Source: a virus | Taxonomy: Duplodnaviria > Heunggongvirae > Uroviricota > Caudoviricetes > Demerecviridae | Reading direction: 5' to 3' (one strand) | IMG/VR virus record: IMGVR_UViG_2706796127_000001 | Location: 64,001 to 111,325 of that record | Length of the DNA stretch: 47,325 bases | Shown: positions 1 through 47,325 of the stretch, piece after piece | Position numbering within the stretch: the stretch's first letter is position 1 | How the letters are laid out: the number at the start of each line of letters is the position of its first letter | Made by a program: the position numbers and the translations under genes | The notes under the pieces: model-generated | The model's database searches: none | What the model saw: only the letters and a program-made list of their open reading frames with translations | What the model was told of the DNA's origin: nothing

Positions 1-1810
1 TCTGAGCAACGTTCTGTATATCATTAGCTAAGTCACTAGCAGTTTTCTTAGTCTGATTGTATGCTTTCTGTTGCTCAGTTAGACCTTTTAATACAGTAGA
101 GTTAAAATCGTATACAGCACCAGGATCAGTAGTATCTCTCTGTAGATTAATTTGCTTCTGAAACTCTGGGCTAGCCTTTGCAGCAGCAGCCCCAGCAGCT
201 TGATACGCTGATTTCCAAGCATTGAGATTCTCTGTAGAATCCTCTACTTCCTTACCAAGTCTAGCTACTTGTAGACCCATAGCTGCAGTTTCTGCTACAA
301 ATTGTTTATTAGCTTCCGAAGCACCTGCTGCTGCAAGACCAACAGGAATACCTTCACCAACTTGACGTATAGCTAGTTTTGTATAGAAATCTGCTTGTTC
401 CATTCGTTTATCGAACTCAGATTTTAGCTTATTACGCTTATCAAGAGATTCCTTATACATATCTAGAGCTTTATTATAGCCTTCTTCAGAAGCAGCTAAA
501 CTTAAAGCAACAGCACCAACGTTGGTAGGGTCTATCTGTCTATTAGTTTTTTCTTGAGCTCTAGCTGCTTCAGCAGATATAGAAGCCTGAGATGTATAAA
601 ATACTGTGTTGATAGCATCAATTACTGGCCCTAAATACTTAGCAGCAGCTTGTTGTATTTTTCTTAGTGCAGCATCTGCATTAGCAGCAAATTGCTCCCA
701 TGGAGTTGCACGTAGTACTTCATCTAGGTAGCCAAACCGTTTAGTAGATTCAGCAATTACCGCGTTAGCGTACGCTTGTTGTTTCTGGAAGGTAGTAAGA
801 CTATTAACATTATATGTTATACCTGTGTTTGCAGCATTTAACTGTTTAACATAATCAGCGTATGCGTCATTAAGACGGATGGTGACACCAAGTTCATCTA
901 GGAGTTCGATTTCTTGTTTAGATACGCCCTTAATTACACGGTTAAGTGCATCAGTCATATCAACGCCAAGAACAGCAGCCGCACGACGAGCTACTAAACC
1001 AAATTTATTAAGTTGTTCGGCATCAAATCCATAAGCAGATGCTGAAGATGCCTGTCTCATTGCTTCCTCAAAAGAAATAGCATATCCAGCAGCTTCTTGT
1101 AGTGATCTAGCAAGAGACTGAACAGGAGTACCTGTCTGAGTACCTACTATAACACCAAATTTTTCTAGACGATTCAGCTGATCACCTAGTTTAAGTTGTT
1201 CGAATGCAGATTGCAAAACGAAGATGTTGGAAGCAAGAGCTGCATACATAATAGGTAAACTACCACCGATCTTAGCCATTGCCGCAAAATCACGAGTTGC
1301 ACCGCGTGCTGAACCAGAAGTATTACCAATAGCTCTAGAAGCTCTACCAGCGGCACCAGCAGTATCATTAAAACCTCTAGCTGTACCTCCTAAAGCCCTA
1401 TTAGTATCGTACAATCTATCTTGAACTTTTTCTGTTGCAGCTGCAACATCATTACCCATTGCTTTAACGGATCTAGAAACTCCATCGAATCCAATTTCTA
1501 GTTTATCTGTTACTTCAATAAGTTGGATAGCTAGGTAATCTAGTTTATCACCAATACCATCAATGGATTTAGTGATGCCAGCCATACCCCTACTAGCTTG
1601 CATTTTAGTAAGACTTTTCGCTGCTCTATCTGCTGCCCTCTCAATGGAGTAAAGGGTTTTGGGCATTTTGCCTAACTGCTCATTTGTCAGTTCGGAAGCA
1701 GCAGCAGCGTTTTCCAACGCATCAGATACGTTTTCAATAGACTTTGCAGTACGAGTTGCCCCCTTCTGCTTAACGTCTATTAGTAATTCTCGTATTAGCT
1801 TATCAGTCAT
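1..1810 (-). CDS. pb2: Tail tape measure protein, N-terminal part (runs off the window)
   Basis: Missing from the ORF track. Hand translation from ATG at 1810 gives MTDKLIRELLIDVKQKGATRTAKSIENVSDALENAAAASELTNEQLGK..., an Ala-rich helical sequence recognised as the T5 pb2 N-terminus. It sits directly after the tail chaperones. Confidence 0.93.
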   Translation of the reverse strand, partial: MTDKLIRELLIDVKQKGATRTAKSIENVSDALENAAAASELTNEQLGKMPKTLYSIERAADRAAKSLTKMQASRGMAGITKSIDGIGDKLDYLAIQLIEVTDKLEIGFDGVSRSVKAMGNDVAAATEKVQDRLYDTNRALGGTARGFNDTAGAAGRASRAIGNTSGSARGATRDFAAMAKIGGSLPIMYAALASNIFVLQSAFEQLKLGDQLNRLEKFGVIVGTQTGTPVQSLARSLQEAAGYAISFEEAMRQASSASAYGFDAEQLNKFGLVARRAAAVLGVDMTDALNRVIKGVSKQEIELLDELGVTIRLNDAYADYVKQLNAANTGITYNVNSLTTFQKQQAYANAVIAESTKRFGYLDEVLRATPWEQFAANADAALRKIQQAAAKYLGPVIDAINTVFYTSQASISAEAARAQEKTNRQIDPTNVGAVALSLAASEEGYNKALDMYKESLDKRNKLKSEFDKRMEQADFYTKLAIRQVGEGIPVGLAAAGASEANKQFVAETAAMGLQVARLGKEVEDSTENLNAWKSAYQAAGAAAAKASPEFQKQINLQRDTTDPGAVYDFNSTVLKGLTEQQKAYNQTKKTASDLANDIQNVAQ

Positions 1811-1827
1811 GTTTTATTTTTCCCAAT

Positions 1828-1858
1828 AAAAAAGGCTCTGGGCAAATCACCCAGAGCC
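1828..1858 (-). terminator. Intrinsic terminator-like hairpin between tail chaperones and tape measure gene
   Basis: GGCTCTGGG/CCCAGAGCC stem (1834-1858) followed on the minus strand by TTTTTT. Confidence 0.7.
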
Positions 1859-1893
1859 AAGCCTCATCGTGGAACGCCCATTGGAGGAAACTT

Positions 1894-2262
1894 TTACCGT
1901 GCTCGAGATCTAGCATGTGGCTTAACGTTAGGAATCCTTCCGTTTTGCGGTTTATGCTTCTCAGCACGTTTACGTGCAGCATCTACAGCTTTAGCATCAA
2001 ATATATTGATAATGTGTAGAACAAATTCTTTTTCTATAGGATCAGTAATCCCATAAATATCAAATAAAACACCTAATGCAGCCTTATCCTTACCTATAAA
2101 AATAGGAAAGTCACCCGGTATGAAACAGTCAATTAGACTGTTATAAATATTCATACTAATAGCTACAATAGGTGGAAAATCCTCAAGTTCAACGGGCATA
2201 GCCTTAGGATCAGGCTCTATACCCATTGACTCACAAAGTATTAAATATTGTTGTTTGGTCAT
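1894..2262 (-). CDS. Tail assembly chaperone, second ORF (lambda T-like; possibly a frameshift fusion partner)
   Basis: 122 aa between the first chaperone and the tape measure gene; its frame stays open 29 codons upstream of the ATG. Confidence 0.75.
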   Translation of the reverse strand: MTKQQYLILCESMGIEPDPKAMPVELEDFPPIVAISMNIYNSLIDCFIPGDFPIFIGKDKAALGVLFDIYGITDPIEKEFVLHIINIFDAKAVDAARKRAEKHKPQNGRIPNVKPHARSRAR

Positions 2263-2323
2263 TTTAGATGCTGAGCTTTTAATACATTTATCTGCAAAAT
2301 CAGCAACAGCATCTAGAAGTTCT

Positions 2324-2728
2324 TTACGCTTTTGGGCTACGAAAAGTGTCTAAGTGGAACACTGTCTGGTTGATCCAAGAATCAAACGCAGCAGAGTTCT
2401 GCATAAGCATTACAGCATTATCACGACTAAATGGAACCTCAGTAGCAGGATCAGCGTCTGTTTCAATCAGCATCAGTTTTTCAACGTCACCTACAGTCAA
2501 ACCAGTCCAACCTTTAATAGCTGCGTCAACGAAGGCTTCAATGAACTTATCATCATCCTGTACCTGAACCAAAGTACCGTTAACCCATTCATCGCGTTTA
2601 GCAGAAGAAATAACACGTTTAGAGGTAGCACGAGACATATAGTTAAGTTCTAGTTTAAAGTTCGGCATACCTGGGTAGGAAAGAGTAATAGTACGAGTAT
2701 CAAGAGTAATATCTTTTAAATTAATCAT
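2324..2728 (-). CDS. Tail assembly chaperone (lambda G-like)
   Basis: 134 aa, canonical position upstream of the tape measure gene in T5 gene order. Confidence 0.8.
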   Translation of the reverse strand: MINLKDITLDTRTITLSYPGMPNFKLELNYMSRATSKRVISSAKRDEWVNGTLVQVQDDDKFIEAFVDAAIKGWTGLTVGDVEKLMLIETDADPATEVPFSRDNAVMLMQNSAAFDSWINQTVFHLDTFRSPKA

Positions 2729-3624
2729 TTTTTAATTTCTCCAAAGAAATCTATTCTCACGGGGTCTGAAGAAGCAGTAGGTATAATATCCCACTCAACT
2801 CTATACACATCTGAGAAGTCTAGGCGTTTTGTAATACGTGCTGAAGGAAAATCTATAGAAATATTATTATTTCTTATATTTAAAGGTACATCTACCTCTG
2901 GTTCGATATTGTAAACCATATCTCCTGCAAAACGTTTTAAGTAATATAGAGAAATGGTTGCCGAAGCATTCATTTCATTTACATAAGCTCTTTTATTATT
3001 ATAGATTTTATTTATATCAAAAACACTCTTATCCTCTCTCCAGGAGCACTGCTGTTGGAAAGATAAAGAGGCTGAAATAAGGCCGGGTAAGGTGCTGCCA
3101 TTAGTAGAAGCTATTACTGGGCTGTAAGACATTACTTCACCCTGTATAATAGAAGCTGCTTCTCTATAGGTAGATACTTCTGAGAATTTCCCAGACTCAA
3201 TACCAACATTAAGAATTGGTATGTTCTTATCTAAAGAAAAATCTACTGTAGATACATAACAGTTTTCAAAGTATACACAGTTATTATCTTTGTTTACTAT
3301 ATAGATATTAAACATAATAGGTTCAATGTTATTACTATATAGTGGGAGTAAGAAAGTATTGCCTTTTCTATCAAAACCTAACCATTCAAAGAAGTTAGCC
3401 TCCGTAAGAGTATTACTAAAATTTACTGCTAGAGAGATAGAAGAGGGGGTTTGAGCATTTATAATAGAGTCTGCATAGTTAGTTCTACGATGAACAGTCC
3501 TACGAAGAGTCTTGAATTCCTCGTAGGAAGTCTGTATATCATAGTTTGATAGGGCATCAAAATGAAATGCCCTACCATCATACTCAACTATAACTTTTGA
3601 CTCTCTCATTAGAGAGTAATACAT
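2725..3624 (-). CDS. Minor tail / baseplate tube protein (T5 p140-like)
   Basis: 299 aa beta-rich protein directly downstream of the major tail gene, as in T5. Confidence 0.8.
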   Translation of the reverse strand: MYYSLMRESKVIVEYDGRAFHFDALSNYDIQTSYEEFKTLRRTVHRRTNYADSIINAQTPSSISLAVNFSNTLTEANFFEWLGFDRKGNTFLLPLYSNNIEPIMFNIYIVNKDNNCVYFENCYVSTVDFSLDKNIPILNVGIESGKFSEVSTYREAASIIQGEVMSYSPVIASTNGSTLPGLISASLSFQQQCSWREDKSVFDINKIYNNKRAYVNEMNASATISLYYLKRFAGDMVYNIEPEVDVPLNIRNNNISIDFPSARITKRLDFSDVYRVEWDIIPTASSDPVRIDFFGEIKK

Positions 3625-3628
3625 TTAA

Positions 3629-5038
3629 TTAGCCACCAGAACCAGTAACTGTAATGCTCTTAGTACCTTCTACACCAGAACCGTCTTTAGCTACAGCTTT
3701 CACAGTAACTTCCCCAGTCTTAGTAGTGTCCGCAGTTAATAGACCAGATTCTGGATCAATTGTAGCTGCATCACCACTAGAAATAGACCAAGTTACAGCA
3801 CTATTAGTAGCATCTGGCGGAGTTACCTCAACAGACATCTGTAGAGTATTGCTATTCTCCACTGAAGTGACATCACCAGCAGATTTAACTGTGATTGATT
3901 CAACTAATTTTGGTGGAGTTTTAGCGCCATCTCCTGTAGCAATCAGATTAGCCACAGTGGTTTTAGTATACTTGTTAGAGAAACCAAGATAACCTTCATC
4001 ACCAGTATCCAGATCTGTAGGAATAGCCTTAAACTCTACTGAAGTACCAAGTACATCATCAGTCTCAATAGTAGGAATGTTAACATGCGCCTGTTTAGCA
4101 ACTAACACAGCTGCCGGACGTTCTTCATCGTATTCACCACCAAGTACTAGAGCAATTTCGAAGCGGTTAACTACCTTCAGGGTTTTGATAAGATCTTTAT
4201 ACAGTTCCATAGAACCAAGAGATTTATCGTTCAGATAGGCAGTTAATGAACCAGTTAATTCAAAAGCACCAGTAAAGGAACCAATTGGAATATTAACACG
4301 AGACATAATATTCGGGGTTAGGTACGTGATGTTGTTATTAATAGTGAAAGTACCACCAGTAATAGGAATATCATATGCTTTACCAGAATCCATATCCTTA
4401 ATTTTCAGGATAGTCAGTTTGTTCTTAATATAAGAACCCTGGATAGTCATATAAGTTTCATCGTCAATACCTACCTCATCTGGGTCAAATGGTTGCTCGT
4501 CCAGAGGAATAAGCTGATTACCATTACCAGACCAAGTTACACGGCCAATATCTTCGATATCAACGTTAACTTCTGCCTGATTAATCTGGCAGGAATCGAT
4601 ATAACTCCATGCTTTGTCAGTCAGGATGTAGATATGCAGCATTGCCAGCTCGTGGTACGCGTTATCTTTAAAGTTAACCATGAAGTTAGCTTCGTTATTG
4701 TGTGCCCCTGTATCACCTTCTAGGTTAAGAGCTTTACCACTAGAAAGTGCATGCCATAACATATAGTCAGGAACAATTTGTTTGCTAGTAGTTTTATCTT
4801 TATACGGCAGGATATAAGTAGAGAAACTCCACTCAGCTGCGTTTAAAGAGTCATTAAAACGTTTAGAACCACGAGTTGGACGCGGACCAGCTTCATTAAC
4901 AGTAATATCTGTTGAGTTACTGTCCTGACCCCAAGAAATATCATCCTGAACTAGAATCTCTTGCGTGTTGGTCTTATTATGACCAGTCTTAACCGTAGAC
5001 ACGAAGATTCGAGTATTACGTAATAGTTGTAAAGACAT
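3629..5038 (-). CDS. pb6: Major tail tube protein with C-terminal Ig-like (Big_2-type) domain
   Basis: N-terminus MSLQLLRNTRIFVSTVKTG recognised as T5 pb6; C-terminal VSVEVTPPDATNSAVTWS...GEVTVKAVAKDGSGV is Ig-like. Confidence 0.92.
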   Translation of the reverse strand: MSLQLLRNTRIFVSTVKTGHNKTNTQEILVQDDISWGQDSNSTDITVNEAGPRPTRGSKRFNDSLNAAEWSFSTYILPYKDKTTSKQIVPDYMLWHALSSGKALNLEGDTGAHNNEANFMVNFKDNAYHELAMLHIYILTDKAWSYIDSCQINQAEVNVDIEDIGRVTWSGNGNQLIPLDEQPFDPDEVGIDDETYMTIQGSYIKNKLTILKIKDMDSGKAYDIPITGGTFTINNNITYLTPNIMSRVNIPIGSFTGAFELTGSLTAYLNDKSLGSMELYKDLIKTLKVVNRFEIALVLGGEYDEERPAAVLVAKQAHVNIPTIETDDVLGTSVEFKAIPTDLDTGDEGYLGFSNKYTKTTVANLIATGDGAKTPPKLVESITVKSAGDVTSVENSNTLQMSVEVTPPDATNSAVTWSISSGDAATIDPESGLLTADTTKTGEVTVKAVAKDGSGVEGTKSITVTGSGG

Positions 5039-5064
5039 TTAATTATTTTCTCCTAATCTGTAAC

Positions 5065-5553
5065 TTATCTGCGAAGTGACCTACGTGGAGGCTGATACCT
5101 CACTGTTACATTTATTTCTGCTAAACCATATGGGGCCAGTAGACCCTCATCTGTACTAACTGATGTAATGATCATATCGGTTGCCTCACAGGGGAAGGTC
5201 GATCCATTAGGTTTACTAACAGTATATTCTAAATTTCCGCCTGTGTCAATAACGGTTTTTATGTCCGCTACGAGTTTTTCTAGGGAAGATTGAATATCTC
5301 CATCAGTATCTTTATCATACACCAGGATTGGAAGTTCTAAAAACATCCACTGTTGGCCTGAAGGAAGGTACTGCCCAGTTTCAGTTCCGATGTGAACTGC
5401 CACATAAGGAAACTCGCGTATTTCCTCAAATTTATAAGTTTGACGAGAAACGTTTCCATATAGATTATTAAAATATTCGTCAGGTTGAGAACCATCCATT
5501 TGTGTGGAGATTCGATCAACCAAGGCTTGTGCAATACTTGTTCTATGATCCAT
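5065..5553 (-). CDS. Tail terminator protein (T5 p142-like)
   Basis: 162 aa immediately upstream of the major tail gene; T5 synteny. Confidence 0.8.
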   Translation of the reverse strand: MDHRTSIAQALVDRISTQMDGSQPDEYFNNLYGNVSRQTYKFEEIREFPYVAVHIGTETGQYLPSGQQWMFLELPILVYDKDTDGDIQSSLEKLVADIKTVIDTGGNLEYTVSKPNGSTFPCEATDMIITSVSTDEGLLAPYGLAEINVTVRYQPPRRSLRR

Positions 5554-5556
5554 TTA

Positions 5557-6324
5557 TTAGGTTCCTTGATTAACCTTGATTTTATATCTAGAGTGAATCA
5601 GGTCTCTTGCAGCTTTTGCTATAGCCTCACCAATAAGTTTTTGGGGGTTTCTAGCACCAGGATAAGGTCGTAGAGATAGTCTCCTGTAGGTAGATACTGC
5701 CGGATTGAACACAGAATATGGACGAGTCATATAATTGTATGTTACGTTTAATTCAGGAGAGCCTTTACTAGTTTCAGCATCTCTTAGCATTACATCCTTA
5801 ACTTTAAGAGAGTTAGCAAAGCGTCCTGTTCTAAATTTCAAAGGAGCCCCTGCTTTCTTCATATCTTTAATTAAGTATTCTTTAGCAACTATCTCTAATA
5901 TAACCTTCATATTGCTATTAGACACGAAACGTCCGGAAGCACCTATTATTGCACCTGAGTATCCATCCTCTACGTCTCTAGGATCCCCAAAGTTTACCTG
6001 TACTCTGCCTGTAGAACGTTTTTTACCTACTGAGGATTTTTTACCAGCAGTTGCTTGTATTAGGTTTTCTAGGGCACCTAAATCTCCCGAAAGATCTAAA
6101 CTAGAGGATATAGCTTTTAGTATAGAGGCTGCTCTAACATCAAGAAGATCTTGTGATACGGGTTTTGAAAACTTAAAGGATACTTGAGCAACAGTACCAT
6201 CTCTGGTAGGATCTTTTAACCCTGTTTCAACAGAGTATACAACAGTATTCTTATTATTTTCAGATCGTCCTGCAGTATCTAGCTGCTCTTTAATAATTTG
6301 TTTAGCTAGATCGGAAAGAGACAT
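5557..6324 (-). CDS. Tail completion/neck protein (T5 p143-like)
   Basis: 255 aa; T5 synteny. Confidence 0.75.
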   Translation of the reverse strand: MSLSDLAKQIIKEQLDTAGRSENNKNTVVYSVETGLKDPTRDGTVAQVSFKFSKPVSQDLLDVRAASILKAISSSLDLSGDLGALENLIQATAGKKSSVGKKRSTGRVQVNFGDPRDVEDGYSGAIIGASGRFVSNSNMKVILEIVAKEYLIKDMKKAGAPLKFRTGRFANSLKVKDVMLRDAETSKGSPELNVTYNYMTRPYSVFNPAVSTYRRLSLRPYPGARNPQKLIGEAIAKAARDLIHSRYKIKVNQGT

Positions 6325-6836
6325 TATACTCTCCTATATACTTCAATAATAGTACGAATATGCTCTGGAATACCAGATTTAGTATTATTGAAGGTTACTG
6401 TTTCACCACCAATTGTTTTAGCTTGGCGGTAATCTTGTTTATGCCAATGATCTACTAGCATACATGCTGCTAGCTTAAGATCTTCGGGCATCGGATTGAA
6501 TCCACCTTGTGTATATGTTACATCCATATAACCTTCTGGAGGATTAAATTTGAGAAGGATAATACCGTCAGAGTATAGCTTATACTGCTCTGGGTCAATC
6601 TCATTATCGTTAATCGTCACTTTAGTTACGGAGGTAGCAGATGGTGAGCTCAGAAAATATTTCCTACGTGTAGGTTTTGTATTGATTAGCTGGTCTACCG
6701 CATCAGCATCATCCATGCCTAGAAGGCTTGTAATCAGTGCATTGGCAGCAGTAATCATCATTTCTACACCAGATTCTAATTCAGGTCGTTTTAAACCACC
6801 ATATAATCTATAATCTTCAGCTGTGATGATTTGCAT
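6324..6836 (-). CDS. Head completion / head-tail adaptor (T5 p144-like)
   Basis: 170 aa; ...YTQGGFNPMPEDLKLAACMLVDHW resembles head-tail connector families; TAATG coupling to the next gene. Confidence 0.8.
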   Translation of the reverse strand: MQIITAEDYRLYGGLKRPELESGVEMMITAANALITSLLGMDDADAVDQLINTKPTRRKYFLSSPSATSVTKVTINDNEIDPEQYKLYSDGIILLKFNPPEGYMDVTYTQGGFNPMPEDLKLAACMLVDHWHKQDYRQAKTIGGETVTFNNTKSGIPEHIRTIIEVYRRV

Positions 6837-6849
6837 TTATTTTTCCAAT

Positions 6850-6874
6850 AAAAAAGAGAGCCGAAGCTCTCTTT
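6850..6874 (-). terminator. Intrinsic terminator with UUCG tetraloop
   Basis: Minus strand reads GAGAGC-TTCG-GCTCTC-TTTTTT. Confidence 0.85.
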
Positions 6875-6888
6875 CGGCTAAAGAGCCG

Positions 6889-7461
6889 TTAACAAGAAAA
6901 CATATAGTCATAAACTATTTGTTTTATTTCTGGTAGGTATTTCTCCAGACATGTTTCTGTATACCCATCGGGGAGTAAGGCGGGGGTAAGAAATCCTGAA
7001 GGGATGGCCTTTTTCACTAAACTTTCTAATATAAATGCCTCTTTCCTGGAGTATAGTTGCACAGATAAGATTAGTTCATGGGAATAGAGGGAATGTCGGG
7101 ATTGTTCTTTAATTCTAGTGTCAACAGTCCGAGAGGTAATCCCATACTTTAGAACTGAATAATAGTTATTAGACAACTTTTGAACGTAGAAAATAGTGGG
7201 GTTATCCTCTTCGAGTGCTACTTTATCGTCCCTCATATGTAAAAACCGCGTTTGACAACACTTAGGACATCTAGACCCAGTATTCACAAAATTACGTATA
7301 CTAGGTGTCCAACGATTACCATCTTTGGTACACTCTAGTAATACTTTAGACTCCGAGTTTTTAAACTCACCAACTACCCCCCTGTACACATACCCCTCTT
7401 TTTTGCAAATATCTAGAATTTGTTTTTCTCTTATTTCATAGGGTATTGCTTTTCCAGCCAT
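6889..7461 (-). CDS. Putative homing endonuclease: Zn-ribbon N-terminus plus GIY-YIG-like (T5orf172-type) domain
   Basis: C-x-W...GSRCPKC zinc module, then FYVQKL...KYGITSRTVDTRIKEQ; free-standing between the capsid and head-completion genes. Confidence 0.7.
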   Translation of the reverse strand: MAGKAIPYEIREKQILDICKKEGYVYRGVVGEFKNSESKVLLECTKDGNRWTPSIRNFVNTGSRCPKCCQTRFLHMRDDKVALEEDNPTIFYVQKLSNNYYSVLKYGITSRTVDTRIKEQSRHSLYSHELILSVQLYSRKEAFILESLVKKAIPSGFLTPALLPDGYTETCLEKYLPEIKQIVYDYMFSC

Positions 7462-7480
7462 TCGGTAATCTCCATATAAG

Positions 7481-7518
7481 TATATAGTACAGATATAGTA
7501 CTATATCTGTACTATATA
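7481..7518. repeat. Perfect 38-bp palindrome
   Basis: TATATAGTACAGATATAGT|ACTATATCTGTACTATATA; an adjacent 10-bp hairpin at 7516-7539. Confidence 0.95.
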
Positions 7519-7550
7519 TCCCCTCATTAGAGGGGATATGGGAACTACTA

Positions 7551-8927
7551 TTAAGATGCAGCGTAAGCACCGGATACAACGCCATTTGCAAAGTAACGTT
7601 GCAGGTTAACACGCTGAGTAACGTAGTACGCATCACGCTGTTTACCAGCTTGGCGCTCACGTTCAACAGTAACAGCACGCTGACGCGGCATTACGAAGTT
7701 ATCTTTATAAACAATAACTGCGAACTCTTTATCTGCTGCTTTAGCTGGGAAGTACTCAGAAACTACAACCGGCAGACCATAAATACGACCAACCTGACCC
7801 TGCAGTTTAACAGCATCGTTACCAACCTGTGCAACATCCTGCCATTCTTCATCTTCCAGCAGATCGTAATAAGCATCCATAGATACGATCAGTACCAGTT
7901 TGCTCAGCTTCAGACCATGACGGCCCAGTTTACGACGCAGTTTAGAAATAGTTTTAGCAGTTACCAGAACAGTACCATCAGCTTTAGCTTCGGTGGTAAC
8001 TTTGGCACTATCTTCACTAGCCAGAGTCAACAGACCTTTTGGCTTACCAGAACCATCACCAGTCATAAAGGCTTCTTCAATAGAAACAGCGTGTGCTTCA
8101 ATCAGACGCTTACGAAGCAGTGGCAGCAAGGAGAAGATTGCATCTTCTTCAGTTTCATCAGTAATGAAGGATTTAGCCGCCAGTTTATAGGTCTTGAACT
8201 GAATTTCAGTCAGAGCACCTTTAACTTCGTTACCAGTAGTAGTGTCAGTACCATATGCACTAGCATCTACCCAAGTAGCTTTACCAGCTTCTGGTTCAAC
8301 TAGCATAGTAAGAATCTTACTAGACATCGGCAATTCTTCGAACAGTGCACCAACTACCAGCTCTTTCTGCAGATCACGAATGATACGCTGGGAGAAAATA
8401 GTTTCATAGTTTTCACTGGAAACCTGAACTGAAGAAGAGGTGTTTACAGCTTTAAGGTGATTCTGACCATGTTCAGTTTCGAATACGCCTTTTTCCATTA
8501 CATAGGATAGCAGAACCAGTTTTTCAACTTCATCTTCAAAAGCTTCCTGAGTACCATATAGTGCTTTAGCTACGCTATCACCAACGAAGGAACGACCTTC
8601 ACGAGCTGCTAGCAGAGATTTAATTTCATCCTGAAGACCAACAATAGTTTCCTGCTGTTTTTCTACAGTCTGTGCAAACAGTTCTGCGCTCTTTTTAGCT
8701 TTTTCATCCAGGGACTTAACCAGTTCCAGAGCTTGTTCCAGTTTCTGACGATCTTCGCCAATTGCTTTAGAAACCAGGTCATTCATACGAGCCAGTTCTT
8801 TTTCTTCCTGCTCTTTACGCATACGTTCAGCTTCAGCAGCTTTCTGAGCAGCGGTCAGACCTTCCAGAGATTTAGCCAGATCACCCAGACCAAGTTCTTC
8901 TTTCAGCTTATTAATATCAATAGTCAT
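7551..8927 (-). CDS. pb8: Major capsid protein precursor (HK97 fold) with N-terminal coiled-coil scaffold domain
   Basis: 458 aa; MTIDINKLKEELGLGDLAKSLEG heptad-rich N-terminus; HK97-like body (FMTGDGSGKPKGLL). Confidence 0.95.
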   Translation of the reverse strand: MTIDINKLKEELGLGDLAKSLEGLTAAQKAAEAERMRKEQEEKELARMNDLVSKAIGEDRQKLEQALELVKSLDEKAKKSAELFAQTVEKQQETIVGLQDEIKSLLAAREGRSFVGDSVAKALYGTQEAFEDEVEKLVLLSYVMEKGVFETEHGQNHLKAVNTSSSVQVSSENYETIFSQRIIRDLQKELVVGALFEELPMSSKILTMLVEPEAGKATWVDASAYGTDTTTGNEVKGALTEIQFKTYKLAAKSFITDETEEDAIFSLLPLLRKRLIEAHAVSIEEAFMTGDGSGKPKGLLTLASEDSAKVTTEAKADGTVLVTAKTISKLRRKLGRHGLKLSKLVLIVSMDAYYDLLEDEEWQDVAQVGNDAVKLQGQVGRIYGLPVVVSEYFPAKAADKEFAVIVYKDNFVMPRQRAVTVERERQAGKQRDAYYVTQRVNLQRYFANGVVSGAYAAS

Positions 8928-8944
8928 TTTTAAATAATTCTCCG

Positions 8945-9577
8945 TTATTCTTTAACGTAGCCTAAAGCTATCGCAAGTTTTTCTATTTCAGAAAGATTAC
9001 GTTCTTGAGCTGGGACAGCTTTAGAACTTATTGCAGTAAAAGATTTACGCCATTCAGTATAATCATGACCATTCATGCTCTTAGCGAGATTGAATGTCGA
9101 GTCCTGATTACAAGGTACAGAAACTACCGAAACTTCGTATAGTTCTAAATCTTTAATAATAAATATATCAGTAGCTTCATCCCATTCTGCGTCTAGGCAG
9201 CGGAATCCGATACTAAAAGTTTTCAGTACACCGTTTTTAATTAGTGAAAAGATAGCCGGATCAGAACTTTCATAGATCTCGCATTCGATTTCGAGACCCA
9301 TTTCAGTAGGGTTAAGATCAATACACTTGCCGATTGGACGACGATGATCGTGTCCGAAAAGAATAATCGGGTTTTTCATATAGTTAGTAAGTGCATTAGA
9401 TGTTTTCCACGCAGAAGCAGGAATTACATCACCAGCGCGATCTTTACTAATTGTATTAGCGAATCCACGGATTTTTACAACGCCCTCTTTGGATTCGCTA
9501 TCAATAGATTTAATATAAGCATCTAAATGAACGGGTGCTGATTTTAACTTGTTATAGTCAATAGCAGCTTGTGTCAT
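8945..9577 (-). CDS. pb11: Prohead maturation protease
   Basis: 210 aa; HK97-type protease motifs ILFGHDH..PIG, FSIGF, LYEVSVVSVPCN. Confidence 0.93.
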   Translation of the reverse strand: MTQAAIDYNKLKSAPVHLDAYIKSIDSESKEGVVKIRGFANTISKDRAGDVIPASAWKTSNALTNYMKNPIILFGHDHRRPIGKCIDLNPTEMGLEIECEIYESSDPAIFSLIKNGVLKTFSIGFRCLDAEWDEATDIFIIKDLELYEVSVVSVPCNQDSTFNLAKSMNGHDYTEWRKSFTAISSKAVPAQERNLSEIEKLAIALGYVKE

Positions 9578-9580
9578 TTA

Positions 9581-10075
9581 TTAGCCTCCAGGAACAGTAG
9601 GATTAACTGTCACAGCACATGCAGTAGAATCCTTACTTACTTGCTTACTATCTGTTACAGTTACTTTATAAGAGCCGGCATCCTCAGCTGCTGCTGTAGG
9701 TTTAGTATAGATAGCTCCTGAAGCATCCGGAATAGGAGAACCATCCTTAGTCCATGCATAAGTATATGGACCAGTACCGCCGGTTGCAGTAACAGAAAGG
9801 GTTAACGCTGCTCCCTCTTCAACGGACATGCTAGCAGTTAAATCTTTAGAAAGAGTTAAGGGCGGAGCAGGCTGAGCAGGAGGAACTGCTTTACCATAAG
9901 CCTCTACAAATTTCTTCCATACTTTACGGTTAGTATGCGCAGATGAAAGTCCTAGTTCTCTACGCAGAAAAGCATAGCTAGGAACATATTTATGCGCAGC
10001 AACCGTAGCAAAGAAGATATGAGATTCTGGCAGTTTTTCACCAAAAATGGTCTTTAGACCATTATAATCAATCAT
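9581..10075 (-). CDS. pb10: Capsid decoration protein with C-terminal Ig-like domain
   Basis: 164 aa; Ig segment LTLSVTATGGTGPYTYAWTKDG...DAGSYKVTVTD. Confidence 0.9.
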   Translation of the reverse strand: MIDYNGLKTIFGEKLPESHIFFATVAAHKYVPSYAFLRRELGLSSAHTNRKVWKKFVEAYGKAVPPAQPAPPLTLSKDLTASMSVEEGAALTLSVTATGGTGPYTYAWTKDGSPIPDASGAIYTKPTAAAEDAGSYKVTVTDSKQVSKDSTACAVTVNPTVPGG

Positions 10076-11289
10076 TCTTTATCTCCCTCGGTGGAACCTT
10101 GAGGTCTACCACCTTCTTGACCCGATACACCTGTTGCAGAACCAGCAACGTTAGCAGGAATACGAATCTTATTCATCTGCTCATCATCTAAAGGTTCAAG
10201 GTTCAGCTCTAAACGAGCTTCGTTACCAGTCATAATACCATTATTAACCAATGAGGTTAAATGTTTAGCCTCAGATTCTTTATCTGGTGTTAATGCAGCT
10301 ACTTCCTTAGTATTAGGAGTAATCTTATAACCAAAAAAGAAAGTAAGAGAACTAGTCAGCTTATTCAGCATAGGGATGATAGTCATGTAATAGAACAGTT
10401 CGATATTTGGTCGAATGTTTGCATTATTACCACCATCAAGTAGCACTTGCGGAACACCAAAGGCTAGACAGATGGACTTATTAAATCCTTCAATGTCTTC
10501 CTTAAAGTCTAGATCTTTAAAAGAGGATATTTGGGAGTACGGTTTAGCTTTCATACCACCATCTAGAATCAGGACAGAGGACTGACCAGTACTAGGATTA
10601 TAATCTAGTTGTAATTCTTCTTGTTTACGCTCACGCAATTTCTTGTTCAGGATTTCATCCGTCTCAAGAATAAGACCAATCACGGTTCCGTTATCGAGGA
10701 ACTTCTCTTTAAAGTTAAGCATCTTAGAACGCTTCTCAAGAGAATCAATAACAGTAGCAACACGAGATTGTCCAGAAATTTGAGAATTTGTGCCACACAC
10801 GTAACTGTTATCCTTTATAAAGATAATCTCATCTACGCGATAGTCTATCTGGTTATTAAATATAAATTTTTTGATAAACTTATTGGCATCTGCCTCTACT
10901 TGCATTAATGCAGCAGGGACATGATAAAGTGCTGTGCCATCCCAATAGATGTATGCACAACCTTCAAAAAGTAGGTCAGTGACTACAAGTCTACGGAATG
11001 TGCTTATATCCATGAATGGATTAGGTCGTACATTTAAGAGAGTGTCTAGAGTCTTTGCCTTGATGCCATTAGCATACGTGACAATATTATATTTATCTCC
11101 GACAGTATAAGAACACTCCGCCGCACTATCTATAACCATATTAGCAGTTCTATTGAGAATCTCAATTTTACTGTAGGCTTGTCCAGTGGTAAAAGGCTTA
11201 CGGTTAGTGCGATGACTAACTGGTTCCATGTCTCTTATAATACGTTGACCCGGATTTAGCTTTTCAGTAATCCAGCTTTTAAAACCCAT
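10072..11289 (-). CDS. pb7: Portal protein
   Basis: 405 aa HK97-family portal (ICLAFGVPQVLL, MTGNEARLELNLEP). Confidence 0.93.
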   Translation of the reverse strand: MGFKSWITEKLNPGQRIIRDMEPVSHRTNRKPFTTGQAYSKIEILNRTANMVIDSAAECSYTVGDKYNIVTYANGIKAKTLDTLLNVRPNPFMDISTFRRLVVTDLLFEGCAYIYWDGTALYHVPAALMQVEADANKFIKKFIFNNQIDYRVDEIIFIKDNSYVCGTNSQISGQSRVATVIDSLEKRSKMLNFKEKFLDNGTVIGLILETDEILNKKLRERKQEELQLDYNPSTGQSSVLILDGGMKAKPYSQISSFKDLDFKEDIEGFNKSICLAFGVPQVLLDGGNNANIRPNIELFYYMTIIPMLNKLTSSLTFFFGYKITPNTKEVAALTPDKESEAKHLTSLVNNGIMTGNEARLELNLEPLDDEQMNKIRIPANVAGSATGVSGQEGGRPQGSTEGDKE

Positions 11290-11726
11290 TATAAGAACCT
11301 TGCGAATCCTGATTTTGTTTCAGTCTTGACTTGTGTCTTTTCTTGAGGATTCTGTAATTTGTCTTTCTGCTTTTGAACCCACACTTTTTGCTTATTAGCA
11401 GAAAATAAAGGAGGTTCTTTTGTGTAAACCTTATGTAATAATTGGTGATGGTGCTGACATAATGTTACCACGTCTCTAACTAGTTCATGCTCATATTTCT
11501 TATAGAATGCTTCCCTATTTGAAAGGACGATATTCTCATCAGTGAAATCCAACTGGAGTTCTTTGGCAAATTTTTTAACTAGTTGAGATATAGTATGGTA
11601 ATGATGAAGTTCTAGGTCTTCATTACTACCGCATACAGCACAGCAACCATCCTTACTATACCTAGATTTTATACCATCTCTCATTATGGAAATGGCATCA
11701 CGTTTGTACTTAGTATTAGTGGCCAT
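11289..11726 (-). CDS. Conserved packaging-associated HNH-type nicking endonuclease
   Basis: CAVC...LELHH...TLCQHHH motifs between terminase and portal; start moved to ATG 11726 behind a GGAGG Shine-Dalgarno (145 aa). Confidence 0.8.
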   Translation of the reverse strand: MATNTKYKRDAISIMRDGIKSRYSKDGCCAVCGSNEDLELHHYHTISQLVKKFAKELQLDFTDENIVLSNREAFYKKYEHELVRDVVTLCQHHHQLLHKVYTKEPPLFSANKQKVWVQKQKDKLQNPQEKTQVKTETKSGFARFL

Positions 11727-12390
11727 ATTCCTCCAATCCAAAGTTACTTAGAAAGACTACTATATCCTCTGGAGCAACATCAAAAAACTCTGTGCTTCCT
11801 GTAAACTTTGAAAATCCACAGTTTTTATTATAGTACTCTCTATGGACTTCTTTTTCCAAATCTAGAGCAGTTTCCCTATCAGGTAAATGATATGTGGTAA
11901 ACAAGTATAAATCTGAAAATCCAGACTCTCTTTTAACCTCGTTCAACCGCTTCTCAGGGTATAAACTTATACCTACCTTAGTACCCATAGAGGAGGACAT
12001 GATATAGAGAAATCCACCATTATCCCATTTAAGGGAGCAATAAGGACATCTTCTACCTTGCGTTAGCCCATCTAAGGTAATGTAGCATTCATGACCATTG
12101 TTACAGCGTAGATGTAGTTTTGTTTTTGCATTAATATAGTTATTTAACAGTGTATACCCTATACTGGATACCCTGTTATTAACTTCATCTAGCGATATAG
12201 TATTAGGAGCGCAATGTGGGCAACCTCTTCCTGTATGAAGTATAGAATGTGGCGTTGCTTCCCAAACGTGTGCTCTTTGGCACTTAAATACTGTTTTTGT
12301 ACGTTGGTTTACATATTCACCGACAATTTGGATTCCACGATCAGCTAATCTAGTATTTATATCTTTTATTGTTAGCTTTTGTCGACCCAT
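11716..12390 (-). CDS. Putative homing endonuclease: two Zn-ribbon repeats plus GIY-YIG-like (T5orf172-type) domain
   Basis: Repeats FKCQRAHVW...GRGCPHC and LRCNNGHE...GRRCPYC, then FLYIM...KVGISLYPEKRLNEV; start moved to ATG 12390 (GGGAG SD). Confidence 0.75.
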   Translation of the reverse strand: MGRQKLTIKDINTRLADRGIQIVGEYVNQRTKTVFKCQRAHVWEATPHSILHTGRGCPHCAPNTISLDEVNNRVSSIGYTLLNNYINAKTKLHLRCNNGHECYITLDGLTQGRRCPYCSLKWDNGGFLYIMSSSMGTKVGISLYPEKRLNEVKRESGFSDLYLFTTYHLPDRETALDLEKEVHREYYNKNCGFSKFTGSTEFFDVAPEDIVVFLSNFGLEEYGH

Positions 12391-12473
12391 AGAATCTCCC
12401 ACGCCCCATGTAGAGCACTAATTTTTCTTGTTTACGTTCTATTATGGGAGAAGTTCTCCCGATCAATGAATAT

Positions 12474-12502
12474 AGTATACATAATCGTATCGAATTTGTA
12501 AA
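12474..12502 (-). promoter_or_regulatory. Sigma70-type promoter for the head operon
   Basis: TTTACA-17 bp-TATACT on the minus strand. Confidence 0.65.
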
Positions 12503-12561
12503 GGGGATTTTAAAATGCAGGAATGGGATACCAACTGAGTAGTATCCCATCCTATACTTAT

Positions 12562-13878
12562 TTATTTACCACGGGAAATAGAGTAAATTCCATAGCGCAG
12601 AGCATCACAAAGGTGAGAGTTAGCATCATGACGTGGTTTTTCACGTGATAATTTTTCTTCACCTTCTTGGAAATCCCACTTATAGTTTTGCAATGCATGA
12701 ATTAATGAGGAACATGAAGCATCTACAATAATCTTACCCTGCTGGAATAGCGCTTGCAAGCATGCTAGACCGTCTAGGACAGACTTTTTAGCTGGAGCTG
12801 ATGCAATTTCATGTTCATAAGCTAAGTCCTGGCGGAACTGAGCTGCCGCAGAGTCAACAAAAATACGATCAACTTTATAACGATCTATACAGTGCTGAAT
12901 ATACGCAGCATGCTGAGCTGTAGTTTTCTCTGCCTGCTGGTACTCTTCTAATACATAGTAAGTATCTGTATCATAGTGATACTTGATAGTAAGAACTGCC
13001 GTAGGATCACGATAACCAACATCAATGCCAAGTAATGTTTCGAATGCTTCATCATCTTTAAAGAAGTGACGCATACCTTTAAGGTCTTTAACATGATCAA
13101 TAGCATTAAAGGTATCAAAGATCTGACCTTCGAATACAGAGAAGTCAGCCTCGTATTCCTGACGGAAGTAGTTTTTACTAACTGTACGACGTGCTTCTTC
13201 GATGTCATTCAGATCAGCACGTGGGTTATCACGATATGTACCATGAATAGATACCCAGTTAGGCAACGTATCATCAAACCCATAGGCATAAAACTCTTTA
13301 AACCAGTTACCACCACGAGGAGTAGAGATAAATAGAGCCTTAGAATTAGGTTTATCTAGGGTAGGACGCAACTGAACCCTGAAGGCATCACCACCTACAT
13401 CAGAAATTGCAGCCTCATCAAAGATGATAAAATCATATGAACGTCCAACTGCGGAGTCAGCCTGCGCCGCTGAAGCTAGTTTAAACAGTGAGCCGTTTGC
13501 CAGCTCAATCTCTTTATCTTTAGCGTTCTCACGTTCGGTTTGTAGGCCGTACTTTTTAATAAGACCACGAATCTGAGACCATCCGATGTTGGCCAGTGAA
13601 TAGTTAGGAGCAACTACTAATACCTTCACATTAGGTTCCAGCAACTTTAGGAACCCAAGAGTATACGCGATGAAGGACTTGCCCACACGGCGTGATACAC
13701 ACGCCGTTACAAAACGATGTCTAGGGTCCTCTAGAGCATTAATAATCGCTATTTGAGGACCATTAGGTGTAATACCTTCTTGTGCTAATATTCCTGAAAC
13801 GGGTAGACGAAAGAAACGTTTATCTATCCCGAAATCTATAACATCTACCGTATTAACATAGGGTCTTGATACTTCCAT
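12562..13878 (-). CDS. terL: Terminase large subunit
   Basis: 438 aa; Walker A VSRRVGKS, Walker B FIIFDEAA, ISTPRG, nuclease GIDVG and HLCDALRY. Confidence 0.96.
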   Translation of the reverse strand: MEVSRPYVNTVDVIDFGIDKRFFRLPVSGILAQEGITPNGPQIAIINALEDPRHRFVTACVSRRVGKSFIAYTLGFLKLLEPNVKVLVVAPNYSLANIGWSQIRGLIKKYGLQTERENAKDKEIELANGSLFKLASAAQADSAVGRSYDFIIFDEAAISDVGGDAFRVQLRPTLDKPNSKALFISTPRGGNWFKEFYAYGFDDTLPNWVSIHGTYRDNPRADLNDIEEARRTVSKNYFRQEYEADFSVFEGQIFDTFNAIDHVKDLKGMRHFFKDDEAFETLLGIDVGYRDPTAVLTIKYHYDTDTYYVLEEYQQAEKTTAQHAAYIQHCIDRYKVDRIFVDSAAAQFRQDLAYEHEIASAPAKKSVLDGLACLQALFQQGKIIVDASCSSLIHALQNYKWDFQEGEEKLSREKPRHDANSHLCDALRYGIYSISRGK

Positions 13879-14360
13879 TACTTCTTACCTCCAGTAGCTA
13901 GGGAAGTAATTAAGTCCATGTAGTTTTGGTCCCCAGCTCCAGCAATAATATTATTCTGGATGTTGGTCTGGTTAGCTGGAGTACGGGCTGCTGCCTTCAC
14001 TTTCTCCAATTCTACCATCATTTTCATCTCTTCCATCTTCATCTTGTGTGCCTTCCAGAGAATATCCATAATATCCTGGTCAGAACCCATGCCAGTTTCT
14101 TCCAGTTCCTCCAGCTTACGCTTAATAACTTCATCTAGAACACCAAACAAACGATCTCTGTTACGGAATCCACTCTCCATAAAAATATCATTTAAGTAGT
14201 TCTTAACTTCACTACGATTCATAATATCTCGGAAAGCAATTTCGGACATCCCAAGACTACGTGCGGCAGAAGGCACATCACTGCCACACTGTAAATAAGC
14301 TTCAATCACATCCATCCCTTCAGGGGACATAAGATCTGGTACTAATACATCATTTGCCAT
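13878..14360 (-). CDS. terS: Terminase small subunit
   Basis: 160 aa with N-terminal HTH-like segment; TAATG-coupled to terL; T5 synteny. Confidence 0.8.
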
Positions 14361-14370
14361 ATTTCCTCCT

Positions 14371-16158
14371 TTAGGTAAGGCGTTGAACTGTTACTCTTAA
14401 TCTCGGTAGGAAAATAGCTGCAGCCTCATCAGCGTGAATAATTACGCCCAATTCAGCATTACCATTTCCTAGATTTTTAATAGTATAAATATATCCGTTT
14501 CTTCTAAATGTTAACTCATCAGGTCTACTTGCCCAAGTTTGAGTGTAGCTGTATGCAGTAGTGGAGTGATAAGGGACTAAATATCCCGGAGGTAAGGTTA
14601 ATATTTGATGGAATATTCCATCACCTTCCGTGTAACTATGCTGTCTTCTTCCTTGTACTTGCCAAGCAGTACCACCGTATGTGCGTATGGCTCCTCCAGC
14701 TGTATTAATATTACCCATAATAACTTCAGTAGTTAATATTACTGTTGCGTTAGCATTAGGTAATCCTAGTCCTATAGTAGCTAGAGCCATATAATAGTTT
14801 CCTGCTCCAGGATATGCTGGGGTTATATCATCACCAACGTAGGTACTAGCAACATTATTAGGAAATAGTCTTAAGGGTACAGTACTAGGACTCCACACAG
14901 CTCCGTGCTCATTACCGATAGTGTTATTACTTGAGTTTACATACCATTGCTTACCAGCTCCGAACTTGTAAATACTAATTTGAGACTTAGCCCCTCCATA
15001 GTCTACGGGAGACCATAAAGATCCATTACTAGATCCTACAATTTCACAGCGCGCAGTAGTATCCCCGAAGACTCCAGTGTACGCTGCGTTATTTCCGACG
15101 TATTCCATATCTGGCCTATAGCCTAAGTTACCAAAAGCATTTTGGTTGATAAACTTATATCCAGTATTTGGTAAACTAACACCTTTTATAGTAAAATTAG
15201 ACGGAGTTATAAGTATGTCTGATCCAGTAAATGGATTACCAGATACGCCCATATTACCATTAGAGTACCTTAGGTTAAGTACATACCAAATAACTTTGGT
15301 AGGTGTAATATTATAACCATCCTGCACATACACTTTCTTAGCGGCCTGTGCCGCTAGATTAGATGTTGAACCTTTGCATATATAAACCTTATCAGGGTAA
15401 GTAGGAGATTGATACAATAAGTTAACATTAGCCGGTACTGTGCCCTTTTTACCTACATAACCTCGTATATTAGAGTTACAAACGTAGAACCAATTATGTC
15501 CTCTATAGGCGGCCCCTATAGGAGCTTGCCAATTAGGGTGCCAGTAGTCAGCATTACCACCATCTATAGGTACTGTAGACGCTCCTGCTGGAAATCCTGC
15601 TAAAGTCCATGCCCTACCTATAGCCTCACCAGCATATGCTCCTCCCGGCCTATATAAATTAAACCCAGAAGCTTGAGATATGGTACCACCTGTACCCTGT
15701 CTAGCAATTGACTCTTCATGGCCTAAACCAGAGTTATAGATATAGGTGCCATGTGCTAAGCTGTTACCTGATGCAAAAGCTGACGTAAGACCTACTTCGG
15801 CACCCGCCCTACCAATAGGTGGGTCTTCAAAAAATGCAGTGAATTGACCAACCTGAGATTGAGTACCATTAAGAAAAGCCCTATGAGTACCATTAATCTC
15901 AATGGCAGTTAGTATAACTCTACCTGGGTCGTTGGATTTAATATTTATTATGTCAGAAGGCATCTGACATACAAAAAACCCATTTCCAGCATTGCCTAAT
16001 GCAGCCTCGTAAGTACCATCAACTAGGACAAATGGCATATCACTATGAAAAATACTATTGGCATTTGGACTATAGTGACGATTAATGTCACCACCAGATT
16101 CAGTATTTAAAGATAGTACGGTCTTACCATCGCTATATTTTCCAGCGAAAAAACCCAT
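14371..16158 (-). CDS. pb5: Receptor-binding tail tip protein (pb5/Oad/Hrs family)
   Basis: 595 aa; family N-terminus [18 protein letters not shown]; divergently paired with llp as in T5 and BF23. Confidence 0.9.
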
Positions 16159-16183
16159 ATAATCTCCTATTATAAAAATGTAT

Positions 16184-16212
16184 TTGCTTTCATCTCTCTA
16201 TTTTGCTATAAT
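16184..16212 (+). promoter_or_regulatory. Early promoter for llp
   Basis: TTGCTT-17 bp-TATAAT. Confidence 0.8.
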
Positions 16213-16243
16213 AGATTCATAAATTAGAAATGGAGAGATAAAT

Positions 16244-16510
16244 ATGAAAAAGTTTGTTATTGCACTAGTTGCCGCAGTTATGTTATCTGGTTGTGCACCT
16301 GCTCCCAAACCATTTTGTACTGGATTTGTAAAATCTTTTGGTGGTGCGGGAGAAGAACATTACGGTCTCAAGGTTCAAAAAGTTCGTATTAAGGGAGATC
16401 GCTTTCCAGTAGTACAGCTCCGTACTAAGTTTGGGTGGTGGGATCTCAGTCAGTTTGACCTTAAATATGGTGATTGTAAATTTAAACTAGAGCAATCTAA
16501 CTACCTGTAA
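16244..16510 (+). CDS. llp: Receptor-blocking (lytic conversion) lipoprotein
   Basis: 88 aa; lipobox MKKFVIALVAAVMLSG|C; adjacent and divergent to the RBP gene. Confidence 0.9.
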   Translation: MKKFVIALVAAVMLSGCAPAPKPFCTGFVKSFGGAGEEHYGLKVQKVRIKGDRFPVVQLRTKFGWWDLSQFDLKYGDCKFKLEQSNYL

Positions 16511-16686
16511 TTAGTATAAAGCAAAAAAACATCCAAGTAAACTAAATTTTTTATTTTTTGGATGGTATATTGGCAGAAACCACTATGTAAGAAAGTGAAA
16601 AGCCCTTCTAGGAGTCCATAAGCACGGTTGGTTATGCACAAGTTATAAAATATTTTAAAATACCACACTTACGGGGCACGAAAGGT

Positions 16687-16815
16687 ATGTCAAACAAAAG
16701 AAAGAGCAGACGCGGAGAAGTGTATGATAGCTGGATTAATAGTTTTGGACTTGGGACTATCCTATTCTTTATTTTCGTAGGTTTTTGGTTAGCAGCTATG
16801 GCGGGGTGGATTTAA
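16687..16815 (+). CDS. Small membrane protein, 42 aa
   Basis: Hand translation MSNKRKSRRGEVYDSWINSFGLGTILFFIFVGFWLAAMAGWI; TAATG-coupled to the next ORF. Confidence 0.7.
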   Translation: MSNKRKSRRGEVYDSWINSFGLGTILFFIFVGFWLAAMAGWI

Positions 16816-16919
16816 TGGGAGTAATAATTATTGTTTTATTAGTTGTGGTAATTCTAGGGCAATGTATCTTGGATAACCACTTAGCTCGTATTGAACGTAA
16901 GCTACGGGAATATAAATAA
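16815..16919 (+). CDS. Small membrane protein, 34 aa
   Basis: MGVIIIVLLVVVILGQCILDNHLARIERKLREYK; TAATG overlaps at both ends. Confidence 0.7.
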   Translation: MGVIIIVLLVVVILGQCILDNHLARIERKLREYK

Positions 16920-17143
16920 TGTTTAGTATTATAATTGCTTTTATTATCGGGATACTCGCGGGAGTTTTCGGGACGACTGCGGCAATCAATAAGCATCGGG
17001 AATATATCGCGGGAGTGACGCGGGAGATTGCGGAAAGGGAGCGGAAGTTTGACGAGAAACGTGCGGAGTTTGAGCGGGAGTGGTCGGATGGATCTCGGGC
17101 GTCGCGGAAGAGATTTCGGGCTAAGGTGAGTGATGAAGAATAA
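16919..17143 (+). CDS. Membrane-anchored charged/coiled-coil protein, 74 aa
   Basis: N-terminal hydrophobic helix followed by an E/R-rich tail. Confidence 0.75.
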   Translation: MFSIIIAFIIGILAGVFGTTAAINKHREYIAGVTREIAERERKFDEKRAEFEREWSDGSRASRKRFRAKVSDEE

Positions 17144-17669
17144 TTTAAGTATACAGGATATACAAGAAGCATTTGCTTATGATCCCGAAACTGGAGTTTT
17201 CACCTGGAAAAGTGGCAATCGTAAGGATAAAGAAGCAGGTACTTTAAATAGGGGGTATAGGCAGCTTAAGTATCGAGGATTTAAAGCTTATGCACATCAA
17301 GTAGCTTTTGTTATTATGGAAAATAGGTGGCCGGGGGAATGTGTAGACCATATAGATAGAAATAAACTAAATAATAGGTGGTCAAATCTGCGAGAAGCTA
17401 CAATTACGGAAAATAATCATAATGGTAGAACCTCAAAAACATCCTCAGGCTATCTAAATGTTACGTGGCATAAGGGACTCCAGAAGTGGATGGTAAGATT
17501 ACATGACAAGCATGGACTTATAAAGGGTACTACTAAGTATTTTTCCTACGACAGATTGGAAGACGCGGTAAACTATGCGAATTTACTAAGAAAGAAATTT
17601 CATGGCAGCTTTGCAGTACAAGAGGCATTCAAAGGGAATATACCAGATGTTGCCCAGTTAAACAGTTAA
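17130..17669 (+). CDS. HNH homing endonuclease with AP2-like C-terminus
   Basis: YAHQVAF...VDHIDRNKLNNRWSNLR HNH motif; SGYLNVTWHKGLQKWMV tail. Confidence 0.88.
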   Translation: MMKNNLSIQDIQEAFAYDPETGVFTWKSGNRKDKEAGTLNRGYRQLKYRGFKAYAHQVAFVIMENRWPGECVDHIDRNKLNNRWSNLREATITENNHNGRTSKTSSGYLNVTWHKGLQKWMVRLHDKHGLIKGTTKYFSYDRLEDAVNYANLLRKKFHGSFAVQEAFKGNIPDVAQLNS

Positions 17670-17790
17670 TTAGCGCTAAAATGACTTTTGCCAAATTCTT
17701 TGGATTACGTACGCGTGGGTGAGTCCAGTGGCTGGGGCGAAAATACTTAGTCTGCTAACCGCCACCCCCGTGACTATTAGCAAGCTAACT

Positions 17791-17827
17791 GTTTCACCCT
17801 GCAACCATTTTAATTGCAGGGTGAAAC
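17791..17827. terminator. 14-bp perfect hairpin between convergent genes
   Basis: GTTTCACCCTGCAA...TTGCAGGGTGAAAC downstream of dmp. Confidence 0.7.
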
Positions 17828-17844
17828 TATTTCAACTTTAATTA

Positions 17845-18579
17845 TTACGCAACTTTTAATTTCTCAATATATTGTTGCGGGCTGCAACTATATTCTGCGC
17901 GTTCTTCTTCTGTCATACTCTCCCAACATAATTGCAAGCGATCGGCCAGGAACTGATAATCATTATCATCGTCGAGCGATTCATCAATAAAGGTTTCACC
18001 TATCAATGTGACGCCGATTGATAGAATATCATTAATAGCTTGCGCGTCCAACGTTTTAAATCCGTATGACGCTGCCGCTGCTAGCACGCCTTTGTGATCG
18101 TCAATCATCGTAAAATCAGCGTTCGGATATAATTGCTTGAATAATTCAAAGTAATAGCTTTTATAAACTGCGTCTTTGCTGTGGTATATTTCGCTAACCT
18201 TATCAGCCTCAAAATATTTATGCAGTGTATCACGGGAAAACACGCGGATATTACTATCCCCACGCCCTCGCAGTCCTTGTTTGCGTAGGTAATAATAATC
18301 TGATTTGCTCATTAGTCGAGCGGTGCAAATAATGTTTAAAGTATTTGCGTCATTCATGCACTGGCGCATATATTCCACCAAAGGCAATAAGGTATCTTGC
18401 ATTATTAAATGATGTTTGCAAGCCTCATTTTTGTACTTATTTAAATCTAAATTCCCGTCGCTATCAAAGCAAGGCGCTACACGATGGAACGAATTAACGA
18501 TAGTGCCATCAAGATCCCAAATCATGACGCGGGAAATATGCGGGAAATTACGGGTAATATTCGTTTTAACTTGATTCAT
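17845..18579 (-). CDS. dmp: 5'-deoxyribonucleotidase (HAD family)
   Basis: HAD motif WDLDGTI and IDD; start moved to MNQVKTN at 18579 (244 aa, GGAG SD). Confidence 0.92.
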   Translation of the reverse strand: MNQVKTNITRNFPHISRVMIWDLDGTIVNSFHRVAPCFDSDGNLDLNKYKNEACKHHLIMQDTLLPLVEYMRQCMNDANTLNIICTARLMSKSDYYYLRKQGLRGRGDSNIRVFSRDTLHKYFEADKVSEIYHSKDAVYKSYYFELFKQLYPNADFTMIDDHKGVLAAAASYGFKTLDAQAINDILSIGVTLIGETFIDESLDDDNDYQFLADRLQLCWESMTEEERAEYSCSPQQYIEKLKVA

Positions 18580-18659
18580 TTTGTTACGTTCTCCAATAAA
18601 GGGATGTAGTTTATCCAGCATTGCCCGCTATTTATCAGCGGGCAATAATAAATCAACTA

Positions 18660-19052
18660 TTAAAGACCATAAGCCAACGCATCAGCGATAAAACTAATAT
18701 CTTCTCCTGATACACCGGAACGGATACCCGCACAAGTATATACTTTTGCGCTCATCAATTGATCATCGAGGCAAGCGGGGCAAGGCGCGACAACTGCAAA
18801 CGCAAGGCCAGCTTTTACGGCGTCGATGATAATCGTTTCCTGCTTCACCGTGTCAACATAAACGCCTGCGGCTTTAATGTAACTACTAGCGCGGCCTTGT
18901 GTATAGGCAAAGGTAGTAACCTGCAAAGCGTCGTTAAAGTCCAATAGCTCATCAATAACGTGCCCCGCCTCGACGTGGTAACGTTCACCATTCGAATAAA
19001 CCAGAACAATTGAGGACTGCGCGCGATCGAAAGGAATATTTTGCTTTTTCAT
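18660..19052 (-). CDS. Conserved pre-early hypothetical protein
   Basis: 130 aa with GGAG SD between dmp and A1. Confidence 0.8.
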   Translation of the reverse strand: MKKQNIPFDRAQSSIVLVYSNGERYHVEAGHVIDELLDFNDALQVTTFAYTQGRASSYIKAAGVYVDTVKQETIIIDAVKAGLAFAVVAPCPACLDDQLMSAKVYTCAGIRSGVSGEDISFIADALAYGL

Positions 19053-19119
19053 ATTTATAAAACTCCAATTAATTTAACAAGGGATATATGCGGGGTATAT
19101 ACCCCGCTTATAAATTTAA

Positions 19120-20784
19120 TTATGCGAAAAATTTGCCGTTTTTAAAGTCAATCAAAGTGCGCTGGCCGTTTGCATAGGTAATTAAATGCGTTTGCGTCCA
19201 GCTTGACGCGCCAACGTTGTATCCCATATCCAGACTACCAGCGACGCCAGCGGTATAAACGCCGCCGTAAATGCTGGCGGTGTGGGTGTGCCCCGTGTTT
19301 AACTTGCCCAATTTCTTGAATTGCTTCGGATTGCCACGGCTGCCGTTAATGCCGTTGTGACCGTGTACACCGCACTCAATGCCTGCAATTTTAAATGATT
19401 GGTCAGTGGTCAGAAAAATCGCGTTAAACTCGCAACCTGCAACCGTACGCAGCGCATAATCTAGCACGTTGAAAGTATCATCCTGCCTTGCAATAGCTGC
19501 ATAGATAGCAGCATTAAGGCGGTGATACAGTTCGGCGTTGGCTGGATCGTCCTTAATGTTAGCATTACGATCATCAAGCCAACGAGAGAGCGCCAAATCG
19601 TGATTCGATTCGACAATGATCGTTTGACTAAAATCGCGCTCCATTGATTCTAGTACGCGCCCCGTATCGATCAAATCATCCATAACCTTATCACGTCCGG
19701 CTGCATACTGTTTCGCTAGGAATACACCAGACGCGCGGTTGTGGTGGTTGCGTGATGTAAAATCATGCACGTCATGCACAAACTGATATTTAGGCTTGAG
19801 AATATCAAGCAAGCTGTTTTCGCCAGCCCATGACGCTGCGGCGCACTCATCATCTAATTTTTCAGCGTGCACGTCGCCATATTGCAAGCCTAAAACATGC
19901 CCCGACGTTTCAAAACATCCGGCGGGGGTGGCGCAAATATTCAAATCGTAAAACATGCCGCTTTCGTCCATTGTTTCAAGCTGGCGCACAAAAAACTCAC
20001 CGTCTTCGTCGAACTCGACAATAAGCGCGCCGTAATTATGCAATGCTTCCGCTTTTTGCCCTGCTTTCTGCTGGATGTAGTTTTTAAGCGTTGCCGTTCC
20101 GGTTGAGTACATGCGGCGTACTACTTCACCTTTGAGAGCTGGCACGTTTTCGGCGGTAATTTTAGCGTGACCAATTGCCAGACCTTCAATATTTAGAGCC
20201 GTTGCAGTTTCTGCAAATCCAGATAGCGGATAATCTGCGGTGGGCAAAACATTAATTTCAGCCATGAAAGCGAAACGGCGGTTATTTAAAAACACGTTTT
20301 TGCTGCAAATATATTTATCAAACGCGGAATCATATTTGATTCCGTCTGCGCCTTCACCATTTTGAAAGCCGTTTTTATTATAAACATACTTAGAAACAAG
20401 CAAATCAGCGCCGCAAAATTTAGCATATTGTTCAAGTGAGGCTAAAAAGTTTTTATGCGGGAAAGTATTATTCTGAATCGATGTAATAATAAAGCGTTTA
20501 CCCTGTTTTACTTCCCACTGTTCCACCGTGCTGGAAATAATTCCAGCCGCCTCGGGGCGCTCGTCGTTTTTAATGGCTTTTGCTACTTTTGCCGTTTTCG
20601 GTTTCGCTGGTTTATTTGCTTCTAACCAATCACAAATCGCGGTAGAGTGTTTTGCAGTATCATAAACCGCTTTAGAAATATCGTCGCAGACTTCCAGCCG
20701 GGTGGCGCGTAGACGTTTACCGTAGAAATTAAAGTCAGCGGCCAGCTTCAGGATAACGGTTTGTTTTTCTGCGGAAATAATCAT
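19120..20784 (-). CDS. A1: A1 protein (host DNA degradation / second-step transfer); metallophosphoesterase-like C-terminal half
   Basis: Start moved to MIISAEKQ (554 aa); motifs GDVH, HDVHD, ESNHD, HGH, GHTH. Confidence 0.92.
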   Translation of the reverse strand: MIISAEKQTVILKLAADFNFYGKRLRATRLEVCDDISKAVYDTAKHSTAICDWLEANKPAKPKTAKVAKAIKNDERPEAAGIISSTVEQWEVKQGKRFIITSIQNNTFPHKNFLASLEQYAKFCGADLLVSKYVYNKNGFQNGEGADGIKYDSAFDKYICSKNVFLNNRRFAFMAEINVLPTADYPLSGFAETATALNIEGLAIGHAKITAENVPALKGEVVRRMYSTGTATLKNYIQQKAGQKAEALHNYGALIVEFDEDGEFFVRQLETMDESGMFYDLNICATPAGCFETSGHVLGLQYGDVHAEKLDDECAAASWAGENSLLDILKPKYQFVHDVHDFTSRNHHNRASGVFLAKQYAAGRDKVMDDLIDTGRVLESMERDFSQTIIVESNHDLALSRWLDDRNANIKDDPANAELYHRLNAAIYAAIARQDDTFNVLDYALRTVAGCEFNAIFLTTDQSFKIAGIECGVHGHNGINGSRGNPKQFKKLGKLNTGHTHTASIYGGVYTAGVAGSLDMGYNVGASSWTQTHLITYANGQRTLIDFKNGKFFA

Positions 20785-20880
20785 AGTAATAAACTCCATT
20801 AAAGGGATAAAAAACGTTTGTTATTGGCAAATGTTGCCAAATATAACGCCTCCAATAATAGGCGTTATAATTTGCAATAT

Positions 20881-21078
20881 TTAACTAATCGGCATCAGGC
20901 TTGAACTAACACCACAAACAACGGCGGCAATAAAACAAATCAGGCCCAAACGCTTCGCTAACTTAGATTTGCGTTTAAAATAATACGAATCTAAGTCATT
21001 TTGAAAATATGCGAACAATAACGAGGCCGCCACAATAAATAGGCCTAGAATGAGCGATTCAGTGGGGTAAAAGATCAT
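20881..21078 (-). CDS. Small two-helix membrane protein
   Basis: Start moved to MIFYPTES (65 aa, GGAG SD). Confidence 0.75.
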   Translation of the reverse strand: MIFYPTESLILGLFIVAASLLFAYFQNDLDSYYFKRKSKLAKRLGLICFIAAVVCGVSSSLMPIS

Positions 21079-21135
21079 TTTAATAACTCCAATTAAAGGG
21101 AAATTATAGTGGGGAATAATCCCCACTATTTAAAT

Positions 21136-21543
21136 TTATTCACCTGCGGCCTGTTTTACTTCATCGGCAACGCCTAACAACTGCGCCACGGCGTCCAGCG
21201 TTTCCAGTTTCGCGCTTTCAAGGCTTGCCAGATCATCGGCGTCCTTGATAATGCCGGAATCGATGGCATGTTTTGCAATTACTCGCACATAATGAGCTTT
21301 ACGGATTGAACTGCCGCCGCCAACTTTGCGCGGCTTGTCGCTTTTCTGATAGGCTTTCGCGCTGGTCAGTTTTGATCGAACGGATACGGGGGAGGCCGCG
21401 CCTACTGCCTTTGCAATCTCTTTCAGGCCGTCGCTATTTGCAAAATCTAAACCGTTTTCGCTGATTAGTTGCTGATACATGGTAACAGCTTTTTGGGTGT
21501 TTTCTTCATTCCATGAGAATTTTGCGGTTTTTGCGTTAGTCAT
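21136..21543 (-). CDS. A2: A2 DNA-binding protein (second-step transfer)
   Basis: 135 aa MTNAKTAKFSWNEENTQKAV..., recognised as T5 A2. Confidence 0.9.
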   Translation of the reverse strand: MTNAKTAKFSWNEENTQKAVTMYQQLISENGLDFANSDGLKEIAKAVGAASPVSVRSKLTSAKAYQKSDKPRKVGGGSSIRKAHYVRVIAKHAIDSGIIKDADDLASLESAKLETLDAVAQLLGVADEVKQAAGE

Positions 21544-21642
21544 AATATAAACTCCAATTAATTTAATTTAAGGGATTAGATTAACATTAATGTTAATCGT
21601 TATATTCCCCATACTTCAGGGGAATATAAAGTTAACACTAAT

Positions 21643-21894
21643 TTATAATACAGCTTCCCATTTTTCGTTACGTTGAACAACCTTTACAACGTCGCCGGAT
21701 TTAACGCGAACGCTAAAAACGGTTTTTCCGTTGTTACTGCGCTCATTTTCAGCGTATACCGCGTCGATTGTATCAAACGGCATAAGCGCCGCGCCTTTAA
21801 TACGTTCGGCTTTTCCGGTTAATTCATCCGTTTTAGTAACGAAAGGAATGAAAACGGATTGACCAATTTTAGGCGCGGTAATAACGTTTTTCAT
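21643..21894 (-). CDS. Pre-early hypothetical protein
   Basis: 83 aa, GGAG SD. Confidence 0.8.
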   Translation of the reverse strand: MKNVITAPKIGQSVFIPFVTKTDELTGKAERIKGAALMPFDTIDAVYAENERSNNGKTVFSVRVKSGDVVKVVQRNEKWEAVL

Positions 21895-22098
21895 GGTATA
21901 AACTCCAAGTTATTTAGGGGATTGTTCCGCATTACCTGCTAGAAAATAACAGGTAATAAGAAAAAATCCGCTCGCCATTATAAAATCAATTTAAGGAACT
22001 CCACAAGGGCCGCTATATCCCGTTAGGGGGCGGGGCACATTCTGGCAAGTACCGGCCGTCAAATTGTATCAAGTTATCGCTCTTATCGAACTGGGTAC

Positions 22099-22127
22099 AT
22101 CTTAAAGCCTATCGGCTAGGTTGTCAA
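22099..22127 (-). promoter_or_regulatory. Strong pre-early promoter for the A2-A1-dmp operon
   Basis: TTGACA-17 bp-TAAGAT. Confidence 0.8.
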
Positions 22128-22327
22128 ACTATTTTTTGCAGTTTTTTATGATTTTCTTTCAGGTCAATCATAATATTTCGCCAGATCATTTCCAGACCTT
22201 GCTGGCGGCCTTTCTTGTACTGCTTAAATCGATATTTTACCGATCTTTGCGCTACTGTCAACAAATTTTTTGTTTTGCTGTCCAGTGCCTTGCTAGGTTT
22301 ACCAGTGATCAATAAAGTTTGTTTCAT
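22124..22327 (-). CDS. Basic pre-early hypothetical protein
   Basis: 67 aa, Lys-rich, AAGGA SD. Confidence 0.7.
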   Translation of the reverse strand: MKQTLLITGKPSKALDSKTKNLLTVAQRSVKYRFKQYKKGRQQGLEMIWRNIMIDLKENHKKLQKIV

Positions 22328-22339
22328 ATCGTCGATTCC

Positions 22340-22432
22340 TTATAATGTAATAAGTTTGTCGCCGATAGGCTTTAAGATATACCCAATTTTTAAAGAGCGC
22401 GGCGGGAAGTTTACCGCCGTGTAGTTCGTCAT
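22340..22432 (-). CDS. Possible 30-aa ORF
   Basis: MTNYTAVNFPPRSLKIGYILKPIGDKLITL; ATGA overlap with the upstream ORF. Confidence 0.35.
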   Translation of the reverse strand: MTNYTAVNFPPRSLKIGYILKPIGDKLITL

Positions 22433-22614
22433 TGCCGCCCTACGAGATAAATAATAACAAACAACGAAAAAGCCGCAACCTTATTTTTGTAAAGAAATGT
22501 AAAGACAAGTGCCACCGGACACCATGCGGCGACCTGGGCGCGGCGCATTAAAGTTAAAAGAAACGGGCGCGCGAATACCACAAAACATAGCAGATAGGCA
22601 AGTAATTTTTTCAT
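22429..22614 (-). CDS. Possible hydrophobic/membrane protein
   Basis: 61 aa with signal-peptide-like start MKKLLAYLLCFVVFA. Confidence 0.4.
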   Translation of the reverse strand: MKKLLAYLLCFVVFARPFLLTLMRRAQVAAWCPVALVFTFLYKNKVAAFSLFVIIYLVGRQ

Positions 22615-22839
22615 TTATATTTGCTTTCCCCTACTTGACAAAATCTAAAAAGCTCGTGGCAGCGATAAACGGCTTATCCCCTTATGATGGGATGGCTAAA
22701 AACTTTATCGCGTTCTAGGGCGTTTTAGGCCGCCTATTTTCGATTTAACAAATCATTAACAAAAGCAAAATTGAAAAATAGTTAGAAAAGGTCTTGACTT
22801 TTAAAAATCAAGATCAAATGACTTATTTTATAAAATAAA

Positions 22840-23358
22840 TTAATTGACAATTCCAAATTCAGCTTTTTTAATTTCAAGCCATAATAATAACTCTTGTAAA
22901 TCATAACCTGACTTACTAACACGTTTGTTAGTAATAGGATTCTTAATCTGAGCAGTCAAATAGTCACGCCCGTAAGTATCACGGGGGCGAATTTTATTAA
23001 CGTAAATGTTTCTAGGGATACCATTAGCACGCTTACAGTTTTCATACTCACTAGGAGTACGATTATAGTTATTCTGGGAACTATCAACCGCGCGAAGATT
23101 CCAAATGTTATTATTACGGGGGTTACGATCAATATGATCAATCATTAGCTCGCTATCTATACCGCCATTCATTATACAAAAAATAATTCTATGTACTTTG
23201 AATTGTCCTTTATCTAATAATTCAACTTGCCAATAATTACCATTTAAACCACCTGCGATGGCGTGATCTTCTCGCCACCGTAAAAACGATAACGATGTTT
23301 CATCATAATAAAAGTAACTATTAAAAAGGTCATAATCTATATCTTTATATTTAGGCAT
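22840..23358 (-). CDS. HNH homing endonuclease in the pre-early region
   Basis: KVHRIIF...IDHIDRNPRNNNIWNLR; preceded by an extended -10 (TGATATAAT, 23398-23406). Confidence 0.88.
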   Translation of the reverse strand: MPKYKDIDYDLFNSYFYYDETSLSFLRWREDHAIAGGLNGNYWQVELLDKGQFKVHRIIFCIMNGGIDSELMIDHIDRNPRNNNIWNLRAVDSSQNNYNRTPSEYENCKRANGIPRNIYVNKIRPRDTYGRDYLTAQIKNPITNKRVSKSGYDLQELLLWLEIKKAEFGIVN

Positions 23359-23541
23359 CTAATTGTTTCCTTATGTTATTAATTTAATCTCTATTATATT
23401 ATATCAAAATGATTAGCAGACTAGCTAATGAGTTTTTCAGGTTTAATTAGCCGACTCATAATCACTCTAAAAACCTATTAGCCAACTAACTATATTTTAC
23501 GATATAATAACTACATAAATTAGTTAGTGAGAACTACTATC

Positions 23542-23656
23542 ATTTAAGTTATCCACAAAGTTATCCCCAGCACTTTTTGACTTGACACAATAGGCGGCGA
23601 TATGAGGGCTTTTACACAGACTTATCCACAGGTTATCCTACTGTATAAATATACAG
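23542..23656 (+). promoter_or_regulatory. Module of 4 DnaA-box-like sites plus a LexA (SOS) box, left copy
   Basis: TTATCCACA at 23549 and 23622, variants at 23561 and 23633; CTGTATAAATATACAG at 23641-23656. Confidence 0.8.
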
Positions 23657-23931
23657 GGTAAAAAGGCAGTGTTAACAACTGCAATCAATTTTAGGCCGCC
23701 TAAAACGCTTTCTAACGAGCTAAACGCTGCGGGGCAATATTAAAGTAAAGACCCAACACGGCGGCCAGGTGGATTCAGTGCGGCGGCCTGGTGGCTTCGC
23801 CGTGTTTTGTCCCGCAGCGGTTATCATAAAAATAGGCGTTAGGCAAGGAAAATAAAAAAGTAAAATAATCTTTGCCTATGCTAGAAAATTACCCTTATCA
23901 TTCACTCACCGATTAACGAGGGGGCCAACAA

Positions 23932-24918
23932 ATGCGGCTATATAAACCAGATAACGCAACCGTCTTAAAAGGTGCGCTGCGTAACCTGCTGGATGGTAGC
24001 AGAACAACCAGCATTAAGCATTTTGTTTTCAATATTGAAACTATTCATCAAAACTTTTTTGATGATTATGATGCTTATAATATGAATAGTTTTCTACCGT
24101 TATATAAGCAAGGGGCAACGCTTGTTTTGTATAATCAGGATTATCAATTGCTCACTAGTCGGGGGCCGGATACTGATTTCATAATCGTAAAAGGCAACAC
24201 AGTAAAAGCCTATGATACTGGGGCGGGCTTAGAAGTTTTTTCAATAGAAAACTATGAGGCCAATGATAATGATCTTTATGACGTAGAAAATTTTCTCGAT
24301 TCATTTTGGCGTTATTTATCAGTTGGCTGGAATCGGTCGGATTCTGATGGGTATCGTTTTGCGGCTATAATGGCCTTTGATGATAACGGTAATTTTTTGC
24401 TACCGTCGGAGTTATATAATCGGGTATATGAAGGCGATATTGTTGACGCCGGATTTTCTTTCGAAAGGGAAGAAAGTATTGGCAATATAGAAAAACATGC
24501 TGTAAATTCTAACACTAAAAACGTTCACGCTCAAACTACTGAAAACAAAGGAAAAAACACCATGACCAAGATCGCCAATATCGTTGCCGCCAATAAATCC
24601 GCTGCTGTAAATGCTGCAAAACTGGAAGCGGGTAAAATTGCACTGACTCAAATTACGAAAGTAGCGGCTAAAAAAGCGCCCTTCATGATTAAAGGCTATA
24701 TTGATACGCCGATTGGTCGCGTAGTGATCGCTAACCTGCTGAGTGTAGCGGTTGACCAGTACGCCCCAAGTAACCAGAAAGCGAAAGCGGTAGCAAGCGC
24801 GGCTATGGAAGCGGCAATGTTAGAAATGGTGCAAAGTTTTAACATCGCTGAGATGATCGATGAAATGGTAAAAGGTATCGATATTTCTACTTTTACCGTT
24901 AACAACGAAAGCGAGTAA
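23932..24918 (+). CDS. Pre-early hypothetical protein with possible internal start
   Basis: 328 aa; Ala-rich C-terminal third starts at in-frame ATG 24562. Confidence 0.8.
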   Translation: MRLYKPDNATVLKGALRNLLDGSRTTSIKHFVFNIETIHQNFFDDYDAYNMNSFLPLYKQGATLVLYNQDYQLLTSRGPDTDFIIVKGNTVKAYDTGAGLEVFSIENYEANDNDLYDVENFLDSFWRYLSVGWNRSDSDGYRFAAIMAFDDNGNFLLPSELYNRVYEGDIVDAGFSFEREESIGNIEKHAVNSNTKNVHAQTTENKGKNTMTKIANIVAANKSAAVNAAKLEAGKIALTQITKVAAKKAPFMIKGYIDTPIGRVVIANLLSVAVDQYAPSNQKAKAVASAAMEAAMLEMVQSFNIAEMIDEMVKGIDISTFTVNNESE

Positions 24919-24944
24919 TAGCTAACCTAATGTAAAGTTTTGTA

Positions 24945-24972
24945 AAGGTCGCCTTTTATGGCGGCCTTTTTT
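24945..24972 (+). terminator. Intrinsic terminator overlapping an extended -10 promoter
   Basis: AAGGTCGCC/GGCGGCCTT stem plus T run, then TGTTATAAT. Confidence 0.7.
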
Positions 24973-25036
24973 GTTATAATGCCTTTACACCGTTTGAGGA
25001 CGGTTGAAAATTTTCCCAAAAATTTGGAGGCTTAAA

Positions 25037-25267
25037 ATGGTTGCTTTTTCTTCTTCTGACGCTCTTTTCACTGGTAAAGGCTGGGTATCAAATCGCTGGA
25101 TTATTCAAGAAATGGTGCAAGAATACGGCATTGCTAAAACTTATAACACCATACAGGCGCTTTATGATAATGATCAAATCGATCAGCAAACGGCGGGCTT
25201 TTTATTGGATACCCTGAAGGCGGAACACTGTACCAAAAAACAAGCGGCAAAAATTATTTTAATGTAA
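25037..25267 (+). CDS. Pre-early hypothetical protein
   Basis: Start moved to MVAFSS behind GGAGG (76 aa). Confidence 0.75.
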   Translation: MVAFSSSDALFTGKGWVSNRWIIQEMVQEYGIAKTYNTIQALYDNDQIDQQTAGFLLDTLKAEHCTKKQAAKIILM

Positions 25268-25316
25268 TTAATAACGGGGCGTTAGTTTCGCCCCACTAAC
25301 TAGGGGAGTATTACAA

Positions 25317-25466
25317 ATGATTATTTTTCGAGCTATTCTGGCGGGTATCTTGGGCGCTATTTTATCTTTGTTTGCAATAGCTTTCGACGTTCACGCGGTT
25401 ATTATTGGCGCGGGTATCGCTGTATTTTCTTATCTGCTGGGCTGCATGACTAGTAAAGGAGAATAA
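25317..25466 (+). CDS. Small two-helix membrane protein, 49 aa
   Basis: MIIFRAILAGILGAILSLFAIAFDVHAVIIGAGIAVFSYLLGCMTSKGE; GGGGAG SD; below the ORF-track cutoff. Confidence 0.75.
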   Translation: MIIFRAILAGILGAILSLFAIAFDVHAVIIGAGIAVFSYLLGCMTSKGE

Positions 25467-25469
25467 AAA

Positions 25470-25682
25470 ATGATCCGCAACGTTTCTCTTGCACGTTCGA
25501 AAGGCTTTAAGCTGGTGGATGCTAACACGTTCGAGCGTCCAGATTGTAAAATCGAATATGTAGCACGTAATAAAAATGCCTTTCGTGTTACTGAAAAGAA
25601 ATTCGATAAGCGCGGCAACGTGATCACTGAAACGGTTAAATACTTTGCCACCTTTTACGCGGCCTTTCGTGGGGTGTTATAA
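25470..25682 (+). CDS. Pre-early hypothetical protein
   Basis: 70 aa, AAGGAG SD. Confidence 0.8.
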   Translation: MIRNVSLARSKGFKLVDANTFERPDCKIEYVARNKNAFRVTEKKFDKRGNVITETVKYFATFYAAFRGVL

Positions 25683-25683
25683 A

Positions 25684-26028
25684 ATGGTTATTTATGAGGG
25701 CAACCGTTTTGTTGCTAACTGCCTCCCGGCATTATTAGCAAACTATTTAAATCAGCTTTCGCCAACATATAAGGGCGTTATTAATATTTATGAGGGCAAG
25801 GCGCATTATAAAATCAATGCGGTCGTTGCCCGTGAACTAGCGTTTCAATTTTTAACCTTTGCATCTTGCGACGTTCAGGTTATGGGTGAGGCATTAATCG
25901 CAGAAAATGCAGACGATTTTATTAATATTTTCCGCAAGGTGTGCACCGAGCGCCTGATAATGAAAGGCGCATATATTCAATCCACGGCTGATAGTATTGA
26001 AACAGCGTTTCGAAAGGTGGCGCAATGA
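25684..26028 (+). CDS. Pre-early hypothetical protein
   Basis: Start moved to MVIYEGNRF (114 aa). Confidence 0.75.
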   Translation: MVIYEGNRFVANCLPALLANYLNQLSPTYKGVINIYEGKAHYKINAVVARELAFQFLTFASCDVQVMGEALIAENADDFINIFRKVCTERLIMKGAYIQSTADSIETAFRKVAQ

Positions 26029-26288
26029 TTAATCACGGTAATGGTATTTTTACAGTTAGGGGATTGACTGAAGCGCATGATGCAATGTCTGTACGCGCTA
26101 GGGAATTGGGGGCGCAAAACATACCACTAGAAAAGATCCTGGTTGCTATTCGTGGTTGGGCGTATGCTTTGAAAAAATCCCATAAGTCAATTTATATTAA
26201 CAATACTGCGCACATTACATTTTTAGCGGAGGGTGCTGGGCAATTAGAAAACACCGCTATAATTATCACTGATAGCGTGTATGAATAA
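26025..26288 (+). CDS. Hypothetical protein bracketed by 13-bp direct repeats
   Basis: 87 aa; AAGGTGGCGCAAT at 26014-26026 and 26287-26299. Confidence 0.7.
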   Translation: MINHGNGIFTVRGLTEAHDAMSVRARELGAQNIPLEKILVAIRGWAYALKKSHKSIYINNTAHITFLAEGAGQLENTAIIITDSVYE

Positions 26289-26349
26289 GGTGGCGCAATA
26301 AGGTTATATAGTAACGGGGCGCAACTATCCGGAAGTGCCCCCAATTTTC

Positions 26350-26370
26350 AAATGAGAATGATTCTCATTT
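26350..26370. promoter_or_regulatory. Perfect palindromic Fur-box-like site
   Basis: AAATGAGAAT-G-ATTCTCATTT. Confidence 0.7.
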
Positions 26371-26566
26371 GACCGCGCCCGCGATGGTTAGCCCGCTAAT
26401 GGTTAGGGTGTTACGTGTCGCCTTGTGTGATCGTTAGCGGGCTAACTAATTTTCAAGCCTCCTCCAATTTTGCCCTTGTTTTAGTACCCCCAACAAAATT
26501 AAACGCGTTAGAATGCGTTTGAGAGCGTTTTAACGGTATATTAGAATTATTCACTGCGTAGGAATA

Positions 26567-26681
26567 CTGTATATTTATACAGTAGGATAAGCTGTGGATA
26601 AGTCTGTTAATAACGCCTCAAAATGGCTAGAATTTTGTCAAGTCAAATCGTGCTGTTGATAAGTCTGTGGATAACTTAAAT
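26567..26681 (-). promoter_or_regulatory. LexA box plus 4 DnaA-box-like sites, inverted right copy
   Basis: TACTGTATATTTATACAGTA at 26565-26584; TGTGGATAA at 26593 and 26666; TGTTGATAA at 26654. Confidence 0.8.
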
Positions 26682-26699
26682 AACAGTGTTTCTCACTTC

Positions 26700-26985
26700 C
26701 ATTCTTAAATGCGAATCATTATCATTTGCATTCCACTTTCTAAATGAGAATCGTTTCACTTTTTAAATGAGAATCATTCCATTTCCTGAATAATTTTCGT
26801 TTCACTTTCTAAATGATAAGCGTTATCATTTGCATTCCACTTTCTAAATGAGAATCATTCCACTTTCTAAATGAGAAGCATTCCGCTTTTTAAATGAGAG
26901 TGATTCTCATTCCACTTTCTAAATGCGAATTATTATCATTCTCATTCCGCTTTTTGAATGAGAATGATTCTTATTATCATTCGTA
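26700..26985. repeat. Tandem array of ~9 Fur-box-like repeats in the injection-stop region
   Basis: Units AAATG(A/C)GAAT(C/G)ATT(A/C)TCATT joined by TTCCACTTTCT linkers. Confidence 0.85.
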
Positions 26986-26988
26986 TTT

Positions 26989-27012
26989 AGCGCAGGGCAA
27001 TTGCCCTGCGCT
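26989..27012. repeat. Perfect 24-bp palindrome carrying the T5 nick-site motif on both strands
   Basis: AGCGCAGGGCAATTGCCCTGCGCT. Confidence 0.9.
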
Positions 27013-27043
27013 TTTGTGCAAATCCGACATTGCTCCACGGGTG

Positions 27044-27583
27044 TTACGTGCGGGCGTGTATGTGCGAATCCGACCCATTTTTGGTAGTGTGCAAATCCGA
27101 CCCTAAAATTTCATCCCTCCATTTTACTAGGAACTCCAAATCGTAGGAACACTTGGACTTAGTGCCGCTGCTAGTGGGCACATAAGCTCGATAATAGTCC
27201 CCTTTCGATGTAGTACGAGCTACACGGATATATTTTGGTAGATTAATTGTTTTGATATTAGTATCTCTACGATTCCTAGCATTTTTATAATCAGGGATTT
27301 GACGTAAATTTTCTGGACTATTGTTAGTGGGGTCTTGATCTATATGATCTACCTGAAGCTCGGGATCAACACTGCCATTATGCAGGCAGAAAATAATCCG
27401 GGAAACCGCTAGAGTCCCTATCCCATTTACAAAGACCACAAAAGATTTCCTACCTTTCCCGTCGTCCCTTAAAGTGCCTGTATGTTTTCTTTTAGGTAAT
27501 CTACTCAGCCCACTGGGACTTGAGGGGTCAATAAAAAATAAGTCTTTCATTTGTGCGTATTCGATAGGTATATATCTTGACAT
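27044..27583 (-). CDS. HNH homing endonuclease inside the injection-stop repeats
   Basis: AVSRIIF...VDHIDQDPTNNSPENLR; start moved to MSRYIP behind GGAGG (179 aa). Confidence 0.85.
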   Translation of the reverse strand: MSRYIPIEYAQMKDLFFIDPSSPSGLSRLPKRKHTGTLRDDGKGRKSFVVFVNGIGTLAVSRIIFCLHNGSVDPELQVDHIDQDPTNNSPENLRQIPDYKNARNRRDTNIKTINLPKYIRVARTTSKGDYYRAYVPTSSGTKSKCSYDLEFLVKWRDEILGSDLHTTKNGSDSHIHART

Positions 27584-27608
27584 AATAAAATTCCTCCTAT
27601 GAAGTAAT

Positions 27609-27637
27609 ATTATAACAAAATTTTCGAAAGTGTGCAA
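27609..27637 (-). promoter_or_regulatory. Promoter for the HNH gene
   Basis: TTGCAC-17 bp-TATAAT. Confidence 0.7.
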
Positions 27638-28449
27638 GTGAAATTTTTATATTTGAAAATAACCGCCCTCCCCATAACCGCCCTATTCGAATCCTGTGTT
27701 ATTTACTAGAGTATGTGCAAATACGACAGGGGTTTATTAGTGCAAAACCGACAAGATTTTTGTGACTTCGATGAGAGGGTGTGTGATTGTGTGAGTTTGG
27801 AGAGAAGTTGAGAGAGCGAGAGAAAATTAGGGGAACTGCGAGAGGGGCGCATGTTTGGTGCTGGGCACCCGATTTGCGGGGATTTTGGGGAAGAGTTGAG
27901 AAGATTTGGGTTAATTTGAGATTAGAGGAGATAAAGTAAAATTTTATTAGCAAAACGGGGCAAAATAGCTTGACAAGTGAAAATTTCTGTGGCTCTAAAA
28001 ACTCAGGCAATCATGGGCCTTCGGCCCGAAATAATGCTGCTATTTTCAGGAGATTATATGTTCCTAAAAACTTAGGCAATTGTGCAAATCCGACCATAAA
28101 TTTCTAGAAACACAATGTGCAAATCCGACAGTAATTTCTGGAAAAGTGTTTTCAAAAAATGTCTTCTAGAAATAACCGCCCTCCCTATAACCGCCCTGTA
28201 TTAAACCGCCTAGTATATGTTCCTAGAAACTTAGGAGAACCGCCTACTAGAAGTGTGATATCTCGTGAGTATTTCGTGAGAACTCTGGAGTTTCTAGGAA
28301 AGTGTTGTGCCATCCTAGCAGATGAGCGGCAACAGGTGTATCATCTTGAATGTAAATTATATGGTCAAAAGTTTTACTTTTATTTTAAATATAAGATCCC
28401 CCAGGGTTCTCATATAGAGGTTTGCCCCCGCCAGAAGGTCTCGTGATGT

Positions 28450-28586
28450 TTCTAGCAATTTATATTAAATTACTTATTAACTTGTCCTGTCGCTCCGTAT
28501 CCTCCGCTACAAGTTAGTAATTTTAAATTACTGAACCACCACACCTTCTGTGTGGCAACTCTAAATGGTTAATTCTATTAACTCAT
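28450..28586 (-). ncRNA. Candidate structured small RNA with GGA-rich loop
   Basis: No credible ORF; four consecutive hairpins downstream of a consensus promoter. Confidence 0.4.
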
Positions 28587-28592
28587 AGAGTT

Positions 28593-28621
28593 ATGATAAC
28601 ATACATTTAGCTATCTGTCAA
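28593..28621 (-). promoter_or_regulatory. Promoter with no downstream ORF
   Basis: TTGACA-17 bp-TATCAT with extended TG. Confidence 0.7.
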
Positions 28622-28677
28622 CGAGAGTTTGTATTTGAGTCTCGGTACAGGTATTGTGCACCGAGACATGCAGAGTA

Positions 28678-29562
28678 TTATAGTAATTCTTGGTATGCTT
28701 TTTGATACGCCTCAGTGTCAATAGGTGTACCTTTTGCTAACGCAATTAGTTCATCTGTTATCTGAATATCAGTATTATAACGTGTGTGGAACTCATCAGG
28801 AATTTCTAGATACCTATTGATGAATGCTGCAGCAAGCGGTGAAGCTAAACCAATCTCTAGAGATATCTTAACTTGTTTCTCATAAATTAAATACTGAGAA
28901 TCAGATGGGATTGGTGGGGTTACATCAACTTTTTCTGGTTCTTTTTCTGGAAGCAATGGATTGTTATACAATGCTTCATCTGGAAGCACAGATTTACGCT
29001 CTTTAAATATATAAGTTTCTAGATCCGATGCTTTAGATCCTGAGTATACAGCAAAAACGCTAGCTTTACCTTGAGATGCTCTAACGGGTAAATAGTTAGT
29101 TGGGTAGCTCCTTAATGCATCGTGGAATGGACTTCCTGAGTATTTGTACGTATCCCCATAGAGATCATCAATATTCATTCGTTCATCTTCAAAAATGTGG
29201 AAAGAGCTAAATGATGGGATAGTAAAGTATTCCATCTGTAACCCATAAACTAAGAAACGGTGTGCATATGCGCTAATCTTTAAGACTGTGAATGCTTTTT
29301 CACCTTCCTTATAAGAATTGCCCTTTGAAGTAACTTGATAACGCTTACAGAACATCTCTACTAGACGTTTCTCATTAATATTGAGTGAGGAATATAAACG
29401 TCCATTTAGTCCTAGAAGGGCATCGAACATAAATGCTAACTTATCTTTTTCTTCTTGAGACAGTTCTGGAAATGGTAATACTTTGGCGTTAGGAACATTA
29501 TTGTTCTCTTTAGGTTTTGTTTTACCAGCATTTTGTCTTAGTTTATCTTTAAAGTTATACAT
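28678..29562 (-). CDS. Early hypothetical protein
   Basis: 294 aa, GGGGGA SD. Confidence 0.85.
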   Translation of the reverse strand: MYNFKDKLRQNAGKTKPKENNNVPNAKVLPFPELSQEEKDKLAFMFDALLGLNGRLYSSLNINEKRLVEMFCKRYQVTSKGNSYKEGEKAFTVLKISAYAHRFLVYGLQMEYFTIPSFSSFHIFEDERMNIDDLYGDTYKYSGSPFHDALRSYPTNYLPVRASQGKASVFAVYSGSKASDLETYIFKERKSVLPDEALYNNPLLPEKEPEKVDVTPPIPSDSQYLIYEKQVKISLEIGLASPLAAAFINRYLEIPDEFHTRYNTDIQITDELIALAKGTPIDTEAYQKAYQELL

Positions 29563-29641
29563 TATTATCCCCCGTTTTTAAGGTCTGGATGACCTTCTTT
29601 TTATTTTAGAGCCTCCGTAGAGGCTCGTGTATTAGGAATTA

Positions 29642-30256
29642 TTAATCCTTTTTACTTTCGTTAATAACAGTCCCTAGTGCCTCCATAATAGCATCCTCTA
29701 AACTTCCATGTTTACTAGGATTATTAAAATGAATAGTATATGAGTTCCTAGAAACTCCAGCATCCGCAGGTGCTACGCTTCTCATATCAGATTCAAAAGC
29801 TTCTTGAGTATGTTTCAACTGTACAGAAGGGCCGTAATCTTCACCAAACTTATATGACTGCGTACTACTTATCACACCCCCACAAGGAACATTGTGCAAA
29901 TCCGACATTAATCTTTTATCGGAGTTATTCAGCATTGAGATTGTCCCTGACTGCCACGGATCTCTAATAGTCACTGGAGTACTAGGGCGGTTCACCTCGG
30001 TCTTCACGAGTTTGTACCCTGCATCGATTAATGCGTTGATTAGATTATCAGCTGGGATGCGAGCCGTGCCAAAAATCTTACGAGCATCTTCGAGCTTACC
30101 TTCAAGATCTTTACAGGCTCTAAGGTCAGTGTGTGCAAATGTTAGCTTCATAGATTTGAACTGTACAGTGGCAGTTAAGTCTTTAAAGCTATAATCCCAT
30201 GTGTTCAGTTCATGATCTGGTACTACTTGAATAGATTGTTGCGCATTAAAAGTCAT
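29642..30256 (-). CDS. Early hypothetical protein
   Basis: 204 aa, GGAG SD. Confidence 0.85.
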   Translation of the reverse strand: MTFNAQQSIQVVPDHELNTWDYSFKDLTATVQFKSMKLTFAHTDLRACKDLEGKLEDARKIFGTARIPADNLINALIDAGYKLVKTEVNRPSTPVTIRDPWQSGTISMLNNSDKRLMSDLHNVPCGGVISSTQSYKFGEDYGPSVQLKHTQEAFESDMRSVAPADAGVSRNSYTIHFNNPSKHGSLEDAIMEALGTVINESKKD

Positions 30257-30441
30257 TATTTATTCTCCAGTTTGTCTAGCAGCTTATGAGCTGCAAGATT
30301 ATATTGTTTAAGTTCACGATTAAGGATTTGGTTTTCACACTTTAACTCCAAATTCTTATTATTAAGAATATTACAGATTAGTAGAAGTGCTAGTATAACT
30401 AGCAGGGAACCCACGAGCATTAAAAGAAAAAGAGTTTCCAT
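30256..30441 (-). CDS. Small membrane-anchored coiled-coil protein
   Basis: 61 aa, N-terminal TM helix, coupled to neighbours. Confidence 0.75.
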   Translation of the reverse strand: METLFLLMLVGSLLVILALLLICNILNNKNLELKCENQILNRELKQYNLAAHKLLDKLENK

Positions 30442-30674
30442 TATTTAACTCCCATGTAACGTTTGAGATATATGATGAAGTCTTCTGCTGTATGCTCTAC
30501 GCTACCTTGAGCTACAAATACTTTTAAGGCCTCTCGTTGTAGTTTAAGAGCAGCCAACTCACCACGTAATTTTATTAGATCTTCTGCTAGTTCTCTAGCT
30601 CTACGCATAATAGCAAAAGATACAAGTACTACGATGAATAACATAACTACTAAAATAATTGCTATGATTTCCAT
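30441..30674 (-). CDS. Small membrane-anchored coiled-coil protein
   Basis: 77 aa, N-terminal TM helix. Confidence 0.75.
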   Translation of the reverse strand: MEIIAIILVVMLFIVVLVSFAIMRRARELAEDLIKLRGELAALKLQREALKVFVAQGSVEHTAEDFIIYLKRYMGVK

Positions 30675-30952
30675 ATTAACATCCAGCTTTTATCACACAT
30701 TTGGGCATGATCTATCAGTTCATTCATTGATGTGTTGTTATCATAAATGCACTCTAGTATATACCTTCTGTCAAATTCGTCAACCAAATATTCTACGTTA
30801 TTTATTACTACTTTATACAGATCTGGGACTAGTGAGCATGTATTTGGTATGGGGCGACTGCTTAAGTCTATTTCATTATAGCCCCACGTTGTTTTAAATA
30901 GTTTGTTACTAAGTGCTGCTAATGGATTTGACCATATAATATAGCTACTCAC
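30662..30952 (-). CDS. Hypothetical protein
   Basis: 96 aa within the coupled minus-strand operon. Confidence 0.7.
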   Translation of the reverse strand: MSSYIIWSNPLAALSNKLFKTTWGYNEIDLSSRPIPNTCSLVPDLYKVVINNVEYLVDEFDRRYILECIYDNNTSMNELIDHAQMCDKSWMLIWKS

Positions 30953-31391
30953 TATTTATCTCCATTCTTAACTTTGAAAACTTATTATACCAAATTATAT
31001 GATTATCGTCAATTACAAATTTATGATAACATGCTGGTACGGTATAAGTTCCATAATCTGTGACACGCTGCACAACCTTGTGTGCACACAGTCGACAACC
31101 ATGCCCTTCTAAATGAGATCTAGCAGTTTGCCAGTAATAACCATCATGATCTGGACAATAGATCTCGACTTGCTGTTGCATTGTTTTGTAATTTACACGC
31201 TCATACCCAAAGAAAGCTCCATGAACTGCAACAGCTTTCTTTATAAATATAAGGTTTAGTGCTTCTTGTTGAAAGTCGGGATGTAGCTGTTTAATCTTAG
31301 TTCTATTAATAGATCCATCCGATTTGATAAACCTATTTATCGGGAAGTTGTTAGCTTCCTCGATTAGTAATTCATTTACTTTTTCTCTCAT
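30945..31391 (-). CDS. Zn-ribbon-containing hypothetical protein
   Basis: YCPDHDGYYWQTARSHLEGHGCRLC; start moved to MREKVNE (148 aa). Confidence 0.7.
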   Translation of the reverse strand: MREKVNELLIEEANNFPINRFIKSDGSINRTKIKQLHPDFQQEALNLIFIKKAVAVHGAFFGYERVNYKTMQQQVEIYCPDHDGYYWQTARSHLEGHGCRLCAHKVVQRVTDYGTYTVPACYHKFVIDDNHIIWYNKFSKLRMEINSE

Positions 31392-31392
31392 A

Positions 31393-31596
31393 TTAGATAT
31401 TCTCACAGCTAAGGTAGAAACATTCGTAAGCATCACCAGTAAACTCTTTATCTTGTAGTATACACTTAGCCTGGTCTTCTGGTACTCCAGCATCTAATAA
31501 TTGTTGTTTACTTGGCTTTTCAGCGAATACCTTTACAAAATATTCACCATCCTGATTATACTCATTTATATCTCTAGTAAGGACATATACTTGCAT
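31393..31596 (-). CDS. Hypothetical protein
   Basis: Likely start MQVYVLTRD (67 aa, AAGGAA SD). Confidence 0.7.
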   Translation of the reverse strand: MQVYVLTRDINEYNQDGEYFVKVFAEKPSKQQLLDAGVPEDQAKCILQDKEFTGDAYECFYLSCENI

Positions 31597-31615
31597 TTGA
31601 AGTTCCTTGAAACAC

Positions 31616-31644
31616 AAAAGGCCAGAACAATTAAGTCCTGGCCT
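31616..31644 (-). terminator. Intrinsic terminator
   Basis: AGGCCAG/CTGGCCT stem followed by TTTT on the minus strand. Confidence 0.6.
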
Positions 31645-31650
31645 CTAGAA

Positions 31651-32022
31651 TTAATGAAGTTGTTTACCACTTCTTAAAATAGTGGCCGTTTCCATAAGAT
31701 TTAACGTTGTATCACGCTTTCTGATTTGTTTGTCGAGTTCATCGGTACGTTTGCCAATGTAAGCGTTAATAGCCATATTCATAGCTGAGGCGAGATCTTC
31801 TTTGGTTATCTCTTCATCATCTAAAGCTAATTTAGCCAAAGAATCGAAAGTACTAGAAAGTCCTATAAGATCAGAAGCTTCCCCCGCCAAAATAGGGTTA
31901 AGATTATCTATTGTTACTTCTAACATAGAGTTAACAATATCTTCTCCGTCTACTAGACCAGATTCAATATTACTCTCCCATTCCTTCATCTGCTCCAGCA
32001 ATGGATTTTTCTTTTCTGTCAT
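31651..32022 (-). CDS. Acidic helical hypothetical protein
   Basis: Likely start MTEKKNPLL (123 aa, AGGA SD). Confidence 0.75.
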   Translation of the reverse strand: MTEKKNPLLEQMKEWESNIESGLVDGEDIVNSMLEVTIDNLNPILAGEASDLIGLSSTFDSLAKLALDDEEITKEDLASAMNMAINAYIGKRTDELDKQIRKRDTTLNLMETATILRSGKQLH

Positions 32023-32431
32023 GGTAGAGGTTTCCTGTGTCAGTTGGTAAGAAGGATGATTGCGTTTTAGGTGGATGTTGTTTAGCAATCCAGTTAAGAA
32101 TCAGTACACGACTAGGGACAATATCGGTATTATACCAGAAATCATGAACCCACTGACGAGCATCCTCAAACTTACCAAATTTATATGCTTTCTTAAACAA
32201 TTCAAACCCAAAACAATCCGGTGTAAAGTCTACTTCACGATATTGAACTACTTTAGAACCAGTTAGGTCTTGGATCGCTGCATTAATTTCTGTATGCGAG
32301 AATTTTGTTTCGTGAAACTTGTTAAAGAATCGGTAGTTGAAGCGTCCGTTCGTTTCGACAAACAACTGGATGAAGAGATCGTTAAATTGGTTATCAAACC
32401 AGTAATTCTGTAGTTGTTGTAGTGCTGTCAT
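31970..32431 (-). CDS. Hypothetical protein
   Basis: 153 aa. Confidence 0.75.
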   Translation of the reverse strand: MTALQQLQNYWFDNQFNDLFIQLFVETNGRFNYRFFNKFHETKFSHTEINAAIQDLTGSKVVQYREVDFTPDCFGFELFKKAYKFGKFEDARQWVHDFWYNTDIVPSRVLILNWIAKQHPPKTQSSFLPTDTGNLYHDRKEKSIAGADEGMGE

Positions 32432-32628
32432 TTACGAACTCCGTTAATTGCCACGATGATGCCTTCGTACATAAAAGGAAGTAGTCCAGAAGTGTAGAAG
32501 ATATTTTCTGTTATTCCTAGATGTCGAAAAAGTATATTAAATAATGCTGTTAGAAATACAATCTGAGGCAGTAATACAAAATACTCAGTTACAATCTTTG
32601 GTGCCTGATAAACAAGACGTTTTATCAT
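32428..32628 (-). CDS. Small membrane protein
   Basis: 66 aa, two hydrophobic segments. Confidence 0.65.
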   Translation of the reverse strand: MIKRLVYQAPKIVTEYFVLLPQIVFLTALFNILFRHLGITENIFYTSGLLPFMYEGIIVAINGVRK

Positions 32629-32731
32629 TGTTTTTAAGTCTCCTTATTACTTTGGCCTGCTCCACAATAATAAAAACTGCAAGCACTAATAGTGCTATTA
32701 GCCCCGCAGTAATTGGTACTAAATCAATCAT
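32585..32731 (-). CDS. Small membrane protein, 48 aa
   Basis: MIDLVPITAGLIALLVLAVFIIVEQAKVIRRLKNNDKTSCLSGTKDCN; ATGA overlap with the upstream gene. Confidence 0.55.
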   Translation of the reverse strand: MIDLVPITAGLIALLVLAVFIIVEQAKVIRRLKNNDKTSCLSGTKDCN

Positions 32732-33054
32732 GGGAGACGCCATACGTAACTAGCTGTCTGTAGAGTCTTAGGTATGTCATCATGATACATTACTACAGAC
32801 TTTGGTGAATAACTATCAGCTAGCTCTTTACGAATCATCTTATATTCTTCACCAGTATCGATATTTTTAACTATCACTTTCATATTAAGAGGTGTTAATA
32901 CAGAAAGTGGTTTCCAGGAGTCCTCAATCTCAATTCCTACCTTTTTCTCGATTAACATGAGAACTTCTAGTGTATCATCTGGAATACTAATATTATTATT
33001 CACAAACTGTAATATCTCATGTAAGGTATTTAATTCATTAAAATTAAGCTTCAT
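32728..33054 (-). CDS. Hypothetical protein
   Basis: 108 aa. Confidence 0.75.
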   Translation of the reverse strand: MKLNFNELNTLHEILQFVNNNISIPDDTLEVLMLIEKKVGIEIEDSWKPLSVLTPLNMKVIVKNIDTGEEYKMIRKELADSYSPKSVVMYHDDIPKTLQTASYVWRLP

Positions 33055-33289
33055 CTTTAAGAATATCCTCTACCATATCACAAGACTGTTGCAATTCATC
33101 AGCAATACGTTTAATATCGGTTTTTGTTACTTTACCAGCTAATATCACTAGTAACATAGAAAAGATAATAAGTGGGACTGGAATAACAAATAAAGCTACC
33201 TTAACAACATTCTTTGGCGTCCATGTGTGGTATTTAGTGACTAGTACACCAACCACAATCAAATAAAATGCGAGAATAAACATCATCAT
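33044..33289 (-). CDS. Membrane protein
   Basis: 81 aa, two TM helices. Confidence 0.75.
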   Translation of the reverse strand: MMMFILAFYLIVVGVLVTKYHTWTPKNVVKVALFVIPVPLIIFSMLLVILAGKVTKTDIKRIADELQQSCDMVEDILKDEA

Positions 33290-33567
33290 TTTTTAATCTC
33301 CGTAATTATCTGTGCACGCATTACTTTATTAGGTAATTTTGTATTCCCAGCTATTGCTTCAATATTGTTTAATTTTTCTTTTAGAATATCTGAGCGTCTT
33401 TGTGCTAGTTCAATATCTTGTTCTTGTTCTATTAAGCGACAGTGGAGTCCACTATTAGTAATAAGCATACTCTCCATGTTTTTTCGTATGCTTACAATAC
33501 CAATAATCCCACCTATAGCTATTAGTGTCATAAGCACTAGCAATCCAATGAGAATTTCTGTAATCAT
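33286..33567 (-). CDS. Membrane-anchored coiled-coil protein
   Basis: 93 aa, N-terminal TM helix. Confidence 0.75.
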   Translation of the reverse strand: MITEILIGLLVLMTLIAIGGIIGIVSIRKNMESMLITNSGLHCRLIEQEQDIELAQRRSDILKEKLNNIEAIAGNTKLPNKVMRAQIITEIKK

Positions 33568-34100
33568 TTATTTAAGTCCTCTAAAGTAGGTAAGGGTTTT
33601 GTATGATCAAAAGTTTCTATAACAGCATTAGGCCCATGTAGTTCTAAACGTAGTTCATTAGCTCTTTGAACTGCAAACTCTAAATCTAGATACCTAAAGT
33701 AGCCTCCGTGTACTGTAATGCTTTCGGCGCTTCTGGCCTGGACTCTCCATTGTTGTCGATCTTTTTTCCAGGTAACTCCTAAGTACCCCGAATTAGATTG
33801 AGCGATTTTGCTACGATTATTTTCTTGGGACGTACAATCTTTTAAATTACACCATCTATTATCTTTTCTTATATTATTTAAGTGGTGTACTAGATTTGGA
33901 ATATACCCCTCCATGTACAAAAAGGCTAACCTATGGGCTGCATATCTTTTTCTATTTATCCCAATAAATATATAACCATCCTTATCAGGACTACCAGCAA
34001 TACTACCTGCTTTACCTCGTCCTCTACTGACTTTCCTTATAAACTCGCCCGTTTCCGGGCGGTATTCAAATAACTCTTTTAATCTTTCTTGTGTTAGCAT
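33564..34100 (-). CDS. HNH homing endonuclease with AP2-like tail
   Basis: YAAHRLAF...VHHLNNIRKDNRWCNL; SGYLGVTWKKDRQQWRVQ. Confidence 0.88.
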   Translation of the reverse strand: MLTQERLKELFEYRPETGEFIRKVSRGRGKAGSIAGSPDKDGYIFIGINRKRYAAHRLAFLYMEGYIPNLVHHLNNIRKDNRWCNLKDCTSQENNRSKIAQSNSGYLGVTWKKDRQQWRVQARSAESITVHGGYFRYLDLEFAVQRANELRLELHGPNAVIETFDHTKPLPTLEDLNK

Positions 34101-34372
34101 TTTTTCTTTAATTGCTTGACTTCACGCTCAAAGCTAGCTGCTCGGCGTTCTGCCACTGCTTGATGCTCCTTAGCAAAGCGTGCCTCTTGTTTTGCTAAGT
34201 TAAAGGCCATAGCGTTCTTGTTAAGAGAATCATACATCTTCTTCATCGCCGGAATAGACATTTTCATCAGTTGCCCCTCAAATCCTTGCATGTCGAGGAG
34301 AATTGCTAATACATTGGCCATTTCAGTCTTGGTAAGGTTAGAGGCGTCGAAGTCTTTAGTCATGTTTTCCAT
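34094..34372 (-). CDS. Coiled-coil hypothetical protein
   Basis: Likely start MENMTKDF behind GAGGAA (92 aa). Confidence 0.75.
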   Translation of the reverse strand: MENMTKDFDASNLTKTEMANVLAILLDMQGFEGQLMKMSIPAMKKMYDSLNKNAMAFNLAKQEARFAKEHQAVAERRAASFEREVKQLKKKC

Positions 34373-34404
34373 TAGAATTTCCTCTCTCATTAATTTATGA
34401 ACTT

Positions 34405-34433
34405 ATTATACAGAATTTTAAGGCTTAAAGCAA
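34405..34433 (-). promoter_or_regulatory. Early promoter
   Basis: TTGCTT-17 bp-TATAAT. Confidence 0.8.
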
Positions 34434-34450
34434 CTGAATTTTTTAATTAC

Positions 34451-34882
34451 TTACCAATCGTTAACAACGCCGGAGAACTCAGAAGCAAAAACTTTTTCAA
34501 ATTTCTCTGCAATTTCAGGATGATCTTTGCAGATCAGCTCAATACAGGCTTCTGGAGTCATACCTTCATCTTCAGGATCGCCATAGTATTTATCCCAAAG
34601 ATCATCAGGAATGATATGCTCCGCCAAATCTTGGAAAGAGATTAACTGATAACGTTCTGCCTCCTCAGCGATAAGAATTTCGCACAGATCTTTATCTATA
34701 TCGCTACGATAATCCGCAATTAATAGGGCATTGCAAGCATGACATTCCCAGACCATCAAACGTTCAGAGATAGGATTAGACTTATCCTGAACGTAAGACT
34801 GGAACAAGGTTCGGAAAGTTGCCTTAACTTGTTCAAACTTATCTGCTGCTGCGAAAACTAGAGCTTTATCAACTTTGTTCAT
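34451..34882 (-). CDS. Acidic hypothetical protein
   Basis: 143 aa, AAGGA SD. Confidence 0.8.
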   Translation of the reverse strand: MNKVDKALVFAAADKFEQVKATFRTLFQSYVQDKSNPISERLMVWECHACNALLIADYRSDIDKDLCEILIAEEAERYQLISFQDLAEHIIPDDLWDKYYGDPEDEGMTPEACIELICKDHPEIAEKFEKVFASEFSGVVNDW

Positions 34883-34912
34883 TTTGATTCCTTCTCATCA
34901 ATTTATAAAGTA

Positions 34913-34941
34913 ATTATACAGAAACTTAAGCATTTTAGCAA
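34913..34941 (-). promoter_or_regulatory. Early promoter
   Basis: TTGCTA-17 bp-TATAAT. Confidence 0.8.
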
Positions 34942-35057
34942 ATAAAACTTTTAATTAAAATGCCTAATCCCGTGCCAATAGCAATACAAATGATTATAAG
35001 TATTGCTATCGCTTGTATGATTCGTTTAATAATAGCCTCAGCTATATACTTAGACAT
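34935..35057 (-). CDS. Small membrane protein, 40 aa
   Basis: MSKYIAEAIIKRIIQAIAILIIICIAIGTGLGILIKSFIC. Confidence 0.55.
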   Translation of the reverse strand: MSKYIAEAIIKRIIQAIAILIIICIAIGTGLGILIKSFIC

Positions 35058-35571
35058 TTAACATCCAGCTAGTTTTATCATGCGAAGTGTACTTACCACT
35101 CATGATGTCTTCCAGGCGTACTGGAGATTTTGCATACTCGACGCAAACATTAATATAACGAGGGTCTCCCATTAACTCAAAGTGAGTATGTCCATGTAAG
35201 TTCTTTTTACCTCTCAGCTCCCCAGAGTGTATTGGAGCATGGGAAAGCCAGAAGTTTTTATACTTAACTAGTGATTGTACGTTATCTACAACCCCTATTA
35301 AGTCTTTGAAAGATAATCCTTCTCGTTCTAAGTCGTGGTTTCCCAGAACTAACGTAGTTCTAACATTGCCAAAGAGTTTTTCGAACTTCTCCAAACCATT
35401 TCTAGATACAAATGCGTCTCCTAAAATATAGAATACTGTACGCTTATCTTTCATGGATGTAATAGTATCCATAATAAATTCATCATGTTCTTCCATAGTA
35501 GAGAAGATTGGTCTGAATTTAATAATATTTGCATGCCCCAAGTGGAGGTCACTCCAAAAGCGAACTTTCAT
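35050..35571 (-). CDS. Calcineurin-like metallophosphoesterase
   Basis: SDLHLGH, GD, GNHD, SH, HGHTH motifs. Confidence 0.9.
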   Translation of the reverse strand: MKVRFWSDLHLGHANIIKFRPIFSTMEEHDEFIMDTITSMKDKRTVFYILGDAFVSRNGLEKFEKLFGNVRTTLVLGNHDLEREGLSFKDLIGVVDNVQSLVKYKNFWLSHAPIHSGELRGKKNLHGHTHFELMGDPRYINVCVEYAKSPVRLEDIMSGKYTSHDKTSWMLNV

Positions 35572-36434
35572 TAAAGAACCCTCTGTACACCACAGCTATC
35601 TTCCCGGAGTGTGGTAAATGTGGTGATTTTGCCCGTTTCATCGTTAACTTGCGCAACCGTCAACTGCCCGTTGAAAACACCGCCAGTATCAAGATAAACA
35701 CGGTTTTTATAAAGAAGTGGGTAAGGAACCCCAGTGTGTCCGTGGAACACAAAATCTACCCCTTTAACCTCTGGCACTTCTACCGTGTATTTTTCTTTAA
35801 ATCCTGCATAACGCTGGAAATATGGGTGTTCCTCACCATTTTTGGACAAGTAGAAGCCTATTTCTTGGATTACATCTCGATCCCATAAATATGGTTCAAC
35901 ATGGTATCCCGGATGGTCATGTGGGTCTTCCTTAGCTGCTTCTACTTGCGCAATAAGATTATCCCATACTGGGGTTTCTACTTCATTACCACATTCTTTG
36001 TATGTAAAAGGTACACCACCATGAACAACACCAAATTTCTTACCACGATGTCTAACAGTTAGGAATATTGGCATTTTTTCAGCCATATCTTCGGCAATAT
36101 TTTTAATGGTGTCTGCATCCAGCTCATTCATAGCCCACATACCACCGTTATACATCCAATTAGCCCAATCTCCTACAATCATAAATTGGTCATGATTACC
36201 ACGGACACTGATAAAACGTGGATTATACAAGAATTTGGCTAAAACTTGTAAGTTTTGTGTGCCTCGATCAATTAAGTCACCAACACATACTACGCAATCT
36301 TTTTTGCTATTATACCCGGCTAATTTCAACGCATCTTCTAGTAAATCGTTGCATCCATGAATATCACCAACAAAGAATAAGTTAACATCATCAGGTACTA
36401 CTAGTGTTTTATGCACATTAAATTCTTTTTTCAT
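35571..36434 (-). CDS. Serine/threonine protein phosphatase (lambda NinI / PrpA-like)
   Basis: GDIHG, GDLIDRG, RGNHD, HGG, FHGHT, LDTG; likely start MKKEFNV (287 aa). Confidence 0.92.
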   Translation of the reverse strand: MKKEFNVHKTLVVPDDVNLFFVGDIHGCNDLLEDALKLAGYNSKKDCVVCVGDLIDRGTQNLQVLAKFLYNPRFISVRGNHDQFMIVGDWANWMYNGGMWAMNELDADTIKNIAEDMAEKMPIFLTVRHRGKKFGVVHGGVPFTYKECGNEVETPVWDNLIAQVEAAKEDPHDHPGYHVEPYLWDRDVIQEIGFYLSKNGEEHPYFQRYAGFKEKYTVEVPEVKGVDFVFHGHTGVPYPLLYKNRVYLDTGGVFNGQLTVAQVNDETGKITTFTTLREDSCGVQRVL

Positions 36435-36436
36435 AA

Positions 36437-36682
36437 TTATTCCCAAATAACATTTAAAATAGTTGTACCATAGTTATTCGATAGTTTGAGAGTATAACCC
36501 TCTTTATTAAGGGCTTTTATAGCTTCATAACTAATTTCATCACGATTAAACTGTACAAAAGAACCACCACATTCTACAGAAGATATAATCCGTCTTTTAA
36601 CGTATCTATACGGTTTCTTTCTGCTCTTGAGAAGAGCAGCTCTATTAACTCTAGCTAAACGTTTTGCTTGCTCTGCTAACAT
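36437..36682 (-). CDS. Basic hypothetical protein
   Basis: 81 aa, GGAGG SD. Confidence 0.75.
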   Translation of the reverse strand: MLAEQAKRLARVNRAALLKSRKKPYRYVKRRIISSVECGGSFVQFNRDEISYEAIKALNKEGYTLKLSNNYGTTILNVIWE

Positions 36683-36709
36683 TTAATCCTCCTACCAATC
36701 TATACAAAT

Positions 36710-36738
36710 ATTATACCAAAATTTTTAGCAAAAAGCAA
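36710..36738 (-). promoter_or_regulatory. Early promoter
   Basis: TTGCTT-17 bp-TATAAT. Confidence 0.8.
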
Positions 36739-36746
36739 GTAAAATA

Positions 36747-36774
36747 AAAGCCTGATCAGCTAAGATCAGGCTTT
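36747..36774. terminator. Intrinsic terminator after thioredoxin
   Basis: AAAGCCTGATC/GATCAGGCTTT stem. Confidence 0.75.
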
Positions 36775-36779
36775 GTTTA

Positions 36780-37070
36780 TTAGTCCTCTGGATTATCATC
36801 CAGGAAATTTTTAATAGCTTCGTGCATAGTTTCTTTACGAAGCTGACGTCCAATCAGAATATGATTAGCTTCTACTCGACCATTAGGTAAGCGATCTGCC
36901 AGAACTACTACAGGAACAGCTCTTACTCCGAACTTCTGCATTAATTCTGTGTTATCAGTCTCTTTATGGATTTCCAAATTATAGTCACTGACTACTTTAT
37001 CAAATACTGGCTCGAAAAGTTTACATGGGTTACAAGTGGAACCTTTTAATAAAAAAACTAATTTACTCAT
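36780..37070 (-). CDS. Thioredoxin
   Basis: CNPC active site; FGVRAVPVVV cis-Pro motif. Confidence 0.9.
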   Translation of the reverse strand: MSKLVFLLKGSTCNPCKLFEPVFDKVVSDYNLEIHKETDNTELMQKFGVRAVPVVVLADRLPNGRVEANHILIGRQLRKETMHEAIKNFLDDNPED

Positions 37071-37603
37071 TTATTTAACTCTCCAATATTAGGTATATAT
37101 CCTGTAAATTCTTCAAAAATAGCACGTTCCCCGTGCAATTTTGCTCTTAAAGTATTCGCAGATGTTACTGCTCTGTCTAGCTCATGGTATGTAAAACATC
37201 CTCCAGACTCATATTTACCATTACTATTCTGAACTTGTACATACCATCTTTGGTCTCTTTTATTCCATACAACTCCGGTATACCCTGATTTGCTTTTTCG
37301 TTTTACATTGCGATTATTTTCTTGTATAGTAGCTGATCTGAGATTATGCCATCTATTATCAGATCTAACCCTATTAATATGGTCTGATACTTCTGGCATT
37401 TCTCCCGTCATATAAAGGAAAGCAAGTCTATGCGCATACTCTTTCTCACCATCTACAGATATAGTTATATACCCACTAGATAGTGTAGTTCCTGCTACAG
37501 TTCCGGCTTTGCCTCCTTTACCTCTTACTCCTATTCTTCTAATAAATAGTCCGGTATCGGGATTATATTCAAATAATTCTTTTAGTCTTTCTTGGGTAAT
37601 CAT
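37067..37603 (-). CDS. HNH homing endonuclease with AP2-like tail (paralogue of 33564-34100)
   Basis: YAHRLAF...SDHINRVRSDNRWHNLR; N-terminus MITQERLKELFEY shared with the paralogue. Confidence 0.88.
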   Translation of the reverse strand: MITQERLKELFEYNPDTGLFIRRIGVRGKGGKAGTVAGTTLSSGYITISVDGEKEYAHRLAFLYMTGEMPEVSDHINRVRSDNRWHNLRSATIQENNRNVKRKSKSGYTGVVWNKRDQRWYVQVQNSNGKYESGGCFTYHELDRAVTSANTLRAKLHGERAIFEEFTGYIPNIGELNK

Positions 37604-38004
37604 AGTTTATTAATAGCTTCTAAGAAGTTTTTCATGCACTTAACAGTTGCGGTGCTCAGATCAAGATTTACGCCTAAACACTCGGTTAATGCTTCCTGAT
37701 AAGGAGCCTTTAATCTGCCTTCCGGGACTTCTACCTTCTTATATTCTTTATTTTTGACCTTTTTAATCATAGTCTCTAGTACAAGAAGCGGTAATTTAGC
37801 ACCTTCAATATTCACACCAAGCATTTCGGTCAGCATGTTATTAAGATCAAGACGAGTTAACTTTTTGCCCTTAGACATAGTAGTTCCTGCCTTCTTCTCA
37901 AGTTTTTTACGCTCTGGCGAATCGAGGTCACGTAATGCGATATTCAACTCATATGGAGCCATGTTATAATGTTCCGCCATTTGAGTATAGAAACGATCAG
38001 ACAT
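37600..38004 (-). CDS. Hypothetical protein
   Basis: 134 aa directly downstream of a promoter. Confidence 0.8.
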   Translation of the reverse strand: MSDRFYTQMAEHYNMAPYELNIALRDLDSPERKKLEKKAGTTMSKGKKLTRLDLNNMLTEMLGVNIEGAKLPLLVLETMIKKVKNKEYKKVEVPEGRLKAPYQEALTECLGVNLDLSTATVKCMKNFLEAINKL

Positions 38005-38037
38005 AATATATACCTCTCTTAATTAATTTATGTATAT

Positions 38038-38066
38038 ATTATATAATAACTAGGGCTAAAAGTCAA
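38038..38066 (-). promoter_or_regulatory. Early promoter
   Basis: TTGACT-17 bp-TATAAT. Confidence 0.8.
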
Positions 38067-38079
38067 CTACTTTTTTATC

Positions 38080-38496
38080 TTAATCTACTGCATGTATAAA
38101 TCTTTTCCTAACTAGATACATAGTTATTGGGTAAATTGAGTACATAAGTATTGGGGAGAAAAGGGTGAAATACGCTGTAACTCCCCCAGCTAACATCAAA
38201 GGTATTAATGCTAGAGTAAGGGCCATAAGAATCATGCCGAATGAAACAGCCAAAGCTATGGATACTGGATTCTCTAGTTCCATCCATAACCAACAGTACT
38301 TCGTATCTCCATGGCAATTGTATTTACAAACGCCGAATGAACCCATAATTATATACTCTAGTCCGTGAATAACCTTTATTAATAAGCTATTTCGGGTAGT
38401 TAATGCAAGGATAGTAAAGACTATCATTAAAACGAATACTACTAGACTTATTTTCCAGATACCTAGCAGCATCATAGTGAATAGTTCTGCAAACAT
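38080..38496 (-). CDS. Multi-pass membrane protein
   Basis: 138 aa, 3-4 hydrophobic helices. Confidence 0.75.
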   Translation of the reverse strand: MFAELFTMMLLGIWKISLVVFVLMIVFTILALTTRNSLLIKVIHGLEYIIMGSFGVCKYNCHGDTKYCWLWMELENPVSIALAVSFGMILMALTLALIPLMLAGGVTAYFTLFSPILMYSIYPITMYLVRKRFIHAVD

Positions 38497-38539
38497 GGCT
38501 TTCTCCTATCTTCAAAAGTTATTAAAGCCCCCTTTGCCT

Positions 38540-38562
38540 AAAAAGGCGGGAGTATTCCCGCC
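38540..38562 (-). terminator. Terminator after endolysin
   Basis: GGCGGGA/TCCCGCC stem plus T run on the minus strand. Confidence 0.7.
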
Positions 38563-38571
38563 GTATCTTAC

Positions 38572-38985
38572 TTAGATTAACTCAATGTGTGGACCATCAA
38601 AAGTACCACGTTGGATTTCATCCTTATAACTTCCGTTCTGGTTCCAATCACCACCCCATCTAATCTTTACCCCTAGCTCTTCCGCTGCCTTAAAGAAGGC
38701 ATCCGCCACCAGCTTGAACGATTCTAAGTCGTTCCAATCAATCTTCCCATTTTTAAGAGGAGCAAAATCTATCGCTCTGCCTTGAACATGTTTGGATTTG
38801 CTAGGATCTTTTAAGAAAGATGTACCATTCTTAATATTTTGGGCGCTTTGTTCTAAGGAACGTAATCCTTCTGTAATCGTAAAATCATATGGGCTTAATT
38901 CTAAAGCTCTATGAGTTACTCTTACTAAATCTGGATGAACACCCTTTAATCTATCTAAACTTCTTTTACTAAATTTAAAACTCAT
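38572..38985 (-). CDS. lys: Endolysin, L-alanyl-D-glutamate peptidase (M15 family)
   Basis: 137 aa; SKHVQGRAID, IRWGGDW, DGPHIEL zinc-peptidase motifs. Confidence 0.95.
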   Translation of the reverse strand: MSFKFSKRSLDRLKGVHPDLVRVTHRALELSPYDFTITEGLRSLEQSAQNIKNGTSFLKDPSKSKHVQGRAIDFAPLKNGKIDWNDLESFKLVADAFFKAAEELGVKIRWGGDWNQNGSYKDEIQRGTFDGPHIELI

Positions 38986-39638
38986 ATTGACCTACCTAAA
39001 GATCTCTGTTGTGGGGAACAGAGCTTTGCTAAATATTCCTTGAACTGTTCAGAATCGGCTGCATCTACAGGATTATCTTTCCAAGCAATACCAATATATC
39101 CAGCATAGATATTGTTTAGATTGAAATACGGACAAGTGTATATGTAATTAAAAGTAACGTTCTTAAACGCAGGTATATTTAACCCCATATATTTATTTAC
39201 TTTTACACTTAAATCCGATGCGTAGTTAAAGCCTTCCAAGTGACGTCTATATAGCTCAGACGTTTTATTTACCGCTTTATCGGCCAAGTCAGCCCTATCT
39301 AATTGCGCATTGCTTTCCCATGCAATAATGTTAGAATAATCATTAATGGCATCGGGTTTATACTTGACGACAAAAACAGCATCTGCACCCGTCTGAGAGA
39401 AGAGAACCATGCTCTTTTCCCTCGCCACATTAGGGAAGTTATCTATCCTCTGGATTTGTAAATCCTGTAAAACTGCAGACGTGGAAAAAGTCTTTAAGAA
39501 TGACATCACCTCACTAGTATTACTAACAAATAAGAAAATAATGACAGCAACTAAGATAGTTAGCAGACGTTTAAGAAGCGATGCTGGGTCTTTCGCTTCT
39601 TGGAGCAGTACTGTTAATAATTGTAAGAACTTTTCCAA
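38982..39638 (-). CDS. Holin (T4 T-like, single TM with periplasmic domain)
   Basis: TTG start at 39638 behind GAGGAGG gives 218 aa; one TM helix; ATGA overlap with the endolysin. Confidence 0.85.
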   Translation of the reverse strand: MEKFLQLLTVLLQEAKDPASLLKRLLTILVAVIIFLFVSNTSEVMSFLKTFSTSAVLQDLQIQRIDNFPNVAREKSMVLFSQTGADAVFVVKYKPDAINDYSNIIAWESNAQLDRADLADKAVNKTSELYRRHLEGFNYASDLSVKVNKYMGLNIPAFKNVTFNYIYTCPYFNLNNIYAGYIGIAWKDNPVDAADSEQFKEYLAKLCSPQQRSLGRSI

Positions 39639-39663
39639 TTTGTAACCTCCTCTAACCAGTACC

Positions 39664-39692
39664 ATTATACTAATTTTGGAGGAAAATTACAA
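39664..39692 (-). promoter_or_regulatory. Lysis-cassette promoter
   Basis: TTGTAA-17 bp-TATAAT. Confidence 0.6.
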
Positions 39693-39757
39693 TGTGTTTT
39701 TAAAGATTTTCTTTGGAGCACAAAATTTTGTCGTTGTCAAGAAGAATTTTAGATAAA

Positions 39758-39787
39758 AGAAAAGCCAGGGTCGTTAAACCCTGGCTT
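39758..39787 (-). terminator. Intrinsic terminator
   Basis: AAGCCAGGG/CCCTGGCTT stem plus T run on the minus strand. Confidence 0.75.
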
Positions 39788-39810
39788 AAAACTACTTACT
39801 CTTCGTTATG

Positions 39811-40395
39811 CTACTCTGATTGAGATAACTGGGCTTTATTACATTGCTCAGATCGATATTTTGCCAAGACTTCAATACGCTTATGGATTTCTTTGCTATC
39901 TAGATAGATATTTTTGTTATTTTTTACCATCTCGTCAATTTCATCTATAGAGAAGAACGGATAGTAGACATCTAGCATCATATCTTCTACGAACTTGTTG
40001 TAAGATTCATAGGCTTTCTTAATTTCTTGACCCTTCTCACAGAATCCCCCGGAGAACGTGTGTCCCATTAGTGTAGCATGTGGATGTACTACCCATCCAT
40101 GACAGGATAGGAAAATTGTGCAGTAAGCAGAAGCACTAGGACCAACCAGATGTCCTATAACTGTTCCACGGCAATTAGCAATTAAGTTAGATAACTGTGC
40201 AGCAGTATCAACATAACCACCAGGGCCATTAATCATCAGATTAATTTCGTCGTCCTCATTTGCTTGCATAAGTACCATTGATAAATCACGGTATTCATCC
40301 GGCGGGCCTAATTCTTCATCAAAGAAAAAGGTATACTCATTAGATTGGCGAATGGAGTGAAACAGGTTAGTCTTTTCTTCTTTTTTATTAGTCAT
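39811..40395 (-). CDS. ClpP-like protease subunit
   Basis: INLMINGPGGYV, SASAYCTIFL, LMGH; ClpP/crotonase family. Confidence 0.85.
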   Translation of the reverse strand: MTNKKEEKTNLFHSIRQSNEYTFFFDEELGPPDEYRDLSMVLMQANEDDEINLMINGPGGYVDTAAQLSNLIANCRGTVIGHLVGPSASAYCTIFLSCHGWVVHPHATLMGHTFSGGFCEKGQEIKKAYESYNKFVEDMMLDVYYPFFSIDEIDEMVKNNKNIYLDSKEIHKRIEVLAKYRSEQCNKAQLSQSE

Positions 40396-40407
40396 AGCGA
40401 TCCTTGA

Positions 40408-41160
40408 TTATCCAACTAGTGGTTCTAGCTTTAAGTCACAGAAGTTATAAACTTCTAGTTTAAGGTTATTGATACCATCGAATTTATTAACTAATTCGTG
40501 AGTAATATATTTTGCAGGAATACCACTTTCAGATGGATGATCTGATTTAATAGTGAACTTCTGCTCAGCGGGTACTACATTTACTATCAAAGAATCCATA
40601 TCTAAATGGTTTGTTTCTCTGAGTAACTCTCCTTCATTGGGGAATCTAACATCTGTTATTACGGCGACATCTGGGTCGTCTTTAGCGATGGATTGCTCCA
40701 GAATTATGAGCCAAATGCGTTCATGCACCAGCTGCCTTCCTAGCTCTGTTCCTACGAGCTGTAACATTTTTCTCGGAGAAATAAATAAACTATAAAGTCC
40801 GTCTTCTTTACTCTCTGAGATAAGTTGTTGAGGATTAAGATATTTTTCCTCAAAAATAGGCCAAACGTACGAGAAGTCTTCAAACTTATCGATACCGTAC
40901 TTAAACCACACATCTCTGGCTCGCTCCAATTGAGATTGTGTGACCGTAAACCATTGGTCAATCTCTTTTCCCCTGCGCTCTCCTAGAAACTCTGGAGTTA
41001 CACCGAGGATTACGGATGCAAGTTCATAAACGGGCTTAGCAAAACTATAACGACGGGATAAACACGTTGGATACGTGTCATTACACCAATCGATAATTAA
41101 TTTTGCAACGGTATCTTTTCCCGAACCAGCTTCACCATGTAAACCGACTAATACTGACAT
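40408..41160 (-). CDS. dnk: Deoxynucleoside monophosphate kinase
   Basis: GEAGSGKDTVA P-loop, PRKMLQLVGTE, ITDVRFPNE, HPSE. Confidence 0.95.
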   Translation of the reverse strand: MSVLVGLHGEAGSGKDTVAKLIIDWCNDTYPTCLSRRYSFAKPVYELASVILGVTPEFLGERRGKEIDQWFTVTQSQLERARDVWFKYGIDKFEDFSYVWPIFEEKYLNPQQLISESKEDGLYSLFISPRKMLQLVGTELGRQLVHERIWLIILEQSIAKDDPDVAVITDVRFPNEGELLRETNHLDMDSLIVNVVPAEQKFTIKSDHPSESGIPAKYITHELVNKFDGINNLKLEVYNFCDLKLEPLVG

Positions 41161-41513
41161 TAATCTTTCCTATTGTTAATTGGTGGGTAATATACTAAAC
41201 AACGTTTTTCTTGCAAATCTTGACGATAGAAGCAAACCATACCTGTCAGTCGTGAAATATATGAATATTCTGCCTCACGGCATTTTGCCAACATATTCCA
41301 ATCTTTATATGGTACAACAACTACTACGCCATCTTCCCCATTTGTAGCTAATTTCTTTTCAAACTTAAAGTCAAAGCTACAAGGTTGAAGTCCTTTAGGC
41401 CAGTCTACATGAGCTGTTGGTAGCTCATGTGTGGGTTCTGACTCTATTTCTTGTGCACAGCCTGTGATTGTGATTGCGGCTGCGAGCAGTATTCCAAGTT
41501 TTATTTTGTGCAT
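41160..41513 (-). CDS. o-spanin (outer-membrane lipoprotein)
   Basis: Lipobox ITG|C; Cys-containing periplasmic part; paired with the upstream i-spanin. Confidence 0.8.
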   Translation of the reverse strand: MHKIKLGILLAAAITITGCAQEIESEPTHELPTAHVDWPKGLQPCSFDFKFEKKLATNGEDGVVVVVPYKDWNMLAKCREAEYSYISRLTGMVCFYRQDLQEKRCLVYYPPINNRKD

Positions 41514-42199
41514 CTACGCACCTCATAATGTGTTTCTATGTATTGTTCCACTTCTACTGGAGAAACATTGAAAAACTCTGTACTTCCACTAAACCCCACA
41601 TAACTGCATCTTTTATTTTTATAGATACTATGTAGGTCAGCTTCGATCTTAACTGTTTCTTCCTTAGAACCCTTGCCGCAAATATAGTAAGATGATACTC
41701 TCAGGTCTTTAAAACCACTACAAGACTTAACTTCTAGAAGTCTTTTCTGCACATTCTTACTTATACCTATTTTTATGCCTTTATCGGAAACAAATATGTA
41801 TAAAAATCCTTGTGTATCCCAAGCTGTTTTGGCGCAATTTGGGCACCCACTATGATGTAAAACGTGGTTAGTGGTTGTCTCCCACTGATGGGAACATGTA
41901 TTACATAAAAACTTTAGCTTAGAAGTAGAATTAGTATATTCGCTTAGTAATACGATTTTTCTAGGACTGAGGAGTGAGTTAATCCTGTCTTTGGTTAACT
42001 TTTCATTGCCTGCACATTTTGGGCATCCTCTACCTTTATTTCTGACATTTGTAGGGGCTGTTAACCATGTATTAGAGCATATAAGACACTTAAATTGTGT
42101 CTTTGTCTTATTATGTTCATATTCCCCAACTAATCTTACTGTCCTACCTTGAGCTTCTAAATCTTTATTAAAGATTTCTTTATTTATTTTTACGCTCAT
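41501..42199 (-). CDS. Putative homing endonuclease (two Zn-ribbon repeats plus T5orf172/GIY-YIG-like domain) separating the spanin genes
   Basis: FKCLICSNTW...GCPKC, FLCNTCSHQW...GCPNC, FLYIF...KIGISKNVQKRL; paralogue of 11716-12390. Confidence 0.78.
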   Translation of the reverse strand: MSVKINKEIFNKDLEAQGRTVRLVGEYEHNKTKTQFKCLICSNTWLTAPTNVRNKGRGCPKCAGNEKLTKDRINSLLSPRKIVLLSEYTNSTSKLKFLCNTCSHQWETTTNHVLHHSGCPNCAKTAWDTQGFLYIFVSDKGIKIGISKNVQKRLLEVKSCSGFKDLRVSSYYICGKGSKEETVKIEADLHSIYKNKRCSYVGFSGSTEFFNVSPVEVEQYIETHYEVRRCTK

Positions 42200-42605
42200 C
42201 CCTACAGTACTCCAAGCTACCAGAAAGACATGCTAATCTCTCCTCAAATTCTTTACTCTGCTTTTTAGCAATTAATGTTACCAATCCAGGCTTTGCAGCT
42301 ATAATGTCTTGACGACTAAGTGCTTTATCAAGCTGACTAATCTTTTTGTCTAGATCTGCTTGCGAAATATTATTCATTGTGAAATACTGATTCATTCTAG
42401 TCTCACGAAGTTCGCTTTCAGCTTTCACTTTATTAAGGGAAGTCTCTAGAGAAGAAATCTTTTTAGTAGCTACCGCAAGATCTCCCGCCAAAGTCTCCAC
42501 TTTATTTACTAAGTGATAAGCACCGAATCCGATGCCTATCGCTAGACCTGCTCCCAGGATATACCACTTACCTTTCCATAGAGAACCGATAAAGTTTTTT
42601 ATCAT
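42180..42605 (-). CDS. i-spanin (inner membrane, coiled coil)
   Basis: N-terminal TM helix, long heptad region, C-terminal CxxxxxxxC. Confidence 0.8.
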   Translation of the reverse strand: MIKNFIGSLWKGKWYILGAGLAIGIGFGAYHLVNKVETLAGDLAVATKKISSLETSLNKVKAESELRETRMNQYFTMNNISQADLDKKISQLDKALSRQDIIAAKPGLVTLIAKKQSKEFEERLACLSGSLEYCRDERKNK

Positions 42606-43282
42606 CTTTTCATATTCCTGAATGACGTAACCGTATCAAATCCATGTGCTGTTAGGCGGTCTTTATCAGAGGTGGTAATAATATCTGGTTCTCCTGTTCC
42701 AAGTACACCCCAAATATACTGCTCGATCATCTGGTGTAAACGGTATAAGTTACTTTCAATTTCCTGCCACGGAATACCTGATAGGTGTAGACGCGGATTA
42801 GTTATAACCTTGAAGTATTTATTGTTATCTTTATCATTTGGAACTAATGAATCTAGAACTGCTAGCGGTACTCTTAACTCAGATAAGGCTTCTTTAGCTT
42901 TCGGGGTAACTTCTTCTTGCCATGATAAGATAGACTCTTTTGGCTTCCCCCTATTTATGTCTAGTAAAGAAAATCCTGCTGACCATCCATTCTCTTCTAG
43001 AATTTCTAACGCTTCATCCAGACTGAATGTTTTTACTTGGGTATCCAGTACATCAATGTGGTATAACCAGTAAATCTCCCCAGCTAGGAAGAAAGGCAAA
43101 ATTTTAAAGTAGCCAATCTTCCCCTCAATACGAGTAATCCTACGTTCTTGCATGATCATATAGTTGCCATCATCTGGGGCTTTTATTGTTAGCTCTTCAG
43201 TTTTACGTTCCCAAACACGATCTGCGTCAAATAAACTGTTCTGCAAATCATACACATCTACGAATTTAGAGATGATTCTCAT
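42602..43282 (-). CDS. Hypothetical protein
   Basis: 226 aa, GAGG SD. Confidence 0.85.
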   Translation of the reverse strand: MRIISKFVDVYDLQNSLFDADRVWERKTEELTIKAPDDGNYMIMQERRITRIEGKIGYFKILPFFLAGEIYWLYHIDVLDTQVKTFSLDEALEILEENGWSAGFSLLDINRGKPKESILSWQEEVTPKAKEALSELRVPLAVLDSLVPNDKDNNKYFKVITNPRLHLSGIPWQEIESNLYRLHQMIEQYIWGVLGTGEPDIITTSDKDRLTAHGFDTVTSFRNMKR

Positions 43283-43313
43283 ATTTAATCCTCTTGCCTC
43301 AATCTATGAGTAT

Positions 43314-43342
43314 ATTATACAAAAGTTTAGGCATCTAAGCAA
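43314..43342 (-). promoter_or_regulatory. Early promoter
   Basis: TTGCTT-17 bp-TATAAT. Confidence 0.8.
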
Positions 43343-43357
43343 CTAAAATTTTATTAT

Positions 43358-43392
43358 AAAAATAGCCCAGTCGCAAAAGTGCAGGCTGGGCT
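43358..43392 (-). terminator. Intrinsic terminator
   Basis: AGCCCAG/CTGGGCT stem plus T run on the minus strand. Confidence 0.7.
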
Positions 43393-43436
43393 TTGTCATT
43401 ATTTGCTTTTGCTAGTAAGTTGATTTAGTATCAATC

Positions 43437-43781
43437 TTATGTAATATTGGTTTCTCTAGCTTTGCGTAGTACCCCTGCATTTCTCCATAACTTAATATCG
43501 TCTACTGTTTCTTTATAAGGGGCTATGGTAAAACCTAGTGGGCCAGCACCAAATAATCCTAAGAATCCTATTGCACGCATGTAGAATAAACATTCTTCGC
43601 CTGTCATTTCTTCAACTGCTTTTCTTTGTTTTTCGTTTTCAAACTCGTGCTCCTTGTTGTCTATACGAAGGTGTTTAATGAACCATTCAGCAGAATGTTC
43701 ATCCAAATGTCTAATAATAGCTATCGCATATATAGCACCGATTAAAAACCAAGTTGTAACAAGAATTAGTAATATAGTCAT
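43437..43781 (-). CDS. Membrane protein
   Basis: Likely start MTILLILV behind GGAG (114 aa). Confidence 0.75.
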   Translation of the reverse strand: MTILLILVTTWFLIGAIYAIAIIRHLDEHSAEWFIKHLRIDNKEHEFENEKQRKAVEEMTGEECLFYMRAIGFLGLFGAGPLGFTIAPYKETVDDIKLWRNAGVLRKARETNIT

Positions 43782-43891
43782 ATTATCTCCAGTTAGGGCT
43801 AGCAGCCACCTCACCACTTACCGCACTAAGGGGCACGACTCCCTTATCCGTAACAATTGCAGGTGACGCAACTCGGTCCTACGCGAGTTCT

Positions 43892-44176
43892 TTAAGTATT
43901 CTGCATTTCAGCTTTAAATTTTTTCATATTACGAGTTTTTCTATAAAAGAAAAACACAGATGTTGGGCCTAGAAGAATATCCACAATAAATATCACAGAT
44001 CTAGCACATCTGAGTAATGTTTTATCATCAAGAGGAGGCAGATCTAACGGTCGAGTTTTATGTATAACGTATAATATTACATCTTTATTCTTAGAAATAT
44101 ACAGATCATCAACCAAGCTATAAATAGCTACTATAGACCCAATGACGAACCAAAGAGCAAATGGAGAGATAATCAT
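43892..44176 (-). CDS. Membrane protein
   Basis: 94 aa, two hydrophobic segments. Confidence 0.75.
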   Translation of the reverse strand: MIISPFALWFVIGSIVAIYSLVDDLYISKNKDVILYVIHKTRPLDLPPLDDKTLLRCARSVIFIVDILLGPTSVFFFYRKTRNMKKFKAEMQNT

Positions 44177-44469
44177 TTCAGATCCTTTTCATTAATTAGA
44201 ATATTAGTAAACAGTGGAGTAACTCCTAGACTCATAGTAGGTCCAAACGTATTCATGGCTACCCACAATTGCATAGTGATCATCCCATCTTTAATCTCTG
44301 GATCTTTATATTCTTCAATACGTTTTTTAGCAAAGGCAACTACATCTGGAGTACTACCGTTCTTTACAACATGATCATGCCAAAACTGAGCGTTTTCACT
44401 CCGTAGGAATGTTAAAACATCCTTAGTTGCTGGAATCTGCACTGTGCTATTGATGTTTAGTCTTTTCAC
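44173..44469 (-). CDS. Hypothetical protein
   Basis: 98 aa, GTG start overlapping the HNH stop. Confidence 0.75.
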   Translation of the reverse strand: MKRLNINSTVQIPATKDVLTFLRSENAQFWHDHVVKNGSTPDVVAFAKKRIEEYKDPEIKDGMITMQLWVAMNTFGPTMSLGVTPLFTNILINEKDLK

Positions 44470-44981
44470 GTTCTTCTCTCTGTTATTCTTGCTTCTCTAA
44501 GAGCTTTTGCTTCTTCAAGCGATTTACAAGTGCCTAAGTACTCTGTTGTCCCTAAATCTGGATTATTCCACTGTACCAAATATGTATTATATTTGGTAAG
44601 AGTTATATATCTTTCCCCAGTATTAGACTTAGGAGCTTTATTCTTATTATTCTGAGATCTGGTAGTAAGCCTTAAGTTATCTCTTTTATGGTTAGACTTA
44701 TCTAGGTCTATGTGATCTACCTCGAACTCCCCAGGGTCTTCACCTGTAATAAGTTTCCATACGATTCTAGAATAGTAGTATTGTACTCCGTCTAGTATGA
44801 CCTGGAGATAGCCTGAACTTTTATTACATGTTCCGGCAGGTTTACCTGCATACTTAGTATTCCAGGATTTGTGTTGGTATACCTTAACTTCAATCTCTTT
44901 CCAGATTAATTCTCCAGTCTCTTCGTTATAGGAGAATCTTTGGACTAAATAATCATAATCCGGTAGTGGTTTATGTTTCAT
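44466..44981 (-). CDS. HNH homing endonuclease
   Basis: YYSRIVWKLITG...VDHIDLDKSNHKRDNLR. Confidence 0.88.
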   Translation of the reverse strand: MKHKPLPDYDYLVQRFSYNEETGELIWKEIEVKVYQHKSWNTKYAGKPAGTCNKSSGYLQVILDGVQYYYSRIVWKLITGEDPGEFEVDHIDLDKSNHKRDNLRLTTRSQNNKNKAPKSNTGERYITLTKYNTYLVQWNNPDLGTTEYLGTCKSLEEAKALREARITERRT

Positions 44982-45274
44982 TCTTCTATCTCAACATCAC
45001 AGTCATAACGACATGTAAAGGAATTTGAATTGTTCGAACGCTGGGTAGTAATATTACCATTACGGTGAATAGTTACTGCTGGTGTAGAGAAATTTTTGTT
45101 AGTGTATACCTCTACTTTACCATTACGTTCCTTAATATCACGAACTTTACCATACTCGGTAATAATGCCGTTCTGTTGAACTTTAACATTACCATTTTTC
45201 ATAGAAACTTTGGTAGATGCCAGAGAACCGAAACTAACTGCGGAGATCACTAGTGCAATAATAAACTTATTCAT
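44978..45274 (-). CDS. Secreted/periplasmic hypothetical protein
   Basis: Likely start MNKFIIALVISAVSFGSLA|ST signal peptide (98 aa). Confidence 0.7.
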   Translation of the reverse strand: MNKFIIALVISAVSFGSLASTKVSMKNGNVKVQQNGIITEYGKVRDIKERNGKVEVYTNKNFSTPAVTIHRNGNITTQRSNNSNSFTCRYDCDVEIEE

Positions 45275-45548
45275 CTTCATCCTCCCCACTACAATCACGA
45301 CATACATCATAATCGTTGAAAGAACGTTCGTGAGCTTCACACCACCAAGAACAAGAATCGCAGAGAAACATTTCGGTTTTCTCCAGTGCTCGGCCTAAAA
45401 GATCATCAGCTTCCTCAGCAGTAATCTTCAATCCGCACACATCTGCCACACGTTCTTTAATTAAACGACCTGCTTCGTGGTAAGACATACAGGTTCCCGC
45501 AACATCATGTTCAAGAACATGAACAGCACAGTCTAGACGAGTTTTCAT
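45267..45548 (-). CDS. Zn-finger hypothetical protein
   Basis: CDSC...CRDC near the C-terminus. Confidence 0.75.
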   Translation of the reverse strand: MKTRLDCAVHVLEHDVAGTCMSYHEAGRLIKERVADVCGLKITAEEADDLLGRALEKTEMFLCDSCSWWCEAHERSFNDYDVCRDCSGEDEDE

Positions 45549-45578
45549 TTCAAACCTCTCTCATCAATTTATAAACAT

Positions 45579-45607
45579 ATTATAGCAAGAAAAGAGAGGT
45601 TTAGCAA
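45579..45607 (-). promoter_or_regulatory. Early promoter
   Basis: TTGCTA-17 bp-TATAAT. Confidence 0.8.
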
Positions 45608-45624
45608 ATGAATTATTTCAGAAT

Positions 45625-45972
45625 TTAGTCATAGCACCACCATAATCCACGCTTACGCATGTCATGATCGCGATTATAATCATAATTTTCTGGATCTTTC
45701 ATCACGCGGTGGAGTTCTTGACGATTCCCTTGACGAACCATTTTATTAGAATGCCACTTAACATTCTTACTAATAGAATTCCAGTTATAACCATCCTTTT
45801 TCTCATTACGAATGGTTGCTTCCTTCATTTCTTTTTTGATGTCGTCCCAGGATTTGGCATAAATAACACGAATCCAGTAGCCACTTGCTTTGAGGAAAGC
45901 ATATCCCTGGGTGTAATTAGCTTTAGACTTCCACCACTGATCACCAGATTGTTTACGATAAGTACGGCTCAT
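45625..45972 (-). CDS. Basic, Trp-rich hypothetical protein
   Basis: 115 aa, GGAGG SD. Confidence 0.8.
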   Translation of the reverse strand: MSRTYRKQSGDQWWKSKANYTQGYAFLKASGYWIRVIYAKSWDDIKKEMKEATIRNEKKDGYNWNSISKNVKWHSNKMVRQGNRQELHRVMKDPENYDYNRDHDMRKRGLWWCYD

Positions 45973-46049
45973 ATTACCTCCATTAAGTCTTTTAAATTAA
46001 CCTAATGTGGATGAATTTTATTATACATAAATTATTTACCTGTATACAG

Positions 46050-46085
46050 AAAAACCCCAGACTACTTATTCAATAGCTGGGGTTT
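46050..46085. terminator. Intrinsic terminator
   Basis: AAACCCCAG/CTGGGGTTT stem. Confidence 0.7.
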
Positions 46086-46093
46086 GTTATTAA

Positions 46094-46408
46094 TCACAGA
46101 TCGGGGCGTTCATCTTCGAAACAGCCTGAGCTGATTCCTTCTCCGAATCCTACAAAGCCATCAAATTCATCATTTGAAATATCCACAATCAGCGCTTCCA
46201 TTTTCCTAATTTCCGAGGTTTTCATACCTGCTTTACTATTCTTATAATATTTGCGGGGGTTCCCGCACATCCAACAAGAACAGATGCAAGGAGTAGTAGT
46301 GATAATACCTAACCGCTTAGGGCTTTCTTCATGTGGAAAGACTGTCCAGTACTTCTTGCGGTTGTTCTTCACACGTTGCCGGTGATGACGTCTTAATGCT
46401 CGATCCAC
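46094..46408 (-). CDS. Basic hypothetical protein with CxCxCxxC motif
   Basis: 104 aa, GTG start, AGGAG SD. Confidence 0.75.
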   Translation of the reverse strand: MDRALRRHHRQRVKNNRKKYWTVFPHEESPKRLGIITTTPCICSCWMCGNPRKYYKNSKAGMKTSEIRKMEALIVDISNDEFDGFVGFGEGISSGCFEDERPDL

Positions 46409-46489
46409 ACATTTCTCCTAAAACTTGGGAGATAAATGGAGTTTGCTCGACTACCTTGCGTAGCTGGGAGAAATCGTATCCAAATCCCA

Positions 46490-46858
46490 TTACATCGCCT
46501 GAGTAAATGTACGACTAATAACGTCGTTCTGTTGTTCACGAGTCAGTGCGTTAAATCGAACAGCGTAGCCAGAGACACGGATAGTTAATTGAGGGTATTT
46601 TTCAGGGTGTTTCTGTGCATCCAAAAGCTGATCACGACTTAACACATTGACATTTAGGTGCTGACCACCTTCGATTTGAGGAGCGACTTCCACCTTAACT
46701 TCACGGAAGGATTCAGGATCGAATTGTGGTGTGATACCTTCTAGATCTTCAACTAGAACTTTCTGTTTAAGTTCACCGTTATCGGAGTATAGCTGAATGA
46801 TCTGATTTTCATGAACGAGGTTGATTACGCCAGATTTAAGGTTTTGATATGCTTTCAT
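46490..46858 (-). CDS. grcA: Autonomous glycyl radical cofactor (PFL repair protein)
   Basis: [12 protein letters not shown]...[16 protein letters not shown] glycyl-radical motif. Confidence 0.95.
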
Positions 46859-46881
46859 TAGATCTCCCCGATGTTAGAATT

Positions 46882-46960
46882 TGGTAGTTAGTAGCGGAAT
46901 TCGAATCCACATAGGCCTGATTCACAATCAGGATCATTAACCAATTATGATATAGCCACA
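46882..46960 (-). tRNA. tRNA-His(GTG) with defective acceptor stem (possible pseudo-tRNA)
   Basis: Anticodon arm CCTGA-TTGTGAA-TCAGG and T arm GTGGA-TTCGAAT-TCCGC are intact and the 3' end is ACCA, but 5' GTGGCTA pairs poorly with 3' TACTAACT. Confidence 0.7.
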
Positions 46961-47188
46961 ATTGAAAACTCGCAGGGTTAGCGAAACCATTCTCAATTAG
47001 CATGTTCTAGAATACTAATCAAGTTATCTCCTATTGCACGCAGCTCAAGACGAGTACGAATTTTCAATTGTGGCGACTCTCAGAAACTCTTCTACTCTAG
47101 CCTTAGCAGCTTACTCCCGAACGCATGTCGGGAAAGTCTTACTAAGAGCATCAAATAGCACCGTTACACTTTGAGCCATAGATGTATC

Positions 47189-47320
47189 AAGAAGCAGAAG
47201 GACTTGAACCCTCACGAGATAGACCATTTATCTCAGCCGCTTTATGAGGTATGTTGCGAGGAGTGGATGTTCCCCATAAACCTTTTAGGCAGCCCCGTCT
47301 ACCGATTCCGGCATACTTCA
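47189..47320 (-). ncRNA. tRNA-like RNA (Leu/Ser-type scaffold) with a 48-nt structured anticodon region and no encoded CCA
   Basis: GAAGTA/TGCTTC acceptor, D arm GCCGGAATCGGTAGACG, GCTGC/GCGGC anticodon stem, long variable arm, T arm GAGGG-TTCAAGT-CCTTC. Confidence 0.7.
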
Positions 47321-47325
47321 AGATT

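Follow-up and report, generated by a model that had tools for sequence, protein, structure and literature searches.

Candidate sites for host DnaA, LexA, and Fur in the injection-stop region of a T5-like phage

INTRODUCTION

Which proteins, if any, read the repeat-rich DNA at which T5-like phages pause their entry into the cell? In T5, this pause requires no phage protein synthesis and is receptor independent, and it is absent when the DNA is released into FhuA proteoliposomes, in which case complete genome injection occurs in vitro. Any protein that reads the DNA at the pause would therefore have to be premade. A model of the pause based on DnaA and the membrane has already been proposed, the preprint by Davison (bioRxiv 10.1101/866236) names neither LexA nor Fur, and in the literature searched we found no paper on LexA or Fur sites in T5-type injection-stop DNA. 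A sequence-only reading of the locus analyzed here had proposed that sites for DnaA, LexA, Fur, and CsrA form a joint hub that captures these host regulators.

RESULTS

Identity and layout of the region

The window, i.e., the whole stretch of 47,325 nt that was analyzed, belongs to a T5-like phage (Demerecviridae) with a genome of 111,325 bp. Positions 23400 to 28620 correspond to T5 coordinates ~6020 to 10860, with synteny and 82 to 89% DNA identity to T5 5770 to 12172. In T5, this segment comprises Repeat Region 2, the operon of rightward pre-early genes, and Repeat Region 3, together with the "injection stop signal" annotated at T5 9140 to 10149. By homology, the segment is thus assigned as this phage's own version of the T5 first-step-transfer control region. 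Approximately 3 kb of the 5.2 kb is coding, namely, the pre-early operon and an HNH gene (Table 1). The repeat regions are orthologous to those of T5, and the order of the units is identical: IRC-spacer-IRD, rightward pre-early genes, IRD'-spacer-IRC', direct repeats C/E with palindromes, palindrome J, and direct repeats D. Two differences from T5 were noted, which are (i) the HNH gene, an insertion among the D repeats (alignment gap T5 9767 to 9828), and (ii) one additional unit of ~104 bp in the repeat array. The repeat anatomy (Heusterspreute 1987; Wang 2005 annotation; Davison 2015; bioRxiv 10.1101/866236) and the DnaA boxes are already published and are not new.

Table 1. Features of the boundary region in window coordinates
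Feature	Position	Strand	Remark
TTAGCCAACTAA, one TTAGYNNRCTAA copy	23478..23489	.	
Module 1, left arm; T5 IRC-spacer-IRD (Repeat Region 2)	23526..23671	.	Maps to T5 6022-6152
Module 1 DnaA boxes: TTATCCACA 23549, TTATCCCCA 23561, TTTTACACA 23610, TTATCCACA 23622	23549..23630	+	Pairs 3 bp apart
Predicted LexA box 1, TACTGTATAAATATACAGGG	23639..23658	.	17/20 to consensus
Rightward pre-early operon, T5.011-017-like	23932..26288	+	Between modules 1 and 2; T5 annotation
Ung-dependent nickase gene, in pre-early operon	25470..25682		
Isolated perfect Fur-type palindrome AATGAGAATGATTCTCATT	26351..26369	.	0 mismatches; equals Xanthomonas Fur consensus
Inverted pair TTAGCCCGCTAA / TTAGCGGGCTAA, two TTAGYNNRCTAA copies	26388..26445	.	
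Module 2, right arm; T5 IRD'-spacer-IRC' (Repeat Region 3, start of injection stop signal)	26552..26697	.	T5 annotation
Predicted LexA box 2, TACTGTATATTTATACAGTA; T5 palindrome D	26565..26584	.	19/20 to consensus
Module 2 DnaA boxes: TTATCCACA 26593, TTATTAACA 26605, TTATCAACA 26654, TTATCCACA 26666	26593..26674	-	
Array of ~9 Fur-type 9-1-9 palindromes and half-units	26708..26981	.	Centers 26717-26966; spacings 23, 29, 35, 46 bp
GC-rich palindrome then T run, terminator-like on both strands; T5 palindrome J	26983..27005	.	T5 annotation and mapping
Oriented 13-mer GTGCAAATCCGAC, 7 copies; T5 direct repeat D	27016..28129	+	Around expected terminal-repeat end (~28000)
HNH endonuclease gene	27044..27637	-	phrog_99, E 3.7e-23
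Near-consensus promoter (TTGACA-17-TATCAT with TG, 28621-28593), then structured non-coding stretch	28440..28621	-	

DnaA and LexA boxes in two inverted modules

Exact TTATCCACA boxes are found five times in the entire genome, and four of them lie in the two arms of a 146-nt inverted repeat, which are 78% complementary. One-mismatch variants are located 3 bp from each of these four boxes, the same pairing that has been published for T5. Together with one predicted LexA box each, they form two mutually inverted modules that flank the rightward pre-early operon. The several consensus boxes at short, regular spacing recall the DnaA-box clusters of oriC and datA, from which the boundary region differs in that it shows no sign of an origin; T5 origins have been reported near the genome center.

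The two predicted LexA boxes are the sole sites with up to four mismatches in 111 kb (mean of 0.07 in shuffled sequences). They share with gammaproteobacterial SOS boxes the CTGT-N8-ACAG palindrome, the AT-rich center, and the TA flanks, and they are nearer to the 20-mer consensus (1 and 3 mismatches) than the E. coli lexA and uvrA-ssb operators (5 to 6). Across phage lineages the arms are constant, whereas the central 4 nt vary. T5 contains four such boxes, all inside the terminal repeats, and its palindrome D is annotated at 9330 to 9349. The use of LexA is known from temperate phages such as GIL01, where it controls lysogeny switches; unlike host SOS operators, the boxes described here belong to a virulent phage, and no overlap with a mapped promoter is apparent.

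Alternatively, LexA, Fur, and DnaA might repress phage promoters here in the usual way or form roadblocks on them, for example, on a rightward promoter just left of LexA box 2 that transcribes the array or on a leftward one over LexA box 1. In that case, whether the pre-early genes or a non-coding transcript are expressed would depend on SOS, iron, and replication status; in one version, a timer would fire once host DNA breakdown triggers LexA cleavage. Consistent with this are the orientation of both LexA boxes toward the rightward operon, the terminator-like palindrome that ends the array, and two promoter-like sequences: TTGAGA-17-TAGAAT at 26519 to 26547, 20 nt upstream of LexA box 2 and with a -10-like TAGAAT/TAGAGT at the same distance in enteric lineages, and TTAACA-16-TATATT at 23675 to 23648, which overlaps LexA box 1. 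However, the experimentally mapped T5 pre-early promoters are located elsewhere, the -35 elements of these sequences are not kept even in T5, and promoter-like matches are frequent in DNA this rich in AT (29 versus 16 in shuffled sequences). Among the lineages compared, no hexamers were conserved at fixed positions, and no promoter kept a constant place next to the LexA box. We therefore consider a role as transcriptional operators doubtful.

Fur-type palindromes and other repeats

The third site class is a 9-1-9 palindrome, AATGAGAAT-N-ATTCTCATT. Nine sites in the genome have two or fewer mismatches to AATGAKAATNATTMTCATT, eight of which lie within 26351 to 26981, where the array corresponds to T5 direct repeat C, the DRE repeats, and palindromes E to I. 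These eight sites have 0 to 2 mismatches to the 9-1-9 consensus, compared to 3 to 5 for the operators in the E. coli fepA-fes, fepD-entS, and fepB-entC promoter regions, and the phage palindrome equals the Xanthomonas Fur-box consensus AATGAgAATcATTctCATT (PMC1790865). The positions that are invariant in the palindrome, namely, the G of TGA, the T's, and the AAT-N-ATT center, are those read by Fur in its crystal structures. When placed in the register of the classical 19-mer, the phage repeats reach only 13 to 16 of 19, a count that is unspecific, since the best match in the window is inside the dmp gene. The phage repeat is the same 19-bp palindrome as the iron box of Fur operators (7-1-7 / 9-1-9 consensus), and, as in long Fur operators, the copies are tandem and overlapping. 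In contrast to Fur operators, the phage sites do not precede an iron gene and amount to ~10 copies in 630 bp; in addition, most half-sites read TGAGAAT and not the enterobacterial TGATAAT, G being predominant in the phage where T is preferred in enterobacteria.

Two further repeats are found at the boundary. The palindromic motif TTAGYNNRCTAA, also noted in the sequence-only reading, is indeed enriched, with 5 copies versus 0.44 expected, all in non-coding first-step DNA; T5 copies are at 26 and 5974, and none was found in the distant relatives compared. The oriented 13-mer GTGCAAATCCGAC follows palindrome J, which in T5 is the place of the 7.9% nick. The first-step DNA of T5 shears at ~9618, which corresponds to a position within the Fur-type array; the DnaA/LexA module lies just inside this point.

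The palindromes, and perhaps other repeats, could alternatively bind phage proteins (A2/A1 in the restart, or terminase and nickase in the formation of the terminal repeat) or act as cruciform or bent DNA, the likeness to Fur boxes being incidental. A2 is a conserved DNA-binding dimer required for second-step transfer, and its predicted model contains two helical HTH/Myb-like domains with a basic linker between them. The region adjoins the terminal-repeat end and the nick, arrays differ in some lineages (e.g., the Proteus phage and Vibrio 70E35-1), and the oriented D repeat is equally conserved, its exact 13-mer being present in Vibrio phage Brizo; to our knowledge, it matches no known host site. 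Against such a function, the palindrome sequence is unchanged where A2 is only 33 to 41% identical, which is easier to reconcile with a highly conserved host reader, and it equals the published Fur consensus and retains the Fur-contact bases. The A2 model gave no significant structural match, Fur and LexA included. Moreover, the consensus LexA and DnaA boxes would be left unexplained, and the pause occurs without phage protein synthesis. A phage-side or structural function thus appears unlikely.

Conservation of the sites in the Demerecviridae

The composite of DnaA and LexA boxes occurs in T5 and My1 as well as in Klebsiella, Proteus, and three Vibrio phage genera; LexA boxes adjoin DnaA boxes in every sampled lineage of the family, including Vibrio phages with an A1 that is ~30% identical. 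The composite was also present in 8 of 8 additional Demerecviridae loci, which were found through A1 alone, and in metagenomic A1/A2 phages (A1 identity of 27 to 34%). The Fur-type palindrome recurs beside the module in distant lineages, with an 8-fold higher density in the 1 kb around the LexA box on either side than in the rest of these loci; some lineages (A1 43 to 46% identical; Brizo) have few or no such palindromes within two mismatches. LexA and Fur-type sites are essentially restricted to the boundary region of the 111-kb genome, and neither was detected in a negative control of 32 loci (~0.5 Mb) from phages with a short A1-like gene.

Taken together, these comparisons show that the predicted DnaA, LexA, and Fur-type sites are operator grade and are kept family-wide, although the surrounding DNA has diverged beyond alignment. 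The triad recurs in lineages with unalignable flanks and an A1 that is 27 to 46% identical, in agreement with the earlier suggestion that the repeats are not inert. The claimed sites for all three DNA-binding regulators, the Fur sites in the 9-1-9 register, and their clustering at the boundary between first- and second-step DNA were likewise borne out.

The candidate RNA and the decoy reading

The remaining part of the proposed hub was a GGA-rich small RNA at 28440 to 28590 on the minus strand that would bind CsrA. Its near-consensus promoter and stable fold (-33.9 kcal/mol; z score of -3.55) stood up, and the stretch is 93 to 100% identical in 8 relatives, in which the adjacent gene is 88 to 93% identical. 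In having a promoter and, downstream of it, a hairpin-rich non-coding stretch containing GGA, the candidate resembles the CsrA-sequestering RNAs of the CsrB/RsmY type. However, the candidate has only four GGA motifs, all within a single predicted loop, clusters of four GGA within 30 nt are at chance level (7 in the genome versus 5.1 in shuffled sequences), and a comparison with Rfam gave no match to a CsrA-binding RNA family. By homology to T5, the candidate is also outside the first-step DNA. The CsrA element is thus not part of the boundary complex, and of the joint hub only the three DNA site classes are retained.

These results also bear on the proposed mechanism, according to which the cluster titrates DnaA, LexA, Fur, and CsrA off the host chromosome and mRNAs, as a decoy or to derepress regulons. 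All three classes of DNA sites do exist and lie close together, and multicopy plasmids with Fur boxes do titrate Fur (FURTA assay). However, each entering genome brings ~2 LexA, ~8 DnaA, and ~10 Fur-type sites, far below the host pools, which are roughly 10^3 to 10^4 molecules for each protein. In addition, during T5 infection half of the host DNA is degraded in ~4 minutes, and A1 silences host transcription. The phage thus degrades the host chromosome within minutes, so that derepressing host regulons would achieve little. Copy number and host DNA degradation make a decoy unlikely, and that the boundary region is a sponge for host regulators, the CsrA part included, is hardly credible. The sites may have a checkpoint or architectural role.

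DISCUSSION

Since a reader of the DNA at the pause must be premade, the loading of host proteins is the most likely role of these sites. We infer from their sequence that host DnaA, LexA, and Fur occupy the predicted sites in the cell. The right-hand module leads into the Fur-type array, palindrome J, and the D repeats at the terminal-repeat end, where T5 entry pauses. These abundant and universally conserved host proteins would load onto the last-emerging first-step DNA and form a bulky complex, partly membrane tethered via DnaA, that would help to hold the DNA at the 8% point until phage A1/A2 restart transfer. The complex may also keep transcription from running into the channel, and three distinct proteins would give redundancy across host states. 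In our judgment, there is an even chance that host proteins load on the last-entering first-step DNA to pause or gate it.

A number of observations speak against host-protein loading. (i) It is physically hard to see how proteins on the cytoplasmic side would stop capsid-pushed DNA. (ii) By gene order, module 1 is within the hegG-017 deletion of the T5 mutant DLDR, which is viable and merely forms smaller plaques, and some T5-like phages are devoid of module 1, so that at least one module is dispensable. (iii) Most Fur-type half-sites read TGAGAAT, the Fur-type palindromes are sparse in some lineages, and the LexA box has no fixed promoter beside it.

As judged from sequence, T5 palindrome D is a LexA box, and direct repeat C and palindromes E to I are Fur-type sites. 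Candidate host proteins, namely, DnaA, LexA, and Fur, can now be named for the 60-year-old puzzle of the injection stop.

The region is the ortholog of a described T5 segment

By megablast, the region from 23400 to 28620 matched 532 phage records, nearly all of which are T5-like Salmonella, Escherichia, and Klebsiella phages. It is collinear with T5 (AY587007), window positions 17723 and 29998 corresponding to T5 bases 2 and 12172, respectively. Since T5 base 2 aligns at 17723, the physical left genome end is probably located at about 17722, and the record would thus be a permuted assembly in which the terminal repeat is present once. The region corresponds approximately to T5 positions 6020 to 10860, namely, Repeat Region 2, the rightward pre-early genes, Repeat Region 3, and the start of the unique DNA, and is placed in the terminal repeat between the leftward operon for A1 and A2, the pre-early proteins needed for second-step DNA transfer, and the first early gene (T5.018). 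The sequence features that characterize the T5 segment were found here (see the table below): the inverted pair with DnaA boxes, direct repeats C/E with palindromes, palindrome J, and repeats D. The two arms of the inverted repeat, referred to here as modules 1 and 2, are equivalent to IRC-spacer-IRD and IRD'-spacer-IRC' of T5, paired DnaA boxes included. In T5 records, many repeats and palindromes are annotated here, along with an "injection stop signal (iss)" at 9140-10149; the DNA transfer pause itself is known for T5 and BF23 only. The element is an ordinary ortholog of a described region, of which the repeats and the DnaA boxes are already known.

Main features of the region and of the adjacent A1/A2 operon
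Feature	Window positions	Strand	Remarks
A1-like gene	19120-20799	-	
A2-like gene	21136-21543	-	
Inverted repeat, 146 nt	23526-23671 (module 1); 26552-26697 (module 2)		Arms 78% complementary, bracketing the operon
Rightward pre-early operon	23932-26288	+	Includes Ung-dependent nickase family
Repeat array	26700-26980		Periods of 23 and 104 nt; right of second arm
GC-rich palindrome and T run	26983-27005		T5 palindrome J, at the 7.9% nick
T5 direct repeat D	27016-28129		13-mer GTGCAAATCCGAC, seven copies, oriented
HNH endonuclease gene	27044-27637	-	Between D-repeat copies; own promoter-like site and GGAGG
Near-consensus promoter and structured non-coding segment	~28430-28640	-	Candidate CsrA element, just past the T5.018-like gene

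The sequence-only reading had placed host regulator sites in the non-coding DNA of a stretch of about 5 kb. The sites are clustered; approximately 3 kb of the region is coding, comprising the operon and the HNH gene. At this position T5 lacks the latter and has only about 60 bp (T5 9767-9828). A second HNH gene, hegG-like, flanks module 1 (22840-23358). The ORFs 28159-28446 and 27699-28010 belong to no PHROG family and were treated as non-coding.

Two further repeated sequences were observed. (i) The D-repeat 13-mer GTGCAAATCCGAC is also present, with exact match, in Vibrio phage Brizo (locus L044, 11403 and 11692); its conservation is as deep as that of the host factor sites, and it matches no recognised host site. 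Two more copies, of which one is intragenic, are far from the repeat region: one at window position 29894, the other outside the window, 16131 bases ahead of its start (genome position 47870). (ii) A recurrent CTAAAACGC/TTAGAATGCG-like motif, often in two or three copies, is present at 23699-23730 and 26500-26535; in many loci, from enteric as well as marine lineages, it is found next to the modules on their LexA side.

DnaA and LexA-type boxes

The 111,325-bp genome has five exact copies of TTATCCACA, four of which are inside the two inverted-repeat arms. Each of these four is paired with a box containing one or two mismatches, at a distance of 3 bp, and several TTATNCACA 9-mers are found within about 150 bp. 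The DnaA sites proposed for the boundary between first- and second-step DNA were thus confirmed at the level of sequence, and they had been published before. A preprint by Davison (bioRxiv 10.1101/866236) reports eight DnaA boxes in the same arrangement in 25 T5-like phages, credits the first of them to Heusterspreute 1987, and proposes that membrane-bound DnaA stops injection; binding of DnaA to the T5-type region has the status of a proposal.

Of the 20 positions of the LexA consensus, the predicted box at 23639 matches 17 and the one at 26565 matches 19; both form a CTGT-N8-ACAG dyad with an AT-rich spacer. The entire genome contains no other LexA-type site with up to 4 mismatches (mean in shuffled genomes, 0.07), and at the level of sequence the LexA sites that had been suspected here are therefore well supported. 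By the same count, 5 to 6 mismatches separate the consensus from the operators taken as a yardstick, namely, the two before E. coli lexA and that of uvrA-ssb, compared with 1 and 3 for the phage boxes. T5 has four LexA-type boxes, all within its two terminal repeats, and one of them corresponds to "palindrome D," which is its only annotation.

Throughout close relatives, 26320-26720 is 90 to 99% identical; conservation per column cannot single out boxes in such an alignment, and distant lineages alone are informative. Pectobacterium phage My1, one Klebsiella phage, one Proteus phage, and three genera of Vibrio phages have a LexA-type box adjoining the DnaA boxes, with flanks that cannot be aligned. 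From one lineage to the next the arms are the same and the four central bases differ, which is the pattern expected of a LexA site. Scanning IMG/VR for a DnaA box followed within 8 to 22 nt by CTGTAT-N4-ATACAG returned 79 stretches, compared with fewer than 1 expected, some being metagenomic contigs with an A1 of 27 to 34% identity. When loci were sampled by A1 alone, ignoring the box, the DnaA-LexA composite was found in all 8 further Demerecviridae loci. Neither LexA-type nor Fur-type sites were found in 32 loci (about 0.5 Mb) from phages outside this group whose A1-like gene is shorter. The triad of DnaA, LexA, and Fur-type sites is therefore associated with the full-length Demerecviridae A1. 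The short-A1 phages (loci L136-L167; match from residue ~78; contigs of 5 to 150 kb) also have almost no DnaA boxes near A1.

It is possible that the sites are ordinary operators acting on unmapped promoters, given that promoter-like hexamers are found beside both LexA-type boxes. However, these hexamers are not conserved, and the mapped T5 promoters are elsewhere. Across 36 non-redundant modules, no fixed promoter was found next to the LexA-type box.

Fur-type palindromes

The repeat units are 9-1-9 palindromes of the form AATGAGAAT-N-ATTCTCATT. Nine sites in the genome are within 2 mismatches of this pattern, eight of which are located in 26351-26981. In the half-site, positions 1 to 4 and 7 are invariant, positions 8 and 9 are mostly AT, and positions 5 and 6 are AG, CG, or AT. 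Measured against the Fur box AATGAtAAT-N-ATTaTCATT (7-1-7 core), and accepting G/T and C/A where the symmetric position varies, eight sites have 0 to 2 mismatches. The string AATGAGAAT-N-ATTCTCATT is the Xanthomonas Fur box consensus and matches the Shewanella and Bacillus consensus in 17 of 19 positions, and AAATGAGAATCATT is contained in listed Acinetobacter Fur boxes. In Fur, Arg57 reads the G, Tyr56 the thymines, and Lys15 the AT-rich center (PMC4506495); the invariant half-site bases (AATG..AAT) are those contacted or shape-read by Fur in crystal structures. In the E. coli ent-fep cluster, the same pattern finds the three divergent promoters that Fur controls at 3 to 5 mismatches, and these promoters account for 7 of the 9 matches in 26 kb. 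The phage sites thus match the consensus at least as well as proven operators of the host group. At the level of sequence, the claim of Fur sites consequently holds in the 9-1-9 register. Mismatch counts to the classical 19-mer GATAATGATAATCATTATC were rejected as a test because they do not discriminate, with the repeats matching in 13 to 16 of 19 positions and coding DNA in 16 to 18; the dmp gene contains the best match in the window, and in a Klebsiella phage coding DNA scores as high as 18 of 19. This match in the dmp-like gene (17949-17973, near the left end) is kept at T5 228-252 and in a Klebsiella phage (L039, 14853-14877); it may reflect mere Asp/Asn codons or a further site.

Several copies of the palindrome are found near the DnaA-LexA module in My1, Klebsiella phages, Vibrio phage vspsw1, and distant metagenomic phages with A1/A2; at up to 1 kb from a LexA box there are 0.49 palindromes per kb, versus 0.063 per kb elsewhere. 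The palindrome is scarce in lineages with an A1 of 43 to 46% identity and in Brizo. Helical phasing shows a weak preference only (period, ~11.5 bp; R of ~0.6; nine sites). The T5 counterparts of the units are "direct repeat C" and "palindromes E-I." In the literature searched, nothing was found that links LexA or Fur boxes to T5 or the Demerecviridae, and the 2020 Davison preprint mentions neither protein; the novelty seems to lie in what the catalogued T5 palindromes are.

The palindromes might also be read by a phage protein such as A2, a possible explanation that fits less well: their sequence is constant across lineages in which A2 is 33 to 41% identical, and the AlphaFold model of A2 (pLDDT of 87) has no significant likeness to any solved fold, with no Foldseek match better than an E value of 0.6. 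A role of A2 as a Fur or LexA mimic was discarded, the protein having neither a match in the Pfam copy searched nor a sequence match in the PDB.

Some variation in the palindromes was observed. At 26790-26890, the window exceeds most close relatives by about one 104-bp unit of the Fur-type array (identity to relatives there, 0.05 to 0.16, due to the indel), and the number of palindromes therefore differs among strains. A Fur-type palindrome of the form AATGAGACTTATTCTCATT is located about 3 kb beyond A1 in My1, Vibrio phage vspsw1, and metagenomic phages (L038 16462, L043 16466, and L114 8454; also L125 12857, L128 13179, and L130 13463). The My1 copy is no more than about 40 bp from the left genome end, in the first DNA to enter; T5 and the window lack it at that place.

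Palindromic motif and candidate CsrA element

The palindromic motif TTAGYNNRCTAA, also pointed out in the sequence-only reading, is genuinely overrepresented, with 5 copies compared with 0.44 expected, and is confined to non-coding first-step DNA, the part entering before the pause. Its conservation is shallow, however, and it is not kept in distant relatives.

The suggestion of an sRNA at 28450-28621 (minus strand) that sequesters CsrA was not upheld. Clusters of four GGA in 30 nt number 7 in the genome compared with 5.1 in shuffled genomes, which is at chance level, and Rfam returned no CsrA-type match, yielding two weak, unrelated matches below the gathering score. These, to Listeria rliI (26866-27017) and idnO, were taken as chance. 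CsrB and RsmY expose many GGA in the loops of repeated hairpins, whereas the four GGA of the candidate are all in a single predicted loop. The 148 nt 3' of the near-consensus promoter nevertheless have a good predicted fold (z of -3.55), and the segment, which by T5 homology is beyond the end of the terminal repeat, is 93 to 100% identical in eight relatives, compared with only 88 to 93% for the neighboring gene. This difference suggests that it is probably functional as an RNA or DNA element. As a by-product of the GGA control, two four-GGA clusters no more than 30 nt apart were seen at 17012-17095 (+), just left of the inferred left end at ~17722.

Possible role in the DNA transfer pause

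The three site classes are operator grade, confined to the region, and conserved far beyond their surroundings. Their clustering at the boundary between first- and second-step DNA is as had been anticipated, and the triad recurs in distant lineages. The idea of a capture or decoy platform that titrates host regulators, in contrast, does not hold up, given the copy number of the sites and how quickly host DNA and transcription are lost.

The T5 stop is not set by the receptor. The T5 shear point (~9618) maps into the putative Fur-type array, just outside the DnaA/LexA module. Because phage protein synthesis is impossible before the pause, any reader of the DNA must come from the host or the virion. 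Suitable candidates would be DnaA, LexA, and Fur, which are abundant and have a DNA specificity that is nearly invariant across the hosts of the phage family, which would explain constant sites amid drifting surroundings. We therefore favor, by inference, a holding complex of host proteins on the last-emerged DNA, an extension of the published DnaA model. Such a complex would help to hold the DNA until A1 and A2 act and would perhaps also block transcription into the channel. There are several weak points. (i) Stopping DNA from the cytoplasmic side is physically hard to picture. (ii) The copies in the right terminal repeat would have no such role. (iii) A viable T5 mutant lacking hegG-017 has, judging from gene order, lost module 1 and shows only smaller plaques. 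(iv) Module 1 is missing altogether in some relatives. In its full form, the proposal states that the host imposes the T5-type pause: DnaA, LexA, and Fur, which every gammaproteobacterial host contains, would assemble on the conserved composite site with which the first-step DNA trails off and would hold this DNA until A1 and A2 release it, and the length or occurrence of the pause would vary with the state of the host in terms of SOS, iron, and replication; we regard this complete version as rather unlikely.

Why T5 stops after 8% of its DNA has been unexplained since the 1960s, and DnaA is the sole host candidate in print. The region carries consensus-grade LexA boxes and a Fur-type operator array, and the triad is conserved in phages of hosts ranging from E. 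coli to Vibrio. The question of the pause thereby becomes accessible to inexpensive tests that use purified proteins and host mutants already at hand. Retention of sites for the SOS and iron regulators by a strictly virulent phage would also be a rarity.

Follow-up and report, generated by a model that had tools for sequence, protein, structure and literature searches.

How T5 DNA injection stops and restarts has been a question since the 1960s, and we know of no protein partner for the cis-acting T5 stop region. T5 inverted repeats with DnaA boxes and a 'palindrome D' are reportedly to be credited also to Heusterspreute (1987), Wang (2005) and Davison (2015). The pair IRC-spacer-IRD / IRD'-spacer-IRC' and its eight DnaA boxes are published (Davison 2020, bioRxiv 10.1101/866236), which agrees with the remark in a first-pass annotation of the present sequence that DnaA boxes of the T5 injection-stop region had been reported; DnaA binding at the repeats is a proposal in that work too. 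The T5 literature searched names DnaA boxes, repeats and palindromes only, and PalD is treated there as a possible restriction site (Davison). LexA and SOS have no mention in Davison 2020, and nothing relevant on a LexA or SOS box in a T5, T5-like, Tequintavirus, Demerecviridae or pre-early context was found in the literature searched, outside which lie Wang 2005, Heusterspreute 1987 and Davison 2015. Judging by position, the sequence read below as a LexA box would figure in the literature at most as an unexplained palindrome, 'palD'. The LexA box thus stands as undescribed in the literature searched, while the symmetric duplication at ~2.9 kb, put forward as new together with it, had been published as IRC-spacer-IRD / IRD'-spacer-IRC'. 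The repeat pair and its eight DnaA boxes are not new; the LexA reading, the quality of the sites relative to host operators and their conservation out to Vibrio phages are apparently unpublished.

The window, the whole stretch of 47,325 nucleotides that was analysed, belongs to a T5-like phage (Demerecviridae) with a genome of 111,325 bp. A repeat search in the window identified inverted-repeat arms of 146 nt (23526-23671 and 26552-26697) that are 78% complementary. The two inverted modules first noticed around the rightward pre-early operon are therefore real and have arms longer than the ~115 bp given then; direct reading of their 41-nt core (23616-23656 versus 26567-26607) gives the single mismatch (G/C) that had been described. 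Comparison with T5 and 28 further genomes, by BLAST and alignment, identifies the left module with T5 IRC-spacer-IRD (Repeat Region 2) and the right one with T5 IRD'-spacer-IRC' (Repeat Region 3, adjoining the injection stop signal); both match the T5 loci (L010/L013) at 79-90% over 267-290 nt. The T5 iss misc_feature (9140-10149) includes the T5 copy of the right module. Gene order, compared with SPC35 and the T5 annotation, follows the T5 scheme for the terminal repeat: one module separates the leftward A2/A1 side from the rightward operon, and the second separates this operon from the iss repeats. The modules are thus placed as in T5, around the T5.011-017 operon and beside iss. In the window the bracketed operon (23932-26288, + strand) comprises six ORFs, homologues of T5.011-016 according to the ORF list and PHROG matches, among which the small Ung-dependent nickase family is represented. 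The middle of the module spacer carries a TTGAC core, TTGACTTGACA (23577-23587, + strand; mirror copy at 26636-26646), whose TTGAC is invariant in the 57 modules of the 29-genome alignment. A hairpin, GCAGTGTTAACAACTGC (23666-23682), terminator-like on both strands, is found 10 nt inside of the left LexA box. The search for known RNA families gave a sole match, Listeria rliI in the repeat array, which was treated as spurious (28 bits, below the gathering score of 45).

DnaA boxes were defined as clustered 9-mers matching TT(A/T)TNCACA. Each module has the four DnaA-box-like sites first noted, two perfect and two variants, and one further partial box, TTATCCTAC, in its inner cluster. The window has four perfect TTATCCACA boxes (23549, 23622, 26593 and 26666), all of them inside the modules, which hold four of the five perfect boxes of the 111,325-bp genome. 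The variants are found at 23561 (TTATCCCCA), 23610 (TTTTACACA), 26605 (TTATTAACA) and 26654 (TTATCAACA). Direct reading, motif scan and module alignment define a left outer pair TTATCCACA-N3-TTATCCCCA (23549-23569, + strand; conserved columns in the 57-module alignment) and a left inner cluster TTTTACACA-N3-TTATCCACA-N2-TTATCCTAC (23610-23641, + strand). The right inner cluster TTATTAACA-N3-TTATCCACA-N2-TTATCCTAC (26582-26613, - strand) mirrors the latter, and direct reading and motif scan complete the set with a right outer pair TTATCCACA-N3-TTATCAACA (26654-26674, - strand). The pattern taken from Davison 2020, in which each repeat carries four DnaA or DnaA* boxes and the members of a pair are 3 nt apart, is found at 23549/23561 and 23610/23622 on the left and at 26593/26605 and 26654/26666 on the right; this spacing is shared with the T5 copies, to which the window modules align as the same element. 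With one mismatch allowed, DnaA-like 9-mers number 15 in the window versus 13.9 expected, which is no enrichment: the boxes are non-random by their clustering, not by their window-wide number.

The inner end of each module is formed by a LexA box, a close match to the binding site of the host SOS repressor. The left box, TACTGTATAAATATACAGGG (23639-23658), has its CTGT-N8-ACAG core at 23641-23656, three mismatches to the 20-mer consensus and a position weight matrix (PWM) score of 20.7; the right box, TACTGTATATTTATACAGTA (26565-26584, core 26567-26582), has one mismatch and a score of 23.9. The consensus LexA box claimed for each module is therefore present, at sites where the window scan expects 0 matches to the 20-mer; the left one ends in ...ACAGGG and not in ...ACAGTA. 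The LexA 20-mer shares its first three bases with the partial DnaA box TTATCCTAC. The core CTGT-N8-ACAG occurs three times in the window (0.48 expected), twice inside the modules, and in both boxes its central 8 bases are all A/T, as are 10/10 bases between the CTG and CAG triplets. The module sites stand alone in the 111,325-bp genome at five mismatches or fewer, the next best 20-mer having six. Ten E. coli K-12 operators (NC_000913.3; recA, lexA x2, sulA, umuD, uvrA/ssb, uvrB, recN x2 and dinB) served for comparison and have 2-7 mismatches, versus 1 and 3 for the phage boxes. A PWM built from host sites only, which also took in two probable non-operator CTG-N10-CAG matches with dilution as their only effect, scores the host sites at 16.3-23.4; the right phage box exceeds every K-12 operator compared, and the left box is the second best site of the phage genome. 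Two LexA boxes have a DnaA box no more than 70 nt away, versus 0.005 expected. The palindrome is probably a genuine, selected LexA operator, and its sequence identity and family-wide conservation suggest that LexA binds the module boxes.

Twenty-nine T5-type genomes have CTGT-N8-ACAG adjoining DnaA boxes, as do phages of Klebsiella, Pectobacterium and Proteus and three lineages of Vibrio phages; Vibrio phage Brizo was left out because its record begins inside the region of interest. The close set consists of 57 modules from 29 genomes (T5 and 28 others). Within it, the LexA box shows no variation at A2-C3-T4-G5 and C16-A17, T6 is retained by 55/57 modules and G18 by 53/57, and information content drops to 0.2-1.0 bit immediately outside the box. 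Rare half-site lesions are ACAA in four left modules and CTGG in two right modules, the latter seen also once in the Klebsiella phage and once in My1. The box and the DnaA boxes persist where the flanks are unalignable, in the Klebsiella phage (A1 72% identical), Pectobacterium My1 (65%) and Proteus phage 1 (41%), and likewise in Vibrio 70E35-1, Thalassa and VspSw1 (A1 30-34% identical). At every distant locus, one LexA box or more comes within 70 nt of a DnaA box (at most 0.005 expected). The first-pass annotation had held that loss of the CTG/CAG contacts with conserved flanks would speak against it; the opposite is seen, contacts being kept while flanks have diverged past alignment. At the left-repeat position of Proteus phage 1 a LexA box is kept without neighbouring DnaA boxes. 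Rhizobium phage RHEph02, which carries A1 and dmp, was considered as a case of covariation with the LexA of a different host and rejected: it is a T7-like Autographivirus with A1 in a replication module and no first-step architecture, and its four scattered GTTC-N7-GTTC matches (~1.5 expected) are uninformative.

This pattern of conservation bears on whether the palindrome could instead be the target of a phage protein, the DNA-binding protein A2 or an A1/A2 nuclease that Davison proposed to act at palindromes, its likeness to a LexA box being coincidence or mimicry. PalD is among Davison's candidate cleavage palindromes, and a conserved A2 site is possible since the A2 core is conserved in all lineages (39-65% identity, with an invariant VR.KL...Y.K...K block); an attempt to rule out A2 as the binder through its divergence failed on this core. 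We nevertheless consider such a target quite unlikely: a 17-19/20 match to the host consensus in every lineage would be a coincidence, the variation tracks LexA preferences (CTG/CAG fixed, AT-rich centre free), the adjoining boxes are host-protein sites as well, and the genome lacks the further copies that are typical of phage regulator sites. The palindrome varies at its centre only as an AA<->TT flip, between genomes and between modules (45:12), as arm exchange would give. This fits an element that would work through DNA structure without a repressor, by extrusion of the AT-rich palindrome, unwinding by the DnaA array or recombination of the inverted repeats, and the tandem same-sense DnaA boxes set 2-3 nt apart by an AT-rich stretch would resemble origin layouts. 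Structure does not need the exact CTGT/ACAG ends and flanking TA, the stem is weak, being short and AT-rich, and conservation in the 57 modules is base-specific rather than pairing-specific, with essentially no compensatory arm changes; a purely structural role is very unlikely. The flip was also examined as a sign of an overlapping -10 (3/28 left versus 9/29 right modules) and discarded as too weak and phylogenetically non-independent.

Several promoter-like sequences are found at the modules. A candidate outward σ70 promoter, TTAACA-16-TATATT (23648-23675, - strand; 10/12 consensus match), places its -10 within the left LexA box; the arrangement is found in 14 left modules (13 loci and the window) and in weaker form in Proteus phage 1, and its -35 is absent from T5 itself. 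On the right, the candidate outward promoter TTGAGA-17-TAGAAT (26519-26547, + strand; 10/12 match) is followed 17 nt past its -10 by the LexA 20-mer, which places the box ~10 nt downstream of the predicted start; its TATATTAGAAT/TAGAGT element is conserved and its -35 variable. A third outward candidate, TTCTCA-18-TATTAT (23504-23533, - strand), takes its -35 from the conserved outer block AGTGAGAA of the module and keeps its -10 at unchanged spacing in two unrelated flank families; it is not the promoter annotated in T5 at 5938-6012, which lies ~90 nt further out. Just upstream of the bracketed operon, TTGCCT-18-TATCAT (23872-23901, + strand) corresponds by position to T5 P11; the T5 annotation has a promoter at 6411-6489 upstream of T5.011, and P11 was confirmed by primer extension (PMC7472727). 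The mapped T5 pre-early promoters P11, P-H22 and P-D/E20 and the annotated 5938-6012 are each ~200 bp or more from the boxes. In Proteus phage 1 a TTGACA facing A2 follows, after 2 nt, a LexA box that has no DnaA boxes beside it. In Vibrio 70E35-1 and Thalassa a σ54-type motif facing A2/A1 is preceded, at 9-10 nt, by a LexA box.

The most likely job of the modules, to which we give a probability of roughly 0.4, would be control of promoters at the modules by LexA and DnaA. Each module would offer sites for two host proteins on the DNA that is first to enter the cell, with DnaA on the two box pairs and a LexA dimer on the CTGT-N8-ACAG palindrome at the inner end, overlapped by the partial DnaA box. 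LexA, jointly or in competition with DnaA, might restrain weak promoters that read outward across the modules: on the left toward the hegG / hdi / A2 / A1 side, on the right toward the injection-stop repeats. Outward transcription would thus be tied to the SOS and replication state of the host, which host-DNA breakdown caused by the phage should itself alter. Besides site quality, uniqueness and conservation, this reading has in its favour the cellular precedent of overlapping LexA and DnaA boxes at E. coli uvrB/DARS1 and the promoter-like motifs at or close to LexA boxes in the window and in the Proteus and Vibrio phages. Against it, the mapped T5 pre-early promoters are not located at the boxes, the candidate promoters are consensus matches only, with a -35 that is absent (left, T5) or variable (right), and the rightward candidate faces geneless DNA within the terminal repeat.

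Two further observations count against promoter control. A T5 mutant with the hegG-to-017 deletion is viable, with small plaques. By the gene map this deletion must remove the left module, so this copy is not essential. T5 plates on recA1 laboratory strains, and LexA cleavage therefore cannot be required; for both reasons second-step transfer is unlikely to be under an essential SOS gate. Also very improbable is a host-state-gated, transcription-assisted second-step transfer in which the LexA box would time the pause in T5 injection. On the right module, LexA together with DnaA would then restrain an outward promoter directed at the part of the genome that has not yet entered, until host-DNA breakdown driven by A1 activated RecA and led to LexA cleavage; RNA polymerase, to which A1 binds, would next transcribe toward the pore and help to draw in the remaining genome, as in T7.

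The modules might rather act architecturally, LexA and DnaA on both of them forming a bulky or membrane-tethered complex that holds the first-step DNA, with their removal aiding restart. Reading rightward, the mapped stop or shear point comes soon after the right module, the inner-face LexA bracket recurs in Vibrio phage 70E35-1, and the bracketed genes vary in content and orientation among phage types, which means that the bracket and not the operon is conserved. LexA is, to our knowledge, not a DNA looping or bridging protein, and a complex on DNA that is already internal would not obviously halt further entry. Such a role would extend by LexA the model of a DnaA 'knot', and almost all T5-like phages retain the two repeats in inverted arrangement, yet Type 4 phages are wholly without the left repeat (Davison 2020). 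Proteus phage 1, whose left-position LexA box has no adjacent DnaA boxes, and the viability of the hegG-to-017 deletion also count against the complex, which we hold to be rather unlikely. Finally, two to four high-affinity sites per genome, multiplied by replication, could titrate LexA and DnaA, turning on SOS genes or upsetting host replication; the first-pass annotation had suggested titration, beside looping of the incoming DNA and sensing of host DNA damage. The sites are too few while host genes still exist, and host DNA, half of which is digested within ~4 minutes of infection, is degraded before phage copies build up; titration of this kind is extremely unlikely.

A LexA operator fused to DnaA boxes in T5-like phages from E. 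coli to Vibrio would name a second specific host protein for this region. It would be unusual for a strictly virulent phage to retain SOS operators, and this would imply that the host DNA-damage state is read or exploited in the first minutes of infection. Even if LexA bound without effect, 'palindrome D' would be explained and dropped from the candidate cleavage sites.

T5 itself has LexA cores at 6213-6228 and 9411-9426 (AY543070). The phage boxes share the 16-nt core CTGT-N8-ACAG, the AT-rich centre and the TA flanks of gammaproteobacterial SOS boxes (recA, sulA, umuDC, recN) and match the consensus as well as host LexA operators or better. Unlike host SOS boxes, they occur in a strictly virulent phage, away from mapped promoters, inverted ~2.9 kb apart and fused to DnaA arrays. 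The E. coli uvrB/DARS1 region has LexA boxes that are interspersed with DnaA boxes and in part overlap them, and there LexA and DnaA act both as co-repressors and as competitors (PMC6015884); the overlap of TTATCCTAC with the LexA 20-mer in the phage is similar. That locus differs in being a chromosomal repair gene with mapped promoters. It lacks an inverted duplication, and its LexA boxes 2-4 are weak in comparison with the near-consensus phage boxes. Host LexA is also used directly by temperate phages such as GIL01 with gp7 (PMC4551915), which likewise carry SOS boxes that read the host LexA state. LexA keeps lysogeny and triggers induction in phages of the GIL01 type, whereas T5-like phages have no lysogenic state, and the purpose of their LexA boxes must therefore differ from that in temperate phages.

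T5-like phages match the region carrying the two modules at 90-95% (525 records, among them Salmonella phage E22, Escherichia phage fp01 and SPC35). The matching stretch of SPC35 lies within its annotated left terminal repeat, which "comprises first-step-transfer DNA". Gene order in the window runs from dmp through a 130-aa gene, A1 (19120-20799, minus strand), A2 (21136-21543, minus), small genes and an HNH endonuclease gene (22840-23358, minus) to the six ORFs of the bracketed operon (23932-26288, plus) and, to their right, an ORF-poor repeat field. On these grounds the modules can be assigned to the DNA that a Demerecviridae phage injects first, its pre-early region. The injection-stop region (26345-26369, 26690-26990) is taken up by a perfect palindrome of 19 nt, AATGAGAATGATTCTCATT, together with some nine related repeats in direct orientation (TTTCTAAATGAGAATCATTC...). 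Within the ORF-poor repeat field lies a second HNH gene (27044-27637, minus strand), and three same-orientation copies of TGTGC(A/G)AATCCGAC are found to the right of the field (27015-27103).

A repeat search of the window delimits the inverted arms to 23526-23671 and 26552-26697 (146 nt, 78% complementary). Their 41-nt core, read straight from the sequence, has the single G/C mismatch reported in the first-pass annotation. All four perfect DnaA boxes (TTATCCACA) of the window fall within the two arms, with variants adjoining them in pairs at 3-nt spacing; the modules hold four of the five perfect boxes in the complete 111,325-bp genome. The symmetric duplication, initially thought to be undescribed, has been published as a 131-bp inverted repeat, IRC-spacer-IRD in Repeat Region 2 and IRD'-spacer-IRC' in Repeat Region 3, the latter copy adjoining the injection stop signal (Davison 2020, preprint, 10.1101/866236). 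It is kept in 25 T5-like phages and has eight DnaA boxes in pairs 3 bp apart; in the model proposed there, membrane-bound DnaA would hold the DNA. The inverted repeat and its DnaA boxes are thus already known. Davison also stated that an HNH insertion divided one ancestral repeat region. A 42-nt inverted repeat (74%; 22704-22745 and 23683-23724), which contains the palindromic hairpin TTTTAGGCCGCCTAAAA and flanks the HNH gene at 22840-23358 together with the left module, fits such a split.

The same preprint contains no occurrence of LexA or SOS. It describes a "palindrome palD" directly preceding IRD' and regards palindromes as potential targets of restriction. Within the accessible literature, nothing relevant was found on a LexA or SOS box in connection with T5-like, Tequintavirus, Demerecviridae or pre-early. 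The LexA operator within the repeat appears to be unreported in that accessible literature.

The LexA box at the inner end of each module matches the 20-mer consensus with one mismatch on the right (26565-26584) and three on the left (23639-23658); shuffled sequences are expected to yield none, and the next best site in the complete genome has six. For comparison with the host, eight SOS promoter regions of E. coli K-12 were fetched and their CTG-N10-CAG sites extracted. Mismatches to the consensus number 2 in umuD, 3 in sulA, 4 in recA, 4 and 5 in the two boxes of recN, 5 and 6 in those of lexA, 5 in both uvrA/ssb and uvrB, and 7 in dinB. A weight matrix built from the host sites only scores the phage boxes 23.9 and 20.7, versus 16.3-23.4 for the host operators, and ranks them as the top two positions of the phage genome, the third scoring 16.7. 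T5 itself (AY543070) has LexA cores at 6213-6228 and 9411-9426. The near-ideal SOS box noticed at first reading is thus a real LexA operator by every sequence test run, and we put the probability that LexA binds the modules at about 0.8.

Both modules were found in every genome whose DNA extends far enough among 39 close loci collected from IMG/VR with A2 as anchor. When 57 modules of 29 genomes were aligned, a fixed layout emerged, from the outer to the inner end: a block AGTGAGAA, a DnaA pair, TTGAC, a second DnaA pair with a partial third box (TTATCCTAC), and the LexA box. The TTGAC between the two pairs is invariant. Within the LexA box, A2-C3-T4-G5 and C16-A17 show no variation, T6 is conserved in 55 and G18 in 53 of the 57 modules, while the final two bases are GG in left modules and TA in right ones. 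A purely structural palindrome does not account for such base-specific ends. The centre of the LexA box (23648-23649 and 26574-26575 in the window) is toggled between AA and TT as one unit (45:12), independently in left and right modules and with hardly any intermediates, a pattern that resembles arm exchange or gene conversion inside the palindrome rather than point mutation. Left and right modules cease to be homologous at the box's inner edge, since information content drops sharply directly past it; the exception is a weak 17-nt echo (23701-23717 and 26516-26532).

Because the conserved flanks of close genomes carry little information, distant lineages were retrieved via A1: Klebsiella K7_rec20 (72% A1 identity), Pectobacterium My1 (65%), Proteus phage 1 (41%), and the Vibrio phages 70E35-1 (34%), VspSw1 (32%) and Thalassa (30%). 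No alignment of non-coding DNA with the window was possible for the Proteus and Vibrio phages. In each of them CTGT-N8-ACAG with an AT-rich centre directly adjoins TTATCCACA-type boxes, as in VspSw1 (TTATCCACA-gcttatac-CACTGTATAAATAAACAGTA). Every locus has one or two LexA cores within 70 nt of a DnaA box, for an expectation of at most 0.005 under a first-order Markov model. The first-pass annotation would have been contradicted by contacts lost in relatives that kept the flanks; the opposite was found, the LexA contacts being kept where the flanks have diverged. Sequence comparison thus indicates that the LexA operator is conserved family-wide. A phage protein might bind the palindrome instead, given that the A2 core is conserved, but the palindrome's match to the host consensus would then have to be coincidental in every lineage.

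The distant phages have further features of their own. In Proteus and Vibrio phages one more LexA box is found away from the inverted modules (9913-9945 in the Proteus locus L043; 10941-10984 and about 3540-3576 in the Vibrio loci L044 and L045). Without counterpart in the window, it immediately precedes a promoter motif directed at the essential A2/A1 genes; the leader that follows (TACGCATACGC...CTATT) is similar by eye between the two groups. A sigma-54-type motif, TGGCA(C/T)G-N4-TTGC, is abundant in the Vibrio first-step regions, with 6, 3 and 7 copies in L044 (7021-10984), L045 (501-3576) and a third locus, L049 (7365-10595), compared to an estimated 0.03 or so expected per locus. Several copies lie right after a LexA box toward A2/A1 or at the outer ends of LexA/DnaA clusters, where they are directed outward. 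My1 has one good match, the Klebsiella and Proteus loci none, and the window's genome none bar one weak TTTC variant. This density suggests that pre-early transcription depends on rpoN in the Vibrio T5-like phages.

Promoter-like sequences accompany the boxes in several lineages. Proteus phage 1 has a single full module and a second LexA box alone, followed 2 nt later by TTGACA facing A2. A sigma-54-type motif facing A2/A1 is preceded at 9-10 nt by a LexA box in both Vibrio 70E35-1 and Thalassa, the Thalassa box being one base off. A consensus scan of the window yielded two candidates that both read outward across the DnaA boxes: on the minus strand TTAACA-16-TATATT, whose -10 lies within the left LexA box, and on the plus strand TTGAGA-17-TAGAAT, which stops 17 nt short of the right one. 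The former arrangement is shared by 14 left modules (the window's and those of 13 loci), with a weak version in the Proteus phage; of the latter, the TATATTAGAAT element is widely conserved. In a further candidate, TTCTCA-18-TAT(A/T)(G/A)T, the -35 is the conserved outer block and the -10 is kept across two unrelated flank families. The window promoters near LexA boxes are consensus matches only. The TTAACA -35 is absent from T5 itself, the mapped T5 pre-early promoters P11, P-H22 and P-D/E20 are situated away from LexA boxes, and an annotated T5 promoter (5938-6012) lies ~90 nt outside the module. Terminator-like hairpins are present just inside the LexA boxes (23666-23682, at 10 nt, both strands; 26501-26520, at ~45 nt, minus strand), so transcripts running inward across a module would not be long, ~150-200 nt in the left one if started at a plus-strand promoter match (10/12) at 23479-23508.

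The Proteus, Vibrio and window arrangements together point to a transcriptional role. An architectural role of the modules in the injection pause is also possible, the bracket being kept even in phages whose enclosed genes are of another content and orientation; copy number and timing make a regulator sponge implausible. If LexA binds, the favoured function would be to place transcription at the modules under control of the host's state, tentatively and at somewhat less than even odds.

T5 deleted from hegG to 017 is viable and forms small plaques (2026 deletion study). By the T5 gene map (hegG, 5411-5929; left module, ~6098-6228; T5.011 from 6495) this deletion must remove the left module, so T5 can do without one module copy in the laboratory. 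It also plates on recA1 cloning strains, and LexA cleavage is therefore not an obligatory gate. A modulatory role for the LexA box fits better than an essential one. There is a host precedent in E. coli uvrB/DARS1, where LexA and DnaA boxes overlap and the two proteins co-repress and compete (PMC6015884). The partial DnaA box of the phage modules likewise covers bases 1-3 of the LexA 20-mer.

Follow-up and report, generated by a model that had tools for sequence, protein, structure and literature searches.

Phage T5 pauses the entry of its DNA after 8% of the genome, and the host factor behind this stop has been sought for about 50 years, a search that continues in the recent T5 literature. 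The repeats of the T5 injection stop signal (iss, or Repeat Region 3) are likewise still called unexplained in papers up to 2026. The locus described here raises the question of whether a host protein has its recognition sites in such repeats. It lies in a 47,325-nt stretch of a Demerecviridae phage (hereafter the window; positions 64,001 to 111,325 of IMG/VR record IMGVR_UViG_2706796127_000001), to which all coordinates refer unless T5 is named. A sequence-only reading of the window had proposed that the injection-stop repeats form an array of about ten boxes for the iron regulator Fur, serving either as a roadblock to DNA transfer or as a sponge for the regulator. As set out below, the array offers a testable host partner for the stop, and the likeness to Fur operators is strong, although neither of the proposed functions fares well.

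Layout of the injection-stop region

Calling these elements injection-stop repeats is borne out by synteny and identity with T5-like phages and by the T5 annotation. The region has 86-94% identity to T5-like phages; it is non-coding, occupies the right part of the terminal repeat and follows the rightward pre-early operon, and the physical left end of the genome aligns to ~17722. Judged by these sequence comparisons, the array region is the DRC/DRE/palindrome block of a T5-type iss. The block lies at the right-hand margin of the terminal repeat, in the DNA that first-step transfer delivers last. In the T5 record, the iss feature at 9140-10149 is homologous to the array stretch, and the major single-chain interruption (nick) at 9748-9749 falls inside the homologous hairpin. 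Published T5 data give a calculated shear point for first-step-transfer DNA at ~9618, inside 9549-9712, and the array coincides with the homologous position. The sources for T5 iss / Repeat Region 3 are Heusterspreute et al. 1987, Wang et al. 2005 and Davison (bioRxiv 10.1101/866236). The features of the region, with two further elements to its left, are as follows.

17949..17973, no strand assigned: two overlapping Fur-like 19-mers (18.7 and 15.6 bits)
23549..23658, no strand assigned: inverted partner of the DnaA/LexA module, at the divergent pre-early promoters
26350..26370, no strand assigned: isolated perfect palindromic Fur-like box, ~60 bp past the last rightward pre-early ORF
26387..26446, no strand assigned: 13-nt inverted repeat with a 34-nt spacer (GTTAGCCCGCTAA ... 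TTAGCGGGCTAAC), from the repeat search
26519..26547, plus strand: promoter-like TTGAGA-17-TAGAAT (10/12 matches), aimed into the LexA box, DnaA boxes and Fur array
26565..26584, no strand assigned: near-consensus LexA (SOS) box, one mismatch against the 20-bp SOS-box consensus
26591..26675, minus strand: two DnaA-box pairs (26591-26614 and 26652-26675), equivalent to T5 IRD'-spacer-IRC'
26685..26697, no strand assigned: short conserved element AGTGTTTCTCACT, immediately past the second pair of DnaA boxes
26707..26976, no strand assigned: main array of nine units, five two-armed Fur-like boxes and four half sites
26989..27012, plus strand: GC-rich perfect hairpin followed by TTTT, terminator-like; its GCGC is the counterpart of the T5 nick
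27016..27101, plus strand: three copies of GTGC(A/G)AATCCGAC, the T5 'DRD' repeats, from the repeat search

All ten 21-mers listed in the earlier reading are exact (26350, 26707, 26742, 26765, 26811, 26846, 26869, 26892, 26921 and 26956), and the repeat search groups them as a single family of 10 copies. The first of them, described there as a 10-1-10 palindrome, is indeed perfect and extends to 12-1-12 in the repeat search; its 7-1-7 core, TGAGAAT-g-ATTCTCA, carries one mismatch per arm, and its best 19-mer scores 16.5 bits. The main array is built of a 23-bp unit nested within a ~104-bp super-repeat, and Tandem Repeats Finder reports nested periods of 23, 29, 35 and 104 bp. The inverted repeat at 26387..26446 contains two copies of the motif TTAGYNNRCTAA and is followed by a short T run.

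The flanking elements are those of a T5-type iss, with the GCGC nick hairpin (26989-27012), the GTGCAAATCCGAC repeats (27016-27101), paired DnaA boxes and their inverted partner all in place. The LexA box recurs at the same relative position in T5, My1, Sugarlandvirus, VspSw_1, Slocum and Proteus phage 1 (mismatch scan), and the element AGTGTTTCTCACT is also found in T5, Slocum and Proteus phage 1 when the sequences are read side by side. The DnaA boxes are perfect at 26593 and 26666 and have one mismatch at 26654; the T5 IRD'-spacer-IRC' element to which they correspond is that of the Davison preprint (10.1101/866236). The inverted partner comprises DnaA boxes at 23549, 23561 and 23622 and a LexA-like box at 23639, with a weak Fur-like site at 23523. 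The DRD field is split by an HNH endonuclease gene (27044-27637, minus strand; HNH_3, E = 2e-12).

Fur-like boxes in this phage and in others

The Fur matrix used here is palindromised, 19 bp long and built from the best site in each of 15 E. coli K-12 Fur-regulon intergenic regions; leave-one-out scoring of these 15 operators gives a median of 15.1 bits and a lower quartile of 12.3 bits. Six units of the phage (26350, 26707, 26811, 26892, 26921 and 26956) are two-armed in the 7-1-7 form, score 13.0-21.6 bits with 0-2 mismatches per arm, and match the 19-bp consensus and matrix at the level of proven operators. The other four (26742, 26765, 26846 and 26869; 10.1-12.1 bits) pair a good left arm with a degenerate right arm (4-5 of 7 positions mismatched), and because they have no intact right arm, six boxes and four half sites is a better description than the ten or so boxes first claimed. 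Reading the half-site spacer by eye revealed no IHF or other consensus. In the unit logo drawn from 22 phages, the unit spacer (ATTCCNCTTTYT) is about as conserved as the boxes, so the unit may encode more than Fur binding; alternatively, the repeats may simply be of recent origin.

The matches go well beyond chance. Between 26340 and 26990, 8 positions reach at least 14 bits and 11 reach at least 12 bits, whereas 2000 dinucleotide-preserving shuffles average 0.045 and 0.15 such positions, with maxima of 2 and 3. Across the whole genome (111,325 bp) the array holds 8 of the 12 matches of at least 14 bits and 4 of the 5 of at least 16 bits, and match density at the lower threshold is 12.1 per kb within it as opposed to 0.036 per kb elsewhere, an enrichment of ~330-fold. 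The sole site of at least 16 bits outside the array is that at 17949..17973, ~228 bp from the physical left end and within the 3' portion of dmp. When the ten copies are aligned by their direct repeat, and so independently of the Fur matrix, the matrix that they yield correlates with the host matrix at 0.71, a value reached in 0 of 5000 column permutations. Zur is a poorer candidate than Fur, the units sharing only 9-13 of 23 positions with the K-12 znuA/znuC Zur operator palindrome. Taking matrix score, enrichment and correlation together, the close match to the enterobacterial Fur consensus asserted by the sequence-only reading holds up well, and the units are statistically indistinguishable from strong Fur operators.

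Of 105 loci fetched by the DnaA-pair 18-mer, 97 are from viruses other than T5-like phages and served as a negative control for the matrix; they have almost no Fur matches, 91 of the 97 having zero in 700 nt. A blastn search of E. coli genomes with the array (E up to 1) gave no match and so, at that sensitivity, no homologue in a chromosome or prophage. Our search of the literature on Fur with T5 or phage genomes returned nothing relevant, and no publication tying the array to Fur. The iss repeat block itself has long been known.

Throughout the Demerecviridae there is a recurrent order of LexA box, two DnaA-box pairs, variable slot, GCGC hairpin and GTGCAAATCCGAC repeats, so that a skeleton of LexA, DnaA, nick and DRD elements is kept around a slot whose content changes; DnaA-box pairs were found in all lineages examined. 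Of 25 distinct slots, 22 contain 2-5 Fur sites each; the other 3 have zero Fur sites and consist of MetJ-like tandem 8-mers, with ~9 tandem boxes in one of them. The present phage has the longest slot of this sample (331 nt) and the most sites (5 of at least 13 bits, 10 of at least 10 bits). Differently worded Fur-like boxes fill the same slot in Pectobacterium, Klebsiella, Proteus and Vibrio phages, whereas in Thalassa-type Vibrio phages it is filled by 4 to ~9 tandem AGACGTCT-like 8-mers, which resemble MetJ boxes; within our own window no MetJ boxes were found, a lone match with three mismatches at 2814 being unrelated. Serratia phage Slocum is without a Fur-like array while keeping the LexA/DnaA skeleton, the nick site, the GTGCAAATCCGAC repeats and A1/A2, and Vibrio phage D13 is without one while keeping LexA and DnaA boxes and an A1-like gene; in these two the slot has neither Fur- nor MetJ-like boxes, nor anything else recognisable. 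Conservation of the array among T5-like phages, a check named in the earlier reading, is seen in most lineages and fails in these Vibrio phages, Slocum and D13, and the empty-looking slot of the last two implies that the array is either dispensable for the lifestyle of the family or replaceable by sites that we do not recognise.

Three unrelated phages, CR8, phAPEC8 and K64-1, have Fur-like arrays too, with scores of up to 23 bits. Like the present array, those of CR8, K64-1 and phAPEC8-like phages show the extended box AAATG-GAAT-N-ATT-TCATTT, and their boxes cluster, four or more together, in long stretches devoid of genes, after which come other repeat families; unlike it, these arrays belong to other virus families and are without the DnaA/LexA module and the GTGCAAATCCGAC repeats. 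In phAPEC8 a stretch of 31 nt, flanks included, agrees with the array at 29 positions, and in both CR8 and phAPEC8 promoter-like sites precede the boxes. To our knowledge two-step injection has not been reported for CR8, phAPEC8 or K64-1. Of 80 IMG/VR loci fetched by one exact 19-mer, 31 had three or more sites inside 500 bp; T5-like loci accounted for just 4 of the 80. Because the likeness recurs across several virus families, it needs explanation even if Fur does not bind.

Possible roles of the array

The units are probably real Fur operators, predicted from sequence, within a landing pad for host repressors. In this scheme, to which we assign an even chance, metal-loaded Fur dimers would be expected on the six full and four half operators and, together with LexA at the adjacent SOS box and DnaA at its two box pairs, would form a large complex of host proteins and DNA, flanked by the pre-early genes on one side and the conserved GCGC nick hairpin on the other. 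This assembly would most likely act in cis as a structure that could hold, mark or insulate the boundary of the terminal repeat. The landing-pad reading draws on the exchange of Fur for MetJ-like boxes within a conserved skeleton. That the ligand of the slot may be a host factor rather than a phage factor is suggested by the differently worded Fur-like boxes that other lineages have in the same slot, by the arrays in unrelated phages and by the way in which these arrays dissociate from the pre-early gene A2. With the type of repressor in the slot being secondary, the sensing of iron is probably not the point. A matrix match to Fur is not occupancy, however, and the four units that have no second arm may count against a landing pad, as do the conserved spacer, the slots of Slocum and D13, and the circumstance that T5-like phages often meet iron-starved hosts, in which the receptors FhuA and FepA are induced and Fur is largely metal-free.

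It is improbable, though worth weighing, that the units are sites or iterons of a phage protein (A2 or another pre-early product) and resemble Fur operators incidentally. According to notes in the T5 record, A1 and A2 are required for transfer to resume and A2 binds DNA; conservation of the spacer along with the box, and the extension of the phAPEC8 match into the flanks, also hint at a unit longer than a Fur box. Nevertheless, A2 and the array dissociate in both directions, with A2 homologues (T5 serving as positive control) found in Slocum and Thalassa, which have no Fur array, but not in the array-bearing phages CR8 and K64-1. Moreover, the boxes fit the host matrix no worse than the best of the host's own operators, and those of Proteus and Vibrio phages differ in wording yet converge on the Fur consensus.

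The classical view, in which the palindromes act through DNA structure (hairpins, cruciforms or bends near the nick) and no sequence-specific protein is involved, we likewise consider improbable. The T5 literature describes the region in this way, the conserved nick site adjoins the array, and a single strand of the array folds at -54.3 kcal/mol as compared with -24.8 kcal/mol for shuffles (z = -9.5). Strong folding is, however, the default for any set of inverted repeats, four of the units are not palindromic, and the Thalassa-type slot consists of tandem 8-mers; nor would arbitrary palindromes be expected to converge on the Fur consensus across lineages and families.

Fur is unlikely to be the brake itself, and we regard as very doubtful the proposal of the sequence-only reading that Fe-Fur polymerises on the array as a roadblock that pauses DNA transfer and makes commitment iron-dependent. 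Its attractions are that the array sits at the calculated shear point of first-step transfer, that the T5 stop is still in want of a host factor, and that the boxes are very strong Fur-like sites. Against this, Slocum retains the skeleton, nick site and A1/A2, and D13 its LexA and DnaA boxes and A1-like gene, with no Fur-like site in either; MetJ-like boxes take the place of Fur boxes in Thalassa-type phages; and similar arrays exist in phages of other families that are not known for two-step transfer. The boxes are also discrete and 23-46 bp apart rather than a contiguous run of hexamers that would favour polymerisation, and a soluble protein on DNA already internalised would have no evident means of stopping DNA in the tail.

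We hold with similar doubt that the boxes are ordinary operators gating a rightward transcript from 26519-26547 to the hairpin at 26989-27012, either an iron/SOS-responsive non-coding RNA or a transcriptional insulator. The 10/12 promoter-like site and the clean terminator-like hairpin do lie on the same strand on either side of the boxes, and the placement of boxes downstream of promoter-like sites in CR8 and phAPEC8 is comparable. On the other hand, the first hexamer of the promoter-like site is not kept in T5, and the boxes begin ~150 bp past the putative start, which is unusual for repression. The earlier observation that no gene promoter is evident among the boxes was confirmed, matches inside the array reaching only 9/12 and the site at 26519-26547, ~150 bp upstream, being the nearest at 10/12; the overlap with a repressed promoter that characterises a Fur operator is not found in the array. 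Rfam gave nothing above threshold on the region; two matches below it, one to Listeria rliI over the hairpin (28.2 bits, cutoff 45) and a weak one to idnO, were dismissed. Contigs from four RNA-library runs cover the array within 22000-29500; having been assembled from mixed relatives, they are uninformative on transcription, strand and RNA ends.

There is only a slender chance that the block is part of an oriC-like origin or an iteron field. Paired DnaA boxes do adjoin AT-rich repeats, a likeness to oriC remarked upon by Davison (10.1101/866236), but the same source places T5 origins near mid-genome by electron microscopy and notes that replication genes are absent during first-step transfer. 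Cumulative GC skew has no turning point at the array but, since it follows gene orientation in this genome, is uninformative here.

We give an equally small chance to the idea that host repressors (mostly Fur, MetJ in some phages, beside LexA and DnaA) are cofactors of two-step injection that time its pause, such that the phage reads iron, methionine/SAM, DNA damage and replication before committing the other 92% of its genome. All of these repressors would bind DNA only in a replete, undamaged cell, and their joint loading on the last first-step DNA to enter would set or time the pause.

The sponge put forward in the earlier reading, in which replicating phage genomes titrate Fur and derepress host iron uptake, is hardly credible, for although there are many strong sites and no promoter to regulate, and with two terminal repeats per genome and several hundred genomes in a cell the sites might in principle equal Fur in number, Fur is present at thousands of molecules per cell, so that the single array of ~10 sites at the first-step stage is negligible, and the slot of other lineages holds MetJ-like boxes or nothing. 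According to the T5 preprint, the host DNA is broken down within minutes, before replication, while transfer is paused after its first step. No host Fur regulon would then be left to derepress, and no other strong Fur site stands at a phage promoter.

Returning to the host-repressor landing pad, its value is that the search for the T5 host factor would gain concrete candidates, namely Fur, a near-perfect LexA box, the known DnaA boxes and, in some relatives, MetJ-like boxes. That large virulent phages unrelated to T5 have arrays of the same kind suggests that host repressors serve on phage DNA more widely, in an as yet undescribed way that is separate from the control of promoters.

Comparison with known systems

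The closest known counterpart is the T5 iss (Repeat Region 3) in the left terminal repeat, which has the same place after the rightward pre-early operon and the same order of palindrome, LexA-like palindrome, paired DnaA boxes, DRC/DRE repeats, GCGC nick hairpin and GTGCAAATCCGAC repeats; the present DRD field differs in carrying the inserted HNH endonuclease gene. The publications on the T5 iss consulted here (including Davison, bioRxiv 10.1101/866236) describe the repeats and DnaA boxes and never Fur or LexA.

With the multi-site Fur operators of E. coli (fepA-fes, fepB-entC, fepD-entS, fhuA, fhuF, ryhB and sufA, among others) the array shares the 19-bp / 7-1-7 consensus and matches paired at a 6-bp offset, and its boxes score equal to or above these operators; the hexamer variant GAGAAT/ATTCTC seen here also occurs in E. 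coli fhuA, ryhB, feoA, exbB and fecI. The E. coli operators, however, consist of 1-3 overlapping sites on a promoter, whereas the array sets 6 boxes and 4 half sites over 630 bp at a spacing of 23-46 bp, with no convincing promoter inside. The tandem 8-bp met boxes of the MetJ operators of enterobacterial met genes resemble the Thalassa-type slot and not that of this phage; MetJ is another repressor, with S-adenosylmethionine rather than iron as its co-repressor.

In the Davison model (10.1101/866236), membrane-bound DnaA holds the iss region of T5. Both that model and the landing-pad reading call upon a pre-existing host DNA-binding protein at the same non-coding region. The model leaves out the repeat block itself. 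Added to it here are the Fur-like and LexA-like sites, along with the finding that the DnaA and LexA sites stay constant from lineage to lineage whereas the content of the slot varies.

Position and architecture of the repeat array

The window derives from a T5-like phage (Demerecviridae), and its stretch 26300-27150 matches 441 phage records (best identity ~94%), mainly T5-likes of Salmonella and Escherichia. The genome record of 111,325 bp, of which the window covers 64001-111325, contains the terminal repeat once. Alignment to the T5 left terminus places the physical left end at approximately 17722, so the first-injected DNA extends rightwards from this point and the array lies at its far end. 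The elements surrounding the array are listed below from left to right, which is also the order of DNA entry.

Elements around the array
26288: end of the rightward pre-early operon
26350: isolated palindromic box
26387-26446: 13-nt inverted repeat
26519-26547: promoter-like site
26565-26584: LexA (SOS) box, 1 mismatch to consensus, beside the DnaA pairs
26591-26675: two DnaA-box pairs
26685-26697: short conserved element
26707-26976: array
26989-27012: GC hairpin with GCGC nick motif
27016-27101: GTGCAAATCCGAC repeats, broken by an HNH endonuclease gene
27044-27637, minus strand: gene for an HNH endonuclease (HNH_3, E = 2e-12), an insertion among the GTGCAAATCCGAC repeats

The HNH gene has a strong promoter-like site (27636-27609) and is oriented so as to be read towards the array. 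Another HNH gene is located at 22840-23358, and the DnaA/LexA module is repeated in inverted orientation at 23549-23658, with a weaker inverted LexA partner (23639-23658) at the divergent pre-early promoters. The LexA box is kept in all Demerecviridae lineages examined. The DnaA-box pair, as the exact 18-mer GATAAGTCTGTGGATAAC, is also present in over 100 non-T5-like viral contigs (IMG/VR loci L144-L263), which have neither GTGCAAATCCGAC repeats nor Fur sites. A 70-codon ORF on the plus strand (26894-27106) begins within the array and crosses the hairpin; in T5 no gene is annotated at this position, 'hypothetical proteins' are annotated over the repeats in some relatives, and the ORF is probably not a gene.

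The ten 21-mers quoted by the sequence-only reading were all recovered letter for letter at their positions, as one family of ten copies in a repeat search. The palindrome at 26350 is perfect (12-1-12), and the description of some ten Fur boxes holds for six units with both arms, whereas four retain the left arm only.

Fur-like units and their scores
26350, 26707, 26811, 26892, 26921, 26956: two-armed, 13.0-21.6 bits
26742, 26765, 26846, 26869: left arm only, 10.1-12.1 bits

Tandem Repeats Finder nests the 23-bp unit inside a super-repeat of ~104 bp. The spacer of the unit is conserved to the same degree as the box, and the repeat may therefore carry more than Fur binding. One relative, represented by a contig from an RNA library, lacks 110 nt of the array (26816-26927), equal to one super-repeat unit. 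Nothing usable came from RNA-library contigs, Rfam or GC skew.

Resemblance to host Fur sites

For Fur, the host iron repressor, we derived a palindromised 19-bp matrix from 15 iron-regulon intergenic regions of E. coli K-12 (RefSeq record; fepA-fes, fepD-entS, fepB-entC, fhuA, cirA, fiu, tonB, fecI, fecA, exbB, feoA, fhuE, fhuF, sufA and ryhB), refined on the best site of each region. Host sites scored a median of 15.1 bits in leave-one-out evaluation, with a lower quartile of 12.3 bits. Eight of the 11 window matches of at least 14 bits fall within the 650-bp array region, as do 8 of 12 in the genome (12.1 per kb versus 0.036 per kb elsewhere) and 4 of the 5 genome matches of at least 16 bits. 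The same eight matches compare with a mean of 0.045 and a maximum of 2 in 2000 dinucleotide shuffles. Furthermore, a matrix built from the ten copies by direct-repeat alignment correlated with the host matrix at 0.71, a value equalled by none of 5000 column permutations. The chief deviation from the textbook consensus, the G of TGAGAAT, is frequent in host sites, GAGAAT or ATTCTC being present in those of fhuA, ryhB, feoA, exbB and fecI. Identity of the units to the znuA/znuC Zur operator is 9-13/23. The control consisted of 97 viral loci outside the T5-like group that share the DnaA-box pair; in 91 of them, 700 nt contained no match of at least 13 bits.

The sole genome site of at least 16 bits outside the array begins at 17949, where two strong Fur-like 19-mers (17949-17973; 18.7 and 15.6 bits) lie inside dmp, a gene near the left end, ~228 bp from the physical terminus. 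Strong Fur-like sites near the dmp-proximal repeat end recur in other lineages: at 228 in T5, at position 20 in My1, directly after dmp in Thalassa and within the last 70 nt of dmp in Proteus phage 1. The site is non-coding in My1 and Thalassa, and its distance from the dmp stop codon differs between T5 and Proteus phage 1. These dmp-end sites suggest that Fur-like sites are a feature common to both ends of the terminal repeat.

The slot between the DnaA pairs and the nick hairpin

The order LexA box, DnaA pairs, variable slot (filled by the array in this phage), CTGCGC and GTGCGAATCCGAC-type repeat is conserved in seven phages: T5, Pectobacterium My1, Klebsiella Sugarlandvirus, Vibrio VspSw_1, Proteus phage 1, Serratia Slocum and Vibrio Thalassa. 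The first five have Fur-like boxes in the slot, that of Proteus phage 1 being worded differently (TAATGATAATCAC) with a 46-bp period. The Slocum slot has no site of at least 13 bits and holds other palindromes; there (L021:11935-12100) we observe a 14-nt palindrome free of mismatches, GTTAGTTAACTAAC, matching the TTAGYNNRCTAA motif of the window (26388, 26434), and two copies of a AATAACGTAAGGTGA-TAATGATT repeat. The Thalassa slot (L022:380-420) carries four tandem MetJ-like 8-mers of the AGACGTCT type, and Vibrio phage D13 has neither a Fur-like nor a MetJ-like array, though LexA and DnaA boxes are present.

When IMG/VR loci were retrieved with the conserved nick-plus-repeat pattern, 25 distinct slots from Demerecviridae were obtained, including that of this window. 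Twenty-two contain 2-5 Fur sites of at least 13 bits within 152-331 nt, a range of slot lengths which argues that the array grows and shrinks by whole units; in both slot length and number of Fur sites, this phage ranks first among the 25. The other three have MetJ-like boxes and no Fur site, one with about nine tandem 8-mers. Across Thalassa and the loci L283, L271 and L303 the tandem AGACGTCT-type 8-mers number from 4 to ~9, and a CACTAATATAGGGA-type repeat, present in 2-6 tandem copies, adjoins them.

Similar arrays are not confined to this family. BLAST of the array gave short matches in Cronobacter CR8 (Vequintavirinae), phAPEC8-like phages (Stephanstirmvirinae) and Klebsiella K64-1, each with a cluster of boxes of 15-23 bits in a long gene-free stretch. 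A single exact 19-mer was found in more than 120 IMG/VR stretches; among 80 such loci examined, 31 carry three or more sites in a span of 500 bp, and T5-like loci account for only 4 of the 80. CR8 (L014:1230-1330) and phAPEC8 (L015:1215-1300) have in common, upstream of the Fur-like boxes, a promoter-like site and, after it, a conserved motif rich in GC (…CGCCACCCCACGGCG-AAAGGCGGGGCTAAC…), an arrangement that looks like a small structured RNA.

With respect to what binds the units, the obvious phage candidate is the T5 DNA-binding protein A2. However, A2 homologues occur in Slocum (E = 3e-28) and Thalassa (E = 7e-19), both of which lack Fur arrays, and were not found in CR8 and K64-1, both of which have them (T5 served as positive control). 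The boxes of different lineages differ from one another, yet converge on the host Fur consensus. Given this pattern, we favor the conserved host protein Fur as the predicted binder.

With respect to function, the comparative pattern is best fitted by a slot that would serve as a landing pad on which some abundant repressor of the host settles. Together with LexA and DnaA, such a repressor would form a bulky complex at the boundary of the terminal repeat, beside the conserved nick site, and which repressor occupies the slot would be secondary. Possible roles of the complex are topological anchoring or closure of the first-step DNA, insulation of the boundary against transcription, and marking of the boundary for nicking or terminal-repeat processing. 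The classical view that the palindromes act by DNA structure is kept alive by the strong folding of the single strand (z = -9.5), although such folding is expected of any set of palindromes. The proposal that Fur on the array is the roadblock which pauses DNA transfer agrees with the position of the array at the calculated shear point, and is nevertheless very improbable: some relatives with the surrounding skeleton of sites intact lack the array or have other boxes in its place, and Slocum and Thalassa among them also retain the pre-early proteins A1/A2; similar arrays occur in other phage families for which, to our knowledge, two-step transfer has not been reported; the boxes are separate and form no contiguous hexamer run; and a soluble protein on internalised DNA has no evident grip on the DNA in the tail. 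As for the further suggestion, that the array titrates Fur and derepresses the host regulon, one array is negligible against the thousands of Fur molecules in a cell. The suggestion is contradicted by established T5 biology, in which host DNA is degraded in the pause, before replication (T5 paper), leaving no host regulon for derepression.

Comparison with the T5 injection stop signal

The T5 record labels the homologous stretch 'injection stop signal (iss)' (9140-10149), the site at which DNA entry pauses after first-step transfer, with the 'major DNA single-chain interruption' at 9748-9749 and the end of the terminal repeat at 10219. The repeats of the iss have long been known (Heusterspreute 1987, Wang 2005, Davison 2015/2020). 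A Davison preprint (bioRxiv 10.1101/866236) and papers of 2023-2026 describe repeats, palindromes and DnaA boxes and mention neither Fur nor the LexA box, and full-text literature searches found nothing linking Fur to T5-like phages. Judged by its sequence, the array would represent predicted Fur operators on the DNA of a virulent phage, used outside promoter control.
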